Assembly: GCF_055900595.2 (NCBI RefSeq)
Contig: NZ_CM148325.1
Strand: one strand, 5' to 3'
Length of the DNA: 64,000 nt
Positions within the stretch are counted from its first letter, which is position 1. Each line of letters begins with the position of its first letter. Below are positions 1 to 64,000 of the stretch, piece by piece. The notes under the pieces were generated by a model, which did not search any database, was not told the DNA's origin, and saw nothing but the letters and a program-made list of their open reading frames with translations. A program made the translations under genes and the position numbers.

Positions 1-80
1 TCGGCACCGTGTTGCTGGTTGGCGCACTGACCTTTATCCCTGCCCTGGCGCTTGGTCCGGTGGCGGAATATCTCTCCTGA
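1..80 (+). CDS. kdpA: Potassium-transporting ATPase subunit A, 3' end only (starts upstream of window)
   Basis: In-frame C-terminal peptide ...GTVLLVGALTFIPALALGPVAEYLS ending at TGA 78-80, immediately upstream of kdpB; operon context. Confidence 0.8.
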   Translation, partial: GTVLLVGALTFIPALALGPVAEYLS

Positions 81-102
81 TGATATTGAGTGAGCACTGA
101 AT

Positions 103-2151
103 ATGAGTCGTAAACAACTGGCGCTATTCGAACCAACACTTGTCGTTCAGGCGCTGAAAGAAGCGGTGAAAAAATTAAACCCGCAGGCGCAATGGCGCAA
201 TCCGGTGATGTTTATCGTCTGGATCGGCAGTCTGTTAACCACCTTTATTAGCATTGCAATGGCAAGCGGCGCGATGCCTGGCAATGCGCTGTTTAGCGCG
301 GCAATTAGCGCATGGCTGTGGGTCACCGTACTGTTCGCTAATTTCGCCGAGGCGCTGGCTGAAGGCCGCAGTAAAGCGCAGGCCAACAGTCTGAAAGGTG
401 TAAAAAAAACCGCCTTTGCCCGCAAACTGCGTGAGCCGAAATATGGCGCTGCGACAGACAAAGTTCCTGCCGATCAACTGCGTAAAGGCGATATTGTGCT
501 GGTTGAAGCGGGCGATATTATCCCCTGCGATGGCGAAGTTATTGAAGGTGGTGCATCGGTCGATGAAAGCGCCATCACTGGGGAATCGGCACCGGTGATC
601 CGTGAATCCGGCGGCGATTTTGCCTCCGTCACCGGCGGCACGCGTATTCTTTCTGACTGGCTGGTGATTGAGTGCAGCGTTAACCCCGGTGAGACATTTC
701 TGGATCGGATGATCGCGATGGTGGAAGGCGCACAGCGACGCAAAACGCCGAACGAGATTGCCCTGACCATCCTGCTGATTGCCCTGACTATCGTCTTTTT
801 ACTGGCAACCGCCACGCTGTGGCCGTTTTCCGCGTGGGGCGGTAATGCAGTCAGTGTAACGGTACTGGTGGCGCTGCTGGTCTGTCTGATTCCAACCACC
901 ATCGGCGGCCTGTTGTCAGCGATCGGCGTCGCCGGAATGAGTCGGATGCTGGGCGCGAATGTGATTGCCACCAGCGGACGCGCCGTTGAAGCGGCGGGTG
1001 ACGTTGACGTTCTGTTGCTGGATAAAACTGGCACCATCACCCTCGGTAACCGTCAGGCATCAGAGTTTATCCCCGCGCAGGGCGTAGAGGAAAAAACGCT
1101 GGCCGACGCAGCACAACTGGCTTCGCTGGCCGACGAAACGCCGGAAGGCCGCAGTATTGTGATCCTCGCCAAGCAGCGTTTTAACCTGCGCGAGCGCGAT
1201 GTGCAGTCGCTTCACGCCACTTTTGTACCGTTTACTGCGCAAAGTCGAATGAGCGGGATCAATATCGACAACCGTATGATCCGTAAAGGTTCTGTCGATG
1301 CCATTCGCCGCCATATTGAAGCTAACGGTGGTCACTTCCCTGCCGATGTCGATCAAAAAGTCGATCAGGTTGCGCGTCAGGGGGCCACGCCTCTGGTAGT
1401 GGTGGAAGGTTCCCGCGTGCTGGGCGTTATTGCGCTGAAAGATATCGTCAAAGGCGGCATTAAAGAGCGCTTCGCCCAGCTGCGCCAAATGGGCATAAAA
1501 ACGGTGATGATTACTGGCGATAACCGTCTGACTGCCGCCGCCATTGCCGCGGAAGCGGGCGTCGATGATTTTCTCGCTGAAGCGACACCGGAGGCCAAGC
1601 TGGCGTTAATTCGTCAGTATCAGGCGGAAGGCCGTTTGGTGGCGATGACCGGCGACGGCACCAACGATGCTCCGGCGCTGGCGCAGGCCGATGTCGCGGT
1701 GGCGATGAACTCCGGCACTCAGGCGGCGAAAGAAGCGGGCAATATGGTGGATCTCGACTCTAACCCGACCAAGTTGATCGAGGTGGTGCATATTGGCAAA
1801 CAGATGCTGATGACCCGTGGCTCGCTGACCACCTTCAGCATTGCCAACGATGTGGCGAAATACTTCGCCATTATTCCGGCGGCGTTCGCGGCAACGTATC
1901 CGCAGTTAAATGCGCTGAACATCATGCGCCTGCATTCGCCCGACTCCGCCATTCTCAGTGCGGTCATTTTCAACGCCTTGATTATCGTCTTTTTGATTCC
2001 CCTGGCGTTAAAAGGCGTGAGTTATAAACCGCTTACCGCTTCTGCCATGTTGCGCCGTAACTTATGGATTTACGGTCTGGGTGGGCTGCTGGTGCCGTTT
2101 ATTGGTATCAAAGTCATTGATTTACTGCTGACCGTTTGCGGTCTGGTGTGA
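103..2151 (+). CDS. kdpB: Potassium-transporting P-type ATPase subunit B
   Basis: 682-aa ORF beginning [11 protein letters not shown] with P-type ATPase motifs ([19 protein letters not shown]); followed by kdpC/D/E. Confidence 0.97.
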
Positions 2152-2159
2152 GGTTTACC

Positions 2160-2732
2160 ATGCGTGGATTACGTCCGGCATTATCAACATTTCTCTTTTT
2201 GTTACTGATTACTGGCGGTGTTTACCCGCTGCTGACCACCGCGCTGGGGCAATGGTGGTTTCCCTGGCAGGCCAATGGTTCGTTGATTCGCGAAGGTGAT
2301 ACGGTGCGCGGCTCGGCATTAATCGGGCAGAATTTTACCGGCAACGGCTATTTTCATGGTCGCCCGTCGGCAACGGCAGAAATGCCCTATAATCCACAGG
2401 CTTCTGGCGGGAGCAATCTGGCGGTCAGTAACCCTGAGCTGGATAAACAAATCGCTGCACGCGTTGCCGTATTACGGGCTGCTAACCCGGATGCCAGCAC
2501 GAACGTTCCGGTTGAACTGGTGACGGCGTCGGCAAGCGGGCTGGACAATAATATTACCCCGCAAGCGGCGGTCTGGCAGATTCCTCGCGTGGCGAAAGCG
2601 CGTAATCTCAGCGTTGAACAGCTCACGCAGCTGATCGCAAAATACAGCCAACAACCGCTGGTGAAATATATCGGCCAGCCGGTCGTCAACATTGTCGAAC
2701 TCAATCTGGCGCTGGATAAGCTTGATGAATAA
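2160..2732 (+). CDS. kdpC: Potassium-transporting ATPase subunit C
   Basis: ORF 2136-2732; start placed at the internal Met ([11 protein letters not shown]...) matching the 190-aa KdpC length as recalled; single N-terminal TM helix; 8-nt overlap with kdpD start. Confidence 0.9.
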
Positions 2733-5409
2733 CGAACCCTTACGTCCCGACCCCGATCGTCTGCTGGAACAAACTGCCGCGCCGCATCGGGGGAAGCTGA
2801 AAGTTTTTTTCGGTGCCTGTGCAGGCGTCGGGAAGACCTGGGCGATGCTGGCAGAAGCCCAACGACTGCGGGCGCAAGGGCTGGATATTGTGGTTGGCGT
2901 GGTTGAAACTCACGGACGGAAAGATACCGCCGCAATGCTGGAAGGGCTGGCTGTTCTGCCGCTAAAACGCCAGGCGTACCGTGGGCGGCATATCAGCGAG
3001 TTTGATCTCGATGCCGCCCTCGCCCGCCGTCCGGCGCTGATCTTAATGGACGAACTGGCGCACAGTAATGCGCCAGGTTCTCGTCATCCTAAACGCTGGC
3101 AGGACATTGAAGAGCTGCTGGAAGCAGGCATTGATGTTTTCACTACCGTCAACGTTCAGCATCTGGAAAGTCTGAATGATGTGGTCAGTGGCGTCACCGG
3201 AATTCAGGTGCGGGAAACCGTGCCCGATCCCTTTTTTGATGCTGCCGACGACGTAGTGCTGGTGGACTTGCCCCCGGACGATCTGCGTCAACGGCTGAAA
3301 GAAGGCAAAGTCTATATTGCCGGGCAGGCGGAGCGCGCCATTGAACATTTTTTCCGCAAAGGCAATCTGATCGCCCTGCGCGAACTGGCACTGCGCCGTA
3401 CTGCCGATCGCGTAGATGAGCAAATGCGCGCCTGGCGGGGGCATCCTGGCGAAGAGAAAGTCTGGCACACGCGCGACGCGATCCTTTTATGCATCGGGCA
3501 TAACATCGGTAGTGAGAAACTGGTCCGCGCGGCGGCGCGGCTGGCGTCACGGCTGGGTAGCGTCTGGCACGCGGTGTATGTTGAAACCCCTGCCCTGCAT
3601 CGCTTACCGGAGAAAAAACGTCGGGCAATTCTCAGCGCCTTACGTCTGGCGCAGGAGCTGGGCGCGGAGACAGCAACACTTTCTGATCCGGCGGAAGAAA
3701 AAGCCGTAGTGCGTTATGCCCGTGAACATAATCTCGGCAAGATTATTCTCGGTCGCCCGGCCTCACGCCGCTGGTGGCGTCGGGAAACTTTTGCTGACCG
3801 ACTGGCGCGCATCGCCCCCGATCTCGATCAGGTGCTGGTCGCGCTTGATGAACCACCCGCCCGCACGATTAACAACGCGCCGGATAGCCGCTCTTTTAAA
3901 GACAAGTGGCGGGTACAAATTCAGGGATGCGTGGTTGCCGCCGCGTTATGCGCCGTTATCACCTTAATTGCCATGCAATGGCTGATGGCGTTTGATGCCG
4001 CCAACCTGGTGATGCTGTATCTGCTTGGCGTGGTGGTAGTGGCACTGTTTTATGGACGCTGGCCTTCGGTGCTTGCTACCGTCATTAATGTGGTGAGTTT
4101 CGATCTCTTTTTTATCGCCCCACGCGGCACGCTCGCCGTCTCTGATGTGCAGTATCTGCTGACTTTCGCGGTGATGTTAACCGTCGGGCTGGTGATCGGG
4201 AATCTTACTGCTGGCGTACGTTATCAGGCGCGGGTAGCCCGTTACCGCGAGCAACGCACACGACACTTATATGAAATGTCGAAAGCTCTGGCTGTGGGCC
4301 GCAGTCCGCAGGACATCGCCGCCACCAGCGAACAATTTATTGCTTCTACATTTCATGCCCGCAGCCAGGTGTTGTTGCCCGATGACAAAGGTAAATTACA
4401 GCCGTTAACACATCCGCAAGGAATGACGCCGTGGGAAGATGCCATCGCGCAGTGGAGTTTTGATAAAGGCCTGCCTGCGGGCGCGGGCACCGACACGTTA
4501 CCCGGTGTGCCATACCAGATTTTGCCGTTAAAAAGCGGCGAGAAAACCTACGGACTGGTGGTGGTGGAACCGGGGAATCTGCGCCAGTTGATGATCCCGG
4601 AACAGCAACGCCTGCTGGAGACGTTTACGTTGTTAGTCGCCAATGCCCTGGAACGCCTGACGCTGACCGCCAGCGAAGAACAGGCGCGGATGGCAAGCGA
4701 ACGTGAACAGATCCGCAACGCCCTGCTGGCGGCGCTTTCGCACGATTTACGCACGCCGCTTACGGTGCTGTTCGGTCAGGCAGAAATCTTAACGCTCGAT
4801 CTGGCAAGCGAAGGATCGCCCCACGCCCACCAGGCCAGCGAGATTCGTCAGCATGTGCTGAACACGACCCGACTGGTGAATAATCTACTGGATATGGCGC
4901 GAATTCAGTCCGGCGGCTTTAATTTGAAGAAAGAGTGGTTAACGCTGGAAGAAGTGGTCGGCAGCGCGCTGCAAATGCTGGAACCGGGTTTATCGTCGCC
5001 CATCAATCTTTCTCTGCCAGAACCGCTGACCTTAATCCACGTTGACGGGCCACTCTTTGAACGGGTGCTGATTAATCTGCTGGAGAACGCGGTGAAATAC
5101 GCGGGTGCACAGGCCGAAATTGGTATCGATGCCCACGTTGAGGGCGAAAATCTACAACTGGATGTCTGGGATAACGGCCCCGGTCTTCCGCCAGGCCAGG
5201 AGCAGACGATATTCGATAAGTTTGCCCGCGGGAATAAAGAGTCGGCGGTGCCGGGCGTCGGGCTTGGGCTGGCAATTTGTCGGGCGATTGTGGATGTACA
5301 CGGCGGCACCATTACCGCGTTCAACCGACCGGAAGGTGGTGCCTGTTTTCGTGTTACACTTCCCCAGCAAACTGCCCCTGAACTTGAAGAATTTCATGAG
5401 GATATGTGA
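2725..5409 (+). CDS. kdpD: Sensor histidine kinase KdpD
   Basis: ORF 2692-5409; start placed at [16 protein letters not shown] (894 aa); Usp-like N-terminal domain, 4 TM helices, H-box (LSHDLRTPL) and ATPase domain. Confidence 0.95.
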
Positions 5410-6083
5410 CAAACGTTCTGATTGTTGAAGATGAACAGGCTATTCGTCGCTTTCTGCGCACGGCGCTGGAGGGTGACGGTATGCGCGTTTTTGAAGCCGA
5501 AACGCTGCAACGGGGGCTGCTGGAAGCGGCAACTCGTAAGCCAGATTTGATTATTCTCGATCTCGGCCTGCCAGACGGTGATGGGATTGAGTTTATCCGC
5601 GACCTGCGCCAGTGGAGCGCGGTGCCGGTGATTGTGCTTTCCGCACGTAGCGAAGAGAGCGACAAAATCGCCGCGCTGGATGCTGGAGCGGATGATTACC
5701 TGAGTAAGCCGTTTGGCATTGGTGAATTGCAGGCCCGTCTGCGCGTTGCTTTACGCCGCCACTCTGCTACCACCGCGCCCGATCCGCGGGTGAAATTTTC
5801 TGATGTTACCGTCGATTTAGCCGCCCGCGTGATTCACCGCAGTGAGGAAGAGGTGCATCTCACCCCGATTGAATTCCGCCTGCTGGCGGTGCTGCTCAAC
5901 AATGCCGGAAAAGTGCTCACCCAGCGCCAGTTACTCATTCAGGTGTGGGGACCAAACGCGGTCGAACACAGCCATTATTTGCGTATTTATATGGGGCATC
6001 TGCGACAAAAACTGGAGCAAGATCCCGCCCGCCCTCGCCATTTTATTACTGAAACCGGTATTGGGTATCGGTTTATGCCATGA
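5406..6083 (+). CDS. kdpE: Response regulator KdpE (OmpR family)
   Basis: 225-aa ORF with a GTG start overlapping the kdpD stop (ATGTGA); receiver domain plus winged-helix domain. Confidence 0.95.
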   Translation: MTNVLIVEDEQAIRRFLRTALEGDGMRVFEAETLQRGLLEAATRKPDLIILDLGLPDGDGIEFIRDLRQWSAVPVIVLSARSEESDKIAALDAGADDYLSKPFGIGELQARLRVALRRHSATTAPDPRVKFSDVTVDLAARVIHRSEEEVHLTPIEFRLLAVLLNNAGKVLTQRQLLIQVWGPNAVEHSHYLRIYMGHLRQKLEQDPARPRHFITETGIGYRFMP

Positions 6084-6128
6084 ATTATTATTCAATAAAT
6101 ACGCTTAACTAATTATTAATTTATTATT

Positions 6129-6170
6129 AAACCTGCCCCGAAAATTATTATTTGGCAGGTTTAATTTCTT
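6129..6170 (+). terminator. Putative intrinsic terminator downstream of kdpE
   Basis: Inverted repeat aaacctgcc...ggcaggttt (9-bp stem) in an AT-rich region after the kdpE stop; the loop is long (about 16 nt), so it is weak. Confidence 0.35.
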
Positions 6171-6357
6171 AATGAAAATATAACCTACGAAATTGCAACA
6201 TTTAAACAACAAAACAGCATCTAATATGGCGCTATTCATAATTAACGATTTATTATTTGGGGTGTGATCGTTTTTTGTTGATCTTCTTCACAGTTTATAG
6301 CCTTTTCATGGATAGAATAACTCTACCTTCAACTGACACAGCAAAAGGTAAAGGTAA

Positions 6358-6462
6358 ATGGAAAATAATAACCGCTTAATGCCTCATATAAGGCGGACAA
6401 CCCATATCATGAAGTTTGCCCATCGTAATAGTTTTGACTTTCATTTCTTTAATGCCCGTTAG
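6358..6462 (+). CDS. speFL: Leader (arrest) peptide of the speF operon, 34 codons
   Basis: Small ORF read directly: MENNNRLMPHIRRTTHIMKFAHRNSFDFHFFNAR, stop TAG at 6460-6462, about 300 nt upstream of speF. Matches the SpeFL ornithine-sensing arrest peptide as I recall it. Below the ORF-track length cutoff. Confidence 0.8.
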   Translation: MENNNRLMPHIRRTTHIMKFAHRNSFDFHFFNAR

Positions 6463-6772
6463 TCTTCTGACTAAAGGGCACCCCAGCGTACAGGTCTCCC
6501 TGACTTTAAGCATTACAGGTTAATACCTGTATCCCTCGGTGCTCATATACTGCTAACCCTTTTAAACTCTAAATAATTCAAGTCGCAGCACTAGCAACTT
6601 GAAGTATGACGAGTATAGCCAGTTACCGGGCTGGTCTGGGTTATTGCATCTGCAAAAAGCAAACTACTGATTTATTTATCAGCGGTGGAGTTTTGCTTTT
6701 TTTCCGGCGTGATCGATTTCTCCTCTGAGAAATTGAGGACCTGCTATTACCTGAAATAAAGAGATGAACAAA

Positions 6773-8971
6773 ATGTCAGAATTAAAAATTGCCGTTAGTC
6801 GTTCTTGCCCGGATTGTTTTTCCACTCATCGTGCATGCGTGAATATTGACGAAAGTAATTATATTGACGTTGCCGCCATTATTTTATCAGTCAATGATGT
6901 TGAACGTGGAAAACTCGATGAAATAGACGCTACTGGCTATGGCATTCCTGTTTTTATTGCAACGGAAAATGAAGAACGTGTACCAGCAGAATATCTGCCA
7001 CGTATTACTGGTGTCTTCGAGCATTGTGAATCACGGAAAGAATTTTACGGACGTCAGTTAGAAACCGCTGCCAGCCATTATGAAACGCAGTTGCGCCCGC
7101 CCTTCTTCCGCGCACTGGTCGATTATGTCAATCAGGGCAATAGCGCTTTTGACTGCCCGGGTCATCAGGGGGGTGAGTTTTTCCGTCGCCATCCGGCAGG
7201 CAATCAGTTCGTGGAATATTTTGGTGAAATGCTCTTCCGCTCCGACTTGTGTAATGCCGACGTAGCAATGGGCGATCTACTGATTCATGAAGGTGCGCCA
7301 TGCATTGCACAGCAACATGCGGCTAAAGTGTTTAATGCCGATAAAACGTACTTTGTTTTAAACGGCACCTCCTCTTCCAACAAAGTGGTTTTAAACGCCC
7401 TGCTAACACCGGGTGATCTGGTGCTGTTTGACCGCAATAACCATAAGTCTAACCACCACGGGGCCTTGCTACAGGCTGGTGCAACACCGGTTTATCTGGA
7501 AACAGCACGTAACCCGTATGGTTTTATCGGTGGTATTGATGCGCACTGCTTCGAAGAAAGTTATCTGCGTGAACTGATTAGAGAAGTTGCACCGCAACGG
7601 GCAAAAGAGGCGCGTCCGTTCCGCCTCGCTGTGATTCAGTTAGGCACCTACGACGGTACTATTTATAACGCCCGCCAGGTGGTGGATAAAATCGGTCATC
7701 TGTGTGACTACATCCTGTTTGACTCAGCATGGGTCGGCTATGAACAGTTTATTCCGATGATGGCGGACTGTTCGCCGCTGCTACTGGAGCTTAATGAGAA
7801 CGATCCGGGTATTCTGGTTACGCAATCTGTACATAAGCAGCAGGCTGGTTTTTCTCAGACTTCACAAATTCATAAAAAAGACAGCCATATCAAAGGGCAA
7901 CAGCGTTATGTCCCGCACAAACGCATGAACAACGCCTTTATGATGCACGCCTCCACCAGCCCGTTCTATCCGCTGTTTGCCGCACTGGATATTAACGCCA
8001 AAATGCATGAAGGTGTCAGCGGTCGTAATATGTGGATGGATTGTGTGGTTAACGGTATTAATGCCCGCAAATTGATCCTCGATAACTGTCAGCACATTCG
8101 TCCGTTCGTTCCTGAACTGGTGGATGGTAAACCCTGGCAATCGTATGAAACAGCGCAAATTGCGGTTGATCTGCGCTTCTTTAAATTTGTACCCGGTGAG
8201 CACTGGCATTCTTTTGAAGGTTACGCAGAGAACCAATACTTTGTCGATCCGTGCAAACTGTTGCTGACAACTCCTGGCATTGATGCACGTAACGGCGAAT
8301 ATGAAGCATTCGGTGTACCCGCGACGATTCTTGCTAACTTCCTGCGCGAAAATGGCGTAGTGCCGGAAAAATGCGATCTTAACTCCATCCTCTTCCTGCT
8401 GACTCCGGCAGAAGATATGGCCAAACTGCAGCAACTTGTTGCCCTGCTGGTACGCTTCGAAAAACTACTGGAAGCTGATGCGCCTCTGGCGGAAGTATTG
8501 CCTTCCATCTACAAACAGCATGAAGAGCGCTACGCCGGTTATACCCTGCGTCAGTTGTGCCAGGAAATGCATGATTTGTATGCCCGTCACAACGTGAAAC
8601 AACTGCAAAAAGAGATGTTCCGTAAGGAACACTTCCCACGCGTCAGCATGAATCCACAGGAAGCCAACTATGCCTACTTACGCGGTGAAGTGGAATTGGT
8701 TCGTCTGCCGGATGCAGAAGGCCGTATCGCAGCCGAAGGTGCGCTTCCTTATCCTCCGGGTGTGCTGTGTGTTGTTCCGGGTGAAATCTGGGGTGGTGCT
8801 GTTCTGCATTACTTCAGCGCTCTGGAAGAAGGGATCAACCTGCTGCCAGGTTTTGCACCGGAGCTGCAGGGTGTCTATATCGAAGAACATGATGGTCGTA
8901 AGCAAGTTTGGTGCTATGTCATCAAGCCTCGTGATGCGCAAAGCACCCTGTTGAAAGGGGAAAAATTATGA
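6773..8971 (+). CDS. speF: Inducible ornithine decarboxylase
   Basis: ORF 6764-8971 (735 aa); PLP-dependent Orn/Lys/Arg decarboxylase family. Start at MSELKIAV (6773) preferred over 6764; the choice is uncertain. Confidence 0.93.
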   Translation: MSELKIAVSRSCPDCFSTHRACVNIDESNYIDVAAIILSVNDVERGKLDEIDATGYGIPVFIATENEERVPAEYLPRITGVFEHCESRKEFYGRQLETAASHYETQLRPPFFRALVDYVNQGNSAFDCPGHQGGEFFRRHPAGNQFVEYFGEMLFRSDLCNADVAMGDLLIHEGAPCIAQQHAAKVFNADKTYFVLNGTSSSNKVVLNALLTPGDLVLFDRNNHKSNHHGALLQAGATPVYLETARNPYGFIGGIDAHCFEESYLRELIREVAPQRAKEARPFRLAVIQLGTYDGTIYNARQVVDKIGHLCDYILFDSAWVGYEQFIPMMADCSPLLLELNENDPGILVTQSVHKQQAGFSQTSQIHKKDSHIKGQQRYVPHKRMNNAFMMHASTSPFYPLFAALDINAKMHEGVSGRNMWMDCVVNGINARKLILDNCQHIRPFVPELVDGKPWQSYETAQIAVDLRFFKFVPGEHWHSFEGYAENQYFVDPCKLLLTTPGIDARNGEYEAFGVPATILANFLRENGVVPEKCDLNSILFLLTPAEDMAKLQQLVALLVRFEKLLEADAPLAEVLPSIYKQHEERYAGYTLRQLCQEMHDLYARHNVKQLQKEMFRKEHFPRVSMNPQEANYAYLRGEVELVRLPDAEGRIAAEGALPYPPGVLCVVPGEIWGGAVLHYFSALEEGINLLPGFAPELQGVYIEEHDGRKQVWCYVIKPRDAQSTLLKGEKL

Positions 8972-10287
8972 GTCAGGCTAAATCGAACAAAATGGGCGTC
9001 GTTCAGTTAACCATACTGACGATGGTCAACATGATGGGCTCCGGCATCATCATGCTGCCGACAAAGCTTGCCGAAGTTGGGACAATCTCAATAATCTCCT
9101 GGTTGGTGACAGCCGTAGGCTCAATGGCGCTGGCATGGGCATTCGCAAAATGCGGTATGTTCAGCCGTAAATCAGGCGGTATGGGCGGTTATGCCGAGTA
9201 TGCTTTCGGTAAATCCGGTAACTTTATGGCGAACTATACCTACGGCGTCTCGCTGCTGATTGCTAACGTGGCGATTGCTATTTCGGCAGTTGGTTACGGC
9301 ACCGAACTGCTCGGCGCGAGTTTGTCACCAGTGCAGATTGGTCTGGCAACCATCGGAGTGCTGTGGATTTGTACCGTGGCTAACTTTGGTGGTGCGCGCA
9401 TTACCGGGCAAATCAGTAGCATTACCGTGTGGGGGGTCATTATTCCGGTGGTAGGCCTGTGCGTTATCGGCTGGTTCTGGTTTAGCCCGACACTTTACGT
9501 TGATTCCTGGAATCCGCATCATGCACCGTTCTTCAGTGCGGTAGGTTCTTCCATCGCCATGACGCTGTGGGCTTTTCTTGGTCTGGAGTCTGCGTGTGCG
9601 AATACTGATGTAGTGGAAAACCCGGAACGTAATGTGCCAATCGCGGTACTCGGCGGTACGTTAGGTGCGGCGGTGATTTATATCGTCTCCACCAACGTGA
9701 TTGCCGGGATTGTGCCCAATATGGAGCTGGCAAATTCAACGGCACCATTTGGTCTGGCCTTCGCGCAAATGTTCACACCGGAAGTGGGTAAAGTCATTAT
9801 GGCGCTGATGGTGATGTCCTGCTGCGGTTCACTGCTTGGCTGGCAGTTCACCATTGCCCAGGTGTTTAAATCTTCATCTGATGAAGGCTACTTCCCTAAA
9901 ATTTTCTCCCGTGTAACCAAAGTGGATGCACCGGTTCAGGGGATGTTGACCATTGTGATTATTCAGAGTGGATTGGCACTGATGACCATTAGCCCGTCAC
10001 TGAACAGCCAGTTCAACGTGCTGGTTAACCTGGCCGTGGTGACCAATATCATCCCATATATTCTGTCGATGGCGGCATTAGTCATTATTCAGAAGGTCGC
10101 CAATGTGCCACCATCAAAAGCGAAAGTAGCAAACTTTGTTGCCTTTGTTGGTGCGATGTACAGTTTCTATGCGCTGTACTCATCCGGGGAAGAAGCCATG
10201 CTGTACGGTTCCATCGTGACTTTCCTTGGTTGGACACTGTATGGTCTGGTATCACCACGCTTTGAACTGAAAAACAAACACGGTTAA
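8968..10287 (+). CDS. potE: Putrescine:ornithine antiporter
   Basis: 439-aa polytopic membrane ORF (APC family), start overlapping the speF stop (ATGA). Confidence 0.95.
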   Translation: MSQAKSNKMGVVQLTILTMVNMMGSGIIMLPTKLAEVGTISIISWLVTAVGSMALAWAFAKCGMFSRKSGGMGGYAEYAFGKSGNFMANYTYGVSLLIANVAIAISAVGYGTELLGASLSPVQIGLATIGVLWICTVANFGGARITGQISSITVWGVIIPVVGLCVIGWFWFSPTLYVDSWNPHHAPFFSAVGSSIAMTLWAFLGLESACANTDVVENPERNVPIAVLGGTLGAAVIYIVSTNVIAGIVPNMELANSTAPFGLAFAQMFTPEVGKVIMALMVMSCCGSLLGWQFTIAQVFKSSSDEGYFPKIFSRVTKVDAPVQGMLTIVIIQSGLALMTISPSLNSQFNVLVNLAVVTNIIPYILSMAALVIIQKVANVPPSKAKVANFVAFVGAMYSFYALYSSGEEAMLYGSIVTFLGWTLYGLVSPRFELKNKHG

Positions 10288-10305
10288 AAAAAGCGAAATA
10301 AATAT

Positions 10306-10330
10306 CCTCCGGCATAGCCGGAGGTTTTTC
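10306..10330 (+). terminator. Intrinsic terminator after potE
   Basis: cctccggc-ata-gccggagg hairpin followed by tttttc, about 20 nt after the potE stop. Confidence 0.7.
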
Positions 10331-11050
10331 AAATGCGCCTGTAAGGCTCTGTTACCAGCCGCGCCCTAACAGGCGCATACGATCTGACATTTGCATTCAA
10401 CTTCGTTACTTACGGCCCGTAAACGGGCTGCCCGGATATGGAATCGATAACTGCTCCCCCATTTTATCCTCTTCAAGCTGGTGCTTTATGTAGTCCTGTA
10501 TCTTCGCCGTGTTCTTACCCACCGTATCGACATAGTACCCTCGGCACCAGAACTCCCTGTTTCTGTATTTGAATTTCAAATCCCCAAACTGCTCGTAAAG
10601 CATCAGACTGCTTTTCCCTTTCAGATATCCCATAAAGCCGGATACGCTCATTTTGGGTGGGATTTCCACAAGCATATGGATATGATCTGCGCAGCACTCT
10701 GCTTCCAGAATCCGTACGCTTTTCCACTCACACAGCTTTCTCAAAATACTGCCTATCGCCCTACGCTTCTCTCCGTAAAACGCCAGTCTTCGGTATTTCG
10801 GCGCAAAAACTATGTGATATTTACAGTTCCAGCGGGTGTGCGCTAAGCTCTTTTCGTCCCCCATTGGGACCCCCTTTTGATTTCTTGTTTGACACTTGCA
10901 GTTGCCAGACCGCAAGGTGTTTTAACAAATCAAAAGGGGTTTTAATAACTGGCTCAAAGCTGAAAGCTTTCCGGAACCCCCAGCCTAGCTGGGGGTTTTC
11001 TGTGCACAAAAAAAGGGCGATTGAATGATCGCCCTTTCTGTTTGTTGACA
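10330..11050 (-). mobile_element. IS200-like insertion sequence (IS200/IS605 family); ends approximate
   Basis: Contains a Y1 transposase gene (HTRWNCKYHIVFAPKYRR motif) flanked by hairpins: cccccagc-cta-gctggggg at about 10978-10998 and a stem followed by a T-run on the minus strand at about 11012-11045. Size (about 0.7 kb) is consistent with IS200. Exact ends not determinable by eye. Confidence 0.75.
10406..10864 (-). CDS. tnpA: IS200/IS605-family Y1 (HUH) transposase TnpA
   Basis: ORF 10406-10915; start placed at MGDEKSLAHTRWNCKYHIVFAPKYRR (152 aa). Contains the HxH motif (ADHIHMLVEIPP) and a C-terminal region typical of IS200 TnpA. Confidence 0.9.
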   Translation of the reverse strand: MGDEKSLAHTRWNCKYHIVFAPKYRRLAFYGEKRRAIGSILRKLCEWKSVRILEAECCADHIHMLVEIPPKMSVSGFMGYLKGKSSLMLYEQFGDLKFKYRNREFWCRGYYVDTVGKNTAKIQDYIKHQLEEDKMGEQLSIPYPGSPFTGRK

Positions 11051-11078
11051 AAGAGTTCGTTATTTATGCCGCATCCGG

Positions 11079-11221
11079 CAGGTGTAGGATCCAAACGCGG
11101 TCGAACACAGCAACTATTTGCGTAATTATATGAGGCATTTGCGACAAAAACTGGAACAGGATCACGTCCGCCCCGCCATTTCATTACTGAAACCGGTATT
11201 GGGTATCGGTTTATGCTTTGA
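11079..11221 (+). repeat. Decayed direct duplicate of the kdpE 3' end (kdpE-remnant pseudo-sequence)
   Basis: 143 bp that align by eye with kdpE 5940-6083 (caggtgt...aaccggtattgggtatcggtttatgc...tga). The copy has TGG to TAG and a 1-nt deletion, so it is non-coding. Confidence 0.8.
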
Positions 11222-11344
11222 AAAAAGTGGCAATGTATGGATAAAGTCATTTTTTATTCAAATATAAGGAACTTAATATTTAAAAAATGTCCCATACAAT
11301 GCCTCATCATAAATGACACCGTAGCACACAAGGAGCAAGTAGCG

Positions 11345-11995
11345 ATGCGTGAAGTGAGTCAGTTAGTAAATACTGAAGATTCAGCCTGGACAATAATCCA
11401 GAATTGGTTAAAAGAAGCCACAAACCATGCCGAACTCTTACCGGTTAATAAAGATTTAGCCGAAACCGCACTTTATCAATTACAGGTTACAACAAAATCA
11501 CCGATGGGTGCGCTTGTCTATGGCTCCGGAGGTCTGCTGATTGATAACGGTTGGTTACGCATATCAGGCTCTGGTCACCCCCGGTTACCACGAGATCCAG
11601 CAAGTTGGACACAACGCCCTGAATTCGCAAGCGTGCGGGCTTTACCCATCGCCGATGATGTCGCAGGGGGAATTTTTGCTCTTAATGGTGGCGATCTTGG
11701 GGAAGATACTGGCTGCGTTTATTATTTTGCGCCAGATACGCTGAATTGGGAAAGTCTGGAGGTTGGATATTCTGAGTTTCTTCAGTGGGCATTATCCGGT
11801 GATTTAGATACCTTCTATGAAAATGTACGCTGGCCGCAATGGCAAGAAGACGTAATAAAATTATCGGCAACGGAAGCCTTCACTTTCTACCCTTTCTTAT
11901 GGGTACAAAGTGAAGAAGCAAGAACAAGAAAAGTTATTTCGCTTACTGAACTCTGGGAAATGCAGTATCAAATGAAAGAAACAATCACGCAATAA
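11345..11995 (+). CDS. ybfG: Conserved hypothetical protein (YbfG-like, DUF2625 by recollection), apparently intact
   Basis: ORF 11237-11995; start placed at ATG 11345, preceded by aaggag at 11330-11335. The ybfG assignment is positional (between potE and ybfP/pgm) and from memory, not from a domain search. Confidence 0.6.
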   Translation: MREVSQLVNTEDSAWTIIQNWLKEATNHAELLPVNKDLAETALYQLQVTTKSPMGALVYGSGGLLIDNGWLRISGSGHPRLPRDPASWTQRPEFASVRALPIADDVAGGIFALNGGDLGEDTGCVYYFAPDTLNWESLEVGYSEFLQWALSGDLDTFYENVRWPQWQEDVIKLSATEAFTFYPFLWVQSEEARTRKVISLTELWEMQYQMKETITQ

Positions 11996-12004
11996 GACAT
12001 GTTC

Positions 12005-12030
12005 AGGTCCGGGTTTCATTCCCGGACTCG
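12005..12030. terminator. Putative bidirectional terminator between convergent ybfG and ybfP
   Basis: gtccggg-tttcatt-cccggac hairpin in the 40-bp gap between the two stop codons. Confidence 0.5.
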
Positions 12031-12035
12031 CTATT

Positions 12036-12530
12036 TTAATGTGTGTTTATCGCTTTCAATTCTTGCTGGCAATTTTCTGACTGACAGCGTCGCAACTCAA
12101 TAATCCCGACATGCATCATCGAGCCAAAAAATCCGCTTTCGCTGACATAATCCTCATTAACTATCGGTCGAGTGCCGGGCTTACCCTGGCAAATCCCCAT
12201 AAAAAATGAGGTGTAGCATTGCCATTCAGGATTTAAACCGGTCTTTTCTTGTGCTGACATATCATGAAGATAAGTAAGTTCTTTTTCGTTCCCGCCTGAC
12301 AACTGCCAGCGGCGGGTATTATCAGGTAAGTTATCGCCACGGCAATTTGTCTTACACCGGGAAGGCGCAATATTTACCGCAATGCTACCCGTTAATCCTC
12401 TGGTTTTATCTTTAGGGGTCAGTAACCAGTCACCAGCTAATGATGATTGTTCAGGTTGGGCGCATGCTGTCAGCAGTAGTGTGGCGGTAATTAATGCCAC
12501 TCTGACGACCAGACTCCTTTTGGTCTTCAT
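12036..12530 (-). CDS. ybfP: Putative lipoprotein YbfP
   Basis: ORF 12036-12581; start placed at MKTKRSLVVRVALITATLLLTAC (lipobox LLTAC), 164 aa. Confidence 0.8.
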   Translation of the reverse strand: MKTKRSLVVRVALITATLLLTACAQPEQSSLAGDWLLTPKDKTRGLTGSIAVNIAPSRCKTNCRGDNLPDNTRRWQLSGGNEKELTYLHDMSAQEKTGLNPEWQCYTSFFMGICQGKPGTRPIVNEDYVSESGFFGSMMHVGIIELRRCQSENCQQELKAINTH

Positions 12531-12584
12531 TTTGAATTCCCTTGAGCTATTCAGTTTGTTGGCAAAGTACTCGTTGTTCATGCC

Positions 12585-12690
12585 GGATGCGGCGTGAACG
12601 CCTTATCCGTCCTACAAAATAGTGCAAATTCAATATATTGCACCATCCTCGTAGGCCTGATGAACGTAGCGTATCAGGCTATCATAAGTA
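12585..12690. repeat. REP/BIME palindromic elements
   Basis: gccggatgcggcgtgaacgccttatcc... and ...gtaggcctgatgaacgtagcgtatcaggc REP-type units between ybfP and pgm. Confidence 0.7.
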
Positions 12691-12691
12691 A

Positions 12692-12722
12692 AAAGGGCGA
12701 TCTTCCGACCGCCCTTTTTCTT
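12692..12722. terminator. Putative terminator downstream of pgm
   Basis: aaaagggcgatcttccgaccgccctttttc: GC stem flanked by an A-run and a T-run (bidirectional appearance). Confidence 0.6.
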
Positions 12723-12733
12723 ATTTAATGTGT

Positions 12734-14374
12734 TTACGCGTTTTTCAGAACTTCGCTAACAATCTCAACCGCTTCTTTCTCGATCTGCTTGCGATGTTCT
12801 TCACCGAGGAAGCTTTCGCAGTAGATTTTGTATGCGTCTTCCGTGCCTGACGGACGCGCGGCGAACCAGCCGTTGTCAGTCATCACTTTCAGACCGCCAA
12901 TAGAAGCACCGTTGCCCGGTGCCGCCGTCAGGCGCGCGGTGATCGGGTCACCTGCCAGGGTGCTGGCGCTCACCATTTCCGGAGACAGCTTAGACAGCGC
13001 CGCTTTTTGTGCGGAAGTCGCAGCTGCCTGCAAACGGTTGTAGCTCGGCGCACCAAAGCGTTTTGCCAGTTCGTTGTAGTGTTCCTGCGGGTTCTTACCG
13101 GTAACAGCAGTGATTTCCGCCGCCAGCAGACACATAATGATACCGTCTTTATCGGTGGACCACGGCGTGCCGTCGAAACGCAGAAAGGAAGCCCCTGCGC
13201 TCTCTTCGCCGCCAAAGCCGAAGCTGCCGTCGAACAGACCATCCACAAACCATTTGAAACCTACCGGTACTTCTACCAGCTTACGGCCCAAATCGTTGAC
13301 CACGCGGTCGATCATCGCAGAAGAAACCAGCGTTTTACCGACAGCAACATCTTTGCCCCACTGCGGACGATGCTGGAACAGGTAGTTGATCGCCACTGCC
13401 AGGTAATGGTTAGGATTCATCAAACCTGCCGGAGTGACGATACCGTGACGGTCATAATCCGGGTCGTTAGCAAATGCCAGATCGAACTTATCACGCAGTG
13501 CCAGCAGGCCCGCCATTGCACACTCGGAGGAACAGTCCATACGGATCGCGCCGTCTTTATCGAGGTGCATAAAGCGGAAGGTTTGATCGACCTGATCGTT
13601 AACGATGGTCAGGTTAAGGTTGTAATACTCGCCAATACGCTTCCAGTATTCGATACCGGAACCGCCCAGCGGATCAACGCCCAGCGTCAGGCCCGCTTTC
13701 TGAATCGCCGCCATATCAACGATATCGGCCAGACCTTCCACAAACGGCTGCACCAGATCCTGCTCTTTCACATGACCGGATGCCATCGCTTCGTCGAGGG
13801 AGATACGCTTCACACCTTTCAGGCCATCGGCCATCAGTGCGTTGGCCCTGTCTTCCACCACTTTGGTGACGTTGGTATCAGCCGGGCCACCATTTGGCGG
13901 ATTGTACTTGATACCACCATCTTCTGGCGGGTTATGGGACGGTGTAATCACGATACCGTCTGCCAGCGGGCCACCTTTTTTATTGTGAACCAGGATGGCA
14001 TTGGAAACGGCAGGCGTCGGAGTGAAGCCATTGTTTTCCTGCACAATAACATCTACGCCGTTCGCTGCCAGCACTTCCAGTACGGAAATGAACGCAGGCT
14101 CGGACAGGGCGTGAGTATCTTTACCCACATAGCAAGGGCCAGTGATGCCGTTTTTCGCACGTTCTTCAGCAATTGCCTGAGCGATCGCCAGAATATGCGG
14201 CTCGTTAAAGCTATGGCGCGCTGCACTGCCACGGTGACCGGAAGTACCGAATTTCACCGCGTGCTCCGCATTCCCTGCTTCTGGTTTCAGTACATAGTAT
14301 TGCGCCGTCAGTTGGGCGACGTTAATCAAATCACTCTGTTGTGCAGGTTGGCCTGCACGATTGTGGATTGCCAT
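12734..14374 (-). CDS. pgm: Phosphoglucomutase
   Basis: ORF 12734-14425; start placed at [16 protein letters not shown] (546 aa); phosphohexomutase active-site Ser region (GTSGHRGS). Confidence 0.95.
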
Positions 14375-14399
14375 TGCTTTGTCCTTTGTCTGCAACGTT

Positions 14400-14945
14400 T
14401 TAGATAGTTCCGCAAACCTTCTCAATCAATTCCGCCGGGAATTGCATCGACTGCATGATGTGTTCGATCATGCTGCATTTACGGCCGGTGTTGGTGTTGG
14501 TGATCACCCAATACGGCGTGCCTGGCACATGTTTCGGCTTGGTCTGATTACCATTTTTCAGCAGCGTTTGTTCATCTGCCGCAAAGTAAACGCGTGTACG
14601 ACCGTGCAACGATTCCGTGGCCTCGGCAAACGCCTGGGCGTCAAGAGAATATAGTGTAGACAACAGCAGCATGAAGCGATTGACCGCTCGCTTTTGCTCT
14701 GCGTATTCATCCGAAAGCAAAAGTTCACGCATTGCGCGAACCTTGTCTTTAATCGTTTTGACCGGCTTCGCTTCGACGATAGCAGGTGACGCAACGCGAA
14801 CCTCTTTCGTCACCGGAGCAGCAGGCTGTGATGCGGCGGAAAATTTCAACATACGCCGTAAAATGTCGGATGCGCTCTCGCCGATATGCTTAGTGTGGCT
14901 GGCAATATAGCTGTAGAGTTCATCATCAACTTCAATCGTTTTCAT
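14400..14945 (-). CDS. seqA: Replication initiation negative regulator SeqA
   Basis: ORF 14400-15023; start placed at [33 protein letters not shown] (181 aa). Confidence 0.93.
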
Positions 14946-15129
14946 CTTAATCCAGTGCAGTGTCTTAGCTGAATACAAGTCGCCAGGAGTATATGAATAA
15001 ATCCCGGCAGCGGATAGCGTCAAGCCTGGCTTGCAGAAAAACTCGGATTAAACCTTATTTGTTGCAGCCCTGTGGCACAATGGTCAACATAATACCCTAA
15101 CCCGACAACGCGAAAAAAAGAACTTTGCC

Positions 15130-15894
15130 ATGAAATTGAATATCCGCGCGCAAACTGCACAAAACCAGCACAATAATTCTCCCATCGTTCTTGTCCATGG
15201 TCTGTTTGGCAGCCTCGACAACCTTGGCGTACTGGCTCGCGATCTGGTAAACGATCACAATATCATCCAGGTTGATATGCGTAACCACGGTCTTTCCCCG
15301 AGAGATCCGGTGATGAGTTACCCGGAGATGGCCCAGGATCTTGTTGACACTCTGGATGCACAGCAGATCGATAAGGCAACATTTATTGGACACTCAATGG
15401 GCGGTAAAGCGGTGATGGCACTGACTGCACTGGCCCCCGATCGCATCGATAAACTGGTGGCGATTGATATTGCGCCGGTCGACTATCACGTACGCCGTCA
15501 TGATGAGATTTTCGCGGCCATCAACGCAGTCAGTGAATCAGACGCACAAACACGCCAGCAAGCAGCGGCAATAATGCGCCAGCATCTTAATGAAGAAGGG
15601 GTGATTCAGTTTCTGTTGAAATCTTTTGTTGACGGGGAGTGGCGCTTTAACGTGCCGGTATTGTGGGATCAGTATCCGCATATTGTGGGTTGGGAGAAAA
15701 TCCCGGCATGGGATCACCCTGCCCTGTTTATCCCTGGTGGCAATTCTCCGTATGTTAGCGAGCAGTATCGTGATGATTTACTGACACAATTTCCACAGGC
15801 ACGAGCGCATGTGATTGCTGGCGCGGGTCACTGGGTCCATGCTGAAAAACCGGATGCGGTATTACGCGCTATCCGTCGCTATCTCAATGATTAA
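15130..15894 (+). CDS. ybfF: Esterase YbfF (alpha/beta hydrolase)
   Basis: 254-aa ORF with a GHSMGG nucleophile elbow; conserved position next to seqA. Confidence 0.9.
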   Translation: MKLNIRAQTAQNQHNNSPIVLVHGLFGSLDNLGVLARDLVNDHNIIQVDMRNHGLSPRDPVMSYPEMAQDLVDTLDAQQIDKATFIGHSMGGKAVMALTALAPDRIDKLVAIDIAPVDYHVRRHDEIFAAINAVSESDAQTRQQAAAIMRQHLNEEGVIQFLLKSFVDGEWRFNVPVLWDQYPHIVGWEKIPAWDHPALFIPGGNSPYVSEQYRDDLLTQFPQARAHVIAGAGHWVHAEKPDAVLRAIRRYLND

Positions 15895-16033
15895 CGTAAC
15901 TGATTAAAAACCCAGCGTCCGCGTCGCTTTCCGCGCGTGGGCGTTGGCGTGACTCATCGCGCTGATGTATTATGGCGCGCTATCCATCCGGGCAGGCGCC
16001 TGGCTGATTGTTTCCCCCGAAGTCACCAAGATC

Positions 16034-16327
16034 ATGGCCAAAGAACAAACGGACCGTACGACATTAGATCTGTTCGCGCACGAGCGTCGACCGGGACGAC
16101 CGAAAACTAATCCGCTTTCGCGCGATGAACAGCTGCGTATTAATAAACGCAACCAGCTAAAACGCGACAAAGTACGTGGCCTTAAGCGTGTCGAACTGAA
16201 GCTGAACGCGGAAGCTGTCGAGGCACTGAACGAGCTGGCAGAATCGCGCAATATGAGCCGTAGCGAACTGATCGAAGAGATGTTAATGCAGCAACTGGCG
16301 GCGCTGCGTAGTCAGGGCATCGTTTAA
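16034..16327 (+). CDS. ybfE: Small DNA-binding protein YbfE (reported LexA-regulated)
   Basis: ORF 15965-16327; start placed at [14 protein letters not shown] (97 aa); ribbon-helix-helix-like C-terminus. Confidence 0.8.
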
Positions 16328-16466
16328 ATTTCCACTTTCATGTAGCACAGTGTGCAGTCCTGCTCGTTTGCTGATTCCGCAAGACTGCCTGTTCTGCTAT
16401 GATTGCCTTTATCCGTGGGCAATTTTCCACCCCCATTTCAATAAGTTTCAAGAGGTTATTTCACTC

Positions 16467-16997
16467 ATGGCTATCACTGGCATCTTTTTCGGCAGCGACA
16501 CCGGTAATACCGAAAATATCGCAAAAATGATTCAAAAACAGCTTGGTAAAGACGTTGCCGATGTCCATGACATTGCAAAAAGCAGCAAAGAAGATCTGGA
16601 AGCATATGACATTCTGCTGCTGGGCATCCCAACCTGGTATTACGGCGAAGCGCAGTGTGACTGGGATGACTTCTTCCCGACTCTCGAAGAGATTGATTTC
16701 AATGGCAAACTGGTTGCGCTGTTTGGTTGTGGCGACCAGGAAGATTACGCTGAATACTTCTGTGACGCATTGGGCACCATCCGCGACATCATTGAACCGC
16801 GCGGTGCAACCATCGTTGGTCACTGGCCAACTGCGGGCTACCATTTCGAAGCATCAAAAGGTCTGGCAGATGACGACCACTTTGTCGGTCTGGCTATCGA
16901 CGAAGACCGTCAGCCGGAACTGACCGCTGAACGTGTAGAAAAATGGGTTAAACAGATTTCTGAAGAATTGCATCTCGACGAAATTCTCAATGCCTGA
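16467..16997 (+). CDS. fldA: Flavodoxin 1
   Basis: ORF 16350-16997; start placed at [23 protein letters not shown] (176 aa) with the flavodoxin FMN-binding signature. Confidence 0.95.
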
Positions 16998-17202
16998 TGT
17001 GATGCGGCGTAGACTCATGTCTACGCCGTATTAATAGATAATGCCAATCAAAATAATTGCTACAAATTTGTAACTTTTGCTGTTGTACCTGTACAATGTC
17101 CCGGTGTTCAAGTGGCCTTGCCGTTGTAAATGTAAGCTGTGCCACGTTTTTATTAACAATATTTGCCAGGGACTTGTGGTTTTCATTTAGGCGTGGCAAT
17201 TC

Positions 17203-17221
17203 TATAATGATACGCATTATC
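17203..17221 (+). promoter_or_regulatory. Fur box in the fur/uof promoter region
   Basis: tataatgatacgcattatc closely matches the 19-bp Fur consensus GATAATGATAATCATTATC; about 65 bp upstream of fur. Confidence 0.65.
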
Positions 17222-17293
17222 TCAAGAGCAAATTCTGTCACTTCTCCTAATGAAGTGAACCGCTTAGTAACAGGACAGATTCCGCATGACTGA
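17207..17293 (+). CDS. uof: uof leader peptide (upstream ORF of fur), 28 codons
   Basis: MIRIISRANSVTSPNEVNRLVTGQIPHD read in frame; its stop TGA (17291-17293) overlaps the fur ATG (17286). Confidence 0.7.
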   Translation: MIRIISRANSVTSPNEVNRLVTGQIPHD

Positions 17294-17732
17294 TAACAAT
17301 ACCGCCCTAAAGAAAGCTGGCCTGAAAGTAACGCTTCCTCGTTTAAAAATCCTGGAAGTTCTTCAGGAGCCGGACAACCATCACGTCAGTGCGGAAGATT
17401 TATACAAACGTCTGATCGATATGGGTGAAGAAATTGGTCTGGCTACGGTATATCGCGTACTGAACCAGTTTGACGACGCTGGTATCGTCACCCGCCACAA
17501 TTTTGAAGGCGGTAAATCCGTATTTGAACTGACACAGCAACATCACCACGATCACCTGATCTGCCTCGACTGCGGCAAGGTTATCGAATTTAGTGATGAT
17601 TCCATCGAAGCGCGTCAGCGTGAAATTGCCGCAAAACATGGCATTCGCCTGACTAACCACAGTCTCTATCTTTACGGTCACTGTGCCGAAGGCGATTGCC
17701 GCGAAGATGAGCACGCGCACGAAGGCAAATAA
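17286..17732 (+). CDS. fur: Ferric uptake regulator
   Basis: 148-aa ORF MTDNNTALKKAGLKVTLPRLKILEVLQ... with a His-rich C-terminus. Confidence 0.98.
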   Translation: MTDNNTALKKAGLKVTLPRLKILEVLQEPDNHHVSAEDLYKRLIDMGEEIGLATVYRVLNQFDDAGIVTRHNFEGGKSVFELTQQHHHDHLICLDCGKVIEFSDDSIEARQREIAAKHGIRLTNHSLYLYGHCAEGDCREDEHAHEGK

Positions 17733-17747
17733 GCCAGTCTGAACGAG

Positions 17748-17776
17748 AAAAGCCAACCTGCGGGTTGGCTTTTTTA
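17748..17776 (+). terminator. Intrinsic terminator after fur
   Basis: aaagccaacc-tgcg-ggttggctt followed by ttttttat. Confidence 0.75.
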
Positions 17777-17815
17777 TGCAAGGGAAATAAGAAAAGCGAG
17801 AGTTACAGCTCTCAC

Positions 17816-18142
17816 TTATTTGTTATTACTGCGAATTTCCTGCCAGACTTTATCACAATCGGCTTTCACTGCCTGATCATTACCGGTTTGCGTTGCCTGA
17901 ATGCACTGCTGATAATCCAGCACACGGACACTTTCCTGCTCGGCAAACTGCTGATGTTGTTTCTCTTTCTTCAGCACGTTTAACACGCTCTGGCAGGCTT
18001 CAATTTTTTCTGGCGAACCTTGCGCGGTGTTGATACAGGCGCTGTAAGCTTCTTTCAGACGGCTGTCTTCCTGTGGCGCGGTGGATTGTGCACAAGCCAC
18101 CAGCCCCGATGCCATCATGGCGATGAGAATCAGTTTTTTCAT
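17816..18142 (-). CDS. chiQ: Lipoprotein ChiQ (YbfN)
   Basis: 108-aa ORF with a signal peptide and lipobox (GLVACAQ); immediately downstream of chiP on the same strand. Confidence 0.85.
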   Translation of the reverse strand: MKKLILIAMMASGLVACAQSTAPQEDSRLKEAYSACINTAQGSPEKIEACQSVLNVLKKEKQHQQFAEQESVRVLDYQQCIQATQTGNDQAVKADCDKVWQEIRSNNK

Positions 18143-18191
18143 TGCAAATTCCTCAAACGTGCGGCAGGCACAAAACCTGCCGCGTCGGGCA

Positions 18192-19598
18192 TCAGAAGAT
18201 GGTGAATGGTGCGATTACCATAAATTTCACGTCACGCTCATCCTGGAAGATGTTGCCGTAACCACCGCCCCAGCTTGGGATGTCGGAGTGGTTGTCGTAT
18301 TCGGTAAAGTGCAGTTTGAACATCGTGCCTTTGGCGCGACCGTCCTGAATGGTGTAGACCGCATCCAGGCTGTATGCAGACTCTTCAATAGTCCGGTTCT
18401 TGTCGTAGTACGCATCCGGATTGCTCTGCCAGGTAGCGGGTTTAGCATCCCATGCGTAAACGTAGGAAGCGCCGATGGCGAAGCCTGGAAGATTCCAGTT
18501 TTTCAGGTCATACATCGCACCGAAGAAGACCGCTTTTTCGCCGTTGGCGTTGAAGTCAGAACGGTTATCCCACCAGATATCCAGGCGACCGTTCGAGGAA
18601 GCATAGGTTGGAGTCATACGTTGCAGGAAGTATCCCTGCTGACCGTCGGCTTTAACCCAGGTGCCTTCCAGACGCAAATCCACTACGTCAGCCGCCCGGT
18701 AACCAAAGGTCAACGCTTGCAGCCAGGCAGTGCCGTCGTAAAGGTCGTTGACGCTGCGATCGTCAACTTTATCGCGCGTACCGTAGAACTGGTAGCTGGT
18801 GGTTAACGGGCTACCGGCGATATCAAATTTATAGCTGGCTTTGGCAAAATACTGATCAATATACCCTTCTGCCTGACCAAATGCCGCTTCCAGTACGAAG
18901 TTATTTTTGAAGTCGTACTTCGCCCCAAGGGAGTGTAGATAATCAACTTTGGTGGTTTTATCGTTCTGATAAAACTCATCCATTTCCAGATGCCACGGCG
19001 CTTTATATTCGTTGGTCCACATGTAGGAGAAACTCAACGCACCAGCATCGCCGTAATCAAAATTCGCCCCCGCTTCCGCCCCCTGATAAGTACCCGGCAT
19101 AAAACTCCAGTGCGGCGCTAACAGCGTCTGACCGGTTGGCTGAATATAACCTGCCCGCGCCCACACCGGACCGTATTTAAATTTGGCCGCTGCTTTATAC
19201 AGGCTTATACCGCTTTTATCGCCGGACCAGTCTTCGTCATAGGCTTTATTGCTTTTTGAAAACGCGATTTCGTTCGGGTGAGAACTGTCGCCGTTTTCCG
19301 CCATTTCAATCGCCGTAAACGCCGCAATATCAAGGCCGAACATATCAGCAGCATAACCAGACTGAAAATCGAGGTTGGCATTCCAGGTGGAGTGAGAAAG
19401 GTTGGTTTTGTATTTGTCGCCGTCGGTAACGTCTTTACGGTCGCGTTCACGCTGCCAGTAATAGATACCGCCGGTTAAGGTTGAATCGTCGATGAATCCT
19501 TCGGCGCGAGCCTCCGGCATTGCCATAAAGCTCGACATTGCTGTAACACCGGCGATAGCCAGCGCCAGCGTACTACGTTTGCCACTAAACGTACGCAT
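18192..19598 (-). CDS. chiP: Chitooligosaccharide outer-membrane porin ChiP (YbfM)
   Basis: 468-aa ORF with a signal peptide ([32 protein letters not shown]) and a C-terminal aromatic residue (…PFTIF) typical of beta-barrel porins. Confidence 0.92.
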
Positions 19599-19994
19599 GG
19601 GTTAATCCTCTTTGACGTATAAATTGCTGCACCAAAGGTGAACAGCGAAAAAAAATAAAAATTAAAAAAGTAGCGTTGAGAAAAGTCTCGCTGACTACAG
19701 GAACAGACTATTTTTCGCGACGCGAATTATCAATCTCTTTCTGTAACCAGAATGTAAGAACATGAGCAACCGCACATATTTTGATGATTTTTGTTACAAG
19801 GCTTAAGTTTGCAGTTGAAAGGCTTGCAGAAGAATAAAAGCGTGAATTTCCAGCAAGATGAAAGCGGTTACATTTTATTTAATTATGATTTGTAATTTTA
19901 AATTTGCTTTATGAATAAATTATGAAGCGGAATTAATTCGCGAAGAAAAGCAGAAAAAAAACGCCGCGGAGCGCGGCGTTTGGGTTTGTTTGCT

Positions 19995-20170
19995 ATTTCT
20001 TGCCGGATGCGGCGTGAACGCCTTATCCGGCCTACAAAAGCACGCAAATTCAATATATGGCAGAGATCATGTAGGCCTGATAAGCGTAGCGCATCAGGCA
20101 ATTTAGCGTTTGAAACTGTTTCTATGTTTCTTGCCGGATGTGGCGTAAATGCCTCACCCGGCCTGGTAGA
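19995..20170. repeat. Cluster of REP/BIME elements
   Basis: Three REP-type palindromes (gccggatgcggcgtgaacgccttatccggcctac ..., gtaggcctgataagcgtagcgcatcaggc, gccggatgtggcgtaaatgcctcacccggcc) between chiP and glnS. Confidence 0.8.
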
Positions 20171-20178
20171 ACTTAAAA

Positions 20179-21843
20179 CTACTCGCCTACTTTCGCCCAG
20201 GTATCACGCAGCCCAACGGTGCGGTTAAATACCGGTTTTTCCGCCGTAGAATGGCGGCTGTCGAGGCAGAAGTAACCCTCACGCTCAAACTGGAATGCTT
20301 TGCCCGCTACCGCGCCTTTCAGCGACGGTTCAGCAAAGCCCTGTTTGATCACCAACGATTCCGGGTTAATCACCGACAGGAAATCATCCGCAGCACCTGG
20401 GTTCGGCACGCTGAACAGACGATCGTACAGGCGGATTTCAACCGGCAGCGCATGTGCCGCGCTCACCCAGTGAATAACGCCTTTCACTTTACGACCATCT
20501 GCCGGATCTTTGCTTAAGGTGTCGGCGTCATAAGTACAGAAGATGGTGGTGATATTGCCTTCGGCATCTTTCTCCACGCGTTCCGCTTTAATCACGTAAG
20601 CATTACGCAGACGCACTTCTTTACCCAGCACCAGACGTTTGTACTGCTTGTTAGCTTCTTCGCGGAAATCGGCGCGATCGATCCAAATCTCACCGCTGAA
20701 TGGCACCTGACGGCTGCCCATTTCAGGTTTGTTCGGATGGTTCGGCATAGTGACCATTTCGCCTTCGCCCTGATAGTTTTCGATAACCAGTTTCACCGGA
20801 TCGATAACCGCCATTGCGCGCGGAGCATTTTCATTGAGATCTTCACGGATGCAGGATTCCAGCGACGCCATCTCAATGGTGTTGTCCTGCTTGGTCACGC
20901 CAATGCGTTTGCAGAACTCACGAATAGAAGCCGCCGTGTAACCACGACGACGCAGACCGGAAATGGTCGGCATACGTGGATCATCCCAGCCTTCAACGTG
21001 CTTGTCGGTCACCAGCAGGTTCAGCTTACGCTTGGACATCACGGTGTATTCCAGATTCAGGCGCGAGAATTCGTACTGGCGCGGATGAACAGGAATGGTG
21101 ATGTTGTCCAGTACCCAGTCATACAGACGACGGTTATCCTGGAACTCCAGCGTACACAGAGAGTGTGTAATACCTTCCAGCGCATCGCTGATGCAGTGGG
21201 TGAAGTCGTACATCGGGTAGATGCACCACTTGTTACCGGTCTGGTGGTGTTCAGCAAACTTAATGCGGTACAGCACCGGATCGCGCATCACGATAAACGG
21301 CGAAGCCATGTCGATTTTCGCGCGCAGGCAGGCTTTACCTTCTTCAAAACCGCCGGTACGCATTTTCTCGAACAGCGCCAGGTTCTCTTCAACGCTGCGG
21401 TCGCGGTACGGGCTGTTTTTACCCGGCTGCGTCAGGGTGCCGCGGTATTCGCGGATCTGTTCCGGTGTCAGTTCATCAACGTACGCCAGGCCTTTATTGA
21501 TCAGTTCGATCGCATAGGCGTGGAGCTGATCAAAATAATCGGAGGAGTAACGGACGTTACCAGACCAGTGAAAACCTAACCACTCAACGTCGTTTTTGAT
21601 CGACTCAACGTACTCGATATCTTCTTTTACCGGGTTAGTGTCGTCGAAACGCAGGTTGCACTGGCCTTTATAGTCCTGGGCGATCCCGAAGTTCAGGCAG
21701 ATAGATTTCGCATGGCCAATATGCAGATAGCCATTCGGCTCCGGCGGGAAACGGGTGTGTACTGTGGTGTGCTTACCACTGGCCAGATCTTCATCGATGA
21801 TCTGACGGATAAAGTTAGTCGGGCGGGCTTCTGCCTCACTCAT
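20179..21843 (-). CDS. glnS: Glutaminyl-tRNA synthetase
   Basis: 554-aa [23 protein letters not shown]... with HIGH (HIGH in ...[10 protein letters not shown]) and MSK (VMSKR) class I signature motifs. Confidence 0.98.
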
Positions 21844-22002
21844 CGTGGATTCCTCAAAGCGTAAACAACGTATAACGGCGTATGATCTTATAAGCGGGAC
21901 AGGCTGACAACTGTTAGTTAGTGAAAATCGAAAATCTCACTGAGATTATGGGGATGATTGATGAAAAAAAAAGCGGCAGAGAAGATCTCCACCGCTTGTC
22001 AT

Positions 22003-22040
22003 TGTTGGATGCGACGCTCATGCGTCGCATCAGGCATAAA
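22003..22040. repeat. REP element
   Basis: ggatgcgacgctcatgcgtcgcatcaggc palindrome just downstream of the nagE stop. Confidence 0.6.
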
Positions 22041-22045
22041 GAAGA

Positions 22046-23992
22046 TTACTTTTTGATTTCATACAGCGGCGTTTGACCCGCCACAACATGACCCTGAGCT
22101 TTAATGATAAGGCCGCTGAAATCGTCGATATTGCTGCAAACCACCGGGCTAATCATCGAACGGGCGTTAGCGTTCAGGTAATCCAGATCCATTTCCAGAA
22201 TCGGTTGCCCTGCGCTTACTTGCGCCCCCTCTTCCACCAGACGTTTAAAGCCTTTGCCTTCCAGCGCTACGGTGTCGATACCCATATGGACGACAATCTC
22301 AGCGCCTTTTTCGGTTTCCAGGCAGAACGCGTGATTGGTGTTGAAGATTTTCACGATTGTCCCTGCGGCTGGCGATACGACGATTTTATCCGTCGGTTTC
22401 ACCGCCACACCGTCACCCACCGCTTTGCTGGCAAATGCTTCGTCAGGAACCTGATCCAGCGCCACAACATCACCGGTAATCGGCGATACCAGCTCCGCGA
22501 CAGACACCGCGTTTGGTACGGCCTGCGGTTTTGCTACAGGCACGGTAGTTGCAGGCGCAGTTTCAGCAGAGGCGGCTGCTACCGGACCACGGGCAACGAC
22601 TTTCTTCATTGCATCGCCAATGGATTCCGCTTTCGCGCCAACAATCACCTGAATAGTCTGTTTGTTCAGTTTTACCACCCCAGAAGCACCCAGACGTTTA
22701 CACATCGCATCGTTGACGCGAGCTGAGTCAGCCACCGTCAGGCGCAGACGAGTAATACAGGCGTCAATGGCTTTCAGGTTGTCAGTGCCGCCAACCGCAG
22801 CAATATAGTTGGTCGCCAGTTGATTGAGACCTTCTTCAGTGTTGCTGTTGGCTTCTTCAGTAACGATCTCGTCTTCTTTATCTTCGCGACCCGGCGTTTT
22901 CAGATTGAACATGCGGATAACCACACTGAACACCACGAAGTAGATAGCGAAGAACACAACCCCCATCACCAGCAGCATCCAGACGTTCTGGCTGGCGGCC
23001 GGCAGGTTATACATCAACGCGTAGTCGATAGCCCCCGCAGAGAAGGAGAAGCCAGCATGGATACCCAGCAGCGTTGCCACAAACAGGCTGATACCCGTCA
23101 GCAGTGCGTGCAGGAGGTACAGCAGCGGTGCAAGGAACATGAACAGGAATTCCAGCGGCTCAGTCACACCGGTCAGGAACGCAGTAACAGCAACAGAAAG
23201 CAGCATACCGCCAACCATCGGACGACGCTCTTTCGGTGCTGCGAAGTACATCGCCAGCGCCGCGCCCGGCAGACCGAACATCATAATCGGGAAGAAGCCG
23301 GACATGAACATCCCCGCGGTGCCGTCACCGGCATAGAAGCGGTTAATGTCGCCGTGGAAAACCGTACCCGCCGCGTTGGTGAATTCACCAATCTGGAACC
23401 AGGCGATGGTGTTCAGCACCTGATGCAGACCGGTTGGGATCAGCAGACGGTTGATGAAACCAAAGATACCGGAACCCAGCGCGCCCGCAGAAACGATCCA
23501 TTCGCCGCCTGCATGGATAGCGTGCTGTACCGGTGGCCAGACGTAACCAAAAATGGCCGCCAGCACCAGGCAGAAGAAGCCGGTGGCGATCGGCACAAAA
23601 CGTTTGCCGCCGAAGAAGCTCAGGAAGTCCGGCAGTTTAATATCGGACCAACGGTTATAGGCAGCACCACCGACCAGACCGGTAATGATACCCGCCAGTA
23701 CACCCATGTTAATTTCTGGGTTGATGGTCACCATCGCTTTGGTTAACACAAAGTAACCGACCGCACCCGCCAGCGCCGCCGCACCTGCGCTGTCTTTCGA
23801 CCAGCTGGATGCCACACCGATGGCGAAGATTAATGCGAGGTTATCAAAAATCGCACCGCCCGCTTGGGCAATAAACGCAACGTTAAGTAAATCTGGCTGA
23901 CCGAATCGCAGCAACAGCGCCGCCACCGGCAGCACCGCGATAGGGAGCTGTAACGCCCTACCGAGTCGCTGGAAAAAACCTAAAATATTCAT
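22046..23992 (-). CDS. nagE: PTS N-acetylglucosamine-specific EIICBA component
   Basis: 648-aa ORF: N-terminal polytopic EIIC, EIIB Cys motif region (...ITRLRLTV...) and C-terminal EIIA domain; divergent from nagB. Confidence 0.95.
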   Translation of the reverse strand: MNILGFFQRLGRALQLPIAVLPVAALLLRFGQPDLLNVAFIAQAGGAIFDNLALIFAIGVASSWSKDSAGAAALAGAVGYFVLTKAMVTINPEINMGVLAGIITGLVGGAAYNRWSDIKLPDFLSFFGGKRFVPIATGFFCLVLAAIFGYVWPPVQHAIHAGGEWIVSAGALGSGIFGFINRLLIPTGLHQVLNTIAWFQIGEFTNAAGTVFHGDINRFYAGDGTAGMFMSGFFPIMMFGLPGAALAMYFAAPKERRPMVGGMLLSVAVTAFLTGVTEPLEFLFMFLAPLLYLLHALLTGISLFVATLLGIHAGFSFSAGAIDYALMYNLPAASQNVWMLLVMGVVFFAIYFVVFSVVIRMFNLKTPGREDKEDEIVTEEANSNTEEGLNQLATNYIAAVGGTDNLKAIDACITRLRLTVADSARVNDAMCKRLGASGVVKLNKQTIQVIVGAKAESIGDAMKKVVARGPVAAASAETAPATTVPVAKPQAVPNAVSVAELVSPITGDVVALDQVPDEAFASKAVGDGVAVKPTDKIVVSPAAGTIVKIFNTNHAFCLETEKGAEIVVHMGIDTVALEGKGFKRLVEEGAQVSAGQPILEMDLDYLNANARSMISPVVCSNIDDFSGLIIKAQGHVVAGQTPLYEIKK

Positions 23993-24149
23993 CTTATTCC
24001 CCCTACGAGAACCCTATTTGGCTCGTTTAAAGCCGTATTTTTATTTTGCTGCAAATTGTACTGCCGATGTTCTGTAATCAGATTGTTAGATCATCTGCTA
24101 CAGAGTGTGTGAAAATTTAATTCGTATCGCAAATTAAACGCGTGTCTTT

Positions 24150-24165
24150 TGTGAGTTTTGTCACC
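24150..24165. promoter_or_regulatory. CRP-binding site in the divergent nagE-nagB control region
   Basis: tgtgagttttgtcacc matches the consensus TGTGA-N6-TCACA in 9 of 10 half-site positions; lies in the intergenic region known to be co-regulated by NagC and CRP. Confidence 0.6.
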
Positions 24166-24324
24166 AAATATCGTTATCATCACTCCCTTTTACTGGCTAA
24201 ACCAGAAAACTTATTTTATCATTCAAAAAATCAGGTCGGATTGACGCCTGTCTGCGCAAATCCAGGTTACGCTTAAAGATGCCTAATCCGCCAACGGCTT
24301 ACATTTTACTTACTGAGGTGAATA

Positions 24325-25125
24325 ATGAGACTGATCCCCCTGACTACCGCTGAACAGGTCGGCAAATGGGCTGCTCGCCATATCGTCAATCGTATCAATG
24401 CGTTCAAACCGACTGCCGATCGTCCGTTTGTTCTGGGCCTGCCGACTGGCGGCACGCCGATGACCACCTATAAAGCGTTAGTCGAAATGCATAAAGCAGG
24501 CCAGGTCAGCTTTAAGCACGTTGTCACCTTCAACATGGACGAATATGTCGGTCTGCCGAAAGAGCATCCGGAAAGCTACTACAGCTTTATGCACCGTAAC
24601 TTCTTCGATCACGTTGATATTCCAGCAGAAAACATCAACCTTCTCAACGGCAACGCCCCGGATATCGACGCCGAGTGCCGCCAGTATGAAGAAAAAATCC
24701 GTTCTTACGGAAAAATTCATCTGTTTATGGGCGGTGTAGGTAACGACGGTCATATTGCATTTAACGAACCGGCGTCTTCTCTGGCTTCTCGTACTCGTAT
24801 CAAAACCCTGACTCATGACACTCGCGTCGCGAACTCTCGTTTCTTTGATAACGATGTCAATCAGGTGCCAAAATATGCCCTGACTGTCGGTGTTGGTACA
24901 TTGTTGGATGCCGAAGAAGTGATGATTCTGGTGCTGGGCAGCCAGAAAGCACTGGCGCTGCAAGCCGCAGTTGAAGGTTGCGTGAACCACATGTGGACCA
25001 TCAGCTGTCTGCAACTGCATCCGAAAGCCATCATGGTGTGCGATGAACCTTCCACCATGGAGCTGAAAGTTAAGACTTTAAGATATTTCAATGAATTAGA
25101 AGCAGAAAATATCAAAGGTCTGTAA
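24325..25125 (+). CDS. nagB: Glucosamine-6-phosphate deaminase
   Basis: 266-aa [24 protein letters not shown]... Confidence 0.97.
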
Positions 25126-25143
25126 TTATTATCCCTGCCCTGA

Positions 25144-26334
<1,191 letters not shown>

Positions 26335-26342
26335 GAGAAAGT

Positions 26343-27563
26343 ATGACACCAGGCGGACAAGCTCAGATAGGTAATGTTGATCTCGTAAAACAGCTTAACA
26401 GCGCGGCGGTTTATCGCCTGATTGACCAGTACGGGCCAATCTCGCGGATTCAGATTGCCGAGCAAAGCCAGCTTGCCCCCGCCAGCGTAACAAAAATTAC
26501 GCGTCAGCTTATCGAACGCGGGCTGATTAAAGAAGTTGATCAGCAGGCCTCCACCGGGGGCCGCCGCGCTATCTCTATCGTCACCGAAACCCGCAATTTC
26601 CACGCAATCGGCGTACGGCTTGGTCGTCACGACGCCACCATCACCCTGTTTGATCTCAGCAGCAAAGTGCTGGCAGAAGAACATTACCCGCTGCCAGAAC
26701 GTACCCAGCAGACGCTGGAACATGCCCTGCTGAATGCCATTGCTCAGTTTATTGATAGCTACCAGCGCAAACTGCGCGAGCTGATCGCCATTTCCGTGAT
26801 CCTGCCAGGGCTTGTTGACCCGGACAGCGGCAAAATTCATTACATGCCGCATATTCAGGTGGAAAACTGGGGACTGGTAGAAGCACTGGAAGAACGTTTT
26901 AAAGTGACCTGTTTTGTCGGCCACGATATCCGCAGTCTGGCACTGGCAGAGCACTACTTCGGTGCAAGCCAGGATTGCGAAGACTCCATTCTGGTGCGTG
27001 TGCATCGCGGAACCGGGGCAGGGATTATCTCTAACGGGCGCATTTTTATCGGGCGCAACGGCAACGTCGGTGAAATTGGTCATATTCAGGTCGAACCGTT
27101 GGGTGAACGCTGCCACTGCGGCAACTTTGGCTGCCTGGAAACTATCGCCGCCAACGCTGCCATTGAACAACGGGTGTTGAATCTGTTAAAGCAGGGCTAC
27201 CAGAGCCGTGTGCCACTGGACGACTGCACCATCAAAACTATCTGCAAAGCCGCGAATAAAGGCGACGGTCTGGCGTCGGAAGTGATTGAATATGTTGGTC
27301 GTCATCTGGGTAAAACCATCGCCATTGCTATCAACTTATTTAATCCGCAAAAAATTGTTATTGCCGGTGAAATCACCGAAGCCGATAAAGTGCTGCTCCC
27401 TGCTATTGAAAGCTGCATTAATACCCAGGCATTGAAGGCATTTCGCACCAATCTGCCCGTGGTACGTTCTGAGCTGGATCACCGCTCGGCAATCGGCGCT
27501 TTTGCGCTGGTAAAACGCGCCATGCTCAACGGTATTTTGCTCCAGCATTTGCTGGAAAATTAA
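26343..27563 (+). CDS. nagC: NagC transcriptional regulator (ROK family)
   Basis: 406-aa ORF with an N-terminal HTH and a ROK sugar-kinase-like domain (CHCGNFGCLE zinc motif). Confidence 0.97.
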   Translation: MTPGGQAQIGNVDLVKQLNSAAVYRLIDQYGPISRIQIAEQSQLAPASVTKITRQLIERGLIKEVDQQASTGGRRAISIVTETRNFHAIGVRLGRHDATITLFDLSSKVLAEEHYPLPERTQQTLEHALLNAIAQFIDSYQRKLRELIAISVILPGLVDPDSGKIHYMPHIQVENWGLVEALEERFKVTCFVGHDIRSLALAEHYFGASQDCEDSILVRVHRGTGAGIISNGRIFIGRNGNVGEIGHIQVEPLGERCHCGNFGCLETIAANAAIEQRVLNLLKQGYQSRVPLDDCTIKTICKAANKGDGLASEVIEYVGRHLGKTIAIAINLFNPQKIVIAGEITEADKVLLPAIESCINTQALKAFRTNLPVVRSELDHRSAIGAFALVKRAMLNGILLQHLLEN

Positions 27564-27610
27564 TGTGCTTTTATAGTGGCGCTTATTGTTGTCAATATTC
27601 TGGGTAGTCC

Positions 27611-28363
27611 ATGACCATTAAAAATGTAATTTGCGATATCGACGGCGTGCTAATGCACGATAACGTCGCCGTACCGGGTGCAGCGGAATTTTTGCACGGG
27701 ATTATGGATAAAGGCCTGCCGCTGGTGTTGCTGACCAACTATCCTTCGCAGACCGGGCAAGATCTGGCGAACCGCTTTGCCACTGCGGGTGTCGATGTGC
27801 CGGACAGCGTGTTTTATACCTCCGCGATGGCGACCGCCGATTTCCTGCGTCGCCAGGAAGGCAAGAAAGCGTATGTGGTGGGCGAAGGCGCACTGATTCA
27901 TGAACTGTACAAAGCCGGTTTCACTATTACCGATGTGAACCCTGATTTTGTGATTGTTGGCGAAACGCGTTCCTACAACTGGGACATGATGCATAAAGCA
28001 GCCTATTTCGTCGCTAACGGTGCACGCTTTATCGCCACCAACCCGGACACCCACGGGCGCGGTTTTTATCCGGCCTGTGGCGCGCTATGCGCGGGGATCG
28101 AAAAAATCTCCGGACGTAAACCGTTCTATGTTGGTAAGCCGAGTCCGTGGATCATCCGCGCAGCATTAAACAAAATGCAGGCGCATTCGGAAGAAACGGT
28201 GATTGTCGGCGATAACTTGCGCACCGACATTCTGGCGGGCTTCCAGGCCGGTCTGGAGACGATTCTGGTGCTTTCTGGTGTTTCATCGCTCGACGATATC
28301 GACAGTATGCCGTTCCGCCCAAGCTGGATTTACCCGTCAGTCGCTGAAATCGACGTTATCTGA
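27611..28363 (+). CDS. nagD: UMP phosphatase NagD/UmpH (HAD superfamily)
   Basis: 250-aa ORF with the HAD motif I DIDGVL near the N-terminus. Confidence 0.95.
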   Translation: MTIKNVICDIDGVLMHDNVAVPGAAEFLHGIMDKGLPLVLLTNYPSQTGQDLANRFATAGVDVPDSVFYTSAMATADFLRRQEGKKAYVVGEGALIHELYKAGFTITDVNPDFVIVGETRSYNWDMMHKAAYFVANGARFIATNPDTHGRGFYPACGALCAGIEKISGRKPFYVGKPSPWIIRAALNKMQAHSEETVIVGDNLRTDILAGFQAGLETILVLSGVSSLDDIDSMPFRPSWIYPSVAEIDVI

Positions 28364-28399
28364 ATACCACCCACGTCTGCGGACGTGGTTGGCTCTGAT

Positions 28400-28515
28400 G
28401 ACAAACGCCAAACTGCCTGATGCGCTACGCTTATCAGGCCTACGCAGCTCCTGCAATATATTGAATTTTCATGCTTTTGTAGGCAGGATAAGGCGTTCAC
28501 GCCGCATCCGGCATG
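28400..28515. repeat. REP/BIME elements
   Basis: gcctgatgcgctacgcttatcaggcctac ... gtaggcaggataaggcgttcacgccgcatccggc between nagD and asnB. Confidence 0.8.
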
Positions 28516-28759
28516 AACAAATCGCACTTTGTCAGCAATTTGGCCCCCGTAAAATATAACCATTTAATAAAACCCGCTAAAAATTATCGATTCATCAATA
28601 AATACATCCTCACACCAGACCTTTTTTCACCAATCGACAATCACCATTACGTTTTTTATTTTCCCCCTGCCAAATCGCTTGCGCATAGTGCTGCTTTGCG
28701 GCATTTTTTTAAACAAGCAAACACAACAAGCAACAAATACCAGGTTAACGGAGAAGGTT

Positions 28760-30424
28760 ATGTGTTCAATTTTTGGCGTATTCGATATCAAAACAGACGC
28801 AGTTGAGCTGCGTAAGAAAGCACTCGAGCTGTCACGCTTGATGCGTCATCGTGGCCCGGACTGGTCCGGTATTTATGCCAGCGATAACGCCATTCTCGCC
28901 CACGAACGTCTGTCCATTGTTGACGTTAACGCGGGGGCGCAACCTCTCTACAACCAACAAAAAACTCATGTGCTGGCAGTAAACGGTGAAATCTACAACC
29001 ACCAGGCATTGCGCGCTGAATATGGCGATCGTTACCAGTTCCAGACCGGGTCTGACTGTGAAGTGATCCTCGCGCTGTATCAGGAAAAAGGGCCGGAATT
29101 TCTCGACGATTTGCAGGGCATGTTCGCTTTTGCCCTGTACGACAGCGAAAAAGATGCGTATCTGATTGGTCGCGACCATCTGGGGATCATCCCGCTATAT
29201 ATGGGCTATGACGAACACGGTCAGCTGTATGTGGCCTCAGAAATGAAAGCTCTCGTGCCAGTATGCCGCACGATTAAAGAGTTCCCGGCGGGGAGCTATT
29301 TATGGAGTCAGGACGGCGAAATCCGTTCTTATTATCACCGCGACTGGTTCGACTACGATGCGGTGAAAGATAACGTGACCGACAAAAACGAGCTGCGTCA
29401 GGCACTGGAAGATTCCGTTAAAAGCCATCTGATGTCTGATGTGCCTTACGGTGTGCTGCTTTCTGGTGGTCTGGATTCCTCAATTATTTCCGCGATCACC
29501 AAGAAATACGCCGCCCGTCGCGTGGAAGATCAGGAACGCTCTGAAGCCTGGTGGCCGCAGCTGCACTCCTTTGCTGTAGGTCTGCCGGGTTCACCGGATC
29601 TGAAGGCAGCCCAGGAAGTGGCAAACCATTTGGGCACTGTGCATCATGAAATTCACTTCACTGTACAGGAAGGTCTGGACGCCATCCGCGACGTGATTTA
29701 CCACATTGAAACCTATGATGTGACGACTATCCGCGCTTCAACACCGATGTATTTAATGTCGCGTAAGATCAAAGCGATGGGCATTAAAATGGTGCTGTCC
29801 GGTGAAGGTTCTGATGAAGTGTTTGGCGGTTATCTCTACTTCCACAAAGCGCCGAACGCTAAAGAACTGCATGAAGAGACGGTGCGCAAACTGCTGGCCC
29901 TGCATATGTATGACTGCGCGCGCGCCAACAAAGCGATGTCCGCCTGGGGCGTGGAAGCGCGCGTTCCGTTCCTCGACAAGAAATTCCTCGACGTGGCAAT
30001 GCGTATTAACCCCCAGGATAAAATGTGCGGTAACGGCAAGATGGAAAAACACATCCTGCGTGAATGTTTTGAGTCGTACCTGCCTGCAAGTGTGGCCTGG
30101 CGGCAGAAAGAGCAGTTTTCCGATGGCGTCGGTTACAGTTGGATAGACACTCTGAAAGAAGTGGCGGCGCAGCAGGTTTCTGATCAACAACTGGAAACTG
30201 CCCGTTTCCGCTTCCCGTACAACACGCCGACCTCAAAAGAAGCGTATCTGTACCGGGAGATCTTTGAAGAACTGTTCCCGCTACCGAGCGCCGCTGAGTG
30301 TGTACCGGGCGGCCCGTCCGTCGCGTGTTCTTCCGCTAAAGCGATTGAATGGGATGAGGCGTTCAAGAAAATGGACGATCCGTCTGGTCGTGCGGTTGGC
30401 GTTCACCAGTCGGCCTATAAGTAA
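28760..30424 (+). CDS. asnB: Asparagine synthetase B (glutamine-hydrolysing)
   Basis: ORF 28679-30424; start placed at MCSIFGVFDIK (Cys2 nucleophile of class II amidotransferases), 554 aa; SGGLDSS PP-loop motif. Confidence 0.97.
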   Translation: MCSIFGVFDIKTDAVELRKKALELSRLMRHRGPDWSGIYASDNAILAHERLSIVDVNAGAQPLYNQQKTHVLAVNGEIYNHQALRAEYGDRYQFQTGSDCEVILALYQEKGPEFLDDLQGMFAFALYDSEKDAYLIGRDHLGIIPLYMGYDEHGQLYVASEMKALVPVCRTIKEFPAGSYLWSQDGEIRSYYHRDWFDYDAVKDNVTDKNELRQALEDSVKSHLMSDVPYGVLLSGGLDSSIISAITKKYAARRVEDQERSEAWWPQLHSFAVGLPGSPDLKAAQEVANHLGTVHHEIHFTVQEGLDAIRDVIYHIETYDVTTIRASTPMYLMSRKIKAMGIKMVLSGEGSDEVFGGYLYFHKAPNAKELHEETVRKLLALHMYDCARANKAMSAWGVEARVPFLDKKFLDVAMRINPQDKMCGNGKMEKHILRECFESYLPASVAWRQKEQFSDGVGYSWIDTLKEVAAQQVSDQQLETARFRFPYNTPTSKEAYLYREIFEELFPLPSAAECVPGGPSVACSSAKAIEWDEAFKKMDDPSGRAVGVHQSAYK

Positions 30425-30429
30425 GAAAG

Positions 30430-30460
30430 GCGGTACTGCCCCGGAGAAATCCGGGGCTGT
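30430..30460. terminator. Putative bidirectional terminator between asnB and the convergent 145-codon ORF
   Basis: gccccgga-gaaa-tccggggc hairpin followed by tgtttc. Confidence 0.55.
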
Positions 30461-30465
30461 TTCAG

Positions 30466-30903
30466 TTATTGAGCTGCTTGTTGATTCTGATATGCAGTAA
30501 GGAAATGTTCCGGGTTTGCCACATCACTGTTTGACAACTCATCACTGTAGGCCACCGACCAGGTCGCCTGCTCATCCGGAATATGCAGGCTGCCATTCCC
30601 CTCTTTCAGGCGTAATAACTCAAAAGATTTGCCCTTAATTACGGCGGTATAGGATTTTTCACCTTCCTGTAATGCTTTCACTTTACAGCGAAAAATCTGG
30701 CCATCGATGTCATTATCAACATGCGATACCTGAATGAGGGCTTCATTAGAGGCTTTCGGCCCTATCCGCATCATCCACACCACAGCGCCTTCCTGCCCAC
30801 GATAGCCAAAAACATATTTACCGATTTCCGGTTTGACCGTATCGGCAAACGCAGATTGCATAAGTAATAACGCACCCATCAGCGCCGTCATAAAACGCAG
30901 CAT
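30466..30903 (-). CDS. Hypothetical exported protein (signal peptide plus about 125-aa mature domain), function unknown
   Basis: 145-codon ORF with a GAGGGA Shine-Dalgarno 5 nt upstream of the ATG; N-terminus MLRFMTALMGALLLMQSAFA-DT looks like a Sec signal peptide with an AXA cleavage site. No family recognised by eye. Confidence 0.6.
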   Translation of the reverse strand: MLRFMTALMGALLLMQSAFADTVKPEIGKYVFGYRGQEGAVVWMMRIGPKASNEALIQVSHVDNDIDGQIFRCKVKALQEGEKSYTAVIKGKSFELLRLKEGNGSLHIPDEQATWSVAYSDELSNSDVANPEHFLTAYQNQQAAQ

Positions 30904-31166
30904 AGTATTCCCTCAATAAATCGCCTGAAGTGGTAGCAGAGATGCAGGCGTAGCGATCCCTGCCCTGTCCTGTTGCAACGGGTCAGTATTTCATAGATTA
31001 ATTTCCTACCACTATTGTTGAATTCCGAATTTCATCCTGTATGACAAAAGAATGGCTGTAGGGTGGGGAAAAAACACAAAGTAAACAATAATTGACGAAT
31101 ATAGCGCCACGCTGTTCGCAACCTAACCAAACAGTCACTTTCGAGCAATTTTCCTTGAAAAAGAGG

Positions 31167-31195
31167 TTGACGCTGCAAGGCTCTATACGCATAAT
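31167..31195 (+). promoter_or_regulatory. Promoter of the tRNA operon (stringent-type)
   Basis: -35 ttgacg (31167-31172), 17-bp spacer, -10 cataat (31190-31195), followed by a GC-rich discriminator (gcgcccc) and preceded by an A/T-rich UP-like region. Confidence 0.6.
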
Positions 31196-31235
31196 GCGCC
31201 CCGCAACGCCGATAAGGTATCGCGAAAAAAAAGAT

Positions 31236-31312
31236 GGCTACGTAGCTCAGTTGGTTAGAGCACATCACTCATAATGATGGGGTCACAGGTTCGAATCCCG
31301 TCGTAGCCACCA
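31236..31312 (+). tRNA. metT: tRNA-Met (elongator, anticodon CAU)
   Basis: ggctacgtagctcagttggttagagcacatcactCATaatgatggggtcacaggttcgaatcccgtcgtagccacca; cloverleaf and CCA end present. Confidence 0.95.
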
Positions 31313-31322
31313 TCTTTTTTTT

Positions 31323-31407
31323 GCGGGAGTGGCGAAATTGGTAGACGCACCAGATTTAGGTTCTGGCGCCGCAAGGTGTGCGAGTTCAAGTCTCGCCTCC
31401 CGCACCA
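31323..31407 (+). tRNA. leuW: tRNA-Leu (anticodon UAG)
   Basis: gcgggagtggcgaaattggtagacgcaccagattTAGgttctgg... long variable arm ...tcgcctcccgcacca. Confidence 0.93.
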
Positions 31408-31430
31408 TTCACCAGAAAGCGTTGTACGGA

Positions 31431-31505
31431 TGGGGTATCGCCAAGCGGTAAGGCACCGGTTTTTGATACCGGCATTCCCTGGTTCGAATCCAGGTACCCC
31501 AGCCA
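31431..31505 (+). tRNA. glnU: tRNA-Gln (anticodon UUG)
   Basis: tggggtatcgccaagcggtaaggcaccggtttTTGataccgg...ccccagcca. Confidence 0.93.
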
Positions 31506-31539
31506 TCTTCTTCGAGTAAGCGGTTCACCGCCCGGTTAT

Positions 31540-31614
31540 TGGGGTATCGCCAAGCGGTAAGGCACCGGTTTTTGATACCGGCATTCCCTGGTTCGAATCC
31601 AGGTACCCCAGCCA
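31540..31614 (+). tRNA. glnW: tRNA-Gln (anticodon UUG), second copy
   Basis: Identical 75-nt sequence to 31431-31505. Confidence 0.93.
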
Positions 31615-31629
31615 TCGAAGAAACAATCT

Positions 31630-31706
31630 GGCTACGTAGCTCAGTTGGTTAGAGCACATCACTCATAATGATGGGGTCACAGGTTCGAATCCCGTCGTAG
31701 CCACCA
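31630..31706 (+). tRNA. metU: tRNA-Met (elongator, anticodon CAU), second copy
   Basis: Identical to the metT sequence. Confidence 0.93.
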
Positions 31707-31754
31707 AATTCTGAATGTGTCGAATACGTTCGGCAAATTCACAAACCAATTTGT

Positions 31755-31829
31755 TGGGGTATCGCCAAGCGGTAAGGCACCGGATTCTGATTCCGGCATT
31801 CCGAGGTTCGAATCCTCGTACCCCAGCCA
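31755..31829 (+). tRNA. glnV: tRNA-Gln (anticodon CUG)
   Basis: tggggtatcgccaagcggtaaggcaccggattCTGattccgg...ccccagcca. Confidence 0.93.
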
Positions 31830-31866
31830 ATTTATTCAAGACGCTTACCTTGTAAGTGCACCCAGT

Positions 31867-31941
31867 TGGGGTATCGCCAAGCGGTAAGGCACCGGATTCT
31901 GATTCCGGCATTCCGAGGTTCGAATCCTCGTACCCCAGCCA
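31867..31941 (+). tRNA. glnX: tRNA-Gln (anticodon CUG), second copy
   Basis: Identical to the glnV sequence. Confidence 0.93.
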
Positions 31942-31950
31942 CATTAAAAA

Positions 31951-31974
31951 AGCTCGCTTCGGCGAGCTTTTTGC
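31951..31974 (+). terminator. Intrinsic terminator of the tRNA operon
   Basis: agctcgc-ttcg-gcgagct hairpin followed by ttttt. Confidence 0.8.
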
Positions 31975-32009
31975 TTTTCTGCGTATATTCAATGTCGAAT
32001 GCGATGTTG

Positions 32010-32090
32010 ACACGTCTTATTCTTCAAAGTCGGATGCGACGCTGATGCGTCTTATCCGACCTACAGTTGGCATGCATCCGGCAATGTTGT
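32010..32090. repeat. REP elements
   Basis: cggatgcgacgctgatgcgtcttatccgacctac and related palindromic units between the tRNA operon and ubiF. Confidence 0.7.
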
Positions 32091-32094
32091 AAGG

Positions 32095-33270
32095 CTACAA
32101 CCCTAACGCATATTTCAGCGCCTGACGTTTCAACACGCCAGCTCGCTCCGCCGCCATTAACCCGAGATTACGCATAAAACGCAGTGGCGGCAGATTATTG
32201 CTGAATCCGGCATAAAACAGATCCATACCGCTTTGCATAATGAAGTTATCCGCCATACGCCGCATCTGGTAACGCTTGAGGACAGGATAACTGGCCCACG
32301 CTTCACCGTAGCTGCGGGCATTCACCAGAACGTCAATCAGCGCATCAACATCGCGATAACCAAGATTCACCCCCTGCCCCGCCAGCGGATGAATGGTGTG
32401 CGCCGCATCGCCCACCAGCGCAAGCCCTGGTTGCACATACTGCAACGCATGGCGGCGCGTCAGCGGAAACGCACCAGCGGCGAGTGGCATCACGTACCCA
32501 AGACGCGACGGGAAATGCTTCGCGATTTCCGCCTGGAGCTGCGCCATATTCATATTCTGCAACTGGCGAATACGCACCGGAGAGTCATACCACACCAGCG
32601 ACGCCCAGTTATCAAACAGCGGCAGAAACGCGCGCGGCCCGTCCGGAGTAAACTGCTGCCAGGTGCTGTCGCCGGGATCATTCTCGCACTGTACGCTAAT
32701 CAACATACACGACTGCGCATACTGCCAGGCATGAACGCCAATTCCCGCCATTTGCCGCACCTGCGAATTTGCACCGTCAGCGCCAATCACCAGCTTCGCC
32801 TGGATCACTTCGCCCCCCTTCAGTTCCAGTTCCTGAAGATCATTATGGCGATGCAGAGCAATCAGTGAGCCTGGCACACGTAACGTTACTTTCGGATGCG
32901 CTTCCAGCGCCTGCCACAGCGCCTGTTGCAGGACAGTGTTTTCCACCATATAGCCAAGCAACGGCAGCTTCAATTCGGCTGCATCAAACACCACATGCGC
33001 CGTTTCCCACTCCCACGTTTCCAGTCTGCGATAAGGATGGCAACGCATGGCCTGTACCGCGTCCCAGACGCCTAAATCTTTAAGCAATGATACCGAAGCC
33101 GCGCTGATCGCCGAGATCCGCACGTCAGGCTGGCTGTCAGCGACAAACGGTGCAGGTTCTGCGTGCTCGATTACCGTTACCGAAAATCCGTGCTGTGCCA
33201 GTCCCAGCGCCAGTGCGCCGCCGACCATTCCTCCGCCGACAATGGCAATTTCCGTTGGTTGATTTGTCAT
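32095..33270 (-). CDS. ubiF: Ubiquinone biosynthesis FAD-dependent hydroxylase UbiF
   Basis: ORF 32095-33276; start placed at MTNQPTEIAIVGGGMVGG (GxGxxG FAD-binding motif). Confidence 0.93.
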   Translation of the reverse strand: MTNQPTEIAIVGGGMVGGALALGLAQHGFSVTVIEHAEPAPFVADSQPDVRISAISAASVSLLKDLGVWDAVQAMRCHPYRRLETWEWETAHVVFDAAELKLPLLGYMVENTVLQQALWQALEAHPKVTLRVPGSLIALHRHNDLQELELKGGEVIQAKLVIGADGANSQVRQMAGIGVHAWQYAQSCMLISVQCENDPGDSTWQQFTPDGPRAFLPLFDNWASLVWYDSPVRIRQLQNMNMAQLQAEIAKHFPSRLGYVMPLAAGAFPLTRRHALQYVQPGLALVGDAAHTIHPLAGQGVNLGYRDVDALIDVLVNARSYGEAWASYPVLKRYQMRRMADNFIMQSGMDLFYAGFSNNLPPLRFMRNLGLMAAERAGVLKRQALKYALGL

Positions 33271-33415
33271 GGTCAATCATCCTGTTAGCAATATGCTTTA
33301 AGTTTACAGGATTTTTACCCCCAAGGGCTGATAACGCTCATACTGGTCACAACGGCAGCAAAGCATTACACTATGCGCCCTGCATTCCTGGCTACTATTT
33401 CGCAAGAGCAAGTCG

Positions 33416-34840
33416 ATGACCAAAAAACTCCATATTAAAACCTGGGGCTGTCAGATGAACGAGTACGATTCATCGAAGATGGCCGATCTGCTGGATGCCA
33501 CCCACGGCTATCAACTGACCGACGTGGCGGAAGAAGCGGATGTGCTGCTGCTGAACACCTGCTCAATCCGCGAGAAGGCTCAGGAAAAAGTCTTCCATCA
33601 GTTGGGTCGCTGGAAACTGTTAAAAGAGAAGAATCCAGACCTGATTATCGGCGTCGGCGGCTGCGTGGCATCGCAAGAAGGCGAGCACATTCGCCAGCGC
33701 GCCCACTATGTTGATATTATTTTTGGGCCGCAAACGCTGCACCGTCTGCCGGAGATGATCAACTCCGTACGCGGCGACCGCAGCCCGGTTGTAGATATCA
33801 GCTTCCCGGAAATCGAGAAGTTTGACCGTCTGCCGGAACCGCGTGCCGAAGGACCAACCGCGTTTGTCTCCATCATGGAAGGCTGCAATAAATATTGCAC
33901 CTACTGTGTGGTGCCTTACACCCGTGGTGAAGAGGTAAGCCGTCCTTCCGACGATATTCTGTTTGAGATTGCCCAGCTTGCGGCTCAGGGCGTGCGTGAA
34001 GTCAACCTGCTCGGTCAGAACGTGAACGCCTGGCGTGGTGAGAACTACGACGGCACCACCGGATCGTTTGCCGATCTGCTGCGTCTGGTTGCGGCGATCG
34101 ACGGGATCGATCGTATTCGCTTTACCACCAGCCATCCGATCGAATTCACCGACGATATCATCGAAGTGTATCGCGACACGCCGGAGCTGGTGAGCTTCCT
34201 GCATCTGCCGGTTCAGAGCGGTTCCGATCGCATTCTAAACCTGATGGGACGTACCCACACGGCGCTGGAGTACAAAGCGATCATCCGTAAATTGCGTGCG
34301 GCGCGTCCTGATATTCAGATCAGTTCTGACTTCATTGTCGGCTTCCCGGGTGAAACCACCGAAGACTTCGAAAAAACGATGAAGCTGATTGCCGACGTCA
34401 ATTTCGACATGAGCTACAGCTTTATCTTCTCCGCTCGTCCAGGAACGCCTGCCGCCGATATGGTTGATGATGTTCCGGAAGAAGAGAAGAAGCAGCGTCT
34501 GTATATTCTGCAAGAGCGCATTAATCAGCAAGCGATGGCATGGAGCCGCCGTATGCTCGGCACCACCCAGCGTATTCTGGTAGAAGGTACATCGCGTAAG
34601 AGCATCATGGAGCTTTCCGGTCGTACTGAAAATAACCGCGTGGTCAACTTCGAAGGTACGCCGGATATGATCGGTAAATTCGTCGATGTAGAAATTACCG
34701 ACGTCTACCCGAACTCTCTGCGCGGTAAAGTGGTGCGAACTGAAGATGAAATGGGTCTGCGCGTGGCAGAAACACCGGAATCGGTGATTGCCCGTACCCG
34801 CAAAGAAAATGACCTGGGCGTGGGTTATTATCAGCCGTAA
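33416..34840 (+). CDS. miaB: tRNA-i6A37 methylthiotransferase MiaB (radical SAM)
   Basis: 474-aa [22 protein letters not shown]... with the CxxxCxxC radical-SAM motif (CNKYCTYC). Confidence 0.97.
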
Positions 34841-34992
34841 TTCTCAGGCCCGCCGTTCCGGTGGGCCTTGTTTTTTCTCTCTTTATCCCCATCTTTATCG
34901 CAATGCTTGCGCCTTTTTCCTGTGGCGTGAATAATTTCCTTATAGGCCGGTGAATGTTCAGCTTCCGGCGGCATACAGATAAGAGGAACGGT

Positions 34993-36033
34993 TTGAACAT
35001 AGACACTCGCGAAATCACTCTGGAGCCAGCAGACAACGCACGTCTGTTGAGCCTGTGCGGCCCGTTTGATGACAACATCAAACAACTCGAACGCCGTCTC
35101 GGCATCGAAATCAATCGCCGCGATAATCATTTTAAACTGACCGGCCGTCCGATTTGCGTCACCGCTGCGGCAGACATTCTGCGTAGCCTGTATGTCGATA
35201 CTGCCCCGATGCGCGGTCAGATTCAGGATATCGAGCCGGAACAGATCCACCTTGCGATTAAAGAAGCGCGCGTGCTGGAACAAAGTGCGGAGAGCGTGCC
35301 GGAGTATGGCAAAGCGGTCAATATCAAGACCAAACGCGGTGTAATTAAACCGCGCACGCCAAACCAGGCGCAGTACATCGCCAATATTCTCGACCATGAC
35401 ATTACCTTCGGCGTTGGCCCGGCGGGTACGGGTAAAACCTACCTGGCAGTGGCTGCGGCAGTTGATGCCCTGGAGCGTCAGGAAATTCGCCGTATTCTGC
35501 TGACTCGTCCGGCGGTAGAAGCCGGTGAGAAACTGGGCTTCCTGCCTGGCGATTTAAGCCAGAAAGTGGACCCGTATCTGCGCCCGCTGTATGACGCGCT
35601 GTTTGAAATGTTGGGCTTTGAGAAAGTCGAGAAGCTGATTGAGCGCAACGTTATTGAAGTCGCACCACTGGCCTATATGCGTGGTCGTACGTTGAACGAC
35701 GCGTTTATCATTCTTGATGAGAGCCAGAACACCACCATCGAACAGATGAAGATGTTCCTGACTCGTATCGGTTTTAACTCAAAAGCGGTTATTACCGGCG
35801 ATGTCACGCAGATCGACTTACCGCGTAATACTAAATCAGGTTTACGTCACGCTATCGAAGTGTTAGCCGATGTCGAAGAGATCAGCTTTAACTTCTTCCA
35901 CAGCGAAGACGTGGTTCGTCACCCGGTGGTAGCGCGTATCGTTAACGCTTATGAAGCCTGGGAAGAAGCCGAACAAAAACGAAAAGCGGCGCTGGCAGCA
36001 GAACGCAAGCGCGAAGAACAGGAACAAAAATGA
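34993..36033 (+). CDS. ybeZ: PhoH-like ATPase YbeZ
   Basis: ORF 34954-36033 with Walker A GPAGTGKT. Start placed at TTG 34993 ([10 protein letters not shown]...), with aagagga 5-11 nt upstream; start uncertain. Confidence 0.85.
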
Positions 36034-36497
36034 GTCAGGTGATCCTCGATTTACAACTGGCATGTGAAGATAATTCCGGGTTACCGGAAGAGAGCCAGTT
36101 TCAGACATGGCTGAATGCGGTGATCCCGCAGTTTCAGGAAGAATCGGAAGTGACTATTCGCGTGGTCGATACCGCCGAAAGCCACAGTCTCAATCTGACC
36201 TATCGCGGTAAGGATAAGCCGACCAACGTGCTCTCCTTCCCGTTTGAAGTACCGCCTGGCATGGAGATGTCGCTGCTGGGCGATCTGGTTATCTGCCGTC
36301 AGGTGGTTGAGAAGGAAGCACAGGAGCAAGGCAAACCACTGGAAGCGCACTGGGCGCATATGGTGGTGCACGGCAGTCTGCATTTGTTAGGTTACGATCA
36401 CATCGAAGACGACGAAGCAGAAGAAATGGAAGCCCTCGAAACAGAGATTATGCTTGCTCTGGGCTATGAGGATCCGTACATTGCCGAGAAAGAATAA
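36030..36497 (+). CDS. ybeY: Endoribonuclease YbeY (16S rRNA maturation)
   Basis: 155-aa ORF with the HxxxHxxGxxH zinc motif ([11 protein letters not shown]); start overlaps the ybeZ stop. Confidence 0.95.
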
Positions 36498-36586
36498 TTT
36501 GCCAGGCATTTGACTGGCAGACGTCCCCGCCGTTGGTGATTAACGACGGCGTTTTGATTAACTAACATGAGAACCCATACGACGCC

Positions 36587-37465
36587 ATGAGCGACGACAA
36601 TTCACACAGTAGTGACACGATAAGCAACAAGAAGGGATTTTTCTCCCTGTTACTCAGCCAACTTTTCCACGGTGAACCGAAAAACCGTGACGAACTGCTG
36701 GCGCTGATCCGTGATTCCGGGCAGAACGACCTTATCGACGAAGATACGCGCGATATGCTCGAAGGGGTGATGGACATCGCAGACCAACGCGTTCGCGACA
36801 TCATGATCCCCCGCTCCCAGATGATTACCCTGAAACGCAACCAGACGCTGGACGAATGCCTTGATGTCATCATCGAGTCCGCCCACTCACGTTTCCCGGT
36901 GATTAGCGAAGACAAAGATCACATTGAAGGGATTCTGATGGCGAAAGACTTGCTGCCGTTTATGCGCAGCGATGCTGAAGCCTTCAGCATGGACAAAGTG
37001 TTACGTCAGGCGGTTGTCGTTCCTGAAAGTAAGCGCGTAGACCGGATGCTGAAAGAGTTTCGCTCTCAGCGTTACCACATGGCGATCGTCATTGACGAAT
37101 TCGGTGGGGTTTCCGGTCTGGTGACCATTGAAGATATCCTGGAGCTGATTGTTGGTGAGATTGAAGACGAGTATGACGAAGAAGATGATATCGACTTCCG
37201 TCAGCTGAGTCGTCATACCTGGACCGTGCGCGCACTGGCTTCCATCGAAGATTTCAACGAAGCCTTCGGCACCCACTTTAGCGATGAAGAAGTCGACACC
37301 ATCGGAGGTCTGGTGATGCAGGCATTTGGGCATCTCCCGGCGCGTGGCGAAACCATCGACATCGACGGTTACCAGTTCAAAGTGGCGATGGCTGACAGTC
37401 GGCGTATTATTCAGGTTCATGTCAAAATCCCGGATGACTCACCCCAGCCAAAGCTGGATGAATAA
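36587..37465 (+). CDS. corC: Magnesium/cobalt efflux protein CorC (YbeX), CBS-domain protein
   Basis: 292-aa ORF with tandem CBS domains and a CorC/HlyC C-terminal domain. Confidence 0.93.
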
Positions 37466-37489
37466 AACCGAAACTGGATAGATAACTAC

Positions 37490-39028
37490 ATGGCTTTTGC
37501 CTCATTAATTGAACGCCAGCGCATTCGCCTGCTGCTGGCGTTATTATTCGGTGCCTGCGGAACGCTGGCCTTCTCTCCTTACGACGTCTGGCCTGCGGCG
37601 ATTATTTCGCTGATGGGGCTTCAGGCGCTGACCTTTAACCGCCGTCCACTCCAGTCTGCCGCTATTGGCTTTTGCTGGGGATTTGGCCTGTTTGGCAGCG
37701 GTATTAACTGGGTCTATGTCAGCATCGCGACCTTTGGCGGAATGCCTGGCCCAGTTAACATCTTCCTGGTGGTGCTGCTGGCAGCGTATTTGTCGCTGTA
37801 TACCGGACTGTTTGCTGGCGTGCTGTCGCGTCTGTGGCCGAAAACCACCTGGCTACGCGTGGCGATTGCCGCCCCTGCTCTCTGGCAAGTGACCGAGTTT
37901 CTGCGCGGTTGGGTGCTGACTGGCTTCCCGTGGTTGCAGTTCGGCTATAGCCAGATTGACGGTCCGTTAAAAGGACTGGCACCGATAATGGGCGTGGAAG
38001 CCATTAACTTCCTGCTGATGATGGTAAGCGGCCTGCTGGCACTGGCGTTGGTCAAACGCAACTGGCGTCCGCTGGTGGTGGCCGTCGTGCTGTTTGCCCT
38101 TCCCTTCCCGCTACGTTACATCCAGTGGTTTACCCCGCAACCGGAGAAAACCATTCAGGTATCGATGGTTCAGGGCGACATTCCGCAATCGCTGAAGTGG
38201 GATGAAGGCCAGCTTCTCAATACGCTGAAGATTTACTACAACGCAACGGCACCGCTGATGGGCAAGTCATCGCTGATTATCTGGCCGGAGTCGGCGATAA
38301 CCGACCTGGAAATTAATCAGCAGCCGTTCCTCAAAGCACTGGACGGTGAGTTGCGTGATAAAGGTAGCTCGCTGGTCACCGGGATTGTCGACGCGCGTCT
38401 CAATAAGCAGAACCGCTACGATACCTACAACACCATCATCACGCTGGGTAAAGGTGCACCGTATAGCTACGAATCAGCCGATCGCTATAACAAAAACCAT
38501 CTGGTGCCGTTTGGCGAGTTTGTCCCGCTGGAGTCGATTCTGCGTCCGTTAGCACCGTTCTTTGACCTGCCGATGTCGTCATTCAGCCGTGGACCATATA
38601 TCCAACCACCGCTGTCGGTAAATGGTATTGAGCTTACTGCGGCTATTTGCTACGAGATCATTCTCGGCGAGCAAGTGCGCGATAACTTCCGCCCGGATAC
38701 CGACTATCTGCTGACTATCTCCAACGATGCGTGGTTTGGTAAGTCTATTGGCCCATGGCAGCACTTTCAGATGGCGCGAATGCGTGCGCTGGAGCTGGCG
38801 CGCCCGCTGCTGCGTAGCACCAATAATGGCATCACGGCGGTGATTGGTCCGCAGGGTGAGATTCAGGCGATGATCCCGCAATTCACCCGCGAGGTGTTGA
38901 CCACTAATGTGACGCCGACTACCGGACTCACACCGTACGCACGTACCGGCAACTGGCCGCTGTGGGTGCTGACGGCACTGTTTGGTTTTGCCGCTGTGCT
39001 GATGAGACTGCGAGCACGTCAACGTTAA
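37490..39028 (+). CDS. lnt: Apolipoprotein N-acyltransferase
   Basis: 512-aa ORF with N-terminal TM helices and a C-N hydrolase (nitrilase) domain. Confidence 0.95.
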
Positions 39029-39158
39029 TGTGAATGATGCACTGGCCAGCAAAATCGCATCATTTTTGCAGGCCAGATAAACTGTTCACACCACATCCGG
39101 TATCAACAAAACGTACTTTCTCATTGAGCTGTGGGGCGTGATTATCATGCCCCTTTTT

Positions 39159-41096
39159 TTACGGTTCAGGGATACAAGCCACATCGCCATATTGGGGATG
39201 CCGAATAATTGCCTGCGGATCAAGCGAGCGCGTCCTGTCCATTTGGATTAACCCGTTCTTCGCCATAACAAATATCTTTCTACCATCCGCTGAAAAACGA
39301 AGATGATTAACGTAGCTGGCAGGATAAACGCCAATAATCTGCCCGGCATTAATATTGAGCAGGATGACATAACCTTGCAGGCCATATGACACCAACGCTA
39401 AATACTGACCGTCCGGGCTAATACCCTCAACAGAATAAACGCTCCTGCTACACCATTGCGTCATAATGCTGGCTTGTTGATCCCCTGTGCTTATACCTGA
39501 AATCCCCTGACTATCGGCAAAAATAACCTCACCATTTTTTGGTCGGAATCCCATCGCAGAAACGACACCACGCGCATCACCTGCGGGAAAATCTTCTTTC
39601 TGATGCGTGATGGTATTGATCCGCACGATGTTACCTCTGCCTGCTCCCGGAACCAGTAATGTTTTTTCATCCGGGGAAAGTGCCATAACCCAGGCGCCTG
39701 GTTTACCGCTCGTCCCCGTCCCGTCGTATTTCTCCAGTGGGATATCCGCCACATGCTGATAAGTCACCAGATCAATCGCTGACACACTATTACTGGTGCG
39801 ATTCATCACCCAGGCTTTTGTGCCATCACGCGAGAGGATAAGGCTGTCAGGATGGGCGCCGGTGGTAATCGACTGAATAATCTCCCCCGTCGCCACGTTA
39901 ATGACCGATACTGCATTCGCTTCAAATGAAGTCGCATACAGCAACTTTTCATCGGGGCTTAACACCAGCGATCTGACGCCCTGATCTTTACAGCCACCAC
40001 AATGTTTGACTGACTTTTCTTTCGCTATGGGCGCTGTAAAGGTATGCAGGATTTTCTTTTGTCCGAGGTCGAAAACAACAATACTGTTCGTGTTTTCAAT
40101 TGCGGCATAAAACGTATTACCATCCCGACTGATCGCCATATCATGGATATCGGCAATCTCAGCGAGCAAATCACCACTGGCCTGTTCACGACTTACCGGA
40201 GCGGGTAATGTTTCCCTGAGGGCGTTGCGTTCCTCCGCTAACTGCTGCTTTTTATGCCGTCGCTCTTGTTCAATCTCCTGCGGATAAAACTCTTCACGCA
40301 GGCTTTGCCTGACCTGCAAAACTGATTCATCAATCTGCTGCTGCACAAGCCAGATAGCCCCGGTCAGTAGAAGACTACCCGCAACAATAATCCCGCCTTC
40401 CGTAACAAGTCGGTTTTGCCCAGATAAACGCGCACTCAGCCAACCCAACGCGCCCCCCGCAATCAGGCCGCCAATGTGGCAAGCGTTATCTATTCCTGTT
40501 TGCCGGGTACCATACAACAGTGTCAGCGCCACCATACCCAACAGAGAAAATACTCGCCGCTGGTTTTTATGGTGTGTACCCGCACCTGAAGAAAGCTGTG
40601 TTGCTATCGCAGCGCCAGCTATTCCCATAATTGCCCCGGATGCCCCAACGCTGATGACTATCTGCTCACTTTCGCGTAACGCATAACAGGCGCTGATGAG
40701 CCCACCAAAGATGCCGGAGAATAACCAGATAATCAGGAGTCGCCATTTCCCCAGTATCCGTTCCGCCACTGTCCCCACCACCAGGAGTGCAAACATATTC
40801 ATCAGCAAATGGGAAAAACTACTGTGCAGAAAAACACTGCTCAATAAGCGCCAGGGTTCACCCGACAACGTGAGAGAGGCAACGTTAGCGCCGAGATGGA
40901 TGAGTGCGGATTGATCGACTTCTTCATAACTCATCCATTGTGCGAGGTAACAAAATATCCCAACACATAGCGCAAAAAGGATCAGGGTTATTGCGGGTAA
41001 TTGAACATTTAACGGCTTAACCGAAGATGCAGACATAAGGTGATTCTTCCTTGAAAAGACAGGTAAAAAAGCATTTTTCCCGTGTGCAGTTATCAT
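39159..41096 (-). CDS. Rhomboid-family intramembrane serine protease fused to a C-terminal beta-propeller-like repeat domain (uncharacterized)
   Basis: 645-codon ORF. Rhomboid hallmarks read directly: WRLLSSVFLHSSFSHLLMNMF (H-x4-H-x3-N), GASGAIMG (candidate catalytic Ser, ORF residue 153), HIGGLIAG (candidate catalytic His, residue 207). A further hydrophobic helix (GGIIVAGSLLLTGAIWLV) and a charged linker follow. The C-terminal ~340 aa carry reiterated S/T-x-D-G ... N-x-V-S-V-I units. An alternative start at Met21 (41036) is possible. Confidence 0.8.
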   Translation of the reverse strand: MITAHGKNAFLPVFSRKNHLMSASSVKPLNVQLPAITLILFALCVGIFCYLAQWMSYEEVDQSALIHLGANVASLTLSGEPWRLLSSVFLHSSFSHLLMNMFALLVVGTVAERILGKWRLLIIWLFSGIFGGLISACYALRESEQIVISVGASGAIMGIAGAAIATQLSSGAGTHHKNQRRVFSLLGMVALTLLYGTRQTGIDNACHIGGLIAGGALGWLSARLSGQNRLVTEGGIIVAGSLLLTGAIWLVQQQIDESVLQVRQSLREEFYPQEIEQERRHKKQQLAEERNALRETLPAPVSREQASGDLLAEIADIHDMAISRDGNTFYAAIENTNSIVVFDLGQKKILHTFTAPIAKEKSVKHCGGCKDQGVRSLVLSPDEKLLYATSFEANAVSVINVATGEIIQSITTGAHPDSLILSRDGTKAWVMNRTSNSVSAIDLVTYQHVADIPLEKYDGTGTSGKPGAWVMALSPDEKTLLVPGAGRGNIVRINTITHQKEDFPAGDARGVVSAMGFRPKNGEVIFADSQGISGISTGDQQASIMTQWCSRSVYSVEGISPDGQYLALVSYGLQGYVILLNINAGQIIGVYPASYVNHLRFSADGRKIFVMAKNGLIQMDRTRSLDPQAIIRHPQYGDVACIPEP

Positions 41097-41491
41097 CCCG
41101 GCAAACGTCCCATACCGAAAAGTTAACTCTGTCCGAAATATGACTTTTTCAGCCTGAAATTACAATCGTAATTAATTCATCCCTAAGTATTTTTTGGCAT
41201 GTAAGTTGCTTTATTTACTGTGTAAGCAATGAAATCAGCCGCAACGCAACCGGGTTGCACCAACACAAATCAGCGGTAGCACCAAAAAGGTGCGGTTTAA
41301 GAATTTTGCTTCGGAATGGTGCGGCGCATCTCGCAAAAACAAACAATAAAACATCAATATCTTTACATTTAGCCAAACTAAATGTTACCTAACAAACACA
41401 ACACTGCACAATAAAGTTGCAGATGATAACAACACAAACACTCACAACGGGTATCCATGCGTTCTTAACGCAGAAGATAAAGGAGTTGGAT

Positions 41492-42400
41492 ATGCAATTA
41501 CGTAAACCTGCCACAGCAATCCTGGCCCTGGCGCTTTCCGCAGGACTGGCACAGGCAGATGACGCCGCCCCGGCAGCGGGCAGTACGCTGGACAAAATCG
41601 CCAAAAACGGTGTGATTGTCGTCGGTCACCGTGAATCTTCAGTACCTTTCTCTTATTACGACAATCAGCAAAAAGTGGTGGGTTACTCGCAGGATTACTC
41701 CAACGCCATTGTTGAAGCAGTGAAAAAGAAACTCAACAAACCGGACTTGCAGGTGAAACTGATTCCGATCACCTCACAAAACCGTATTCCTCTGCTGCAA
41801 AACGGCACTTTCGATTTTGAATGTGGTTCTACCACCAACAACGTCGAACGCCAAAAACAGGCGGCTTTCTCTGACACTATTTTCGTGGTCGGTACGCGCC
41901 TGCTGACCAAAAAGGGCGGCGATATCAAAGATTTTGCCGACCTGAAAGGCAAAGCCGTAGTCGTTACTTCCGGCACTACCTCTGAAGTTTTGCTCAACAA
42001 ACTGAATGAAGAGCAAAAAATGAATATGCGCATCATCAGCGCCAAAGATCACGGTGACTCTTTCCGCACCCTGGAAAGCGGTCGTGCCGTTGCCTTTATG
42101 ATGGATGACGCTCTGTTAGCCGGTGAGCGAGCGAAAGCGAAGAAACCAGACAACTGGGAAATCGTCGGCAAGCCGCAGTCTCAGGAAGCCTACGGTTGCA
42201 TGTTGCGTAAAGACGATCCGCAGTTCAAAAAGCTGATGGATGACACTATCGCTCAGGTGCAGACCTCCGGTGAAGCGGAAAAATGGTTTGATAAGTGGTT
42301 CAAAAATCCAATTCCGCCGAAAAACCTGAACATGAATTTCGAACTGTCGGACGAAATGAAAGCACTGTTCAAAGAACCGAATGACAAGGCACTGAACTAA
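41492..42400 (+). CDS. gltI: Glutamate/aspartate ABC transporter periplasmic binding protein
   Basis: ORF 41417-42400; start placed at MQLRKPATAILALALSAGLAQA (signal peptide), 302 aa. Confidence 0.93.
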   Translation: MQLRKPATAILALALSAGLAQADDAAPAAGSTLDKIAKNGVIVVGHRESSVPFSYYDNQQKVVGYSQDYSNAIVEAVKKKLNKPDLQVKLIPITSQNRIPLLQNGTFDFECGSTTNNVERQKQAAFSDTIFVVGTRLLTKKGGDIKDFADLKGKAVVVTSGTTSEVLLNKLNEEQKMNMRIISAKDHGDSFRTLESGRAVAFMMDDALLAGERAKAKKPDNWEIVGKPQSQEAYGCMLRKDDPQFKKLMDDTIAQVQTSGEAEKWFDKWFKNPIPPKNLNMNFELSDEMKALFKEPNDKALN

Positions 42401-42556
42401 TTACAAGAACCAGGGGCGGAAATTCCAGCCCTCTCGATTGTTACGTAGCACGGACAGACTATACGCCTGATGGTCGTTCCCCATCGGGCCTGAAAACCGC
42501 AATACGCTGGGTAACAATCTTCGAGGGTAGCAGTTAACGCTGCTACCCTCTTTTTT
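42395..42556 (+). ncRNA. sroC: SroC-like sRNA derived from the gltI-gltJ spacer (3' end at terminator); 5' end approximate
   Basis: The gltI-gltJ intergenic region ends in a strong hairpin gagggtagcag-ttaac-gctgctaccctc followed by tttttt (42523-42556). Position matches the SroC sRNA described for the gltIJKL mRNA in E. coli and Salmonella. Confidence 0.55.
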
Positions 42557-42569
42557 CTGGAGTAGATTT

Positions 42570-43310
42570 ATGTCTATAGACTGGAACTGGGGTATTTTTT
42601 TACAACAAGCCCCGTTCGGCAACACCACCTATCTTGGTTGGATCTGGAGTGGTTTTCAGGTGACGATCGCTTTGTCGATCTGCGCCTGGATTATCGCTTT
42701 CCTTGTCGGTTCATTTTTCGGCATTTTACGTACCGTTCCAAACCGTTTTCTCTCCGGTCTGGGTACGTTGTATGTCGAACTGTTCCGCAACGTGCCGTTG
42801 ATTGTGCAATTCTTTACCTGGTATCTGGTTATCCCTGAACTGTTGCCGGAAAAAATCGGCATGTGGTTTAAGGCAGAACTAGACCCAAATATTCAGTTTT
42901 TCCTCTCCTCCATGCTCTGTCTGGGACTGTTTACTGCAGCTCGTGTTTGCGAACAAGTACGCGCCGCGATTCAGTCGTTGCCGCGTGGGCAAAAGAATGC
43001 CGCGCTGGCAATGGGTCTGACGCTACCGCAGGCTTACCGCTACGTACTGTTGCCTAACGCTTATCGCGTTATCGTCCCGCCAATGACCTCTGAGATGATG
43101 AACCTGGTAAAAAACTCCGCCATCGCCTCGACCATCGGTCTGGTGGATATGGCGGCGCAGGCCGGTAAATTGCTCGATTACTCGGCCCACGCCTGGGAGT
43201 CATTTACCGCCATTACGCTGGCGTATGTGTTGATTAACGCTTTTATCATGCTGGTGATGACGCTGGTTGAACGTAAAGTTCGCCTGCCCGGCAACATGGG
43301 GGGCAAATAA
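42570..43310 (+). CDS. gltJ: Glutamate/aspartate ABC transporter permease
   Basis: 246-aa polytopic ORF with the ABC permease EAA-like region. Confidence 0.93.
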
Positions 43311-43983
43311 TGTACGAGTTTGACTGGAGTTCCATTGTTCCTTCCCTGCCATATCTGCTCGACGGGCTGGTGATCACCCTGAAAATCACCATCACGGCGG
43401 TGGTCATTGGTATTTTGTGGGGTACGATGCTGGCAGTAATGCGCTTGTCCAGCTTTGCGCCGATTGCCTGGTTTGCCAAAGCCTACGTTAACGTATTCCG
43501 CTCGATTCCTTTAGTCATGGTTTTGCTGTGGTTTTACCTGATTGTGCCGGGTTTTCTGCAAAACGTGCTGGGATTATCGCCAAAAAATGATATCCGTTTA
43601 ATTTCGGCGATGGTGGCGTTTTCGATGTTTGAAGCGGCCTACTATTCAGAGATTATCCGTGCCGGTATTCAAAGTATTTCCCGTGGGCAGTCGAGCGCCG
43701 CGCTGGCGTTGGGGATGACTCACTGGCAGTCGATGAAACTGATTATTCTGCCGCAGGCGTTCCGCGCTATGGTGCCGCTGCTGCTCACTCAGGGCATCGT
43801 ACTGTTCCAGGATACCTCACTGGTGTATGTGTTATCTCTGGCCGATTTCTTCCGTACCGCCTCAACCATTGGTGAGCGTGATGGTACACAGGTCGAAATG
43901 ATTCTGTTTGCCGGGTTTGTTTATTTCGTTATTAGCCTTAGCGCATCGTTGTTGGTCAGCTACTTGAAAAGAAGGACAGCATA

Positions 43984-43984
<1 letters not shown>
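43310..43984 (+). CDS. gltK: Glutamate/aspartate ABC transporter permease
   Basis: 224-aa polytopic ORF; start overlaps the gltJ stop. Confidence 0.93.
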
Positions 43985-44709
<725 letters not shown>

Positions 44710-44826
44710 TCACTCTGGCGCGCATACCCAAGTGCGCGCCATCTCACGCTTTCTCGTTTCGGCCCTCGTATCTGTTACATCCTGGCGTTACCCTTGTCGC
44801 AAAGAAGCACACAACAAGGAGCAACA

Positions 44827-45762
44827 ATGGCACTGCCAATTCTGTTAGATTGCGATCCAGGTCATGACGACGCTATCGCAATAGTTCTCGCCCTCGCCTC
44901 ACCAGAGCTTGATGTCAAAGCAATTACGTCTTCCGCCGGAAACCAGACACCAGAAAAAACCTTACGCAATGTTCTGCGTATGCTGACCTTGCTTAATCGC
45001 ACCGATATTCCGGTAGCAGGCGGCGCGGTAAAACCATTAATGCGTGATTTGATTATCGCGGACAATGTGCACGGCGAAAGCGGTCTCGACGGCCCTGCAT
45101 TACCGGAACCGACGTTCGCACCGCAAAACTGTACGGCGGTGGAGTTGATGGCGAAAACGCTGCGTGAAAGTGCGGAACCTGTCACGATTGTTTCTACCGG
45201 ACCGCAAACTAACGTTGCCTTGCTGCTCAATAGCCACCCGGAACTGCATAGCAAAATCGCCCGAATCGTGATTATGGGCGGCGCAATGGGGATTGGTAAC
45301 TGGACGCCAGCCGCCGAGTTTAATATTTATGTTGACCCGGAAGCGGCAGAAATTGTCTTCCAGTCAGGGATCCCGGTGGTGATGGCCGGTCTGGATGTTA
45401 CTCACAAAGCGCAAATTTACGTTGAGGACACCGAGCGTTTCCGCGCGATTGGCAACCCTGTTTCAACCATTGTTGCCGAACTGCTGGATTTCTTCCTCGA
45501 ATATCATAAAGACGAAAAATGGGGCTTTGTTGGCGCACCGCTGCATGACCCATGCACCATCGCCTGGCTGTTGAAACCAGAGTTGTTTACCACTGTTGAG
45601 CGCTGGGTTGGCGTGGAAACACAAGGGAAATATACCCAGGGTATGACGGTTGTTGATTATTATTATCTGACCGGCAATAAACCGAATGCTACTGTAATGG
45701 TCGATGTTGATCGTCAGGGCTTTGTTGATTTACTGGCTGATCGTCTGAAATTTTACGCTTAA
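44827..45762 (+). CDS. rihA: Pyrimidine-specific ribonucleoside hydrolase RihA
   Basis: ORF 44794-45762; start placed at [19 protein letters not shown] (the DxDxxxDD nucleoside hydrolase motif), 311 aa. Confidence 0.93.
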
Positions 45763-45845
45763 CACACGTCATTGATTAAGATCACCACGCGTTACCTGGG
45801 TGGTCTTAATCTGTTTATCTCTTTTTCCTTTAAGATATAAATGCA

Positions 45846-47516
45846 ATGGATAATGCAGAACTCGCCATTGGTATCGATCTCGGTACTACCAATAGTTTAA
45901 TTGCCGTCTGGAAAGACGGTGCCGCGCAATTAATTCCAAATAAGTTCGGTGAATATTTAACACCATCCATAATTAGCATGGATGAAAATAATCATATTTT
46001 AGTCGGAAAACCCGCTGTATCACGGCGCACTTCGCATCCGGATAAAACGGCAGCGTTATTTAAACGTGCAATGGGCAGTAATACCAACTGGCGGTTAGGC
46101 AGCGACACATTTAACGCGCCTGAACTGTCCTCTTTGGTATTACGCTCATTAAAAGAAGATGCCGAAGAATTTCTGCAACGTCCGATTAAAGATGTGGTGA
46201 TCTCCGTTCCGGCTTATTTCAGCGATGAACAACGCAAGCATACCCGTTTAGCAGCGGAGTTAGCCGGGTTAAATGCGGTACGCTTAATTAATGAACCCAC
46301 AGCAGCTGCGATGGCATATGGCCTGCATACGCAACAAAATACCCGCTCGCTGGTTTTTGATCTCGGTGGCGGCACGTTTGACGTCACGGTGCTCGAATAC
46401 GCCACGCCGGTGATTGAAGTTCACGCCTCCGCTGGCGACAACTTTCTTGGCGGCGAAGATTTTACTCATATGCTGGTGGATGAAGTTTTAAAACGCGCCG
46501 CAGTGGCTAAAAACATGCTCAACGAAAGTGAGCTGGCAGCCCTGTACACCAGCGTGGAAGCGGCAAAATGCAGCAATCAATTACCGCTGCAAATTAGCTG
46601 GCAGTATCAGGAAGAAACGCGTGAGTGCGAATTTTACGAGAACGAACTGGAAGATTTGTGGTTGCCGCTGCTCAATCGCTTGCGAGTGCCGATTGAACAG
46701 GCGTTGCGCGATGCACGTCTGAAGCCAAGTCAAATCGACAGTCTGGTGCTGGTTGGCGGCGCATCACAAATGCCGCTGGTGCAGCGAATCGCCGTGCGTC
46801 TGTTTGGCAAATTACCGTATCAAAGTTACGACCCGAGTACTATTGTCGCGCTGGGCGCAGCGATCCAGGCCGCCTGCCGCTTACGCAGCGAAGACATTGA
46901 AGAAGTGATCCTCACCGATATTTGCCCCTACTCCTTAGGTGTTGAAGTTAACCGCCAGGGCGTTTCCGGCATTTTCTCACCGATTATTGAACGAAACACC
47001 ACTGTACCGGTGTCGCGTGTAGAAACTTACTCGACCATGCACCCGGAACAGGATTCAATTACGGTTAACGTCTATCAGGGAGAAAACCACAAAGTTAAAA
47101 ATAACATTCTGGTAGAATCCTTCGATGTGCCGTTGAAGAAAACCGGGGCTTATCAGTCGATTGATATTCGCTTTAGTTATGATATCAACGGGTTGCTTGA
47201 AGTTGACGTGCTTCTGGAAGACGGCAGCGTTAAGTCCAGAGTCATTAACCACAGTCCTGTAACATTGAGCGCACAGCAGATTGAAGAGAGTCGGACGCGG
47301 TTATCCGCATTGAAAATTTATCCGCGCGATATGCTCATCAACCGCACCTTTAAGGCCAAACTGGAAGAGTTGTGGGCGCGGGCGCTGGGTGACGAGCGAG
47401 AAGAGATCGGCCGGGTGATCACCGATTTTGATGCGGCGTTGCAGTCAAACGATATGGCCCGCGTCGATGAAGTTCGGCGACGGGCGAGCGATTATTTGGC
47501 TATTGAGATCCCTTAA
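45846..47516 (+). CDS. hscC: Hsp70-family chaperone HscC (Hsc62)
   Basis: 556-aa ORF with the Hsp70 N-terminal ATPase signature (IGIDLGTTNS, DLGGGTFD), shorter than DnaK. Confidence 0.93.
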   Translation: MDNAELAIGIDLGTTNSLIAVWKDGAAQLIPNKFGEYLTPSIISMDENNHILVGKPAVSRRTSHPDKTAALFKRAMGSNTNWRLGSDTFNAPELSSLVLRSLKEDAEEFLQRPIKDVVISVPAYFSDEQRKHTRLAAELAGLNAVRLINEPTAAAMAYGLHTQQNTRSLVFDLGGGTFDVTVLEYATPVIEVHASAGDNFLGGEDFTHMLVDEVLKRAAVAKNMLNESELAALYTSVEAAKCSNQLPLQISWQYQEETRECEFYENELEDLWLPLLNRLRVPIEQALRDARLKPSQIDSLVLVGGASQMPLVQRIAVRLFGKLPYQSYDPSTIVALGAAIQAACRLRSEDIEEVILTDICPYSLGVEVNRQGVSGIFSPIIERNTTVPVSRVETYSTMHPEQDSITVNVYQGENHKVKNNILVESFDVPLKKTGAYQSIDIRFSYDINGLLEVDVLLEDGSVKSRVINHSPVTLSAQQIEESRTRLSALKIYPRDMLINRTFKAKLEELWARALGDEREEIGRVITDFDAALQSNDMARVDEVRRRASDYLAIEIP

Positions 47517-47575
47517 ACACGGCTGCCGGATGCGGCATAAACGCTGCATTCGGCATCGGCGCAAAAAACACATCC

Positions 47576-49027
47576 TCAGCTAAACAACATCGCGATTTTT
47601 CCGAGAGCATAACCTATCACCAGCACCGTTAAGCTGATTTTGATAATGCTGGTAATGCTCTGTGGTTTTTCATCCTCATCATTTTTTTCTTCGTGGTTTT
47701 CAGGTGTTGGCTCATCGACATCTTCATCCTCCGGCTCGAGTTTCACTTTCGTCAACAGCATCCGCGTGATAATGGCCTCTAATGGATGAGCATCTCCACC
47801 TTCCAGCCTTGTATTAAGACGGGCCAGCATCTCTTGTTTCGGGAACGCTTCCAGCACAACCTGTTCCGCTACCCGATACAAATCCAGTAACGGTGAATCT
47901 TGTTCTGTCTCGCTACCGACTCTCGATTTCCACCATGCCCATGTTTTGCGCTTGAAGAATAACGACTCAATAAACGATTGACCTAACGGCGATAATTTTC
48001 CGCTATGTAAAATTTCCGCCCATAACAGCCTCGTCCGGGCGCTCTCACCAGGAACATATTTCAGCGGCTTACCTTGCGCATCAACCATGCTTCGCGCTTC
48101 GATAACCATCACTAACAGCGCGAAGTAATCCGGGCAATGTTGCGCACTCCACTGCAGTAATAAATTATCGGCTTGTGTAGATGGATAACTTTCCCAGTAA
48201 CCACAGAGATCGGCAAGCATGCTTTCACCCTCGCCGCAGTATAACCGTTGCGCACACTGGTAATATCGGGCATCTTCACTTTCTGGTTCTTCCGTTTGCC
48301 ACTGTTGCGCTACAGAAATGAGTTCCGCCATACCTGTTTGCACCGAGCTATACCAGCGCAACAATTTGCGATGCAACTTCGCATCATCGGGAATGAACCA
48401 CGGACCTTCCATCGCCAAAAACGCAGTGACATAGTCAGGGTGATAACGGCAGCAGCGTTCCAATGCGAAGTAATACTCAACAGTCTGGTTCTGCAACGCG
48501 ACGGGATATTCCAGAAGGCTTAGAAAATCGAAACAATCCCCGGCCTGAATGGCCTCAAGAAAAGCCTCCCGTTCTTCCTCGTCCATGCCTTCACTTTCAT
48601 TAAATGAATGCCAGTTCAAACGCTCTGCCAGCAAAGAAGCACAATTTAATGAAAGATATCGCGCTTCTGTAGCGATTGCACACAGCGGCCAGCGTAATTG
48701 ATCGACATCCTCCATGTTCCAGGTATTTAATTGCTGAATAAATTTCTGCCAGGCGGAGGGCTGAAAACGATCGCTTTCCGAAGCCAGTAAGGTTCTGAAC
48801 GCTTTCAGTGCTTCGTGCTCTTCTGCAAGATTTTTCTCGTCATCAGCATTTTTTTCGTCCGGATTGACAGCCAGTCGCAGCGCCTCTTCATAGGCCTGGC
48901 GTAATGCTTTAAACCCCTGCGGATCGGTTTCGGGATGACACAACGGTAAGCGAGCAAGATAAGCCTGGCGGATACTGTCTATTTGCGTCGTGCTTTCAAT
49001 TTCGAGGATTTGCCAACATGTTTTCAT
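47576..49027 (-). CDS. djlC: J-domain-like co-chaperone DjlC (YbeV), C-terminally membrane-anchored
   Basis: 483-aa ORF with an N-terminal J-like region (…[11 protein letters not shown]…) and a C-terminal hydrophobic helix ([17 protein letters not shown]); paralogous to the ORF at 50396-51823. Confidence 0.85.
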
Positions 49028-49731
49028 AGGTCGCTCACATCCTTAAGCGTTACCGGGCATTCAGGCTGGACAATTAATGGCTGCCAGGGAAGCGTGGCAT
49101 AGAAACGATCGCTTCCCGCTGCCAACTCCTCGAACATCCGACTCCCGGCGTTATCGTATTTGTACAGGGTTAGCGCCTCGCGTAGCGAAGCGTTGTCTTC
49201 ACACTGGGAAGATTGCCAGTAGAGACGTCCTAATGAATAGGCGGCAAAATAGTGAATCCAGCTGTGATAATAATGGTGAGCTCGTACATAAACGCGCGAT
49301 TGCAGCCATAAACTCTCTTCTTCCGTCAGCCAATTGTTGAGCACACCGACCCGCGATAAAAACCCCATCCGCACATAATCCCAGGCTTTGATTCCCCCTT
49401 CCCCACAACACATAGCGGTTTGGGCAACGAATTGGGTATAAATCAACCCTCTCTCCGAGCCGCCAGCAATTAATGTTTTCCACTCTTCAGGGGAAGAGCG
49501 ATGCCATGTCAGATATAAGCCAGCTAAATCATTGGCATGACCATCATCGGTCATCTGATAAATAGTCTGAATTAAATCATCACGATTATTTATTCCCCAG
49601 GATGATGAGAGATCGAATTCTTTTATCCCAGTATACATTTTTGGCGAGTCATGCGCTGGCTTGCAACCCTGATTAAGTATTTCCATGGGTGCAGAAAGCG
49701 CAAAAAGAAGATATTGTTCTTCCTTATTCAT
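49024..49731 (-). CDS. ybeU: DUF1266-type protein YbeU
   Basis: 235-aa ORF whose stop overlaps the djlC start (ATGA at 49024-49027); paralogous to the ORF at 51820-52563. The DUF1266 label is from memory. Confidence 0.8.
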
Positions 49732-49831
49732 TTGTTAATAATCCCTTAAGTGCATTAACTGACTACTTTTTTATTATCGATGAGTATAAACTTGACGTTT
49801 TCAAAATAAAAGAAAATAGAAGTATTCATGC

Positions 49832-50386
49832 ATGAATAAAAAATTAATATATATATTCGCAATATTTATAGTTGCGGCAATTACCTGTATTAGCCAACCC
49901 AACAAAACGACCCTGCGCGATAAAGCTATGGCGAATTATGTCTTTGATTATTTAAGCTCACCGGGCAGTCTTCCGTTTACCACGGCAGCAACAGAGCTTT
50001 CCGCCATTCATGGTCACTCAACGTCGCAATATAGACTTGGCGAATTTTATCTTCATGGTAGCGATGGTAAGCCTCTGGATTATACAAAGGCGAGATACTG
50101 GTATGAGCAATCAGCGGAACAGGAAAATCCACGCGCGCAAAGTCAACTGGGATGGATCTACCTGAAAGGTTTGGGAGTCAATCCCGATACCCGTAAAGCA
50201 ATTCTCTGGCATAAGGAAGCAGCTGAACAAGGGCATGTTCATGCACAATACACGTTGGGTTTGATCTACAGAAACGGCACGGGCATTAGCACCAACAATT
50301 ATGAAGCTCGCAAATGGTTAGAACTGGCGGCAGAGCAACATTATAAAAATGCGGAAAGATTACTTGCAGAGCTTCCCGCACATTAA
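49832..50386 (+). CDS. ybeT: Sel1-repeat (TPR-like) exported protein YbeT
   Basis: 184-aa ORF with an N-terminal hydrophobic segment and repeated Sel1 units (A-x-S/Q-Q-x-xLG-x-x-Y-x-x-G-x-G-V). Confidence 0.8.
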
Positions 50387-50395
50387 CGTCGACTT

Positions 50396-51823
50396 TCACC
50401 CGAACAGATGAAGTATTTTCCCTATCAAACCGGCAAAGATAAAAATATAGAAAATAATTTTAATGATGCCCAGACAGCCCGGCCCACCATCGTCAACGGG
50501 CATTGGCTGCGGTTGCGGCTCCGGCTTGACGGTTTGTTGCCCGGCAAAATTCGCCGACTGAATTAATAATCGTCGAATTATTAATGCGTCCAGAGGACAA
50601 CGATCTTCTGCATCAAGGCGGGCGACGATCGGCATCAATGATTCTTCTGTCGGTTGGCTGGTCTTCACTAATTGTTTAGCAACTAAATATAATGGCCATA
50701 AGGGATGTTCTGTATCACGCGTGAGTGAGATTCGCGGCTTACGCCCTTTGTGCAAAACCATCTCAACCAGAGAACGCCCCAGCGCAGAGAGTTTCTCATC
50801 GCTGAGTATTTCGTATAATTGAAAGCGCGTACGCGCACTGTCGCCAGGAACATAAAGTAACGGTTTCCCCTGATCGTTAACCAGTTCACGTGCTTCAATC
50901 ATCATCACGACTAACGGGTAATAATCGACCCGATGCTGACGGCACCATTGCAACATTAATACATCTGCCTGGGTCGAGGGAGACTCGCGCCAGAAGTCAC
51001 AAAGTTCTGCCAGCAAGCTTTCGCCTTCTCCACAATAGACGCGTTGCGCGTATTCATAATAACGCGCATCTTCATTATCAGGTTCAGTTTCCCGCCATGA
51101 CCGGGCGTAGTCCAGGAGTTCGGGTATTCCCAGGCGGACTGCGCTATACCAGCACAGTAAATTTCTGTGCAGTTTTACATCATCGGGGATAATTACCGCA
51201 CGATGTTGCGATAAATATAATGTCAGCCATTCTGGATGCGATGACCAAATCCGCGCGAACATTTGGTAAAAATCAATGGTTTCATTTTGCACGGCAACAG
51301 GCAGATGCAGAATGGTCTGGAAGTTAAAAACATTCCCCTTCGCAATGGCATATAAAAAGGATTCCAGTTCTTCTTCGTCTATTTCCCCGGTGTTTTCCTC
51401 CTGTCGCCACCGCAATCTTTCTGCTAATAAAGCCACGCACTCGAAGGATAAATGGGCAGTGTTCATGGCTATTGTGCACAGTGACCAGCGTAATTCATCA
51501 ATATCTTCCATCGAGCAATAATTTAATTGCTGAATGAATCGCTGCCAGGCAGAGGGCAGAAAACGTTCGCTATCAGAGGCGAGTAACGCACGAAAGGCGA
51601 ACAGTATTTCATGTTCTGCAACTTCATGTTCTTCTGGTTGCCAAACAGATTTAGCAGGCGACTGCGCAATCCGTAGCGCGTCCTCATACGCCTGACGAAG
51701 TTGTTTAAAACCCTGCGGATCGGTTTCTGGATGAAAGGACGGTAACAGCGCCAGATAAGCGCGGCGGATAATATCGACTTCAGTCGTTTCCTCTATTTCG
51801 AGAATCTTCCAGCAATTTTTCAT
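50396..51823 (-). CDS. djlB: J-domain-like co-chaperone DjlB (YbeS), C-terminally membrane-anchored
   Basis: 475-aa ORF, N-terminus [39 protein letters not shown] closely parallels DjlC; C-terminal hydrophobic tail. Confidence 0.85.
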
Positions 51824-52563
51824 AGGTCGCTCATATCCTTAAGCGTTTCCGGGCATGCAGAATAGTAAGCCAATGGTTGCCAGGACAAGGTAGGGTAATA
51901 CGCATCATCACTGGCAAATAATTGATAAAACATATCATTGCCGGAATCGTCGTATTCTTTACGCGCTAAAAATTCACGTAATAACTGAAGATTATCATCT
52001 TCGGGAGACTGCCAATATTGCCGACCAAAGGTATAACCGGCAAAGTATTGCTGCCAGTTACTATAATAACGTAGCGCCCGTAGATGAATGCGCGACTGGA
52101 TCCATAGACTTTCTTCTTCGCTCAACCAGTTATTAAGTACGCCCATTCGGCTTAAAAAACCCATCCGGACATAATCCCAGGCTTTGATTCCCCCTTCGCC
52201 ACAGCATTCGGCGGTGCTGGCGACAAATTGCGCATAAGCCTGACCTTGCTCATTTAGTTCAGCAAGATAATCACGCCATTCACATGGAGAATAACGAAAC
52301 CAGCGGTGATAAAGCCCTGCCAACCGAGCGGCATGACCGTTATCGATCATTCGGTGAATTGTACGCAGCAGGTCATCACGGTCATCAATTCCCCATGAGG
52401 AAGAAAGGTCAAAAAAGCATGTACCTAAATACATTTTGGGGGATGAATGCGAAGGTAAACAGCATTCATTGCGTATTTCCATCGGAGTGGAAAGTGCAAA
52501 CAATATTTTTTGCGACTCCATGTCCATATAATTTATCCTTAAACATTCATTTAATGAATACAA
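51820..52563 (-). CDS. ybeR: DUF1266-type protein YbeR
   Basis: ORF of 247 codons (true start may be an internal Met, e.g. [11 protein letters not shown]); its stop overlaps the djlB start; paralog of YbeU. Confidence 0.8.
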
Positions 52564-52684
52564 ACTACATTGCGAGACTCAGTTATTTATACTTTTCTGA
52601 CGCAACATAATACGCATAAAATAAGGCTTACGCAAAAATGGAATACATAAAAATATAATATGTTTTATCTACAACCATAAGGAA

Positions 52685-53668
52685 ATGATAATGATTTTTA
52701 CGTCAAGTTGCTGCGATAATTTATCAATAGATGAGATTATCGAACGTGCTGAAAAAGGCGATTGCGAGGCTCAATATATTGTTGGGTTTTATTATAATCG
52801 CGATAGCGCAATTGACTCTCCGGACGACGAAAAGGCCTTTTACTGGCTGAAGCTGGCCGCTGAGCAAGGTCATTGTGAAGCACAATATTCCTTAGGGCAA
52901 AAGTATACCGAGGATAAAAGCCGTCATAAAGATAATGGGCAAGCCATCTTTTGGCTGAAAAAAGCTGCCCTACAAGGCCATACTTTCGCTTCCAACGCCC
53001 TTGGCTGGATACTGGATCGTGGAGAAGACCCCAACTATAAAGAAGCGGTTGCCTGGTATCAGATAGCCGCGGAGAGCGGAATGTCTTATGCGCAAAATAA
53101 TCTTGGGTGGATGTACAGAAATGGCAACGGAGTCACACAAGATTATGCGCTGGCATTTTTCTGGTACAAACAAGCTGCATTGCAAGGCCATAGTTACGCA
53201 CAAGACAATCTGGCCGATCTTTATGAAGACGGTAAAGGTGTTGCCCAAAACAAAGCTCTTGCCGCATTCTGGTATTTGAAAAGCGCACAGCAAGGTAATC
53301 GGCACGCTCAATTTCAAATTGCGTGGGATTATAACGCTGGCGAAGGGGTTGACCAGGACTATAAGCAAGCAATGTACTGGTATCTGAAGGCTGCCGCTCA
53401 GGAAAGCGTCGGCGCTTACGTTAACATCGGCTATATGTATAAACACGGTCAAGGCGTTGAGAAGGATTATCAGGCCGCCTTTGAATGGTTTACGAAAGCC
53501 GCTGAATGCGATAATGCCACTGCCTGGTATAACCTTGCCATTATGTATCATTACGGAGAAGGAAGACCTGTCGATCTCCGACAGGCTCTCGATCTGTATC
53601 GTAAAGTTCAGTCATCCGGTACCAGGGATGTCAGTCAAAAAATCCGTGAGATTGAAGATTTACTGTAG
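52685..53668 (+). CDS. ybeQ: Sel1-repeat protein YbeQ
   Basis: 327-codon ORF with about eight consecutive Sel1-type repeats (…A-x-x-W-Y-x-K-A-A-x-Q-G…). Confidence 0.85.
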   Translation: MIMIFTSSCCDNLSIDEIIERAEKGDCEAQYIVGFYYNRDSAIDSPDDEKAFYWLKLAAEQGHCEAQYSLGQKYTEDKSRHKDNGQAIFWLKKAALQGHTFASNALGWILDRGEDPNYKEAVAWYQIAAESGMSYAQNNLGWMYRNGNGVTQDYALAFFWYKQAALQGHSYAQDNLADLYEDGKGVAQNKALAAFWYLKSAQQGNRHAQFQIAWDYNAGEGVDQDYKQAMYWYLKAAAQESVGAYVNIGYMYKHGQGVEKDYQAAFEWFTKAAECDNATAWYNLAIMYHYGEGRPVDLRQALDLYRKVQSSGTRDVSQKIREIEDLL

Positions 53669-53737
53669 AGATAAAAACAAGGGCCGGGGAATTTTATTCG
53701 GCCCATATTCTCTTTATTGCTGTTTGAAATCGGACCA

Positions 53738-54220
53738 TTAAGGCTCGAACGGGCGTCTCTGGAACTGATCATGACCACATTTCGGGCATAGCGTCAGCAC
53801 TTCCGGTGTGTAGATTGGGAGATGGAAGTGACATTTCTCGCAGACCAGATTCCCCAGACCTACGACTTCCCCGCTGTGATAAACCCCGTGATGATTGAGG
53901 TCCTGGAAAACTTCGCGCCATTCAAGCTGCGTTTTATCGGTGATGTCTGCCAGTTCCTGCCACAAGCTTTCTTTAATCACCCGCATAAAGACGCTGTCAG
54001 ACTCTTCTTTCAGGCTCTCTTCATAGCTCATGGCGAACTCTTCCAGGTCACGTCTGACAGCTCGCGTCAGCTCATCGACCTCGGTTCGCGTTAACTCCCC
54101 TGTTTTTATTACGCGCTCGCGCGCCTGTTCCACCAGTGCGTCGATATCACGTTCGCCATTACGCAGGCGTTCGCTCAGTGACGCGACCAGTTCACGGTAA
54201 TATTGAGCAACCTTGTTCAT
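53738..54220 (-). CDS. ybeL: Conserved protein YbeL (zinc-ribbon-containing, DUF1451 by recollection)
   Basis: 160-aa ORF with a C-terminal CxxC...CxxC motif (CEKCHFHL...CPKCGHDQF). Confidence 0.85.
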   Translation of the reverse strand: MNKVAQYYRELVASLSERLRNGERDIDALVEQARERVIKTGELTRTEVDELTRAVRRDLEEFAMSYEESLKEESDSVFMRVIKESLWQELADITDKTQLEWREVFQDLNHHGVYHSGEVVGLGNLVCEKCHFHLPIYTPEVLTLCPKCGHDQFQRRPFEP

Positions 54221-54455
54221 CGTTTCATCTCCCGGGTCGTTAACTGACTATAATAATAGACGTTCTTTGTTCCTTGCTTTGCTATTACGCCCACAAACTC
54301 TGTAAATTAATGTATGAATAATCCGGGCATCATTTCAACGTCGAGTGCGCGAAAGGCTGTTTTGACGCGGACGTTTGGGCTATGCTATGCGGATCTGAAA
54401 AACCACCTCTAACGCTACTTTTGTAGCCGTATTGAAAACAGGACCACTGGCTGCC

Positions 54456-57038
54456 ATGCAAGAGCAATACCGCCCGGAAGAGATAGAATCCAAAGTACAG
54501 CTTCATTGGGATGAGAAGCGCACATTTGAAGTAACAGAAGACGAGAGCAAAGAGAAGTATTACTGCCTGTCTATGCTTCCCTATCCTTCTGGTCGACTAC
54601 ACATGGGCCACGTACGTAACTACACCATCGGTGACGTGATCGCCCGTTACCAGCGCATGCTGGGCAAAAACGTTCTGCAGCCGATCGGCTGGGACGCGTT
54701 TGGTCTGCCTGCGGAAGGCGCAGCGGTGAAAAATAACACCGCGCCAGCACCGTGGACGTACGACAACATCGCGTACATGAAAAACCAGCTCAAAATGCTG
54801 GGCTTTGGTTATGACTGGAGCCGCGAGCTGGCAACCTGTACACCGGAATACTACCGTTGGGAACAGAAATTCTTCACCGAGCTGTATAAAAAAGGCCTGG
54901 TATATAAGAAGACTTCTGCGGTCAACTGGTGCCCGAACGACCAGACCGTACTGGCGAACGAACAGGTTATCGACGGCTGCTGCTGGCGCTGCGATACCAA
55001 AGTTGAGCGTAAAGAGATCCCGCAGTGGTTTATCAAAATCACCGCTTACGCTGACGAGCTGCTCAACGATCTGGATAAACTGGATCACTGGCCAGACACC
55101 GTTAAAACCATGCAGCGTAACTGGATCGGTCGTTCCGAAGGAGTGGAAATCACCTTCAACGTTAACGACTATGACAACACGCTGACCGTTTACACTACCC
55201 GCCCGGACACCTTTATGGGTTGTACCTACCTGGCGGTAGCGGCAGGTCATCCGCTGGCACAGAAAGCGGCGGAAAATAATCCTGAACTGGCCGCCTTTAT
55301 TGACGAATGCCGTAACACCAAAGTTGCCGAAGCTGAAATGGCGACGATGGAGAAAAAAGGCGTCGATACTGGCTTTAAAGCGGTTCACCCATTAACGGGC
55401 GAAGAAATTCCGGTTTGGGCAGCAAACTTCGTATTGATGGAATATGGCACCGGCGCAGTCATGGCGGTTCCGGGTCACGATCAGCGCGACTACGAGTTTG
55501 CCTCTAAATACGGCCTGAATATCAAGCCGGTTATCCTGGCAGCTGACGGCTCTGAGCCAGATCTTTCTCAGCAAGCCCTGACCGAAAAAGGCGTGCTGTT
55601 CAACTCTGGCGAGTTCAACGGCCTTGATCATGAAGCAGCCTTCAACGCCATCGCCGATAAACTGACTGCGATGGGTGTTGGCGAGCGTAAAGTGAACTAC
55701 CGCCTGCGCGACTGGGGTGTTTCCCGTCAACGTTACTGGGGCGCGCCGATTCCGATGGTGACGCTGGAAGACGGTACTGTAATGCCGACCCCGGACGACC
55801 AACTGCCGGTGATCCTGCCGGAAGATGTGGTGATGGACGGCATTACCAGCCCAATCAAAGCTGATCCTGAGTGGGCGAAAACCACCGTTAACGGTATGCC
55901 TGCGCTGCGTGAAACCGATACTTTCGACACCTTTATGGAGTCCTCCTGGTACTATGCGCGCTACACTTGCCCTGAGTACAAAGAAGGTATGCTGGATTCC
56001 GAAGCGGCCAACTACTGGCTGCCGGTGGATATCTACATTGGTGGTATCGAACACGCCATTATGCACCTGCTCTACTTCCGCTTCTTCCATAAACTGATGC
56101 GTGATGCAGGCATGGTGAACTCTGACGAACCAGCAAAACAGTTGCTGTGTCAGGGTATGGTGCTGGCGGATGCCTTCTACTATGTTGGCGAAAACGGCGA
56201 GCGTAACTGGGTTTCCCCAGTTGATGCTATCGTTGAACGTGACGAGAAAGGCCGTATCGTGAAAGCGAAAGATGCGGCAGGCCATGAACTGGTTTATACC
56301 GGCATGAGCAAAATGTCTAAGTCGAAGAACAACGGTATCGACCCACAGGTGATGGTTGAACGTTACGGCGCGGACACCGTTCGTCTGTTTATGATGTTTG
56401 CTTCTCCGGCGGATATGACTCTCGAATGGCAGGAGTCTGGCGTGGAAGGGGCTAACCGCTTCCTGAAACGTGTCTGGAAACTGGTTTACGAGCACACTGC
56501 AAAAGGTGATGTTGCAGCACTGAATGTCGACGCGTTGACTGAAGATCAGAAAGCACTGCGTCGCGATGTTCATAAAACTATCGCTAAAGTGACCGATGAT
56601 ATCGGCCGTCGTCAGACCTTCAACACCGCGATTGCGGCAATTATGGAGCTGATGAACAAACTGGCGAAAGCACCGACCGATGGCGAGCAGGATCGCGCCC
56701 TGATGCAGGAAGCGCTGCTGGCGGTAGTCCGTATGCTTAACCCGTTCACCCCGCACATCTGCTTCACGCTGTGGCAGGAACTGAAAGGCGAAGGCGATAT
56801 CGACAACGCGCCGTGGCCGGTTGCTGACGAAAAAGCGATGGTGGAAGACTCCACCCTGGTGGTGGTGCAGGTTAACGGTAAAGTCCGTGCCAAAATCACT
56901 GTTCCGGTGGACGCAACGGAAGAACAGGTTCGCGAACGTGCTGGTCAGGAACATCTGGTAGCAAAATATCTTGATGGCGTTACCGTGCGTAAAGTGATTT
57001 ACGTACCGGGTAAACTCCTCAATCTGGTCGTTGGCTAA
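54456..57038 (+). CDS. leuS: Leucyl-tRNA synthetase
   Basis: ORF 54432-57038; start placed at [15 protein letters not shown] (860 aa); HIGH-type motif (HMGHVRN) and KMSKS (KMSKSK). Confidence 0.98.
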
Positions 57039-57052
57039 GCGCGGGAGGAAGC

Positions 57053-57634
57053 GTGCGATATCTGGCAACATTGTTGTTATCTCTGGCGGTGTTAATCACC
57101 GCCGGGTGTGGCTGGCATCTGCGTGATACTACGCAGGTTCCTTCCACTATGAAGGTCATGATCCTGGACTCTGGCGACCCGAACGGGCCGTTAAGTCGTG
57201 CGGTACGTAACCAGTTACGTCTGAACGGTGTCGAGTTGCTTGATAAAGAAACCACGCGTAAGGACGTTCCATCCCTGCGTTTGGGTAAAGTGAGCATCGC
57301 GAAAGATACCGCATCGGTATTCCGTAACGGTCAAACAGCAGAGTATCAGATGATCATGACGGTCAATGCGACCGTGTTGATCCCCGGCCGTGACATCTAC
57401 CCGATTAGCGCCAAAGTCTTCCGTTCGTTCTTCGATAACCCGCAAATGGCGTTAGCGAAAGATAACGAACAAGACATGATCGTAAAAGAGATGTACGACC
57501 GTGCTGCCGAACAGCTGATTCGTAAGCTGCCAAGCATCCGTGCTGCGGATATTCGTTCCGACGAAGAACAGACGTCGACCACAACGGATACTCCGGCAAC
57601 GCCTGCACGCGTCTCTACCACGCTGGGTAACTGA
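57053..57634 (+). CDS. lptE: LPS-assembly lipoprotein LptE (RlpB)
   Basis: 193-aa ORF with lipobox LITAGC; follows leuS. Confidence 0.93.
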
Positions 57635-58665
57635 TGATTCGGTTGTACCCGGAACAACTTCGCGCGCAGCTCAATGAAGGGCTGCGCGCGGCGTATCTTT
57701 TACTTGGTAACGATCCTCTGTTATTGCAGGAAAGCCAGGACGCTATTCGTCAGGTCGCTGCGGCACAAGGATTCGAAGAACACCACACTTTTTCCATTGA
57801 TCCCAACACTGACTGGAATGCGGTCTTTTCGTTATGCCAGGCCATGAGTCTGTTTGCCAGTCGACAAACGCTATTGCTGTTGTTACCAGAAAACGGACCG
57901 AATGCGGCGATCAATGAACAACTTCTCACACTCACTGGACTTCTGCATGACGACCTGCTGTTGATCGTCCGCGGTAATAAATTAAGCAAAGCGCAAGAAA
58001 ATGCTGCCTGGTTTACTGCTCTTGCGAATCGCAGCGTGCAGGTGACCTGTCAGACGCCGGAGCAGGCTCAGCTTCCCCGCTGGGTTGCTGCGCGTGCAAA
58101 ACAGCTCAACTTAGAACTGGATGACGCCGCAAATCAGGTGCTCTGCTACTGTTATGAAGGTAACCTGCTGGCACTGGCCCAGGCACTGGAGCGTTTATCG
58201 CTGCTCTGGCCGGACGGCAAACTGACATTACCGCGCGTTGAACAGGCGGTGAATGATGCCGCGCATTTCACCCCTTTTCATTGGGTTGATGCTTTGTTGA
58301 TGGGAAAAAGTAAGCGCGCATTGCATATTCTTCAGCAACTGCGTCTGGAAGGCAGCGAGCCGGTTATTTTGTTGCGCACATTACAACGAGAACTGTTGTT
58401 ACTGGTTAACCTGAAACGCCAGTCTGCCCATACGCCACTGCGTGCGTTGTTTGATAAACATCGCGTTTGGCAGAACCGCCGGGGCATGATGGGCGAGGCG
58501 CTAAACCGCTTAAGCCAGTCGCAGTTACGTCAGGCCGTGCAACTCCTGACACGAACGGAACTCACCCTCAAACAAGATTACGGTCAGTCAGTATGGGCAG
58601 AGCTGGAAGGGTTATCTCTTCTGTTGTGCCATAAACCGCTGGCGGACGTATTTATCGACGGTTGA
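57634..58665 (+). CDS. holA: DNA polymerase III delta subunit
   Basis: 343-aa ORF; start overlaps the lptE stop; conserved leuS-lptE-holA-nadD order. Confidence 0.93.
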
Positions 58666-58666
58666 T

Positions 58667-59308
58667 ATGAAATCTTTACAGGCTCTGTTTGGTGGCACCT
58701 TTGATCCGGTGCACTATGGTCATCTTAAGCCCGTGGAAACGCTGGCGAACTTGATTGGTCTGACGCGAGTCACCATCATCCCTAATAATGTTCCTCCGCA
58801 TCGTCCCCAGCCGGAAGCAACCAGTGTGCAGCGTAAACACATGCTTGAACTGGCGATTGCCGACAAGCCACTGTTTACCCTTGATGAACGCGAGCTAAAG
58901 CGCAATGCTCCCTCTTACACTGCACAAACACTGAAAGAATGGCGGCAGGAACAAGGGCCAGATGTGCCGCTGGCATTTATTATTGGCCAGGATTCACTGC
59001 TCACCTTTCCAACCTGGTACGAATACGAAACGATACTCGACAATGCACATTTGATCGTCTGTCGGCGTCCCGGTTACCCACTAGAAATGGCGCAACCGCA
59101 ATACCAGCAATGGCTGGAAGATCATTTGACACATAACCCGGAAGATCTTCACCTTCAGCCTGCCGGTAAAATTTATCTGGCTGAAACGCCGTGGTTTAAC
59201 ATCTCGGCGACCATCATCCGTGAACGTTTGCAAAACGGTGAATCGTGTGAGGATTTATTGCCGGAACCGGTACTGACTTACATTAACCAACAAGGCTTGT
59301 ATCGCTGA
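58667..59308 (+). CDS. nadD: Nicotinate-mononucleotide adenylyltransferase
   Basis: 213-aa ORF with a nucleotidyltransferase (H/T)xGH-type motif ([11 protein letters not shown]). Confidence 0.95.
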
Positions 59309-59328
59309 TACCTGTCGTTACGGAGGGC

Positions 59329-59943
59329 ATGATGCGACTGTGGTTAATTCGTCATGGCGAAACGCAAGCGAATATCGATGGTCTGTACAGCGGTTATGCT
59401 CCCACCCCCCTGACTGCGCGCGGAATTGAGCAAGCGCAAAATCTGCATACGCTGCTACATGGTGTTTCCTTTGACCTGGTTTTATGCAGTGAACTGGAAC
59501 GGGCACAGCATACCGCGCGACGGGTTCTCAGTGATCGCCAGCTCCCCGTGCAAATCATCCCTGAACTCAACGAAATGTTTTTTGGCGACTGGGAGATGCG
59601 ACATCATCGCGACCTCATGCAAGAAGATGCCGAAAACTATAGCGCGTGGTGCAATGACTGGCAGCATGCTGTCCCCACGAACGGTGAAGGATTTCAGGCA
59701 TTTTCACAACGTGTGGAACGGTTTATCGCAAGGCTTAGTGAATATCAGCACTATCAGAATATTTTAGTCGTCAGCCATCAGGGTGTGCTGAGTCTGTTAA
59801 TCGCCCGTTTAATGGGTATGCCTGCCGAGGCTATGTGGCATTTTCGCGTTGACCAGGGGTGTTGGAGCGCCATTGATATCAACCAAAAATTCGCGACGCT
59901 ACGCGTCCTCAATAGCCGTGCCATCGGGGTCGAGAATACATGA
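59329..59943 (+). CDS. cobC: Histidine-phosphatase-family protein CobC/PhpB (alpha-ribazole phosphatase homolog)
   Basis: RHG motif at the N-terminus (MRLWLIRHGETQ); the start may be 59332 rather than 59329. Confidence 0.88.
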   Translation: MMRLWLIRHGETQANIDGLYSGYAPTPLTARGIEQAQNLHTLLHGVSFDLVLCSELERAQHTARRVLSDRQLPVQIIPELNEMFFGDWEMRHHRDLMQEDAENYSAWCNDWQHAVPTNGEGFQAFSQRVERFIARLSEYQHYQNILVVSHQGVLSLLIARLMGMPAEAMWHFRVDQGCWSAIDINQKFATLRVLNSRAIGVENT

Positions 59944-60184
59944 CTTTTCTGTTTTTTTACGGGTAAGCCGCAACGACCATTGACAGCCCCGGGCAGGCTG
60001 ATATTCTCCGCAGCCAGACTTTTTTCGCCAGACACGACTTTGTAGAAATTGTTTTACAAAAATGGCGATGCAATCTGCGGCGCGGGGTGGGATGATAGCC
60101 CACTTTCGAAAGCCGATTCGGCGACAATTGTCCCGAAATCGCCTCTGGTTCAGGTATACTGACAGACCATTTTTATCTATTTGA

Positions 60185-60520
<336 letters not shown>

Positions 60521-60523
60521 TGC

Positions 60524-60991
60524 GTGAAGCTGCAACTTGTCGCCGTGGGAACGAAAATGCCGGACTGGGTACAAACCGGTTTTACCGAGTACCTGCGTCG
60601 TTTTCCGAAAGATATGCCCTTCGAGCTGATTGAAATTCCGGCCGGAAAACGCGGCAAGAATGCGGACATCAAGCGCATACTCGACAAAGAGGGTGAGCAG
60701 ATGCTGGCAGCCGCAGGCAAAAACCGCATTGTCACCCTCGATATTCCAGGCAAGCCCTGGGATACGCCGCAGTTAGCCGCTGAACTGGAACGCTGGAAGC
60801 TGGATGGTCGCGACGTCAGTCTGCTGATTGGCGGGCCTGAAGGGTTGTCGCCTGCCTGCAAAGCGGCGGCGGAACAAAGCTGGTCGCTGTCGGCGCTTAC
60901 CCTTCCCCATCCGCTGGTTCGCGTGCTGGTCGCAGAGAGTCTGTACCGGGCGTGGAGCATCACCACCAACCATCCTTATCACCGTGAGTGA
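60524..60991 (+). CDS. rlmH: 23S rRNA (pseudouridine1915-N3)-methyltransferase RlmH (YbeA)
   Basis: 155-aa SPOUT-type ORF directly upstream of mrdA. Confidence 0.93.
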
Positions 60992-61021
60992 TAAGGGAGC
61001 TTTGAGTAGAAAACGCAGCGG

Positions 61022-62923
61022 ATGAAACTACAGAACTCTTTTCGCGACTATACGGCAGAGTCCGCGCTGTTTGTGCGCCGGGCGCTGGTCGCCTTTTTGG
61101 GGATTTTGCTGCTGACCGGCGTGCTTATCGCCAACCTGTATAATCTGCAAATTGTTCGCTTTACCGATTACCAGACCCGATCTAATGAAAACCGCATTAA
61201 GCTGGTGCCTATCGCGCCCAGCCGCGGCATTATCTACGACCGTAACGGTATCCCTCTGGCACTTAACCGCACTATCTACCAGATAGAGATGATGCCGGAG
61301 AAAGTCGATAACGTGCAGCAAACGCTGGACGCTTTGCGCAGTGTGGTTGATCTGACCGATGACGATATTGCTGCATTCCGAAAAGAGCGCGCACGTTCAC
61401 ACCGTTTCACCTCCATTCCGGTGAAAACTAACCTGACTGAAGTACAAGTGGCACGCTTTGCCGTCAATCAGTACCGTTTTCCGGGTGTCGAAGTTAAAGG
61501 CTATAAGCGTCGTTACTATCCTTACGGTTCGGCGTTGACCCACGTCATCGGCTATGTGTCGAAAATCAACGATAAAGACGTCGAACGCCTGAATAATGAC
61601 GGCAAACTGGCCAACTATGCGGCAACGCATGATATCGGTAAGCTGGGCATTGAGCGTTACTATGAAGACGTGCTGCACGGTCAGACCGGTTATGAAGAGG
61701 TTGAAGTTAACAACCGTGGGCGTGTTATCCGCCAGTTAAAAGAAGTGCCACCGCAAGCCGGACACGATATTTACCTGACGCTGGATCTCAAACTCCAGCA
61801 ATATATTGAAACGCTGCTGGCGGGTAGCCGCGCAGCGGTGGTAGTCACCGATCCGCGTACAGGTGGGGTGCTGGCGCTGGTTTCCACGCCTAGTTATGAC
61901 CCAAACCTGTTTGTTGACGGTATCTCCAGCAAAGATTATTCCGCCTTGCTGAACGACCCAAATACACCGCTGGTGAACCGCGCCACACAGGGGGTTTATC
62001 CTCCCGCGTCTACAGTTAAACCCTATGTGGCGGTTTCGGCATTGAGCGCCGGAGTGATCACGCGCAATACGACGCTGTTTGACCCAGGCTGGTGGCAACT
62101 GCCAGGTTCAGAAAAACGTTATCGTGACTGGAAAAAATGGGGCCACGGGCGTCTGAATGTCACAAGATCGCTGGAAGAATCTGCGGATACCTTCTTCTAT
62201 CAGGTGGCCTACGATATGGGAATCGATCGCCTCTCCGAATGGATGGGTAAATTCGGTTATGGTCATTACACCGGTATCGACCTGGCGGAAGAACGTTCCG
62301 GCAACATGCCTACCCGCGAATGGAAACAGAAACGCTTTAAAAAACCGTGGTATCAGGGTGACACCATTCCGGTTGGTATCGGTCAGGGTTACTGGACAGC
62401 GACCCCAATCCAGATGAGTAAGGCACTGATGATCCTGATTAATGACGGTATCGTGAAAGTTCCACATTTGCTGATGAGCACCGCTGAAGACGGCAAACAG
62501 GTGCCATGGGTACAACCGCATGAACCGCCCGTCGGCGATATTCATTCCGGTTACTGGGAGCTGGCAAAAGACGGTATGTACGGTGTTGCTAACCGCCCTA
62601 ACGGTACGGCGCATAAATACTTTGCCAGCGCACCGTACAAAATTGCAGCAAAATCCGGTACGGCTCAGGTCTTCGGCCTGAAAGCGAACGAAACCTATAA
62701 TGCGCACAAAATTGCCGAGCGTTTACGTGACCACAAACTGATGACCGCCTTTGCGCCATACAACAATCCGCAAGTCGCTGTCGCCATGATTCTGGAGAAC
62801 GGCGGTGCGGGTCCGGCGGTTGGTACGCTGATGCGCCAGATCCTCGACCACATTATGCTGGGTGATAACAACACCGATCTGCCTGCGGAAAATCCAGCGG
62901 TTGCCGCAGCGGAGGACCATTAA
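61022..62923 (+). CDS. mrdA: Penicillin-binding protein 2 (elongasome transpeptidase)
   Basis: 633-aa ORF with an N-terminal TM helix and transpeptidase motifs STVK, SGT (…KSGTAQ), plus an S-x-D motif. Confidence 0.97.
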
Positions 62924-62925
62924 TC

Positions 62926-64000
62926 ATGACGGATAATCCGAATAAAAAAACATTCTGGGATAAAGTCCATCTCGATCCCACAATGCTGCTGATCTTACTG
63001 GCATTGCTGGTTTACAGCGCCCTGGTTATCTGGAGCGCCAGCGGTCAGGATATTGGCATGATGGAGCGTAAAATCGGCCAAATCGCGATGGGTCTGGTCA
63101 TCATGGTGGTGATGGCGCAAATTCCTCCACGCGTTTATGAAGGCTGGGCCCCCTATCTCTATATCATCTGTATTATTTTGCTGGTAGCAGTAGATGCTTT
63201 TGGTGCCATCTCTAAAGGCGCTCAACGCTGGCTGGACCTCGGTATCGTTCGTTTTCAGCCGTCGGAAATTGCCAAAATAGCCGTACCACTGATGGTAGCA
63301 CGCTTTATCAACCGCGACGTTTGCCCGCCATCGTTGAAGAACACCGGCATCGCGCTGGTGCTGATATTTATGCCCACGCTGCTGGTGGCTGCACAGCCTG
63401 ACCTGGGAACATCAATCCTCGTTGCGCTTTCTGGTCTGTTTGTACTGTTCCTCTCTGGCCTTAGCTGGCGTCTGATTGGCGTCGCAGTAGTGCTGGTAGC
63501 GGCGTTCATTCCGATTCTGTGGTTCTTCCTGATGCATGATTACCAGCGCCAGCGCGTAATGATGCTCCTGGACCCGGAATCAGACCCACTCGGCGCGGGC
63601 TATCACATTATTCAGTCTAAAATTGCTATTGGCTCCGGCGGATTACGCGGCAAAGGCTGGCTGCATGGCACTCAGTCACAGCTTGAATTTCTCCCCGAAC
63701 GCCATACCGACTTTATCTTCGCGGTACTGGCGGAAGAGCTGGGATTAGTGGGCATTTTGATTCTGCTCGCTCTCTACATTCTGCTGATCATGCGCGGGCT
63801 GTGGATAGCCGCCAGAGCGCAAACCACCTTTGGTCGCGTCATGGCTGGCGGCTTAATGCTGATATTATTCGTTTATGTCTTCGTAAATATTGGTATGGTA
63901 AGCGGTATTCTGCCGGTTGTAGGGGTTCCGCTCCCACTGGTCAGTTATGGAGGATCGGCGCTAATTGTGCTGATGGCTGGGTTCGGGATTGTAATGTCAA
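62926..64000 (+). CDS. mrdB: Peptidoglycan glycosyltransferase RodA (SEDS family), 5' portion; continues beyond window
   Basis: ATG at 62926, three nt after the mrdA stop; translation [42 protein letters not shown]...; no stop before the window end, so absent from the ORF track. Confidence 0.9.

Follow-up and report, generated by a model that had tools for sequence, protein, structure and literature searches.

Several tRNA operons of E. coli, among them valU-valX-valY-lysV, lysT-valT-lysW-valZ-lysYZQ, argQZYV-serV and glyVXY, carry tandem identical tRNA copies behind one promoter, end in a Rho-independent terminator and are matured by RNase E and RNase P (PMC2241853, PMC3985628, PMC11480407). 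The seven-tRNA metT (supB-E) operon resembles them in all of these respects. Its sequence was first obtained in 1981, by Nakajima, Ozeki and Shimura (as cited in PMC4041420), its maturation pathway has served studies of RNase E and RNase P as a model, and its essentiality has already been tested. In K-12, northern blots with nine probes revealed a full-length transcript in which all seven tRNAs are present, together with intermediates that extend from metT to metU (PMC2241853). The Rho-independent terminator is taken off by RNase E, with RNase G as a back-up, and the tRNAs are separated at their mature 5' ends by RNase P, which is inhibited when the terminator is retained (PMC2241853). Together with secG-leuU, the metT operon follows a mixed pathway in which terminator removal by RNase E stimulates the separating action of RNase P, a route that, unlike that of other polycistronic tRNA operons, is neither purely RNase E-dependent nor purely RNase P-dependent (PMC2241853). 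The only RNase E cleavages within the array that have been detected in vivo lie downstream of metU, and these require a single-stranded region 5' of metU as well as the neighbouring glnW tRNA (PMC3985628, PMC9841416). The transcription unit is essential, and every gene for the CAU (elongator), UAG, UUG and CUG anticodons resides within it (PMC11480407).

The locus described here lies in a 64-kb stretch of DNA (64,000 nt), all of which was analysed and which we refer to as the window. ARAGORN, run over the whole window, called exactly seven tRNA genes, all of them on the + strand. The same seven were recovered with the Rfam model RF00005 at 57.6-71.1 bits, where the gathering score is 29, and the associated E-values of 6e-11 to 1e-14 exclude chance as an explanation for these calls. 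The array, which extends from 31236 to 31941 on one strand, reads Met(CAU)-Leu(UAG)-Gln(UUG)-Gln(UUG)-Met(CAU)-Gln(CUG)-Gln(CUG). The first gene, metT (31236-31312), encodes an elongator tRNA-Met of 77 nt with an encoded CCA and is identical to the K-12-like gene. It is followed by leuW (31323-31407; tRNA-Leu, 85 nt), by glnU (31431-31505; tRNA-Gln, 75 nt) and glnW (31540-31614), by the second elongator tRNA-Met gene, metU (31630-31706), and finally by glnV (31755-31829; tRNA-Gln, 75 nt) and glnX (31867-31941). Direct string comparison established that metT and metU, glnU and glnW, and glnV and glnX are identical base for base. Between the two kinds of tRNA-Gln gene there are seven differing positions, consisting of the wobble base and six bases that make up three compensatory stem pairs. 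The longest spacer in the array is the 48 nt between metU and glnV (31707-31754); glnW and metU are separated by only 15 nt. [quoted passage not shown] Both tRNA finders and the string comparison agree with that reading, and the names and order are those of the K-12 literature (PMC2241853, PMC6265465, PMC11480407). The limits that it had assigned to the operon, 31167-31974, are also sensible, in that the first is the initial base of the promoter and the last falls within the T-run that follows the terminator hairpin.

This locus is the long-known seven-tRNA metT (supB-E) operon of E. coli, which nearly every genome of the species carries in essentially the same form. Each of the seven gene sequences recurs without a mismatch at an annotated tRNA position of a K-12-like locus (L003), in the same order. 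Of 5426 complete E. coli genomes, 5424 match the array with its surroundings (1.7 kb), and the features annotated beneath the match are asnB, two tRNA-Met, one tRNA-Leu and four tRNA-Gln genes, and ubiF. In three E. coli genomes the annotated neighbours place the array between asnB and ubiF/miaB, and collinearity with E. coli Z0117EC0005 holds over the entire window, which runs from the kdp operon to mrdB. The operon of the window shares with that of K-12 the seven gene sequences, their order and anticodons, and the flanking asnB and ubiF; the promoter hexamers, discriminator, leader and terminator hairpin are likewise identical. Within the transcribed region the two differ only in the metT-leuW spacer, which has eight T residues in the window and seven in K-12, and at three positions in the metU-glnV spacer (two substitutions and a 1-nt indel). 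Upstream of the array the window keeps a 431-bp segment, and with it an intact 145-aa ORF, that has been lost from K-12-like genomes. We consider it nearly certain that the operon model as a whole is correct, comprising a single promoter and transcript, K-12-type processing, essentiality and internal duplicates; none of the results speaks against it. The presence of a seven-tRNA operon at this place is confirmed as real, correctly read and already known, and the finding is an ordinary one. The same order of seven genes also occurs in E. albertii, in Pseudocitrobacter, in Enterobacteriaceae G50 and in a contig labelled S. enterica, and these four loci were aligned with the window and a K-12-like genome to give the six-locus alignment used below.

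A promoter search of 30400-32200 yielded a single promoter-like site, a sigma-70-type promoter at 31167-31195 (+) with 10 of 12 matches to the consensus. It consists of a -35 element, TTGACG (31167-31172), a 17-nt spacer and a -10 element, CATAAT (31190-31195), and both hexamers are invariant over the six-locus alignment. Immediately 5' of the -35 element is an A-rich tract, AAAAAGAGG (31158-31166, +), also invariant in the six loci, which may be an UP-element-like sequence. Directly 3' of CATAAT comes a GC-rich discriminator, GCGCCC(CGC), which together with a 5' leader ending in A8-GAU occupies 31196-31235 (+); the discriminator and the 34-nt leader are nearly invariant across the six loci. 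A GC-rich discriminator is a sequence hallmark of stringently controlled stable-RNA promoters. The preliminary description had called this promoter stringent-type, and the promoter does have near-consensus hexamers and such a discriminator; judged from the discriminator sequence, the metT promoter may be subject to stringent or growth-rate control. In the accessible literature we found no direct test of ppGpp or stringent control for this promoter. The first native base of a published construct for the in-vitro precursor (CGCAACGCCGATAAGGTA, primer in PMC3985628) suggests that the transcript starts near 31202.

At its downstream end the array is closed, as had also been noted previously, by a strong terminator (31947-31981, +). 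The terminator search identified a GC-rich hairpin of 11 pairs, AAAAAGCUCGC-UUCG-GCGAGCUUUUU (31947-31972), followed by the T-run GCUUUUCUG, and this terminator is described as Rho-independent (PMC2241853). Of the six aligned loci, five have the same GC core in this stem (GCTCGC/GCGAGC), and the sixth (L010) carries one change that is compatible with a G-U pair. On the + strand of 30400-32200 there are two terminator-like sites, one after glnX and the other directly after asnB; the search of this interval detected no promoter-like site and no extra terminator inside the array. A REP-like palindromic element, CGGATGCGACGCTGATGCGTCTTATCCGACCTACA, separates the tRNA terminator from the end of ubiF (at about 32020-32065), and a 36-nt piece of it is 100% identical to an E. 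coli plasmid.

The inter-tRNA spacers diverge freely between the six loci. In the glnV-glnX spacer a small hairpin is kept while the sequences of its stem differ by lineage, as read by eye from the alignment. The leuW-glnU spacer of E. albertii (L004, about 2396-2499) contains an insert of about 81 bp beginning with TGGGGCATATCC. This insert may be a decayed extra copy of a tRNA-Gln gene, because its start resembles the tRNA-Gln 5' end (TGGGGTATCGCC). Variation among the loci extends to the Gln(CUG) genes themselves, which were compared as pairs at L006 1947-2132 and L010 1446-1631. In Escherichia both copies have one form of the anticodon stem and in Pseudocitrobacter both have another, while Enterobacteriaceae G50 combines the two, with the Pseudocitrobacter form in its first copy and the Escherichia form in its second. 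This pattern, drawn from three lineages only, suggests that the pair may have been homogenised by gene conversion, that is, by concerted evolution.

The metT-leuW spacer (31313-31322, +; UCU8) has a further property. A perfect 13-nt inverted repeat flanks metT (31225-31237 and 31310-31322; A8GATGG and CCATCT8), such that the spacer together with the CCA end is perfectly complementary to the leader. In the predicted RNA fold the acceptor stem of the metT precursor is prolonged by about 11 base pairs through pairing of the A-run with the U-run. The length of the T-run varies, with T8 in the window, T7 in the K-12-like locus, T6 in L009 and T5 in E. albertii. When an 87-nt probe with T8 was compared with E. 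coli genomes, 1950 of the 5423 matching genome records showed at least 99% identity, a count that is an upper bound because some of the probe matches consist of two joined pieces. One might imagine that the leader-trailer helix is a tunable element that governs access of RNase P, or partial termination after the first tRNA. If this were so, the U-run helix would determine how much metT is made relative to the six tRNAs downstream, but we regard the idea, for which the repeat and the fold count neither way, as very unlikely to be right. Ten genomes gave no match to the 87-nt metT-leuW probe at 80% or above. Among them is E. coli MC1061 (NZ_CP195014.1), in which the probe matches over its first 37 nt only, the tRNA-Met part; this could be an assembly issue or a rearrangement.

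By analogy with K-12, from whose literature the single transcript, the order of processing and the essentiality are transferred to the strain of the window, expression of the operon would proceed as follows. Transcription from the sigma-70 promoter at 31167-31195 would yield an RNA of about 780 nt, which would contain all seven tRNAs and stop at the terminator at 31947-31981. RNase E, backed up by RNase G, would act first, removing the terminator and cutting downstream of metU as in K-12. RNase P would next cut at every mature 5' end and so release the individual tRNAs, and exonucleases would trim the 3' trailers back to the genomically encoded CCA. The operon would in this way supply all of the elongator tRNA-Met, all of the tRNA-Gln with both anticodons and the only tRNA-Leu(UAG), and it should be essential because it is the sole source of these elongator Met, Gln and Leu(UAG) tRNAs. 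The internal duplicates would represent tandem gene duplications that raise gene dosage, and their identity would be maintained by selection and gene conversion.

For the assignment of the two CAU genes the anticodon by itself is not sufficient. ARAGORN names a tRNA by its anticodon, and CAU does not separate elongator tRNA-Met from initiator tRNA-fMet or from tRNA-Ile2, in which the CAU is lysidine-modified, so that the label Met might in principle have been wrong. The E. coli initiator tRNA has three consecutive G-C pairs (GGG/CCC) in its anticodon stem, and the acceptor stem of E. coli ileX is GGCCCCU. The CAU genes of the window have a paired G1-C72 acceptor end and an anticodon stem, CAUCA/UGAUG, that does not contain three consecutive G-C pairs, which speaks against an initiator, and their acceptor stem, GGCUACG, differs from that of ileX, which speaks against tRNA-Ile2. 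They are, moreover, identical to RefSeq-annotated tRNA-Met genes and to metT and metU, the only two elongator tRNA-Met genes, whose elongator role has been shown experimentally (PMC6265465). Both are elongator tRNA-Met genes, and we assign next to no probability to either of the other classes. A separate issue is whether the array is one transcription unit or is instead composed of two or more, for example with a second promoter before metU that derives from a duplicated Met-Gln-Gln unit. Such a duplicated unit is suggested by the order Met-(Leu)-Gln-Gln / Met-Gln-Gln, and the 9 nt that lie 5' of metT and of metU are similar (AAAAAAGAT and AAACAATCT, respectively). Nevertheless, the promoter search detected nothing within the array, the short glnW-metU spacer leaves merely 15 nt, and the K-12 northern blots display the full-length precursor as well as the metT-to-metU intermediates (PMC2241853). 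More than one transcription unit is consequently a very improbable arrangement. The order Met-Leu-Gln-Gln-Met-Gln-Gln and the similar upstream sequences would fit an old duplication of a unit resembling Met-Gln-Gln, with tandem duplication coming afterwards.

The remaining alternative is that horizontal transfer brought in the tRNA array, or the 145-aa ORF upstream of it, as part of an island inserted at a tRNA gene. The ORF (30466-30903, -) is transcribed away from the tRNA promoter and is part of the context of the operon rather than of the operon itself. It overlaps the variable segment (30553-30983), whose size of 431 nt, accurate to within 2 nt on either side given a CA microhomology, was determined by alignment to the K-12-like locus and to strain Z1322HEC0009. 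In support of an island, just 985 of the 5426 complete E. coli genomes have the segment and it is missing from about 82% of them, including the K-12-like ones, so that the earlier characterisation of the ORF as variable was accurate. The G+C content of the ORF is slightly low, 46.8% compared with 50.8% for the window, and an unrelated contig carries a 55%-identical homologue next to another tRNA-Met gene, together with toxin-antitoxin-like ORFs. Other observations weigh heavily on the opposite side. When copies of the tRNA 3' ends (16-30 nt, with 1-2 mismatches allowed) were sought elsewhere in the 64-kb window, on either strand, none was found, near the ORF or anywhere else; a repeat finder detected no att-like repeat in 30300-32200; and no integrase gene is annotated in the 64 kb, according to the annotation of a 99.9%-identical genome. 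The neighbours are all core genes, asnB, nagD and nagC on one side and ubiF, miaB and ybeZ on the other, the annotation shows core genes out to 20 kb in both directions, and the nearest transposase, the only one in the window, is about 20 kb away. The two ORF-less loci that were aligned, the K-12-like one and that of Z1322HEC0009, share a clean 431-bp gap with the 2-nt CA microhomology and retain in place the last ~88 nt of the ORF as a 3' remnant. Because of this gap, remnant and microhomology, the ORF-less state is best read as a deletion, with no empty attachment site. Further, in E. albertii, Pseudocitrobacter and Enterobacteriaceae G50 the intact ORF likewise has asnB on one side and the tRNA promoter on the other, and this synteny marks the ORF as ancestral and not an insertion. 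On these sequence comparisons, deletion has removed it from most E. coli. The locus therefore resembles tRNA-integrated islands in having strain-variable DNA beside tRNA genes and in nothing more. In contrast to such islands, it has no integrase, no att repeat and no sign of mobility, every genome that carries the segment having a single, chromosomal copy; its variable DNA is 5' of the operon promoter instead of at a tRNA 3' end; and the variation is the deletion of an ancestral gene instead of an insertion. We judge that an island has only a very slight chance of being the correct explanation. The preliminary description had come to the same view from the lack of an integrase or of an att-like duplication of a tRNA 3' end nearby. 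The whole-window search and the annotation uphold this, and the deletion and the synteny across genera are stronger evidence than was then available. Since the variable DNA reflects a lineage-specific deletion of an ancestral gene for a small, predicted secreted protein, no island, phage or defence system is to be expected here. The value of these results is one of annotation: this part of the window is ordinary E. coli core chromosome, and its tRNA genes are intact.

The 145-aa ORF is annotated as a hypothetical protein, WP_000943486.1. A GAGG Shine-Dalgarno sequence is located 7 nt before its ATG, and the N-terminus is signal-peptide-like. Searches for Pfam and NCBIfam families gave no match, even at E <= 1. 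Its 46 homologues belong, where named, to the Enterobacteriaceae, and their entries read "hypothetical protein"; the name "DUF4367 domain-containing" is attached to one UniRef entry, but a Pfam scan of the protein of the window gave no such domain. An AlphaFold model, for which the input was a 17-sequence alignment, contains a signal peptide, an eight-stranded beta-barrel and a C-terminal helix and is fairly confident (pLDDT 81.7), so the product is predicted to be a secreted eight-stranded beta-barrel protein. Foldseek returned no significant match to the model in the PDB (best E-value 0.04). The likeness to small barrels, among them those of PliC, fHbp and avidins (TM-scores <=0.64, normalised to target length) is weak and is no evidence of function. 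The 55%-identical homologue mentioned above is situated between amiC and mltA (L011, 2121-3813), with a tRNA-Met(CAU) gene some 800 bp away, and adjoins RelE/HigB-like and HTH antitoxin-like ORFs, labels that were read from the translations. A small accessory cluster close to another tRNA gene is therefore a further setting in which the family of the 145-aa protein occurs.

Some features of the remainder of the window deserve mention. Up to about 42 kb it is 99.98% identical to the nearest complete genome. From about 42000 to 56000, an interval that covers gltI, rihA, hscC, djlC-ybeU, djlB-ybeR and ybeQ, there are up to 100 mismatches per kb, after which divergence is low again. This interval looks like a recombination tract that is unrelated to the tRNA operon. 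The possibility that the change in divergence begins at the operon was considered and rejected, as binned mismatches place its start near 42 kb. The single transposase gene is an IS200/IS605-family tnpA (10406-10915, -) in the variable pgm-potE interval, and beside it, in 11000-12600, the annotation of the matching genome lists a frameshifted winged-helix pseudogene, a DUF2625 protein and a hypothetical protein. According to the same annotation, a 625-aa rhomboid-family intramembrane serine protease is encoded between lnt and gltI (39159-41096, -).

Follow-up and report, generated by a model that had tools for sequence, protein, structure and literature searches.

Escherichia coli Rhom7: a rhomboid-family protein with a predicted periplasmic seven-bladed YVTN propeller, encoded between gltI and lnt

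The interval between lnt and gltI in Escherichia coli raises the question of what protein is encoded by a long minus-strand reading frame located there, in which a first-pass annotation had recognized a rhomboid core joined to a C-terminal repeat domain, and of what this additional domain might contribute to an intramembrane protease. The frame lies in a 64,000-nucleotide stretch of contig NZ_CM148325.1 (assembly GCF_055900595.2), called the window below. The explanation that we consider highly probable is that the gene is the orthologue of Rhom7, a 6+1 rhomboid with a tethered periplasmic propeller, and a long-standing resident of the gltI-lnt interval.

The 645-codon frame at 39159..41096 is present as described, opening with the first ATG and free of internal stops, but the real start of rhom7 is almost certainly Met21 of this frame, as judged from three sets of N-termini. 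The RefSeq annotation of the 100%-identical strain Z0117EC0005 gives a protein of 625 residues (WP_032302679.1), the N-termini of the full-length homologues coincide with Met21 in the alignment, save for two exceptions that begin further in, and the published Rhom7 protein begins with MSASSVKPLN. The original frame is accordingly 60 nt longer upstream than the coding sequence, and the spacer to gltI, earlier put at about 390 bp, becomes 455 bp (41037..41491) because of the Met21 start. The catalytic residues are Ser133 and His187 in the true 625-residue numbering, which is used below unless stated otherwise.

39159..41036, minus strand: rhom7 coding sequence, 625 amino acids, stop codon at 39159-39161 (open reading frame list, RefSeq start, homologue N-termini and published Rhom7)

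Comparisons of sequence and gene order indicate orthology between the encoded E. coli protein and Rhom7 from Shigella sonnei (SSON_0610, UniProt Q3Z4D6), which is already named and assayed. It shows about 94% identity at 100% coverage to the S. sonnei proteins in our set (P0005 and P0011); the published 625-residue sequence agrees with it end to end, from MSASSVKPLN to ACIPEP, and Ser133 and His187 carry identical numbers in both. The S. sonnei contig has the order gltLKJI - gene - lnt - corC - ybeY - ybeZ, and the order in the window is the same. The novelty implied by the first-pass annotation is thus lost, as the frame encodes a widespread and already characterised protein (PMC7232013).

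Rhom7 was named and shown to be active in S. sonnei by Liu et al. (EMBO J 2020; PMC7232013). When overexpressed it cleaves orphan FdnH and HybA; the transmembrane (TM) segments that it cuts contain a helix-breaking proline and include the TMD of TatA as well as the anchors at the C-termini of FdnH and HybA. Once cut, the orphan subunit becomes open to being degraded further (PMC7232013). The S133A and H187A forms are inactive in S. sonnei, while TM7 and the C-terminal domain are not required for an artificial TatA-TMD substrate to be cut (PMC7232013). The native level of Rhom7 is too low for detectable cleavage, the cause stated in the paper being low expression, and the glpG rhom7 double mutant of S. 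sonnei has no phenotype (PMC7232013). In that work the deletions of TM7 and the C-terminal domain were assayed on the TatA-TMD reporter only. These activity data are for the S. sonnei protein, from which the window allele differs at about 6% of residues. The word "propeller" occurs 0 times in PMC7232013, no other paper in the literature searched describes the fold of the Rhom7 C-terminal domain, and the same literature yielded nothing relevant on rhomboid-propeller or rhomboid-YVTN fusions; the assignment of the propeller fold is the only addition made here to the literature searched.

The domain and motif tests identify the window protein as a rhomboid intramembrane serine protease (PF01694 / MEROPS S54). 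The Pfam Rhomboid model PF01694 matches residues 79-221 with an E-value of 3.8e-29 (102 bits), spanning model positions 2-140 of 143, and the motifs reported earlier were recovered at the places claimed for them; in the 645-codon numbering these are residues 91 (HSSFSHLLMN), 151 (GASGAIMG) and 207 (HIGGLIAG). The protein scores 44.7 bits with the rhombosortase model TIGR03902, against a cut-off of 84.

40428..40994, minus strand: rhomboid six-TM catalytic core, residues 15-203 (PF01694, AF2 helices and GlpG structure matches)
40848..40853, minus strand: Trp62-Arg63, the L1-loop WR motif (unchanged across the 15 aligned sequences)
40797..40826, minus strand: TM2 motif HSSFSHLLMN, with His71, His76 and Asn80 (15-sequence alignment)
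40638..40640, minus strand: codon of the catalytic Ser133, in the GASG motif of TM4 (invariant G131-A-S133-G134)
40476..40478, minus strand: codon of the catalytic His187, in HIGGLIAGG of TM6, with a GxxxG at G190/G194 (H187, G190 and G194 invariant)

The AF2 model predicts the core helices at residues 15-34, 74-95, 97-122, 132-149, 152-178 and 184-203, and the core sequence matches the solved GlpG structures 2nr9 and 5f5d. Within TM2, His76 and Asn80 are invariant and His71 nearly so in the alignment of 15 sequences. The GASG and His187 motifs fall in the predicted helices 132-149 and 184-203, respectively, and are invariant in the 15 homologues.

Beyond the core, the extra helix, charged linker and repeat domain of the first-pass annotation are all found in the AF2 model.

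40341..40412, minus strand: seventh TM helix, residues 209-232 (AF2 helix, hydropathy and Phobius on Rhom7)
40173..40340, minus strand: charged helical linker, residues 233-288 (AF2 helices 237-250 and 253-273)
39162..40172, minus strand: YVTN-type seven-bladed beta-propeller, predicted to be periplasmic, residues 289-625, with Cys346/Cys349 and Cys529/Cys621 (TIGR02276, AF2 and Foldseek)

The hydropathy peak for TM7 lies at 230-253 in the 645-codon numbering, and seven TMDs had been predicted for Rhom7 with Phobius (PMC7232013). The linker is rich in charge (9 K/R and 12 D/E over residues 231-290) and closes with a conserved motif, LPxPVSxExAxG; all 15 aligned sequences share the linker residues R243, A286 and G288.

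According to the structural model, the C-terminal domain is a closed seven-bladed YVTN beta-propeller. The model has a mean pLDDT of 81.4 and shows 7 TM helices; its 27 strands fall within residues 289 to 600, and the sequence contains seven [ST]-x-[DN]-[GE]-type units that start at residues ~300, 357, 399, 451, 494, 536 and 579; both the blade count and the topology are predictions from a shallow alignment of 15 sequences. The NCBIfam YVTN repeat model TIGR02276 matches at 60.2 bits, its cut-off being 27.85. In Foldseek searches with the model the best PDB match is 1l0q, followed by G-beta and TLE1. The YVTN propeller 1l0q, G-beta and TLE1 are all seven-bladed propellers. A sequence search with phmmer also reaches 1l0q (7.9e-26), and the AFDB matches are headed by full-length rhomboid-propeller proteins, with YncE and lactonase propellers coming after them. 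Of the earlier description, which spoke of six or seven blades of PD40/YVTN type, the YVTN/YncE-like character holds, with seven units, but the PD40 affiliation does not, since none of the 18 Pfam domains that match at E <= 10 is PD40. The YncE equivalog NF052280 is matched only locally, over one or two blades, at 35.3 bits against a cut-off of 400. When the domain was searched against 1.8 billion representatives, the bulk of the matches were giant YVTN repeat proteins aligned to blades 2-3; this confirms the repeat class and provides no functional lead.

The predicted placement of the propeller on the periplasmic side, as proposed earlier, is favored by the charge bias of the loops together with two putative conserved disulfides. 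The cytoplasmic loops contain 9 K/R and 0 D/E, versus 3 K/R and 7 D/E in the periplasmic ones. The cysteines of the domain tend to be lost in pairs: C346 and C349 are both absent from the Klebsiella sequences, and C529 and the C-terminal Cys are both gone in another homologue (P0046). It appears from this pattern that the propeller is stabilised by disulfides, the putative pairs being C346/C349 and C529/C621.

The suspicion that the locus varies between strains was borne out: of 5426 complete E. coli genomes, 3232 have the gene and 2186 an empty allele, so that about 40% of E. coli are without rhom7. The empty allele, that of K-12 included, is an unrelated 167-bp spacer, which in K-12 stands in place of window positions 39013..41246 and shares no detectable similarity with the window; alignment to K-12 breaks off between 41246 and 41247. 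O157:H7 likewise has the empty allele. The IS5 copy that the first-pass annotation placed in the K-12 lnt-gltI interval does exist, but it is not what replaced the gene, and IS5 was rejected as the cause of the loss in K-12 since IS5D sits upstream of gltI, at a point equivalent to about window positions 41385-41392. An apparent remnant allele in strain BS-01, with 1.6 kb replacing most of the gene and a low-complexity P/G/R/K translation, was taken for an assembly artefact. In BS-01, lnt is flagged as a pseudogene.

41037..41246, strand not assigned: 210 bp upstream of rhom7, found only in gene-bearing strains and presumed to be the promoter region (K-12 alignment break)
39133..39153, plus strand: GC-rich hairpin with T7 after it, in the gap where lnt and rhom7 converge (terminator scan)

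The rhom7 promoter scan found no sigma-70-like site on the minus strand, which is consistent with the reported low expression and is otherwise uninformative. The hairpin, which abuts the rhom7 stop codon, is terminator-like for lnt in its sequence.

In Klebsiella aerogenes and two further relatives, orthologues with 49-57% identity occupy the gltI-lnt interval as well, and the family is additionally found in Burkholderiales and Neisseriales. The dS of rhom7 is about the same as that of the neighboring lnt and gltI, while its dN/dS is 0.18-0.38 in both core and propeller, versus 0.01-0.15 for lnt and gltI. A recent horizontal acquisition was rejected on the basis of this dS, the unremarkable GC content and the occupation of the same locus in other Enterobacteriaceae. 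Given its retention at the same gltI-lnt site in K. aerogenes and the two further relatives, rhom7 is probably an old, fast-evolving and weakly constrained resident of this interval in Enterobacteriaceae that has been lost in part of E. coli. When the open reading frames flanking full-length homologues were clustered for 15 loci in distant genera, no neighbor was common to more than two or three loci besides the rhomboid itself; hence there is no operon-encoded substrate candidate.

Taken together, these features indicate that Rhom7 is most probably an inner-membrane rhomboid protease of the 6+1 type with a cytoplasmic N-terminus, whose six-TM core holds the Ser133-His187 dyad and opens to the periplasmic leaflet. 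TM7 would bring the chain back across the membrane, and a helical, charged linker some 55 residues long would tether the seven-bladed YVTN propeller in the periplasm, probably outside the catalytic machinery. The propeller may perhaps serve as an exosite on the periplasmic side, docking or filtering folded substrate ectodomains, a possibility that we put forward tentatively; that it is the exosite for the ectodomains of Tat-exported, tail-anchored Fe-S subunits, or for those of another client, is a more doubtful proposal. Were the exosite reading true, Rhom7-type rhomboids would choose their substrates by the ectodomain as well as by TM-helix instability.

The survival of activity upon removal of the C-terminal domain, and the lack of detectable cleavage by native Rhom7, would also suit a regulatory or autoinhibitory sensor, in which the propeller caps the active site at its periplasmic mouth, holding cleavage back until a ligand or an envelope condition shifts it. 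The linker is of interest in this regard, since its strongly conserved motif is extended and, with the invariant R243, A286 and G288, this segment could contact the core. However, the published explanation for the absent native cleavage is low expression and not inhibition, no ligand-binding signature was found in the domain, and the invariant propeller positions D362, G393, P396, N416 and G585 are, in our reading, of the kinds that are usually structural in propeller repeats, so that a sensor role is unlikely. The domain is very improbably a second enzyme, of the lactonase or PQQ-associated propeller type, that would make the protein bifunctional: there are weak Pfam/NCBIfam matches to Lactonase (3.7e-4), the PQQ-associated propeller (2.3e-14) and hydrazine synthase beta, but all score far under the curated cut-offs (53 bits versus 287 for the PQQ-associated propeller) and are limited to the canonical YVTN blades 2-3, which also match thousands of giant repeat proteins. 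Moreover, the alignment has no catalytic residues conserved across the family.

A different view would hold that rhom7 is near neutral in present-day E. coli and in the process of being lost, and is retained by inertia and not for any propeller-specific function. Its absence from 2186 of the 5426 complete genomes fits with this, as do the annotated frameshift in strain HS, the many clusters of truncated proteins (e.g. P0029, 440 residues, propeller only, 640 members), a dN/dS several-fold higher than that of the neighbors and the lack of a phenotype in S. sonnei mutants. Yet dN/dS stays well under 1 in both domains, the catalytic motifs do not vary, four of the five alleles examined keep an intact reading frame, and the same locus is kept in K. 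aerogenes and the two further relatives, with the family extending to Burkholderiales and Neisseriales; we therefore regard neutrality as rather improbable. The exosite remains our preferred, if tentative, reading.

The discovery value of the locus is small, as Rhom7 is named, assayed, included in rhomboid reviews and annotated in all the RefSeq E. coli genomes where it occurs. Its "CTD" can now be described as a predicted seven-bladed YVTN propeller, probably disulfide-bonded and held in the periplasm through TM7 and a helical linker. K-12 and O157:H7, both with the empty allele, are standard laboratory backgrounds, which may account for the usual treatment of GlpG as the single rhomboid of E. 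coli.

E. coli GlpG has the same catalytic fold and motifs as Rhom7, and HybA is a substrate common to Rhom7 and the GlpG of S. sonnei (PMC7232013). In contrast to Rhom7, GlpG has six TM helices and an N-terminal cytoplasmic domain, and is without a C-terminal domain. The window protein has only 14 residues before TM1, the GlpG-like N-terminal domain being absent, and it scores 44.2 and 39.1 bits with the GlpG equivalog models TIGR04239 and NF008155, against cut-offs of 250 and 335, respectively. The Bacillus subtilis YqgP/GluP type follows the same general design as Rhom7, in that the rhomboid core is joined through a seventh TM helix to a C-terminal repeat domain outside the cytoplasm, but this domain consists of TPRs where Rhom7 has a propeller. 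A further difference is the N-terminal cytosolic domain of YqgP, which is absent in the window protein. No TPR family matches the window protein in Pfam, and the many core homologues that bear TPR domains and are named GluP match the core only. Seven-bladed propellers of the YVTN/YncE type (1l0q, 3vgz) match the C-terminal domain in sequence and fold, but these are secreted or surface proteins and not tethered to a protease as in Rhom7.

AarA of Providencia stuartii belongs to the same 6+1 subfamily as Rhom7, and both cleave the TatA TMD; the two proteins are about 30% identical (PMC7232013). AarA differs in that its 281 residues stop within the linker helix, and it is consequently without a propeller. 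Some Providencia genomes encode a propeller-bearing relative of 677-680 residues; between its N-terminal ~280 residues and the short AarA-like proteins that other Providencia genomes encode, identity is about 67%. This split between long and short forms offers a natural comparison for the contribution of the propeller, and the roughly 60/40 presence and absence of rhom7 in E. coli offers a second.

On sequence and gene context, the window protein is the orthologue of Rhom7 of Shigella sonnei (SSON_0610), which together with GlpG was the only protein recovered in a search for rhomboids of that organism, and which owes its name to its seven predicted TMDs (Liu et al., EMBO J 2020, PMC7232013). 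The Rhom7 sequence printed in Figure EV1 of that study (625 aa, MSASSVKPLN to ACIPEP) agrees with the window protein along its whole length. The identity to S. sonnei database proteins is 94%, and the S. sonnei gene context, gltLKJI-X-lnt-corC-ybeY-ybeZ, is the same. In the window, lnt is preceded by ybeZ, ybeY and corC, and gltI is followed by gltJ, gltK and gltL; the central features are:

37490..39028, plus strand: lnt, one flank of the rhom7 ORF
39159..41096, minus strand: rhom7-containing ORF, uninterrupted in the ORF list, 645 codons from the first ATG
39159..41036, minus strand: rhom7 CDS, 625 aa, starting at Met21 of the ORF
start at 41492, plus strand: gltI, the other flank of the rhom7 ORF

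Seven complete E. coli chromosomes match bases 38900-41500 at 100% identity, which identifies the window as E. coli. In one of the seven, Z0117EC0005, RefSeq annotates a "rhomboid family intramembrane serine protease" of 625 aa (WP_032302679.1) whose first residue is Met21 of the ORF. The aligned full-length homologues, save for two that begin further in, and the printed Rhom7 sequence (PMC7232013) start at this position too; the 625-residue numbering and the CDS 39159..41036 were therefore adopted. At 39133-39153 (plus strand), a GC-rich hairpin of 9 bp with T7 after it lies 105 bp past the lnt stop codon and abuts that of rhom7; as its T-run lies on the lnt side only, rhom7 is without an obvious intrinsic terminator of its own. 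The gltI-gltJ spacer contains the sRNA SroC (42396-42558, plus strand; Rfam RF00369, 174.8 bits, full length), as expected for this locus.

The catalytic residues of Rhom7 are Ser133 and His187, and S133A and H187A each stop cleavage of a TatA-TMD reporter (PMC7232013). Expressed from a plasmid, Rhom7 cuts the TMDs of HybO, HybA and FdnH, as well as full-length HybA, and cuts FdnH only as an orphan, in the absence of its partner FdnI; for both HybA and FdnH, a conserved TMD proline is required (PMC7232013). The novelty implied by the first-pass annotation is thereby lost, since the protein is already characterised and named, an outcome that the annotation had itself set against its reading. 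The word "propeller" is absent from Liu et al. (PMC7232013) and from a 2025 review, and no link between rhomboids and YVTN or propeller domains was found in the literature searched; the assignment of the C-terminal fold is thus a small addition, at which automatic annotation (precomputed Pfam domains of homologues) already hints.

The N-terminal half matches the Pfam Rhomboid model PF01694 (E 3.8e-29). An alignment of 15 full-length homologues (26-94% identity) shows invariant W62-R63 (the L1 "WR" motif), H76 and N80 (the TM2 HxxxN), G131-A-S133-G134, H187, G190 and G194, and the three rhomboid motifs that had been picked out by eye lie exactly where they were placed. Scores against the NCBIfam GlpG model (44 bits, cut-off 250) and rhombosortase model (45 bits, cut-off 84) fall below threshold, indicating that the protein belongs to neither group. 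An AlphaFold2 model built on the same alignment (mean pLDDT 81.4) contains a core of six helices, a seventh at 209-232, two charged helices spanning 237-273, and 27 strands between residues 289 and 600, with seven repeat units starting near residues 300, 357, 399, 451, 494, 536 and 579. Its top Foldseek match in the PDB is the archaeal YVTN propeller 1l0q (3.4e-17; sequence match 7.9e-26), followed by G-beta, TLE1 and hydrazine synthase beta, all of them seven-bladed propellers. The architecture of core, extra TM helix, charged linker and propeller was thus read correctly from raw sequence; the repeats are of the YVTN type (TIGR02276, 60 bits, cut-off 28) and not PD40, for which a Pfam search of the window protein matched no model. 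When used as sole query, the C-terminal domain retrieved 21,320 relatives at E <= 0.001, mostly giant repeat proteins matching blades 2-3, which marks it as a generic YVTN propeller with no specialised enzyme fold. At the linker end, an LPxPVSxExAxG motif (residues 274-288, window ~40173-40217) is conserved from E. coli to Burkholderiales more strongly than most of the propeller, A286 and G288 being invariant.

Of the predicted loops, the cytoplasmic ones carry 9 K/R and no D/E and the short periplasmic ones 3 K/R and 7 D/E, which fits a topology with the N-terminus inside and the C-terminal domain outside. This domain has four cysteines, all present in the Providencia homologues: C346 and C349 are both absent from two Klebsiella-type sequences, and C529 and the C-terminal Cys, found in nearly all aligned members, are both missing from the protein cluster P0046. 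Such paired loss suggests two putative disulfides, and it would be reasonable to place the domain in an oxidising compartment.

The S. sonnei protein acts through Ser133/His187 as a serine protease on TM helices that are destabilised by proline, in single-pass proteins (PMC7232013). The propeller would lie in the periplasm, tethered through the seventh helix and the helical linker; it would be dispensable for catalysis, and would most likely assist in selecting or holding the ectodomains of substrates. The main alternative is that its role is regulatory. It may also be that rhom7 is near-neutral in E. coli. At native expression Rhom7 is too scarce for detectable cleavage, and no phenotype emerged from growth, Biolog, oxidative-stress and T3SS assays of a glpG rhom7 double mutant (PMC7232013). 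The dS of rhom7 matches that of lnt and gltI; its dN/dS is 0.18-0.38, alike in core and propeller, and that of these neighbours 0.01-0.15. Truncated protein clusters are common, and in an assembly of the commensal E. coli HS the annotation makes rhom7 a pseudogene (L086 2201-4077), through a frameshift that may be genuine or a sequencing error.

The suspicion that the locus is strain-variable was borne out: rhom7 was found in 3232 of the 5426 complete E. coli genomes, in each case between lnt and gltI, and 2186, including K-12 and an O157:H7 strain, carry an empty allele (94.7-100% identity) in which an unrelated spacer of 167 bp takes the place of window 39013..41246 (2234 bp). By eye, the spacer of K-12-type strains contains a REP-like GCCGGATGCGGC...TTATCCGG element. 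Because the break lies 16 bp ahead of the lnt stop codon, the alleles differ in the C-terminal residues of Lnt (...LMRLRARQR versus ...LMSLRQRRK). The IS5 copy expected in K-12 is indeed present, as IS5D, a separate insertion upstream of gltI that is distinct from the spacer; its insertion point corresponds to window ~41385-41392, some 100 bp ahead of gltI, and the K-12 alignments on its two sides share a few bases, as expected of a short target-site duplication. Propeller-only E. coli fragments of 235-489 aa (clusters P0025 and P0029; AFDB A0A376KY81, A0A484VT88 and A0A484VRC0, labelled "Outer membrane protein") are probably mis-annotated products of split or frameshifted rhom7 genes. In E. 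coli BS-01 (L001 5143-6751), 1.6 kb of sequence that is P/G/R/K low-complexity in all frames stands in place of most of rhom7, beside an lnt that is marked as a pseudogene; an assembly artefact seems likelier here than a biological change. Two contigs of 2.4-2.7 kb in "Proteobacteria" and "Collinsella sp." MAGs (L004, L005), whose gene shares 94-95% identity with E. coli rhom7, probably come from E. coli itself, through contamination or misbinning of these GTDB representative genomes.

Orthologues with 49-57% identity adjoin lnt in Klebsiella aerogenes and in two relatives from sequencing-run assemblies, and two of the three loci also reach gltI. Judged from these three, rhom7 is probably ancestral at this locus, in which case the empty allele would be a deletion. 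Full-length rhomboid-propeller proteins are also found in Budvicia, Cedecea, Providencia, Burkholderia, Paraburkholderia, Chromobacterium, Andreprevotia and Pseudoduganella, with no conserved neighbour genes among the distant-genus loci compared. In Providencia, propeller-bearing forms of 677-680 aa (P. alcalifaciens and P. rettgeri PROV023; L011, L012) stand against AarA-like proteins of 295-299 aa (P. vermicola and P. rettgeri RB151; L024, L041). The latter share about 67% identity with the long form over its N-terminal ~280 residues and end inside the linker helix, with no propeller remnant downstream of the gene at either locus. P. stuartii AarA (281 aa) has the same end point in the linker helix in the published alignment (PMC7232013). 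Taken together with the Providencia pattern, this suggests that the classic AarA belongs to the Rhom7 subfamily as a member without a propeller.

Follow-up and report, generated by a model that had tools for sequence, protein, structure and literature searches.

The window analysed here is a single 64,000-nucleotide stretch of DNA, and its plus strand carries the gltIJKL operon. The first gene, gltI, lies at 41492-42400 (+) and encodes a periplasmic glutamate/aspartate-binding protein of 302 aa, the length of K-12 b0655. Its 3′ end, with the stop codon TAA at 42398-42400, agrees with the K-12 record, and the gene is annotated gltI in a strain identical over 42300-42700. After a spacer come gltJ (42570-43310 (+), 246 aa), gltK (43310-43984 (+), 224 aa) and gltL (43984-44709 (+), 241 aa), whose lengths are those of the K-12 b0654-b0652 set and whose stop and start codons overlap at the gltJ/gltK and gltK/gltL junctions. 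A Shine-Dalgarno sequence, GGAG, precedes gltJ at 42559-42562 (+). In Salmonella, gltIJKL has a single promoter and a leaky terminator (PMC4474525). A simple scan of the plus strand from 40900 to 45000 found no sigma-70-like promoter, a weak negative, and by analogy with Salmonella gltJKL would be expressed only via read-through of a terminator in the spacer.

The spacer is almost certainly occupied by sroC, a processed, gltI-derived sRNA within the gltIJKL operon. An Rfam scan of the 64-kb window placed sroC (RF00369) at 42396-42558 (+), with model positions 1-163 of 163 matched and a score of 174.8 bits (gathering score, 45; E = 7.4e-37). K-12 MG1655 is 100% identical to the window over the 201 nt from 42380 to 42580 and annotates the identical stretch as the 163-nt ncRNA sroC (b4763; NC_000913.3 686681-686843), which the curated record places between gltI and gltJ and lists as sharing the last 5 nt of gltI. 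The layout here is that of K-12: the RNA lies between gltI and gltJ, on their coding strand, its 5′ end falls in the last gltI codons (overlapping ACTAA, stop codon included), and its 3′ end lies just past the T-tract of the terminator. The first-pass annotation had proposed an SroC-type locus, to be checked by a search for an Rfam SroC match. The full-length match was found, and with the base-for-base identity to b4763 it establishes that claim; the interval then given, 42395-42556, is off by 1-2 nt at each end. Nothing we found contradicts the identification.

The window copy shows no difference from E. coli K-12 SroC, being alike in sequence, position, terminator, GcvB sites and fold. Because the sequence is identical to a known K-12 gene, the locus is not novel; it is an already-known gene, well studied in E. 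coli, and nothing new. SroC is a textbook mRNA-derived sponge through which a single operon for amino-acid transport is connected with the GcvB regulon as a whole. The surrounding sequence (42300-42700) is present at ≥95% identity in 5421 of the 5426 complete E. coli genomes. PGAP-annotated RefSeq E. coli genomes (e.g. NZ_CP082355.1) list gltI and gltJ without sroC despite the K-12-identical sequence, and among the records compared sroC is annotated only in the curated K-12 entry.

At the distal end of the spacer, GAGGGTAGCAG (42523-42533) and CTGCTACCCTC (42540-42550) are perfect inverted repeats of 11 bp, with T6 directly behind them at 42551-42556. RNA folding allows a twelfth pair, the G·U pair T42534·G42539, which leaves a 4-nt loop. 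We thus describe a Rho-independent terminator at 42523-42556 (+), with a stem of 42523-42534/42539-42550, a TAAC loop and the T6 run. Folded alone, the hairpin has an energy of -21.3 kcal/mol. When both strands of the window were scanned, this was the sole perfect stem of at least 11 bp with a T-run, and 30 block shuffles of the window yielded none; these data argue against a chance origin of the hairpin. The perfect 11-bp stem plus T6 had been reported in the first-pass annotation and is indeed there, ahead of the gltJ ATG as described; the distance to that codon, put at about 15 nt, is in fact 13 nt from the end of the T-run. The terminator is predicted from its sequence to be the 3′ end both of SroC and of a monocistronic gltI mRNA, termination being as published (PMC4474525).

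To examine conservation, we scanned genome contigs with the pattern AGCACGGACNNACTATA and obtained 97 loci. True enterobacterial homologues (70-100% identity) make up 58 of them; about 39 are chance matches in unrelated phyla, which were dropped after blastn. Our alignment joins 55 homologues to the window and has 56 sequences, drawn from about 20 genera. Since the search pattern includes the first GcvB site, genomes in which this site is unaltered are over-represented. gltJ follows sroC directly in 54 of the 56 sequences.

The 163-nt RNA has a minimum free energy (MFE) of -66.3 kcal/mol (z = -6.5 versus 200 dinucleotide shuffles), and its structured body spans 42413-42518 (+), with SL1 at 42413-42432 and a long SL2 at 42436-42518 according to the MFE fold and covariation. 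Projected onto the alignment, the E. coli MFE structure leaves 88.3% of cells paired; sliding the partners by 1-3 columns lowers this to 37-54%. Because the window sequence itself supplied the structure, the paired-cell measure is somewhat inflated. Compensatory changes occur at 16 pairs, and the observed covariation score was reached in 0 of 500 shuffles. In the upper SL2 stem, which presents the GcvB loop, six of nine pairs show compensatory changes, with 97% pairing. The conserved fold (SL1, long SL2 and terminator) is therefore borne out across the 56 sequences. RNAalifold, run on the alignment with its flanks, returned a consensus that was odd in part: it joined GACA and UGUC in a spurious long-range helix reaching the gltJ start. 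The projected MFE structure was preferred.

The same alignment bears on a minus-strand ORF of 75 aa at 42401-42628, which appears in the mechanical ORF list and which, if a real gene, would attribute the conservation of the spacer to coding. We give next to no credence to this reading: the ORF overlaps the gltJ start and the whole sRNA, indels across genera are not multiples of three (they include the 8-nt terminator insertion and gaps of 5-7 nt), variation tracks base-pair covariation rather than codon structure, and the public records compared carry no annotation for it.

Some homologues depart from the usual layout. One Citrobacter braakii, two Phytobacter and one Intestinirhabdus sequence have ~100-125 nt inserted between the gltI stop codon and SL1, upstream of SL1 and displacing the usual SroC processing site; the C. 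braakii and Phytobacter inserts have a core that we take to resemble the ERIC/IRU repeat. In two Siccibacter sequences, SroC is kept only to about nt 94, the distal stem is absent at the aligned position, and gltJ starts farther downstream. This arrangement recalls the truncated, non-functional SroC of Yersinia (PMC4474525).

Two stretches of SroC are complementary to GcvB, as judged by exact-complement words against the K-12 gcvB sequence. The first, GGACAGAC (SroC nt 57-64; 42452-42459 (+)), lies in an internal bulge and is a perfect 8-nt complement of GcvB 156-163 (R3/SL4). The second, UCGUUCC (SroC nt 79-85; 42474-42480 (+)), lies in the SL2 loop and is a perfect 7-nt complement of GcvB 13-19 (SL1). 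The gap between them is 14 nt, as published: structure probing implicates GcvB G14, G18 and G156 and two SroC sites 14 nt apart (PMC4474525). UCGUUCC is invariant in all 56 sequences, and the SL2 loop, GGTCGTTCCCC, is invariant save for one T>C change in the two Siccibacter sequences; both lie outside the search pattern. The conservation of the first site (42452-42459), which lies inside that pattern, is partly by construction. A SroC-GcvB complementary word of at least 8 nt arose in 32% of 2000 shuffles and is thus common by chance, so the case for pairing rests on the published probing and mutagenesis together with conservation, not on complementarity alone. Full-length RNAduplex runs, of SroC with GcvB and of the 221-nt gltI leader with GcvB, were uninformative, because the method ignores intramolecular structure and everything pairs.

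GcvB also has a target at the other end of this transcript. A C/A-rich element in the gltI 5′ leader (41416-41449 (+)) is assigned as the target of the GcvB R1 seed, on the basis of duplex energy and of published work (PMC4474525, which cites Sharma 2007 for the gltI leader as a GcvB target). GcvB nt 63-92 (R1) and the leader element form a duplex of -33.9 kcal/mol, stronger than that of 500 of 500 random 121-nt windows (mean -20.2, best -31.2 kcal/mol). One transcript thus holds both a GcvB target and an anti-GcvB sponge, as published, and both halves of the feed-forward loop are readable in the window.

Given that a terminator after the first gene, that for the binding protein, is a common design of ABC-transporter operons (PMC4474525), and that GcvB complementarity alone is statistically not unusual, the hairpin could be thought merely a stabiliser or attenuator that sets gltI:gltJKL stoichiometry, leaving an RNA fragment without a function of its own. 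We consider this extremely improbable. Across genera, the ~125 nt that precede the hairpin show both conservation and structural covariation, and the loop has an invariant sequence, something not required of a simple stabiliser. Moreover, published ΔsroC phenotypes and RIL-seq chimeras demonstrate activity in trans, and the published ΔsroC and compensatory-mutation data already refute the stabiliser-only reading.

The function of SroC as a sponge is best documented in Salmonella, where most of the mechanistic experiments were done and where the terminator hairpin is shorter than that of E. coli. There, Miyakoshi, Chao and Vogel (EMBO J 2015; PMC4474525) described a leaky terminator that yields a monocistronic gltI mRNA and, from it, SroC. 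The terminator is Rho-independent, and gltJKL depend on read-through (PMC4474525). SroC is made by 5′-end-dependent, Hfq-assisted RNase E processing, which generates a 5′-monophosphate species of about 160 nt whose mature 5′ end lies 2 nt before the gltI stop codon (PMC4474525). Pairing of SroC with GcvB at the 7-nt and 8-nt sites leads to degradation of GcvB by RNase E, with de-repression of the GcvB regulon, gltI included; the E. coli counterparts of both RNAs are equally functional (PMC4474525). Two further proposals of the first-pass annotation agree with this published work: attenuation of gltJKL relative to gltI, known from Salmonella, where the terminator is termed 'leaky', and formation, from the 3′ end of gltI, of a stable GcvB-sponging RNA, likewise known from Salmonella and supported for E. 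coli by the functional homologues (PMC4474525).

Further reports bear on SroC in E. coli and on its additional targets. Detection of the E. coli SroC species is credited to Vogel 2003 by later papers (PMC9438474, PMC9299463). In stationary-phase E. coli RIL-seq data, 67,138 of 95,686 GcvB chimeric reads fall on sroC, and E. coli ΔsroC strains are in routine use (PMC9299463). SroC also sponges MgrR and represses fliE and flhBAE (review PMC9438474). For the E. coli 3′-end mapping study of Adams et al. 2021 (eLife 62438), the main text contains no mention of sroC, gltI or gltJ.

Combining these reports with the features of the window, we propose the following course of events. Transcription from the gltI promoter would either stop at the hairpin and T6 (42523-42556) or read through into gltJKL. 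Termination would give a monocistronic gltI mRNA, and hence more binding protein than membrane subunits. Degradation of that mRNA by RNase E would halt 2 nt before the gltI stop codon, leaving a stable, Hfq-bound SroC of 163 nt with a 5′ monophosphate. SroC would then pair with GcvB via GGACAGAC in the internal bulge and UCGUUCC in the SL2 loop, causing RNase E to degrade GcvB, and loss of GcvB would relieve many mRNAs of amino-acid transport and metabolism, including gltI, whose leader (41416-41449) is the R1 target. What we read from sequence here is the identity to K-12, the covarying fold, the terminator, the leader site and the two sites of pairing with GcvB. The efficiency of termination, processing by RNase E, dependence on Hfq and the decay of GcvB are taken from the cited literature, and we presume that they apply equally to this copy.

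In its biogenesis, SroC resembles the type II 3′-UTR-derived Hfq sRNAs CpxQ, SdhX, NarS, MalH and OppZ, which are likewise processed by RNase E, share the parental terminator and depend on Hfq (PMC9438474). Unlike these, SroC derives from an operon-internal terminator rather than from the end of an operon, and its primary target is an sRNA (GcvB, and also MgrR) rather than an mRNA. It also resembles the chbBC spacer, which traps ChiX, and 3′ETS-leuZ, which acts on RyhB and RybB: these, too, derive from transcripts and titrate or destabilise an sRNA that depends on Hfq. The decay routes differ, in that SroC triggers RNase E cleavage of GcvB, whereas decay of ChiX on chbBC uses the 3′ terminator region and PNPase (PMC4474525).

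The terminator of SroC varies between lineages. Its core, GGGTAG/CTACCC, is kept in 54 of the 56 sequences, the two Siccibacter sequences lacking it at the aligned position. The extension that gives a perfect 11-bp stem is found in 12/56, all from Escherichia and the Kluyvera group. Stems of the Kluyvera group range from -20 to -24 kcal/mol, and the E. coli stem is followed by a U6 run; in E. albertii the hairpin is weaker (-16.0 kcal/mol) because of one stem mismatch. In 42 of the 44 remaining sequences the hairpin has 9 pairs and an energy between -12.8 and -16.1 kcal/mol (typically -13.7); it is usually followed by U8, and two of these sequences spend part of the U-run in the stem. Salmonella is a case in point, with a 9-pair stem of -13.7 kcal/mol and a free U-run of 8, compared to 12 pairs, -22.7 kcal/mol and U6 in E. 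coli. An 8-nt insertion and a T>C change set the E. coli terminator apart from that of Salmonella and account for both its longer stem (12 pairs instead of 9) and its shorter free U-run (6 instead of 8). Hence the long stem, which had been presented as typical SroC architecture, is present here, and as a family norm it fails, being limited to Escherichia and Kluyvera. It is a lineage-specific reinforcement of a conserved, weaker terminator. This lineage restriction of the long 11-12 bp stem is a small extra result beyond published work.

Conserved nucleotides elsewhere in SroC raise the question of a second, cis-acting role, in which the SroC body would adjust read-through into gltJKL, either as a regulated antiterminator or in the manner of a riboswitch. 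Outside the GcvB sites, the blocks CCCTCTCGATTG and AATCTTCGAGGGTAG are near-invariant, and the nascent CUCGA (nt 38-42; 42433-42437) is predicted to pair with UCGAG (nt 125-129; 42520-42524) at the foot of the terminator; conserved non-GcvB nucleotides and regulated termination were also raised by the authors of the Salmonella study (PMC4474525). However, of the terminator stem only the lowest 2-3 bp are shared with the CUCGA/UCGAG helix, and in six of the six genera tested the terminator fold is the more stable by 10-16 kcal/mol. There is no covariation in favour of the alternative helix, because both blocks are invariant, and the window scan matched no Rfam riboswitch family. We consider such a switch unlikely and retain the sponge as the function of SroC. 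A related proposal strikes us as improbable: lengthening of the stem in Escherichia and Kluyvera may measurably shift the balance between termination and read-through, and the SroC-GcvB circuit would then be of different strength in E. coli and in Salmonella, possibly together with the conserved non-GcvB blocks acting as a cis modulator of termination. If so, the termination side of this balance would bear on gltI mRNA and SroC, and the read-through side on the expression of gltJKL.

Several other features of the window came to light during this work. Between lnt and the gltI promoter region, at 39159-41096 (-), lies a gene whose 645-aa product combines a rhomboid intramembrane protease with a beta-propeller in one fusion protein. 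A 2.4-kb query spanning this gene was matched over at least 80% of its length in 3231 of 5426 E. coli genomes; in strain VCSW5 the gene is absent at this position, and lnt directly precedes gltI. K-12 presumably has an IS5 copy upstream of gltI. Farther away, Rfam STnc490 scored 146 bits at 10874-10997 (-), at the end of an IS200/IS605-family element with an annotated tnpA. A query with its context (10600-11300) had 16-18 matching places in matching strains, and the 701-nt stretch is contiguous in only 11 of 5426 E. coli genomes, indicating that insertion of the IS200/IS605 element at this site is rare. Rfam ES036 gave two matches just above the gathering score, at 12616-12658 (+) and 28436-28478 (-). 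Both fall within intergenic palindromic repeats (…GGCGTGAACGCCTTATCC…GTAGGCCTGAT…) that resemble REP/BIME elements rather than dedicated sRNA genes. Finally, the Rfam tRNA model identified seven clustered tRNA genes at 31236-31938 (+), whose position relative to miaB and ubiF fits what we take to be the E. coli metT-leuW-glnUW-metU-glnVX operon.

Follow-up and report, generated by a model that had tools for sequence, protein, structure and literature searches.

The gene cluster at positions 45,846–53,668 of the window (the whole 64,000-nucleotide stretch of DNA that was analysed) raises the question of which of its genes form a working unit with the Hsp70 gene hscC, and what that unit may do. 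The locus itself is already known: it is the annotated Escherichia hscC–djlC–ybeU–ybeT–djlB–ybeR–ybeQ cluster, and its seven ORFs, all intact and with the coordinates and strands of the original prediction, are orthologous to the E. coli genes of these names at 90–97% nucleotide identity (Table 1). When compared with the E. coli K-12 system of HscC (Hsc62/YbeW), DjlC (Hsc56/YbeV/HscD) and DjlB (YbeS), the cluster agrees in all seven genes, their order and their orientation, with HPE J-domains and tail anchors alike and no structural difference; the window copy, ~94.5% identical to K-12, belongs to an Escherichia lineage that has diverged somewhat. The ybeR ORF reaches a TTG at 52563, and the ATG at 52527 gives a 235-aa product that agrees with RefSeq and with YbeU; for ybeQ, the RefSeq start is equivalent to 52691.

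Table 1. Genes and sequence features of the hscC cluster and its borders, in window coordinates
Feature	Coordinates	Strand	Description	Basis
rihA	44827..45762	+	Core gene, left border of variable island	RefSeq annotation of orthologous region
hscC	45846..47516	+	Specialised Hsp70, 556 aa	ORF; RefSeq orthologue name 'molecular chaperone HscC'
djlC	47576..49027	-	J-domain co-chaperone, 483 aa	
DjlC C-terminal tail anchor	47582..47653	-	Predicted transmembrane helix, aa 459–482	Hydropathy and model
ybeU	49024..49731	-	DUF1266 protein, 235 aa, partner upstream of djlC	
ybeU/djlC overlap	49024..49027	-	ATGA stop/start overlap	Read directly from sequence
ybeT	49832..50386	+	Small Sel1-repeat protein, 184 aa, divergent from ybeU	
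djlB	50396..51823	-	Paralogous J-domain co-chaperone, 475 aa, HPE motif and predicted tail-anchor helix aa ~449–474	
ybeR	51820..52527	-	Paralogous DUF1266 protein, 235 aa counted from ATG	
ybeR/djlB overlap	51820..51823	-	ATGA overlap	Read from sequence
ybeQ	52685..53668	+	Predicted cytoplasmic Sel1-repeat protein, 327 aa, divergent from ybeR	
ybeL	53738..54220	-	Core gene, right border of variable island	

By its sequence, the Hsp70 falls into the HscC subfamily and is neither DnaK nor HscA: it matches the NCBIfam DnaK and HscA models at 1e-113 to 1e-115, with scores (379–387 bits) far under the equivalog cut-offs (648–822). Its two J-proteins share an architecture that was examined most closely for DjlC, in which a J domain with an HPE motif (aa 1–~55) is followed by a TPR-like helical solenoid (aa ~70–430, Pfam PF27158 'DjlB_C_2nd', with no significant sequence similarity to the Pfam TPR families), an acidic disordered linker (433–456) and a terminal helix (459–482), which the AlphaFold model likewise places behind the disordered acidic linker. 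Kyte-Doolittle maxima over 19 residues are 1.99 for the C-terminal helix of DjlC and 2.39 for that of DjlB (residues 450–468), and both proteins are thus predicted to be tail-anchored by one hydrophobic helix each, as had been proposed from the sequence. DjlC of K-12 is a tail-anchored inner-membrane protein whose membrane insertion is experimental (as summarised in PMC8215388). Both J-proteins contain HPETDPQGF; residues H31, P32 and E33 are invariant in the J-protein alignment, the HPE motif occurs in 73 of 75 gammaproteobacterial J-proteins, and its presence in place of HPD has been described for DjlB and DjlC (PMC10410713, PMC13254874). They can accordingly be assigned, on these sequence features, to co-encoded class C J-proteins with HPE replacing HPD. 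DjlC of K-12 stimulates the HscC ATPase according to the literature, and we assume that DjlB does so too.

Paralogy between the two halves of the cluster, originally noticed by eye, holds up under pairwise alignment for the J-proteins (51% identity over 453 aa, E=1e-157) and for YbeU and YbeR (60% over 235 aa, gap-free, E=1e-106). YbeU is a DUF1266 member over the full profile length (Pfam PF06889; model positions 2–175 out of 175 aligned, E=2.7e-44), and YbeR is assigned to the family by its identity to YbeU. In both pairs the DUF1266 stop codon shares four nucleotides with the J-protein start (context ...GAGCGACCTATGAAAA...), as the original prediction stated, and the same ATGA overlap was found in all 71 gammaproteobacterial loci examined, spanning Pseudomonas, Gilliamella, Erwinia, Rahnella, Budvicia, Leminorella, Limnobaculum, Marinobacter and Bowmanella. 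This supports the earlier suggestion of a translationally coupled, obligate DUF1266–J pair.

The proposed duplicated unit of J-protein, DUF1266 protein and Sel1-repeat protein, in contrast, stands only for the first two. In Salmonella and Citrobacter two DUF1266–J pairs lie in direct tandem, 11 bp apart, with a single YbeQ orthologue (phmmer 1e-107 to 1e-115) after the distal pair, and the loci examined lack the ybeT that separates the units in Escherichia. The duplicated unit is therefore the DUF1266–J pair, with the Sel1 gene outside it, and the duplication is older than the split of Escherichia, Salmonella and Citrobacter. In the DUF1266 tree, proximal pairs cluster with proximal and distal with distal, whatever the genus; the J tree shows this for the proximal pairs, but the placement of DjlB is ambiguous. 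Together the trees indicate an old duplication of which both copies were retained. Pfam Sel1 repeats (PF08238) are present in both YbeT (3) and YbeQ (8), but of the N-terminal hydrophobic segment ascribed to each, only that of YbeT is borne out, as a membrane or signal helix (residues 5–23, hydropathy 2.14). The best 19-residue window of YbeQ reaches only 1.09 (MIMIFTSSCCDNLSIDEII), and its orthologues in Salmonella and Citrobacter begin with the polar MNHSITSHPCDNLS. Because YbeT is predicted to face the periplasm and YbeQ to be cytoplasmic, the two could not be equivalent partners. Their alignment gave many alternative registers at 31–38% identity, so that their likeness is that of a repeat family, with no collinear paralogue alignment. 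YbeQ had no match in the other genera compared, and among related loci no Sel1 gene lay beside the module outside Escherichia, Salmonella and Citrobacter.

The related loci carry 12–14 genus labels (two unidentified metagenomic loci included; at least 12 named gammaproteobacterial genera), and only three families are common to them: the J-protein, DUF1266 and HscC. The conserved core of the module is thus a DUF1266 protein, a J-protein with an HPE motif and TPR-like solenoid, and HscC. The convergent order DUF1266→J←HscC of the window recurs in about 70 other gammaproteobacterial loci, and a rearranged locus, DUF1266→HscC→J, holds the same three genes with a soluble J-protein of 656 aa; the linkage thus outlasts altered gene order and anchoring, and not every J-protein has a membrane anchor. 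Synteny of the flanks holds within Pseudomonas groups, within Gilliamella and within the set Escherichia/Salmonella/Citrobacter, a sign that a cellular function has been inherited mostly by vertical descent. Plasmid carriage was found only in Erwinia persicina, where the plasmids are non-mobilizable. The original prediction, confirmed in part as an observation and supported in part as an interpretation, had missed this triad, as well as the population variability and H-NS regulation of the locus in E. coli.

In E. coli the cluster forms an island between rihA and ybeL, complete in ~68%, partial in ~14% and absent in ~18% of complete genomes; where it is absent, rihA directly adjoins ybeL, and one alternative cargo, made up of DUF6985 and two small ORFs, was seen at this site. 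Databases also hold many truncated ybeU and djlC fragments, and an IS1 insertion was observed. The island is dispensable and often deleted. [quoted passage not shown] Given the frequent absence or partial state of the island and the undetected protein, any housekeeping role must be conditional. Deletion of hscC, or of djlB and djlC, causes Cd2+ sensitivity (PMC8215388), but the published phenotypes (Cd2+, UV) are mild, and reviews of 2021 and 2026 cite only the 2002 biochemistry for the HscC system, in agreement with the original remark that the physiological role of the module is not established. In the K-12 literature that we searched, the system consists of HscC and its J-proteins, and the DUF1266 genes go undiscussed.

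The reading that we favour, at roughly even confidence, is that of a specialised Hsp70 machine whose J-protein brings DUF1266 to HscC, a step that in enterobacteria would take place at the membrane. The region is the form that the third enterobacterial Hsp70 system takes in Escherichia, and a three-part machine would be its functional core. The J-protein would trigger the HscC ATPase through its unusual HPE J-domain, while its solenoid would serve as a protein-binding platform that holds the DUF1266 partner, made in fixed proportion through translational coupling, and hands it to HscC. DUF1266 would be either a client dedicated to the system or an adaptor through which a further client is reached, and in enterobacteria the tail anchor would keep the reaction at the inner membrane, on its cytoplasmic side. 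The structure model of DUF1266 is compact, all-alpha and confident (pLDDT 91.6), and its comparison found no neighbour of known function, so the client or adaptor reading draws on context. The C-terminal tail of the family is conserved (…KPxSLxExDWS; CPxTLKDxSDL in enterobacteria), and terminal peptides of this kind are bound by TPR grooves or Hsp70 substrate-binding domains. Since an ancestor of Escherichia, Salmonella and Citrobacter probably duplicated the DUF1266–J bicistron, one HscC would serve two J/DUF1266 pairs that presumably differ in specificity, and YbeQ and YbeT would be additions limited to these three genera and no part of the core. Conservation of the triad points to DUF1266 as a third part, so far unstudied, of the Hsp70 system that is least understood in E. 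coli.

The model for the handover is HscB, which presents IscU to HscA in Fe–S cluster assembly. Both systems pair a specialised Hsp70 with a class C J-protein exclusive to it and with genes encoded alongside, both are described in the literature as independent of GrpE, and in both the non-J domain of the J-protein would bind one particular partner, for which genomic linkage is the basis in the case of DUF1266. The analogy does not extend to the components: HscC is not HscA, DUF1266 is unrelated to IscU, the J-proteins have a TPR-like solenoid and usually a membrane anchor instead of the HscB C-domain, and no Fe–S genes are linked to the module.

An unlikely alternative, though the strongest competitor of the presentation model, is that DUF1266 is a regulatory cofactor of the HscC cycle, either in the manner of a nucleotide-exchange or release factor or as an inhibitor holding the J-protein inactive until it receives a signal, with the real clients being unrelated inner-membrane proteins such as metal exporters. 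Strict linkage to HscC and J leaves the role of DUF1266 unspecified, the protein is all-helical like BAG-type exchange factors, the rearranged locus has its gene immediately upstream of HscC and not of J, and reviews have proposed membrane-protein clients tied to Cd2+ detoxification. However, the literature describes HscC as independent of an exchange factor, DUF1266 is missing from the HscC–J modules of Firmicutes, so that HscC is able to work without it, and universal coupling to the J gene is more in keeping with a J–DUF1266 complex of fixed stoichiometry than with a catalytic cofactor of HscC. That the genes share no joint function and are a decaying, horizontally acquired remnant kept together by history alone is very improbable: the losses, truncations and IS1 insertion in E. 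coli and the very low reported expression would fit, but the reading frames of the window are intact, the triad with intact frames and invariant 4-nt coupling recurs in three architectures and no fewer than 12 named genera, the two paralogous pairs were both kept from before the Escherichia/Salmonella split onwards, and biochemical cooperation between HscC and DjlC is published.

We also considered a silenced conflict or anti-phage system, in which triggered HscC would remodel the membrane-anchored J-proteins (by tail anchor or DUF805 domain) or DUF1266, leading to membrane damage or growth halt, with duplicated pairs and Sel1 proteins giving diversified sensing. HscC overproduction is reported to inhibit growth and sigma-70 activity. 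The patchy presence of the island in E. coli with alternative cargo at the same site, its GC content below that of its surroundings (46.6% vs 50.8%), the H-NS control with strong de-repression, the plasmid-borne Erwinia persicina module and the variable accessory genes in Salmonella (an orphan third J gene; genes of 412 and 314 aa) would all suit such a system. Against it, PADLOC-DB had no match for HscC, DjlC, DjlB, YbeU or YbeR and only marginal repeat-level matches for YbeT and YbeQ; no PHROG family covers DUF1266 or the J-proteins, no relatives were found among 2.9 million viral contigs, and phage-collection matches were tiny unannotated fragments. In other genera the module is surrounded by ordinary genes of metabolism and housekeeping, with no defence genes, the flanks are syntenic across many species per genus, unlike those of mobile defence islands, a recognisable effector enzyme domain was not found, and a ybeT knockout behaved as wild type under phage Arnold infection in the literature. 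With no more than these marginal repeat matches to defence families, and with no location in a defence island, phage or mobile element apart from the non-mobilizable Erwinia persicina plasmids, we regard this explanation as distinctly improbable.

Beyond HscA–HscB–IscU, the closest known systems include the eukaryotic TPR-plus-J co-chaperones DNAJC3/P58IPK and DNAJC7/TPR2 and TPR receptors for Hsp70 such as Sti1/Hop, Tom70 and Sec72. DjlC and DjlB have the reversed domain order (J N-terminal) and HPE instead of HPD, and the bacterial J-proteins carry a tail anchor or DUF805 anchor; the likeness to the eukaryotic co-chaperones seems one of kind rather than homology. Relatives among the gammaproteobacteria also include long-form J-proteins (J + PF27158 + DUF805, about 890 aa) encoded with DUF1266 and HscC, which share with the window cluster the triad, the ATGA coupling, HPE and 27–37% identity over J-domain and solenoid. 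They differ in ~400 extra helical residues, in a multi-pass DUF805 membrane domain that replaces the single tail anchor, and in being single copy with no Sel1 genes. RefSeq gives at least one of them, that on Erwinia persicina pEP2, the name 'hypothetical protein'.

The hscC cluster in the window is an ordinary, already annotated and dispensable accessory locus. Its DNA is 90–97% identical to that of the E. coli seven-gene cluster, K-12 included, RefSeq assigns the same gene names, and its GC content is 46.6% as against 50.8% for the window. By this match, the window derives from an Escherichia lineage with some divergence from K-12. The feature is real and non-random, and since both the cluster and the paralogy of DjlB with DjlC are described in the K-12 HscC/DjlB/DjlC literature, they were already known; the main value of the locus is a comparative lead that places DUF1266 (Pfam PF06889) in the HscC system. 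Upstream of its ATG at 52527, the ybeR frame continues for 12 codons to a TTG at 52563 (ORF 51820-52563); the ATG is the start that agrees with RefSeq and with the length of YbeU. A promoter and terminator scan of the cluster was uninformative, with promoter-like sites fewer than expected by chance and terminator-like sites within one standard deviation of the chance expectation.

Genes of the hscC cluster and its two flanking genes, in window coordinates
Gene	Position	Strand	Remark
rihA	44827–45762	+	left flank of cluster
hscC	45846–47516	+	intact ORF
djlC	47576–49027	−	intact ORF
ybeU	49024–49731	−	intact ORF
ybeT	49832–50386	+	intact ORF
djlB	50396–51823	−	intact ORF
ybeR	51820–52527	−	intact ORF
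ybeQ	52685–53668	+	intact ORF
ybeL	53738–54220	−	right flank of cluster

The original prediction, that two paralogous units of a J-protein, a DUF1266 and a Sel1-repeat gene follow hscC, was right in part. Pairwise alignment bears out the paralogy: DjlC matches DjlB at 51% identity across 453 residues (E=1e-157), YbeU matches YbeR at 60% across all 235 residues with zero gaps (E=1e-106), and the ybeU-djlC and ybeR-djlB bicistrons are about 71% identical at the DNA level. The 4-nt ATGA overlap of DUF1266 stop and J-protein start can be read in both bicistrons, in the identical context GAGCGACCTATGAAAA, and the C-terminal helix expected of each J-protein is strongly hydrophobic in DjlC and DjlB by hydropathy, and the AlphaFold model of DjlC shows it as a helix. 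Both Sel1 proteins carry the repeats (Pfam; eight in YbeQ and three in YbeT), but the N-terminal hydrophobic segment proposed for each is found only in YbeT (residues 5–23); the N-terminus of YbeQ is not hydrophobic, and its Salmonella and Citrobacter orthologues have a polar one. YbeT and YbeQ align in many alternative registers, and their likeness, judged by alignment, is at the level of repeats only.

The rihA–ybeL site also harbours the island in Salmonella and Citrobacter, where the two DUF1266–J bicistrons adjoin with 11 bp between them, ybeT is absent and one YbeQ orthologue lies past the distal pair. Neighbour-joining trees unite the hscC-proximal pairs (YbeU/DjlC type) of Escherichia, Salmonella and Citrobacter, and likewise the distal DUF1266 proteins of the YbeR type, with an ambiguous placement of DjlB in the J-protein tree. 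This tandem layout and the trees identify the DUF1266–J bicistron as the duplicated unit, older than the split of the three genera. The Sel1 genes are outside that unit, which narrows the predicted duplicated triad to a duplicated pair; a gain of ybeT in Escherichia, or else its loss from the other two genera, would fit the data. Salmonella and Citrobacter loci also contain an extra gene of 412 aa between hscC and rihA, with no Pfam match (L089:13297-14535 and L091:19590-20828, both −; L numbers denote comparison loci fetched from other genomes), and another of 314–316 aa beside ybeQ, with a signal-peptide-like N-terminus (L090:5077-6021 and L091:11393-12343, both +). A third J-protein, tail-anchored and an orphan, occurs in one Salmonella (L091:10001-11377, +); it has 458 aa, is about 30% identical to DjlB/DjlC, and its gene has no DUF1266 gene in front.

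Within E. coli, 3,665 of 5,426 complete genomes carry 80% or more of the interval between rihA and ybeL, and 4,448 carry some part of the cluster, leaving about 18% without it and about 14% with a partial form. In a recurrent partial form hscC-djlC-ybeU-ybeT survive and djlB and ybeQ are reduced to remnants, while in another variant state an IS1-associated deletion fuses ybeU and ybeR remnants. At the empty site the gap between rihA and ybeL is 44 bp, and because Salmonella and Citrobacter hold the island at this site, the empty state represents a loss. Insertion here may be recurrent: at least one genome, that of E. coli F8111-1SC3, carries alternative cargo in place of the island (L003:2532-3482), made up of two small hypothetical proteins and a DUF6985 protein, none with a PHROG match. 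Apparent plasmid carriage of ybeU in E. coli was set aside, as several of the ‘plasmid’ records are 0.7–4.9 Mb long and resemble mislabelled chromosome, the others being 113–280 kb.

Beyond the enterobacterial island, a full HMMER search with DjlC recovered relatives of about 890 aa that match it over the J-domain and the next ~400 residues at 27–37% identity, terminate in a DUF805 multi-pass membrane domain and are encoded in the order DUF1266 → J ← Hsp70. We surveyed 80 loci, one genome per species, about 70 of them gammaproteobacterial (many Pseudomonas species, Gilliamella, Erwinia persicina, Rahnella, Budvicia, Leminorella, Limnobaculum, Marinobacter and Bowmanella). Local phmmer found the same three genes wherever the contig was long enough, with the exceptions of Leminorella, where an HscC match was absent from the fetched flank, and two short contigs. 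The ATGA overlap between DUF1266 and J-protein genes is present in 71 of 71 loci. All-against-all clustering of the flanking ORFs left only J, DUF1266 and HscC as families common to 12–14 genus labels (a count that includes two metagenomic loci without genus); it yielded no fourth conserved gene, the next clusters consisting of generic ABC ATPases or of shadow ORFs within the triad genes, and limited the YbeQ-type Sel1 family to Escherichia, Salmonella and Citrobacter. YbeQ was also considered as a substitute for the ~400 residues missing in enterobacterial J-proteins, and rejected for want of sequence similarity to any ORF of the long-form loci.

A third arrangement, DUF1266→HscC→J on one strand, occurs in GCA_019825845.1 (L095:226-4629), with a soluble J-protein of 656 aa and a more divergent DUF1266 protein. 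Since all three partners are kept there, the linkage of the triad is independent of gene order and membrane anchor. Inheritance appears to be mostly vertical, because within Gilliamella, and within groups of Pseudomonas, many species share conserved flanks around the triad. Erwinia persicina has the triad on non-mobilizable plasmids of 130–165 kb, and on one of these, pEP2 (130 kb), it lies near ParD-like and methionyl-aminopeptidase genes. In the Firmicutes (Lachnospiraceae, Eubacterium and Clostridium; L078–L087 and L093), a gene for an HscC-type Hsp70 adjoins one for a J-protein of 1000–1300 aa, which combines PF27158 (Pfam ‘DjlB_C_2nd’, the TPR-like solenoid part of DjlC) with long TPR arrays and has HPE, NPE or SPE as its J motif. 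In the ORFs of these loci the family HMM found no DUF1266, fused or separate, and no membrane helix was predicted.

The HPE motif of DjlB and DjlC has been described (PMC10410713, PMC13254874). We found it in 73 of 75 gammaproteobacterial J-proteins. HscC has the motif LAAELAGL, whose Glu aligns to the Gln of ‘DAGQIAGL’ in an M. tuberculosis DnaK structure, and Glu occupies this position in 66 of 71 gammaproteobacterial and 8 of 9 Firmicute HscC proteins (L006–L087). [quoted passage not shown] The DjlC model (AlphaFold, pLDDT 83) comprises a J-domain, a long helical solenoid, a disordered acidic linker (433–456) and a tail anchor (459–482), and the YbeU model (pLDDT 91.6) is compact and all-alpha. 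Invariant positions of the DUF1266 alignment are W45, G64, A66, G110, G113, W117, D118, R121, R127, E139 and R150, and its extreme C-terminus is conserved as …KPxSLxExDWS (CPxTLKDxSDL in the enterobacterial form). A sequence search of solved structures gave no match for DUF1266, and for DjlC matches to J-domains alone.

To our knowledge, HscC alone among the three Hsp70s of E. coli lacks an assigned cellular job. We see about an even chance that the three genes encode a specialised Hsp70 machine, in which the J-protein would activate HscC through its HPE J-domain while its TPR-like solenoid would hold the co-made DUF1266 protein as a dedicated client or adaptor, the physical contacts being putative. 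The reaction would be tethered to the inner membrane by the tail anchor in enterobacteria and by the DUF805 domain in most other Gammaproteobacteria, and untethered in at least one lineage. The duplication leaves enterobacteria with two J/DUF1266 pairs per single HscC, and YbeQ and YbeT are additions limited to Escherichia, Salmonella and Citrobacter. A J-protein presenting DUF1266 to HscC would parallel HscB, which presents IscU to HscA. More tentatively, DUF1266 may complete the HscC system as its missing third subunit, held by the solenoid (possibly by its conserved C-terminal tail) and remodelled by HscC, in a dedicated-partner Hsp70 machine that is usually membrane-docked and widespread in Gammaproteobacteria. 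If true, this would be the second bacterial Hsp70 built around one co-encoded partner, after HscA–HscB–IscU, and would account for the lack of a revealed function after 20 years of studies restricted to HscC and J-proteins. The three-gene conservation is a concrete, testable handle on the role of HscC. We consider it unlikely that DUF1266 instead regulates the HscC cycle, being neither client nor adaptor. That the cluster is a functionless remnant is very improbable, as it is contradicted by intact genes that, like their coupling, are deeply conserved.

Variable presence, low GC and H-NS control would also fit a silenced conflict system. However, PADLOC gave no matches for the core proteins, PHROG no families for DUF1266 or the J-proteins, and the viral contigs searched no relatives; with no defence-family match, phage link or defence-island context, we retain this only as a decidedly improbable rival. 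Matches in phage collections were unannotated fragments of 1.4–2.6 kb only, and a TraDIS lead that ybeT affects phage infection was dropped, the single knockout behaving as wild type.

[quoted passage not shown] For HscC biochemistry, reviews as recent as 2026 cite only the 2002 work. Transcriptomics assigns ybeT and ybeU-djlC to the H-NS regulon, with induction by SlyA overexpression (PMC5797941), and at 25 °C a DUF1266 gene ranked among those most de-repressed by hns mutation in EAEC (PMC7582179). The literature searched mentions DUF1266 in one paper, solely as a differentially expressed gene, and does not mention DUF1266 genes as part of the HscC system.

The 887-aa long-form J-protein of pEP2 (L092:7678-10341) is labelled ‘hypothetical protein’ in RefSeq, so standard annotation misses the J-protein identity of at least this one. 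Numerous ybeU and djlC entries from E. coli in the databases are truncated or fused, for example YbeU at 193 aa, DjlC at 340–374 aa and a 627-aa ‘Hsc56 co-chaperone’ that is YbeU joined to DjlC, which suggests that frameshifts or pseudogenes are frequent, or that genes are mis-called over the ATGA junction.

Follow-up and report, generated by a model that had tools for sequence, protein, structure and literature searches.

HPE in place of HPD in the J-domains of the HscC partners DjlC and DjlB

We found that both J-proteins encoded next to hscC in the window, the 64,000-nucleotide stretch of contig NZ_CM148325.1 (RefSeq assembly GCF_055900595.2) that was analysed as a whole, carry the triad His-Pro-Glu (HPE) at the position of the canonical His-Pro-Asp (HPD) of J-domains. 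DjlC and DjlB are probably tail-anchored inner-membrane class C J-proteins, with HPE as a functional variant of the motif and a distributed, co-adapted interface that is orthogonal to DnaK/DnaJ. The presence of HPE in these proteins is already published and is a lineage-wide signature of HscC partners, not a new feature: DjlB and DjlC are named as HPE J-domains in PNAS 2023 (PMC10410713), where such domains account for roughly 1 % of J-domains (2,921 sequences) with DjlB/DjlC as examples, and in a 2026 review (PMC13254874), which describes HPE as the sole tolerated replacement of HPD.

The hscC-djlC-djlB locus

The djlC gene (ybeV; 47576-49027, minus strand, 483 aa) is supported by the open reading frame list and by the RefSeq annotation of its E. 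coli counterpart, and its paralogue djlB (ybeS; 50396-51823, minus strand, 475 aa) shares 49 % identity with it. The partner of DjlC, the specialised Hsp70 HscC (556 aa; Pfam HSP70 5.9e-117, RefSeq annotation), is encoded at 45846-47516 on the plus strand, convergent with djlC across a 59-bp gap. The start of djlC overlaps by 4 nt the stop of ybeU (49024-49731, minus strand), which encodes a DUF1266 protein (Pfam PF06889 2.3e-44), and the djlC module also includes the Sel1-repeat gene ybeT (49832-50386, plus strand; Pfam Sel1 1.5e-32). The djlB start likewise overlaps by 4 nt the stop of a DUF1266 gene, ybeR (51820-52527, minus strand), given here in its RefSeq-length version starting at 52527, the longest open reading frame having a TTG start and reaching 52563; the Sel1-repeat gene of the djlB module is ybeQ (52685-53668, plus strand; Pfam Sel1 9.6e-63). 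A DUF1266 gene immediately upstream was also observed in two distant loci (L003 and L009). A PADLOC scan of the locus for defence systems returned nothing meaningful.

Upon comparison with E. coli, we observe 96 % identity to the window over 5.5 kb, with the RefSeq gene order hscC, djlC, ybeU, ybeT, djlB, ybeR, ybeQ and with the products given as co-chaperone DjlC for djlC and J domain-containing protein for djlB. Both genes are orthologous to and syntenic with E. coli djlC and djlB beside hscC, and the annotation of hscC, djlC and djlB in the window is correct. Genes, synteny and HPE triad are all identical in kind to those of the K-12 HscC co-chaperones DjlC (YbeV) and DjlB (YbeS), without substantive difference, the window copy being a somewhat divergent allele: DNA identity to E. 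coli is 90-96 % at this locus versus 95-99.5 % in the neighbouring leuS, and against the large E. coli protein clusters the window DjlC reaches 93 % identity, the paralogue about 50 %.

The triad within a J-domain fold

The earlier note had claimed that both paralogues read H-P-E, and translations and codons confirm this. In DjlC, H31-P32-E33 is encoded by CAT CCC GAA (48929-48937, minus strand) and in DjlB by CAT CCA GAA (51725-51733, minus strand), the glutamate codon being GAA in both (48929-48931 and 51725-51727, minus strand). That the triad occupies the HPD position, as the note also held, is agreed on by Pfam coordinates, phmmer against the PDB, MAFFT and HHalign, and the alignment against PF00226 that it had proposed for finding the HPD-equivalent tripeptide gives H31-P32-E33. 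Residues 4-47 of DjlC and DjlB match profile positions 2-51 of PF00226, which makes a register shift impossible; phmmer places hpEtdP opposite HPDKNP of DNAJB2; MAFFT with E. coli DnaJ sets H31-P32-E33 on H33-P34-D35; and HHalign, run with the family profile on the J-domain of DnaJ (probability 91.7 %, E 7.8e-7, DjlC 3-48 on DnaJ 5-56), yields the same register. Neither protein has a canonical His-Pro-Asp in the loop between helices II and III.

The sole canonical HPD, at DjlC residues 196-198 (48434-48442, minus strand), is a decoy in the helical body. We rejected it as the true J-motif, with no second Pfam DnaJ stretch found there. In the AF2 model it lies at the junction of helices 176-195 and 197-205 of the TPR-like body, and it is poorly conserved (H in 10/21, P in 17/21 and D in 1/21), with DjlB reading HPE at the same place. 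The J-domain reading thus withstands the refutation set for it in advance, namely that a canonical HPD elsewhere would prove to be the real motif, the tripeptide at 196-198 being both outside the J-domain and unconserved.

The J-domain spans residues 1-54 in DjlC (48866-49027, minus strand; Pfam PF00226, HHalign, AF2 and Foldseek) and in DjlB (51662-51823, minus strand; PF00226 and MAFFT with DnaJ). With 20.8 bits for DjlC and 21.1 for DjlB, the Pfam scores fall short of the gathering threshold of 27.8 bits, which distant relatives with the HPE signature exceed (P0142 29.9 bits, P0230 33.6 bits). The predicted elements in DjlC are helix I (4-8), helix II (16-29, ending at 26 or 29 in AF2), the triad loop (30-35) and helix III (36-54), and the AF2 model of residues 1-75 has a pLDDT near 90 across helices I-III, with a predicted helix II-loop-helix III hairpin against which helix I packs; no clear helix IV appears in the AF2 models of full-length DjlC or of its N-terminus. 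When the N-terminal model was searched against the PDB with Foldseek, almost all of the best 50 matches were J-domains (probability 0.97-1.00), including 5nro_B, a J-domain bound to DnaK (TMt 0.67, rmsd 2.4 A); the small size of the domain keeps the E-values weak (0.09-1). The HHalign probability and this predicted fold, matching solved J-domains, support the identification of the N-terminal region as a J-domain.

Full-length DjlC is modelled (AF2 pLDDT 79.6) as an N-terminal J-domain, an all-alpha TPR-like body and a C-terminal tail-anchor helix; a fold search with this model gave weak TPR-like matches alone (best E 0.03) and was uninformative for the J-domain. Nearly all homologues have a precomputed DjlB_C_2nd domain (PF27158), and DjlC and DjlB of the window align with them over their full length. 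The hydrophobic C-terminal helix of DjlC (residues 458-482; 47582-47656, minus strand) is a predicted tail anchor from the AF2 model, and inspection of the C-terminal residues of DjlB suggests the same. According to PMC8215388, which cites Peschke 2018, DjlC inserts into the membrane.

Conservation of HPE and triads at HscC-type loci

The earlier note had taken HPE to be a fixed feature and not a sequencing artefact. All 113 enterobacterial homologue clusters whose N-terminus is intact carry it, among them clusters of >10,000 E. coli member sequences, and it is therefore neither chance nor error. In a profile search HPE was found in 107 of the best 150 of 6469 relatives, and no HPD was seen at the triad site among those 150. 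The extended signature is HPE-x-DP-x-GF, against H-P-D-(K/R)-N in the canonical loop, with a post-triad loop 6 residues shorter than in DnaJ; both family alignments show H31, P32, E33, D35, P36 and G38 without variation, and the enterobacterial alignment adds Q37 and F39 to these. The origin of HPE long predates the duplication that gave DjlB and DjlC.

Distant relatives were found beside an Hsp70 of 559-567 aa in 5/6 cases, these Hsp70s being 45-53 % identical to HscC versus 34-37 % to DnaK and sharing the HscC indels. For a reverse sample, we took at least 119 loci picked by one HscC-linker DNA motif, which is not a random draw. A J-like gene is present at 83 of the 119 HscC-type loci listed, and in 84/86 Hsp70/J-like pairs among them the genes are <=300 bp apart. 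The triads at the listed loci are HPE (39), NPE (27), RPD (13), RPE (2), SPE (1) and odd forms (6), with an acidic third position throughout and 0 HPD among the J-like genes of the 119 loci; as a control, phmmer with the canonical J-domain of DnaJ added no further J-domains there. Positions 1 and 3 appear to vary jointly ([H/N/S]PE versus RPD), and the RPD partners carry their aspartate in a loop of the same short length. In some genomes two HscC-type systems coexist and differ in their triad (HPE at L078 with RPD at L079; NPE at L049 with HPE at L050).

It is possible that the HPD rule is relaxed wholesale in HscC-type systems across phyla, with HPE, NPE, RPD, RPE, SPE and even D-x-D in use and HPD never, the constants being an acidic third residue and an Arg or Lys in the Hsp70 at DnaK R167. 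Covariation of the triad type with Hsp70 columns was explored and set aside, the mutual information being dominated by phylogeny and its top columns (DnaK 447, 362, 506 and 418) giving no interpretable contact; R167 is replaced by Lys in 5/9 RPD partners, a sample that is too small. The PMC10410713 survey differs in scope, its set also counting about 1,200 eukaryotic HPE proteins that are unlinked to HscC, such as sodium/calcium-exchanger fusions, and it reports neither a link to HscC-type Hsp70s nor the NPE and RPD forms found in our sample. Our literature search returned no paper reporting the relaxed spectrum, which may be known already.

The HscC interface and the role of the glutamate

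The Hsp70 of the window is of the HscC type, as its alignment to DnaK and to five distant proteins of that type shows: it is short (about 560 aa), lacks DnaK 76-99 and 208-211 and has a V-I-L-T-D linker, the loss of 208-211 and the L-T-D linker core recurring in the 76 tabulated proteins (81 aligned). It is 32 % identical to DnaK, with HscC-specific indels, and the alignment shows R167, N170, T173, E206, E217, Q378, L391 and P419 of DnaK to be kept, whereas D211, D477 and D481 are lost through the 208-211 deletion and the changes D477S and D481N. In DnaK, R167 binds the HPD aspartate and D481 is the intramolecular clamp partner of R167 (PMC8215388), and Q378 provides the aspartate with a second hydrogen bond. 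By alignment, R167 corresponds to HscC R146 (46281-46283, plus strand), R or K in 76/76 tabulated HscC-type Hsp70s; Q378 to Q341 (46866-46868, plus strand), which is Q, Y or A in other HscC-type proteins and Y in 11/29 HPE partners; and D481 to N448 (47187-47189, plus strand), where the charge is neutralised, with N in about 90 % of HscC-type Hsp70s.

We propose that the J-domain docks on HscC in its ATP state, at the place where the nucleotide-binding domain, the linker and the substrate-binding domain meet; there H31 would contact the linker backbone at L356 and P32 would pack against P388. By analogy with 5NRO, the carboxylate of E33 would replace that of DnaJ D35 and engage R146 and probably Q341, and docking would make HscC hydrolyse its ATP and capture clients at the membrane. 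DjlB presumably behaves like DjlC, its stimulation of HscC being assumed by analogy. HPE is probably the ancestral state of the whole J-domain family that co-evolved with HscC-type Hsp70s, and orthogonality to DnaK/DnaJ would arise from combined changes rather than from Asp-to-Glu alone, the other candidates being the 6-residue shorter loop, the loss of D211, D477 and D481 in HscC and, in E. coli, a less basic helix II.

DjlC/DjlB share the helix I-II-loop-III architecture with the canonical J-domains of DnaJ, CbpA and DjlA, in line with the fold match to 5nro_B, and likewise W/Y5, L8, A22-Y23, H31-P32, F39, K/R at 43 and A45-Y46. The differences are glutamate for aspartate, the shorter post-triad loop with its invariant D-P cap, the lack of the KRxxYD/helix IV region and the less basic helix II of the E. 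coli proteins; the DjlC J-domain is, furthermore, non-functional with DnaK and cannot substitute for that of DnaJ (PMC1906734). [quoted passage not shown]

The earlier note had suggested that the substitution may reflect a dedicated, non-promiscuous interface with HscC. A dedicated interface is plausible and agrees with stimulation by DjlC only, with the failed DnaJ swap and with the lack of HPD beside HscC-type Hsp70s; the causal role of Asp-to-Glu was probably overstated, since R167 and Q378 are unchanged in HscC, many other interface residues differ and the RPD subgroup has the same loop. As the RPD subgroup shows, an HscC-type Hsp70 can work with aspartate in that short loop, so glutamate is not an obligatory adaptation to HscC, and the idea that it compensates for the shortened loop is weakened by the same RPD partners.

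A rival reading, which we consider rather doubtful, is that Asp-to-Glu is a neutral, frozen ancestral substitution and that HscC specificity lies wholly elsewhere, in the charges of helices II and III and on the surface of HscC. It draws on the conservative nature of the change, on the retained partners of the aspartate, on the RPD proteins and on the loss in HscC of D211, D477 and D481, which in DnaK bind basic J-domain residues or R167; yet several hundred sequences spread over different phyla all carry the glutamate, even though aspartate is one third-position change away (GAA to GAT/GAC), which argues for selection on glutamate itself in the H/N-P-E context, and the seemingly joint change of triad positions 1 and 3 also speaks against neutrality.

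Another reading is negative design, in which the glutamate mainly stops DjlB/DjlC from activating abundant DnaK at the membrane, that is, insulation and not optimisation for HscC. The failure of the DjlC J-domain to replace that of DnaJ in vivo fits this, as do the genomes with two differently marked HscC-type systems and the cellular levels, DnaK at about 34 uM and HscC below detection (PMC8215388), which would make cross-talk costly; we nevertheless regard it as unlikely, as many other DnaK-contacting residues differ and glutamate is unnecessary to explain the failed swap. Very improbable is a degenerate, type IV J-like domain that binds Hsp70 without activating it, for although the Pfam score is below threshold, helix IV is missing and in relatives even the His or Pro is gone (NPE, RPD, D-x-D), the reading is contradicted for DjlC by the stimulation of HscC summarised from Kluck 2002, the third residue is acidic and the Hsp70 arginine retained in every case, and the tight operon-like linkage to the Hsp70 argues for a working pair. 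The functional HPE variant with a distributed, co-adapted interface remains our preferred reading.

HscB is exclusive for its Hsp70 despite a canonical HPD. This protein (Hsc20) belongs to class C, like DjlC, and serves one Hsp70 exclusively, HscA, which is encoded nearby (PMC8215388, PMC13254874). Type IV J-like proteins without HPD, such as DNAJB13, likewise deviate from the motif (PMC13254874), but they are presumed unable to stimulate Hsp70, in contrast to DjlC, which is active on HscC.

For the window the practical yield is modest, HPE being real and expected here, and what is possibly fresh is only the broader range of triads other than HPD that HscC-type partners carry. The aspartate and histidine of HPD are regarded as essential in every J-domain/Hsp70 pair, DjlB/DjlC being the textbook exception, and the locus is suited both to asking which parts of the motif are required and to studying insulation between Hsp70/J-protein pairs. 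If the non-HPD partners are active, the supposedly indispensable histidine would be dispensable in HscC-type systems, and distinct triads might prevent cross-talk between two HscC systems in one genome.

The HPE triad and its genes

We found that DjlC and DjlB, the paralogous membrane-anchored J-domain co-chaperones encoded beside the specialised Hsp70 HscC, both carry H31-P32-E33 in their ORF translations, and that four independent alignments put this triad on the canonical HPD of the helix II-III loop (H33-P34-D35 in DnaJ). Pfam PF00226 matched residues 4-47 to profile positions 2-51, at about 21 bits for DjlC and DjlB, short of the gathering cut-off of 27.8, phmmer against the PDB set hpEtdP opposite HPDKNP of human DNAJB2, and MAFFT with E. 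coli DnaJ placed both HPE triads opposite HPD. When a profile built from 21 family sequences was compared with the DnaJ J-domain by HHalign, DjlC 3-48 paired with DnaJ 5-56 (probability 91.7 %, E 7.8e-7), with a 6-residue deletion right after the triad. In the AlphaFold2 model of residues 1-75 three helices (4-8, 16-26, 36-54) are predicted, at a pLDDT near 90, and helix IV is not. Almost all of the 50 top-ranked PDB structures that Foldseek returned for this model are J-domains, including chain B of 5NRO, the DnaK-bound J-domain (TMt 0.67, rmsd 2.4 Å). These alignments and the J-like model bear out the earlier note, which had read HPE at the HPD position of both paralogues; the observation is confirmed as real and correctly read. 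The E33 codon is GAA in both genes (minus strand, 48929-48931 in djlC and 51725-51727 in djlB), and an Asp codon would require a third-position transversion.

The sole candidate for a canonical motif elsewhere, the HPD string at DjlC residues 196-198 (RYHPDYV), was rejected, and HPE stands as the J-site triad. Pfam shows no second DnaJ stretch, the full-length model (pLDDT 79.6) places the string where helix 176-195 meets helix 197-205 in an all-alpha TPR-like body, the equivalent DjlB position reads HPE, and the columns are poorly conserved in 21 family members (H 10/21, P 17/21, D 1/21). Residues 55-430, the body of DjlC, are predicted to form a TPR-like solenoid made wholly of alpha helices. 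Its structural matches are all weak (best Foldseek E 0.03), and in distant relatives the same region is fused to long TPR arrays or a DUF805 membrane domain.

The Escherichia hscC neighbourhood occupies 45846-53668, its gene order and names match the E. coli RefSeq annotation, and the top match has 96.2 % identity across 5.5 kb. hscC (45846-47516, plus strand, 556 aa) is followed by djlC/ybeV (47576-49027, minus, 483 aa), ybeU (49024-49731, minus, DUF1266), ybeT (49832-50386, plus, Sel1 repeats), djlB/ybeS (50396-51823, minus, 475 aa), ybeR (from 51820, minus, DUF1266) and ybeQ (52685-53668, plus, Sel1 repeats). We observe in 49024-53668 a tandemly duplicated module of a Sel1-repeat protein, a DUF1266 protein and a tail-anchored J-protein (ybeT/ybeU/djlC and ybeQ/ybeR/djlB), the J-proteins sharing 49 % identity. 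In both copies the DUF1266 gene lies directly upstream of the J-protein gene with a 4-nt ATGA overlap (49024-49027, 51820-51823), and the order recurs at two distant retrieved loci, L003 (5017-5739) and L009 (1172-1885), an arrangement suggesting that translation of the two genes is coupled and that a DUF1266/J-protein partnership has been conserved. The hscC-djlC-djlB segment (47000-52500) has only 90-96 % identity to most E. coli genomes and was found in 4409 of 5426 complete genomes (3691 at coverage >= 80 %); the neighbouring leuS (54432-57038) shows 95-99.5 % identity and was found in 5424. The chaperone locus is an island of divergent sequence that some genomes carry and others lack.

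Conservation of HPE in the family

HPE is present in 113/113 homologue clusters with an intact N-terminus, drawn from Escherichia, Salmonella, Citrobacter, Enterobacter and Pseudocitrobacter and in some cases representing thousands of sequences. H31, P32, E33, D35, P36 and G38 are invariant in both family alignments, as are Q37 and F39 among the enterobacterial proteins. Searching 1.84 billion representatives with a profile returned 6469 relatives at E <= 0.001; among the best 150 of these the J-site reads HPE in 107, NPE, SPE or LPE in a few, and HPD in none. Some relatives are about 900 aa long and carry a DUF805 membrane domain at the C-terminus, others are TPR proteins of 1000-1200 aa, and J-domains of some relatives exceed the Pfam threshold (29.9 and 33.6 bits). 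HPE was thus rightly described as a fixed feature, and its presence in every cluster and in most listed distant relatives makes HPE-x-DP-x-GF an old family signature, one that predates the DjlB/DjlC duplication by far.

J-like genes beside HscC-type Hsp70s

Five of six distant relatives adjoin an Hsp70 of 559-567 aa, and these Hsp70s are 45-53 % identical to HscC, in contrast to 34-37 % to DnaK, and have the HscC deletions (DnaK 76-99, 208-211) and a V-I-L-T-D linker. In a reverse test from the Hsp70 side, designed against HPE bias, a degenerate DNA pattern for the linker L-T-D-[VI]-C-P-[YF]-[ST]-L-G returned at least 120 loci, from Pseudomonas, Xanthomonas, Caulobacter, Sphingomonas, Lachnospiraceae, Erysipelotrichaceae, Paenibacillus, Clostridium, Streptococcus, Treponema and others, with an Hsp70 in 119 of the listed 120. 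Among the matches listed, a J-like ORF lies nearby in 83/119 Hsp70 loci, 84 of 86 Hsp70/J pairs are <= 300 bp apart and 79 same-strand, and most loci lacking a J gene end at the Hsp70. The triads in these matches are HPE (39), NPE (27), RPD (13), RPE (2), SPE (1), D-x-D (3), QHE (1) and a doubtful RLD (1); canonical HPD occurs in none of the listed J-like genes. As a control, the canonical DnaJ J-domain served as phmmer query, and this added no J-domains from the listed loci.

In the same matches, the third triad residue is acidic in all J-like genes adjoining HscC-type Hsp70s, the His is often absent (NPE, RPD, RPE, SPE) and sometimes the Pro too (D-x-D); examples are L014, L020 and L035 for NPE, L017, L033, L041 and L085 for RPD, and L067, L110 and L125 for D-x-D. 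Two pairs with differing triads occur in Pseudomonas sp. B6002 (L078, L079; HPE and RPD) and in Lachnospiraceae UBA7196 (L049, L050; NPE and HPE), which hints that such paired systems are mutually insulated. Short Lachnospiraceae-type J-proteins (L076 12592-13372, L040, L086, L111) read HPEEHP[DEA]EW/F, where HP[DE] recurs four residues after its first occurrence; in L076 (HPEEHPDEW) the aligned HPE is closely followed by a literal HPD.

The Hsp70 interface and its meaning

In 5NRO, as summarised in PMC8215388, DnaJ D35 makes hydrogen bonds to R167 and Q378 of DnaK and H33 a bond to the backbone of L391, P34 packs against P419 and K48 pairs with D477; in the ATP state, D481 acts as a clamp on R167 (PMC8215388). 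By alignment, HscC keeps R167, Q378, L391 and P419 (as R146, Q341, L356 and P388) and the equivalents of N170, T173, E206 and E217, lacks 208-211 including D211, and has S444 for D477 and N448 for D481. Across the 76 of 81 aligned HscC-type proteins tabulated by partner triad, position 167 is R, except that 5 of the 9 Hsp70s paired with RPD domains have K; all lack 208-211 and have T or S for D477, D481 is N in about 90 % and Q378 is variable. The acidic third residue and its arginine thus form the conserved core, with the electrostatics around them rebuilt. Arg stands at 167 in all 53 Hsp70s with an HPE or NPE partner, and the relation of Lys/Arg to partner triad may be covariation or merely shared Gammaproteobacteria ancestry.

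From analogy with the DnaK complex we infer the atomic contacts, E33 among them: it would most likely take over the role of DnaJ D35, engaging HscC R146 and triggering hydrolysis. [quoted passage not shown] E33 itself may be required, may be neutral or may insulate against DnaK. The idea that its extra methylene offsets the shorter loop is weakened by RPD partners, whose loop is the same.

HPE in DjlB and DjlC is already known and ordinary, since a published survey names them as examples among 2,921 HPE J-domains, about 1 % of all (PNAS 2023, PMC10410713). In a 2026 preprint the DjlC-class J-domain/HscC pairing is among the three systems taken as standard for E. coli, and the dedicated HscC interface proposed in the earlier note coincides with the field's working assumption. 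In the searchable literature, which left out key papers, we found no report that HPD is wholly lacking among HscC-type partners, or of how common triads without His (NPE, RPD) are in them, and the non-HPD triads across these partners constitute a modest lead for specialists.
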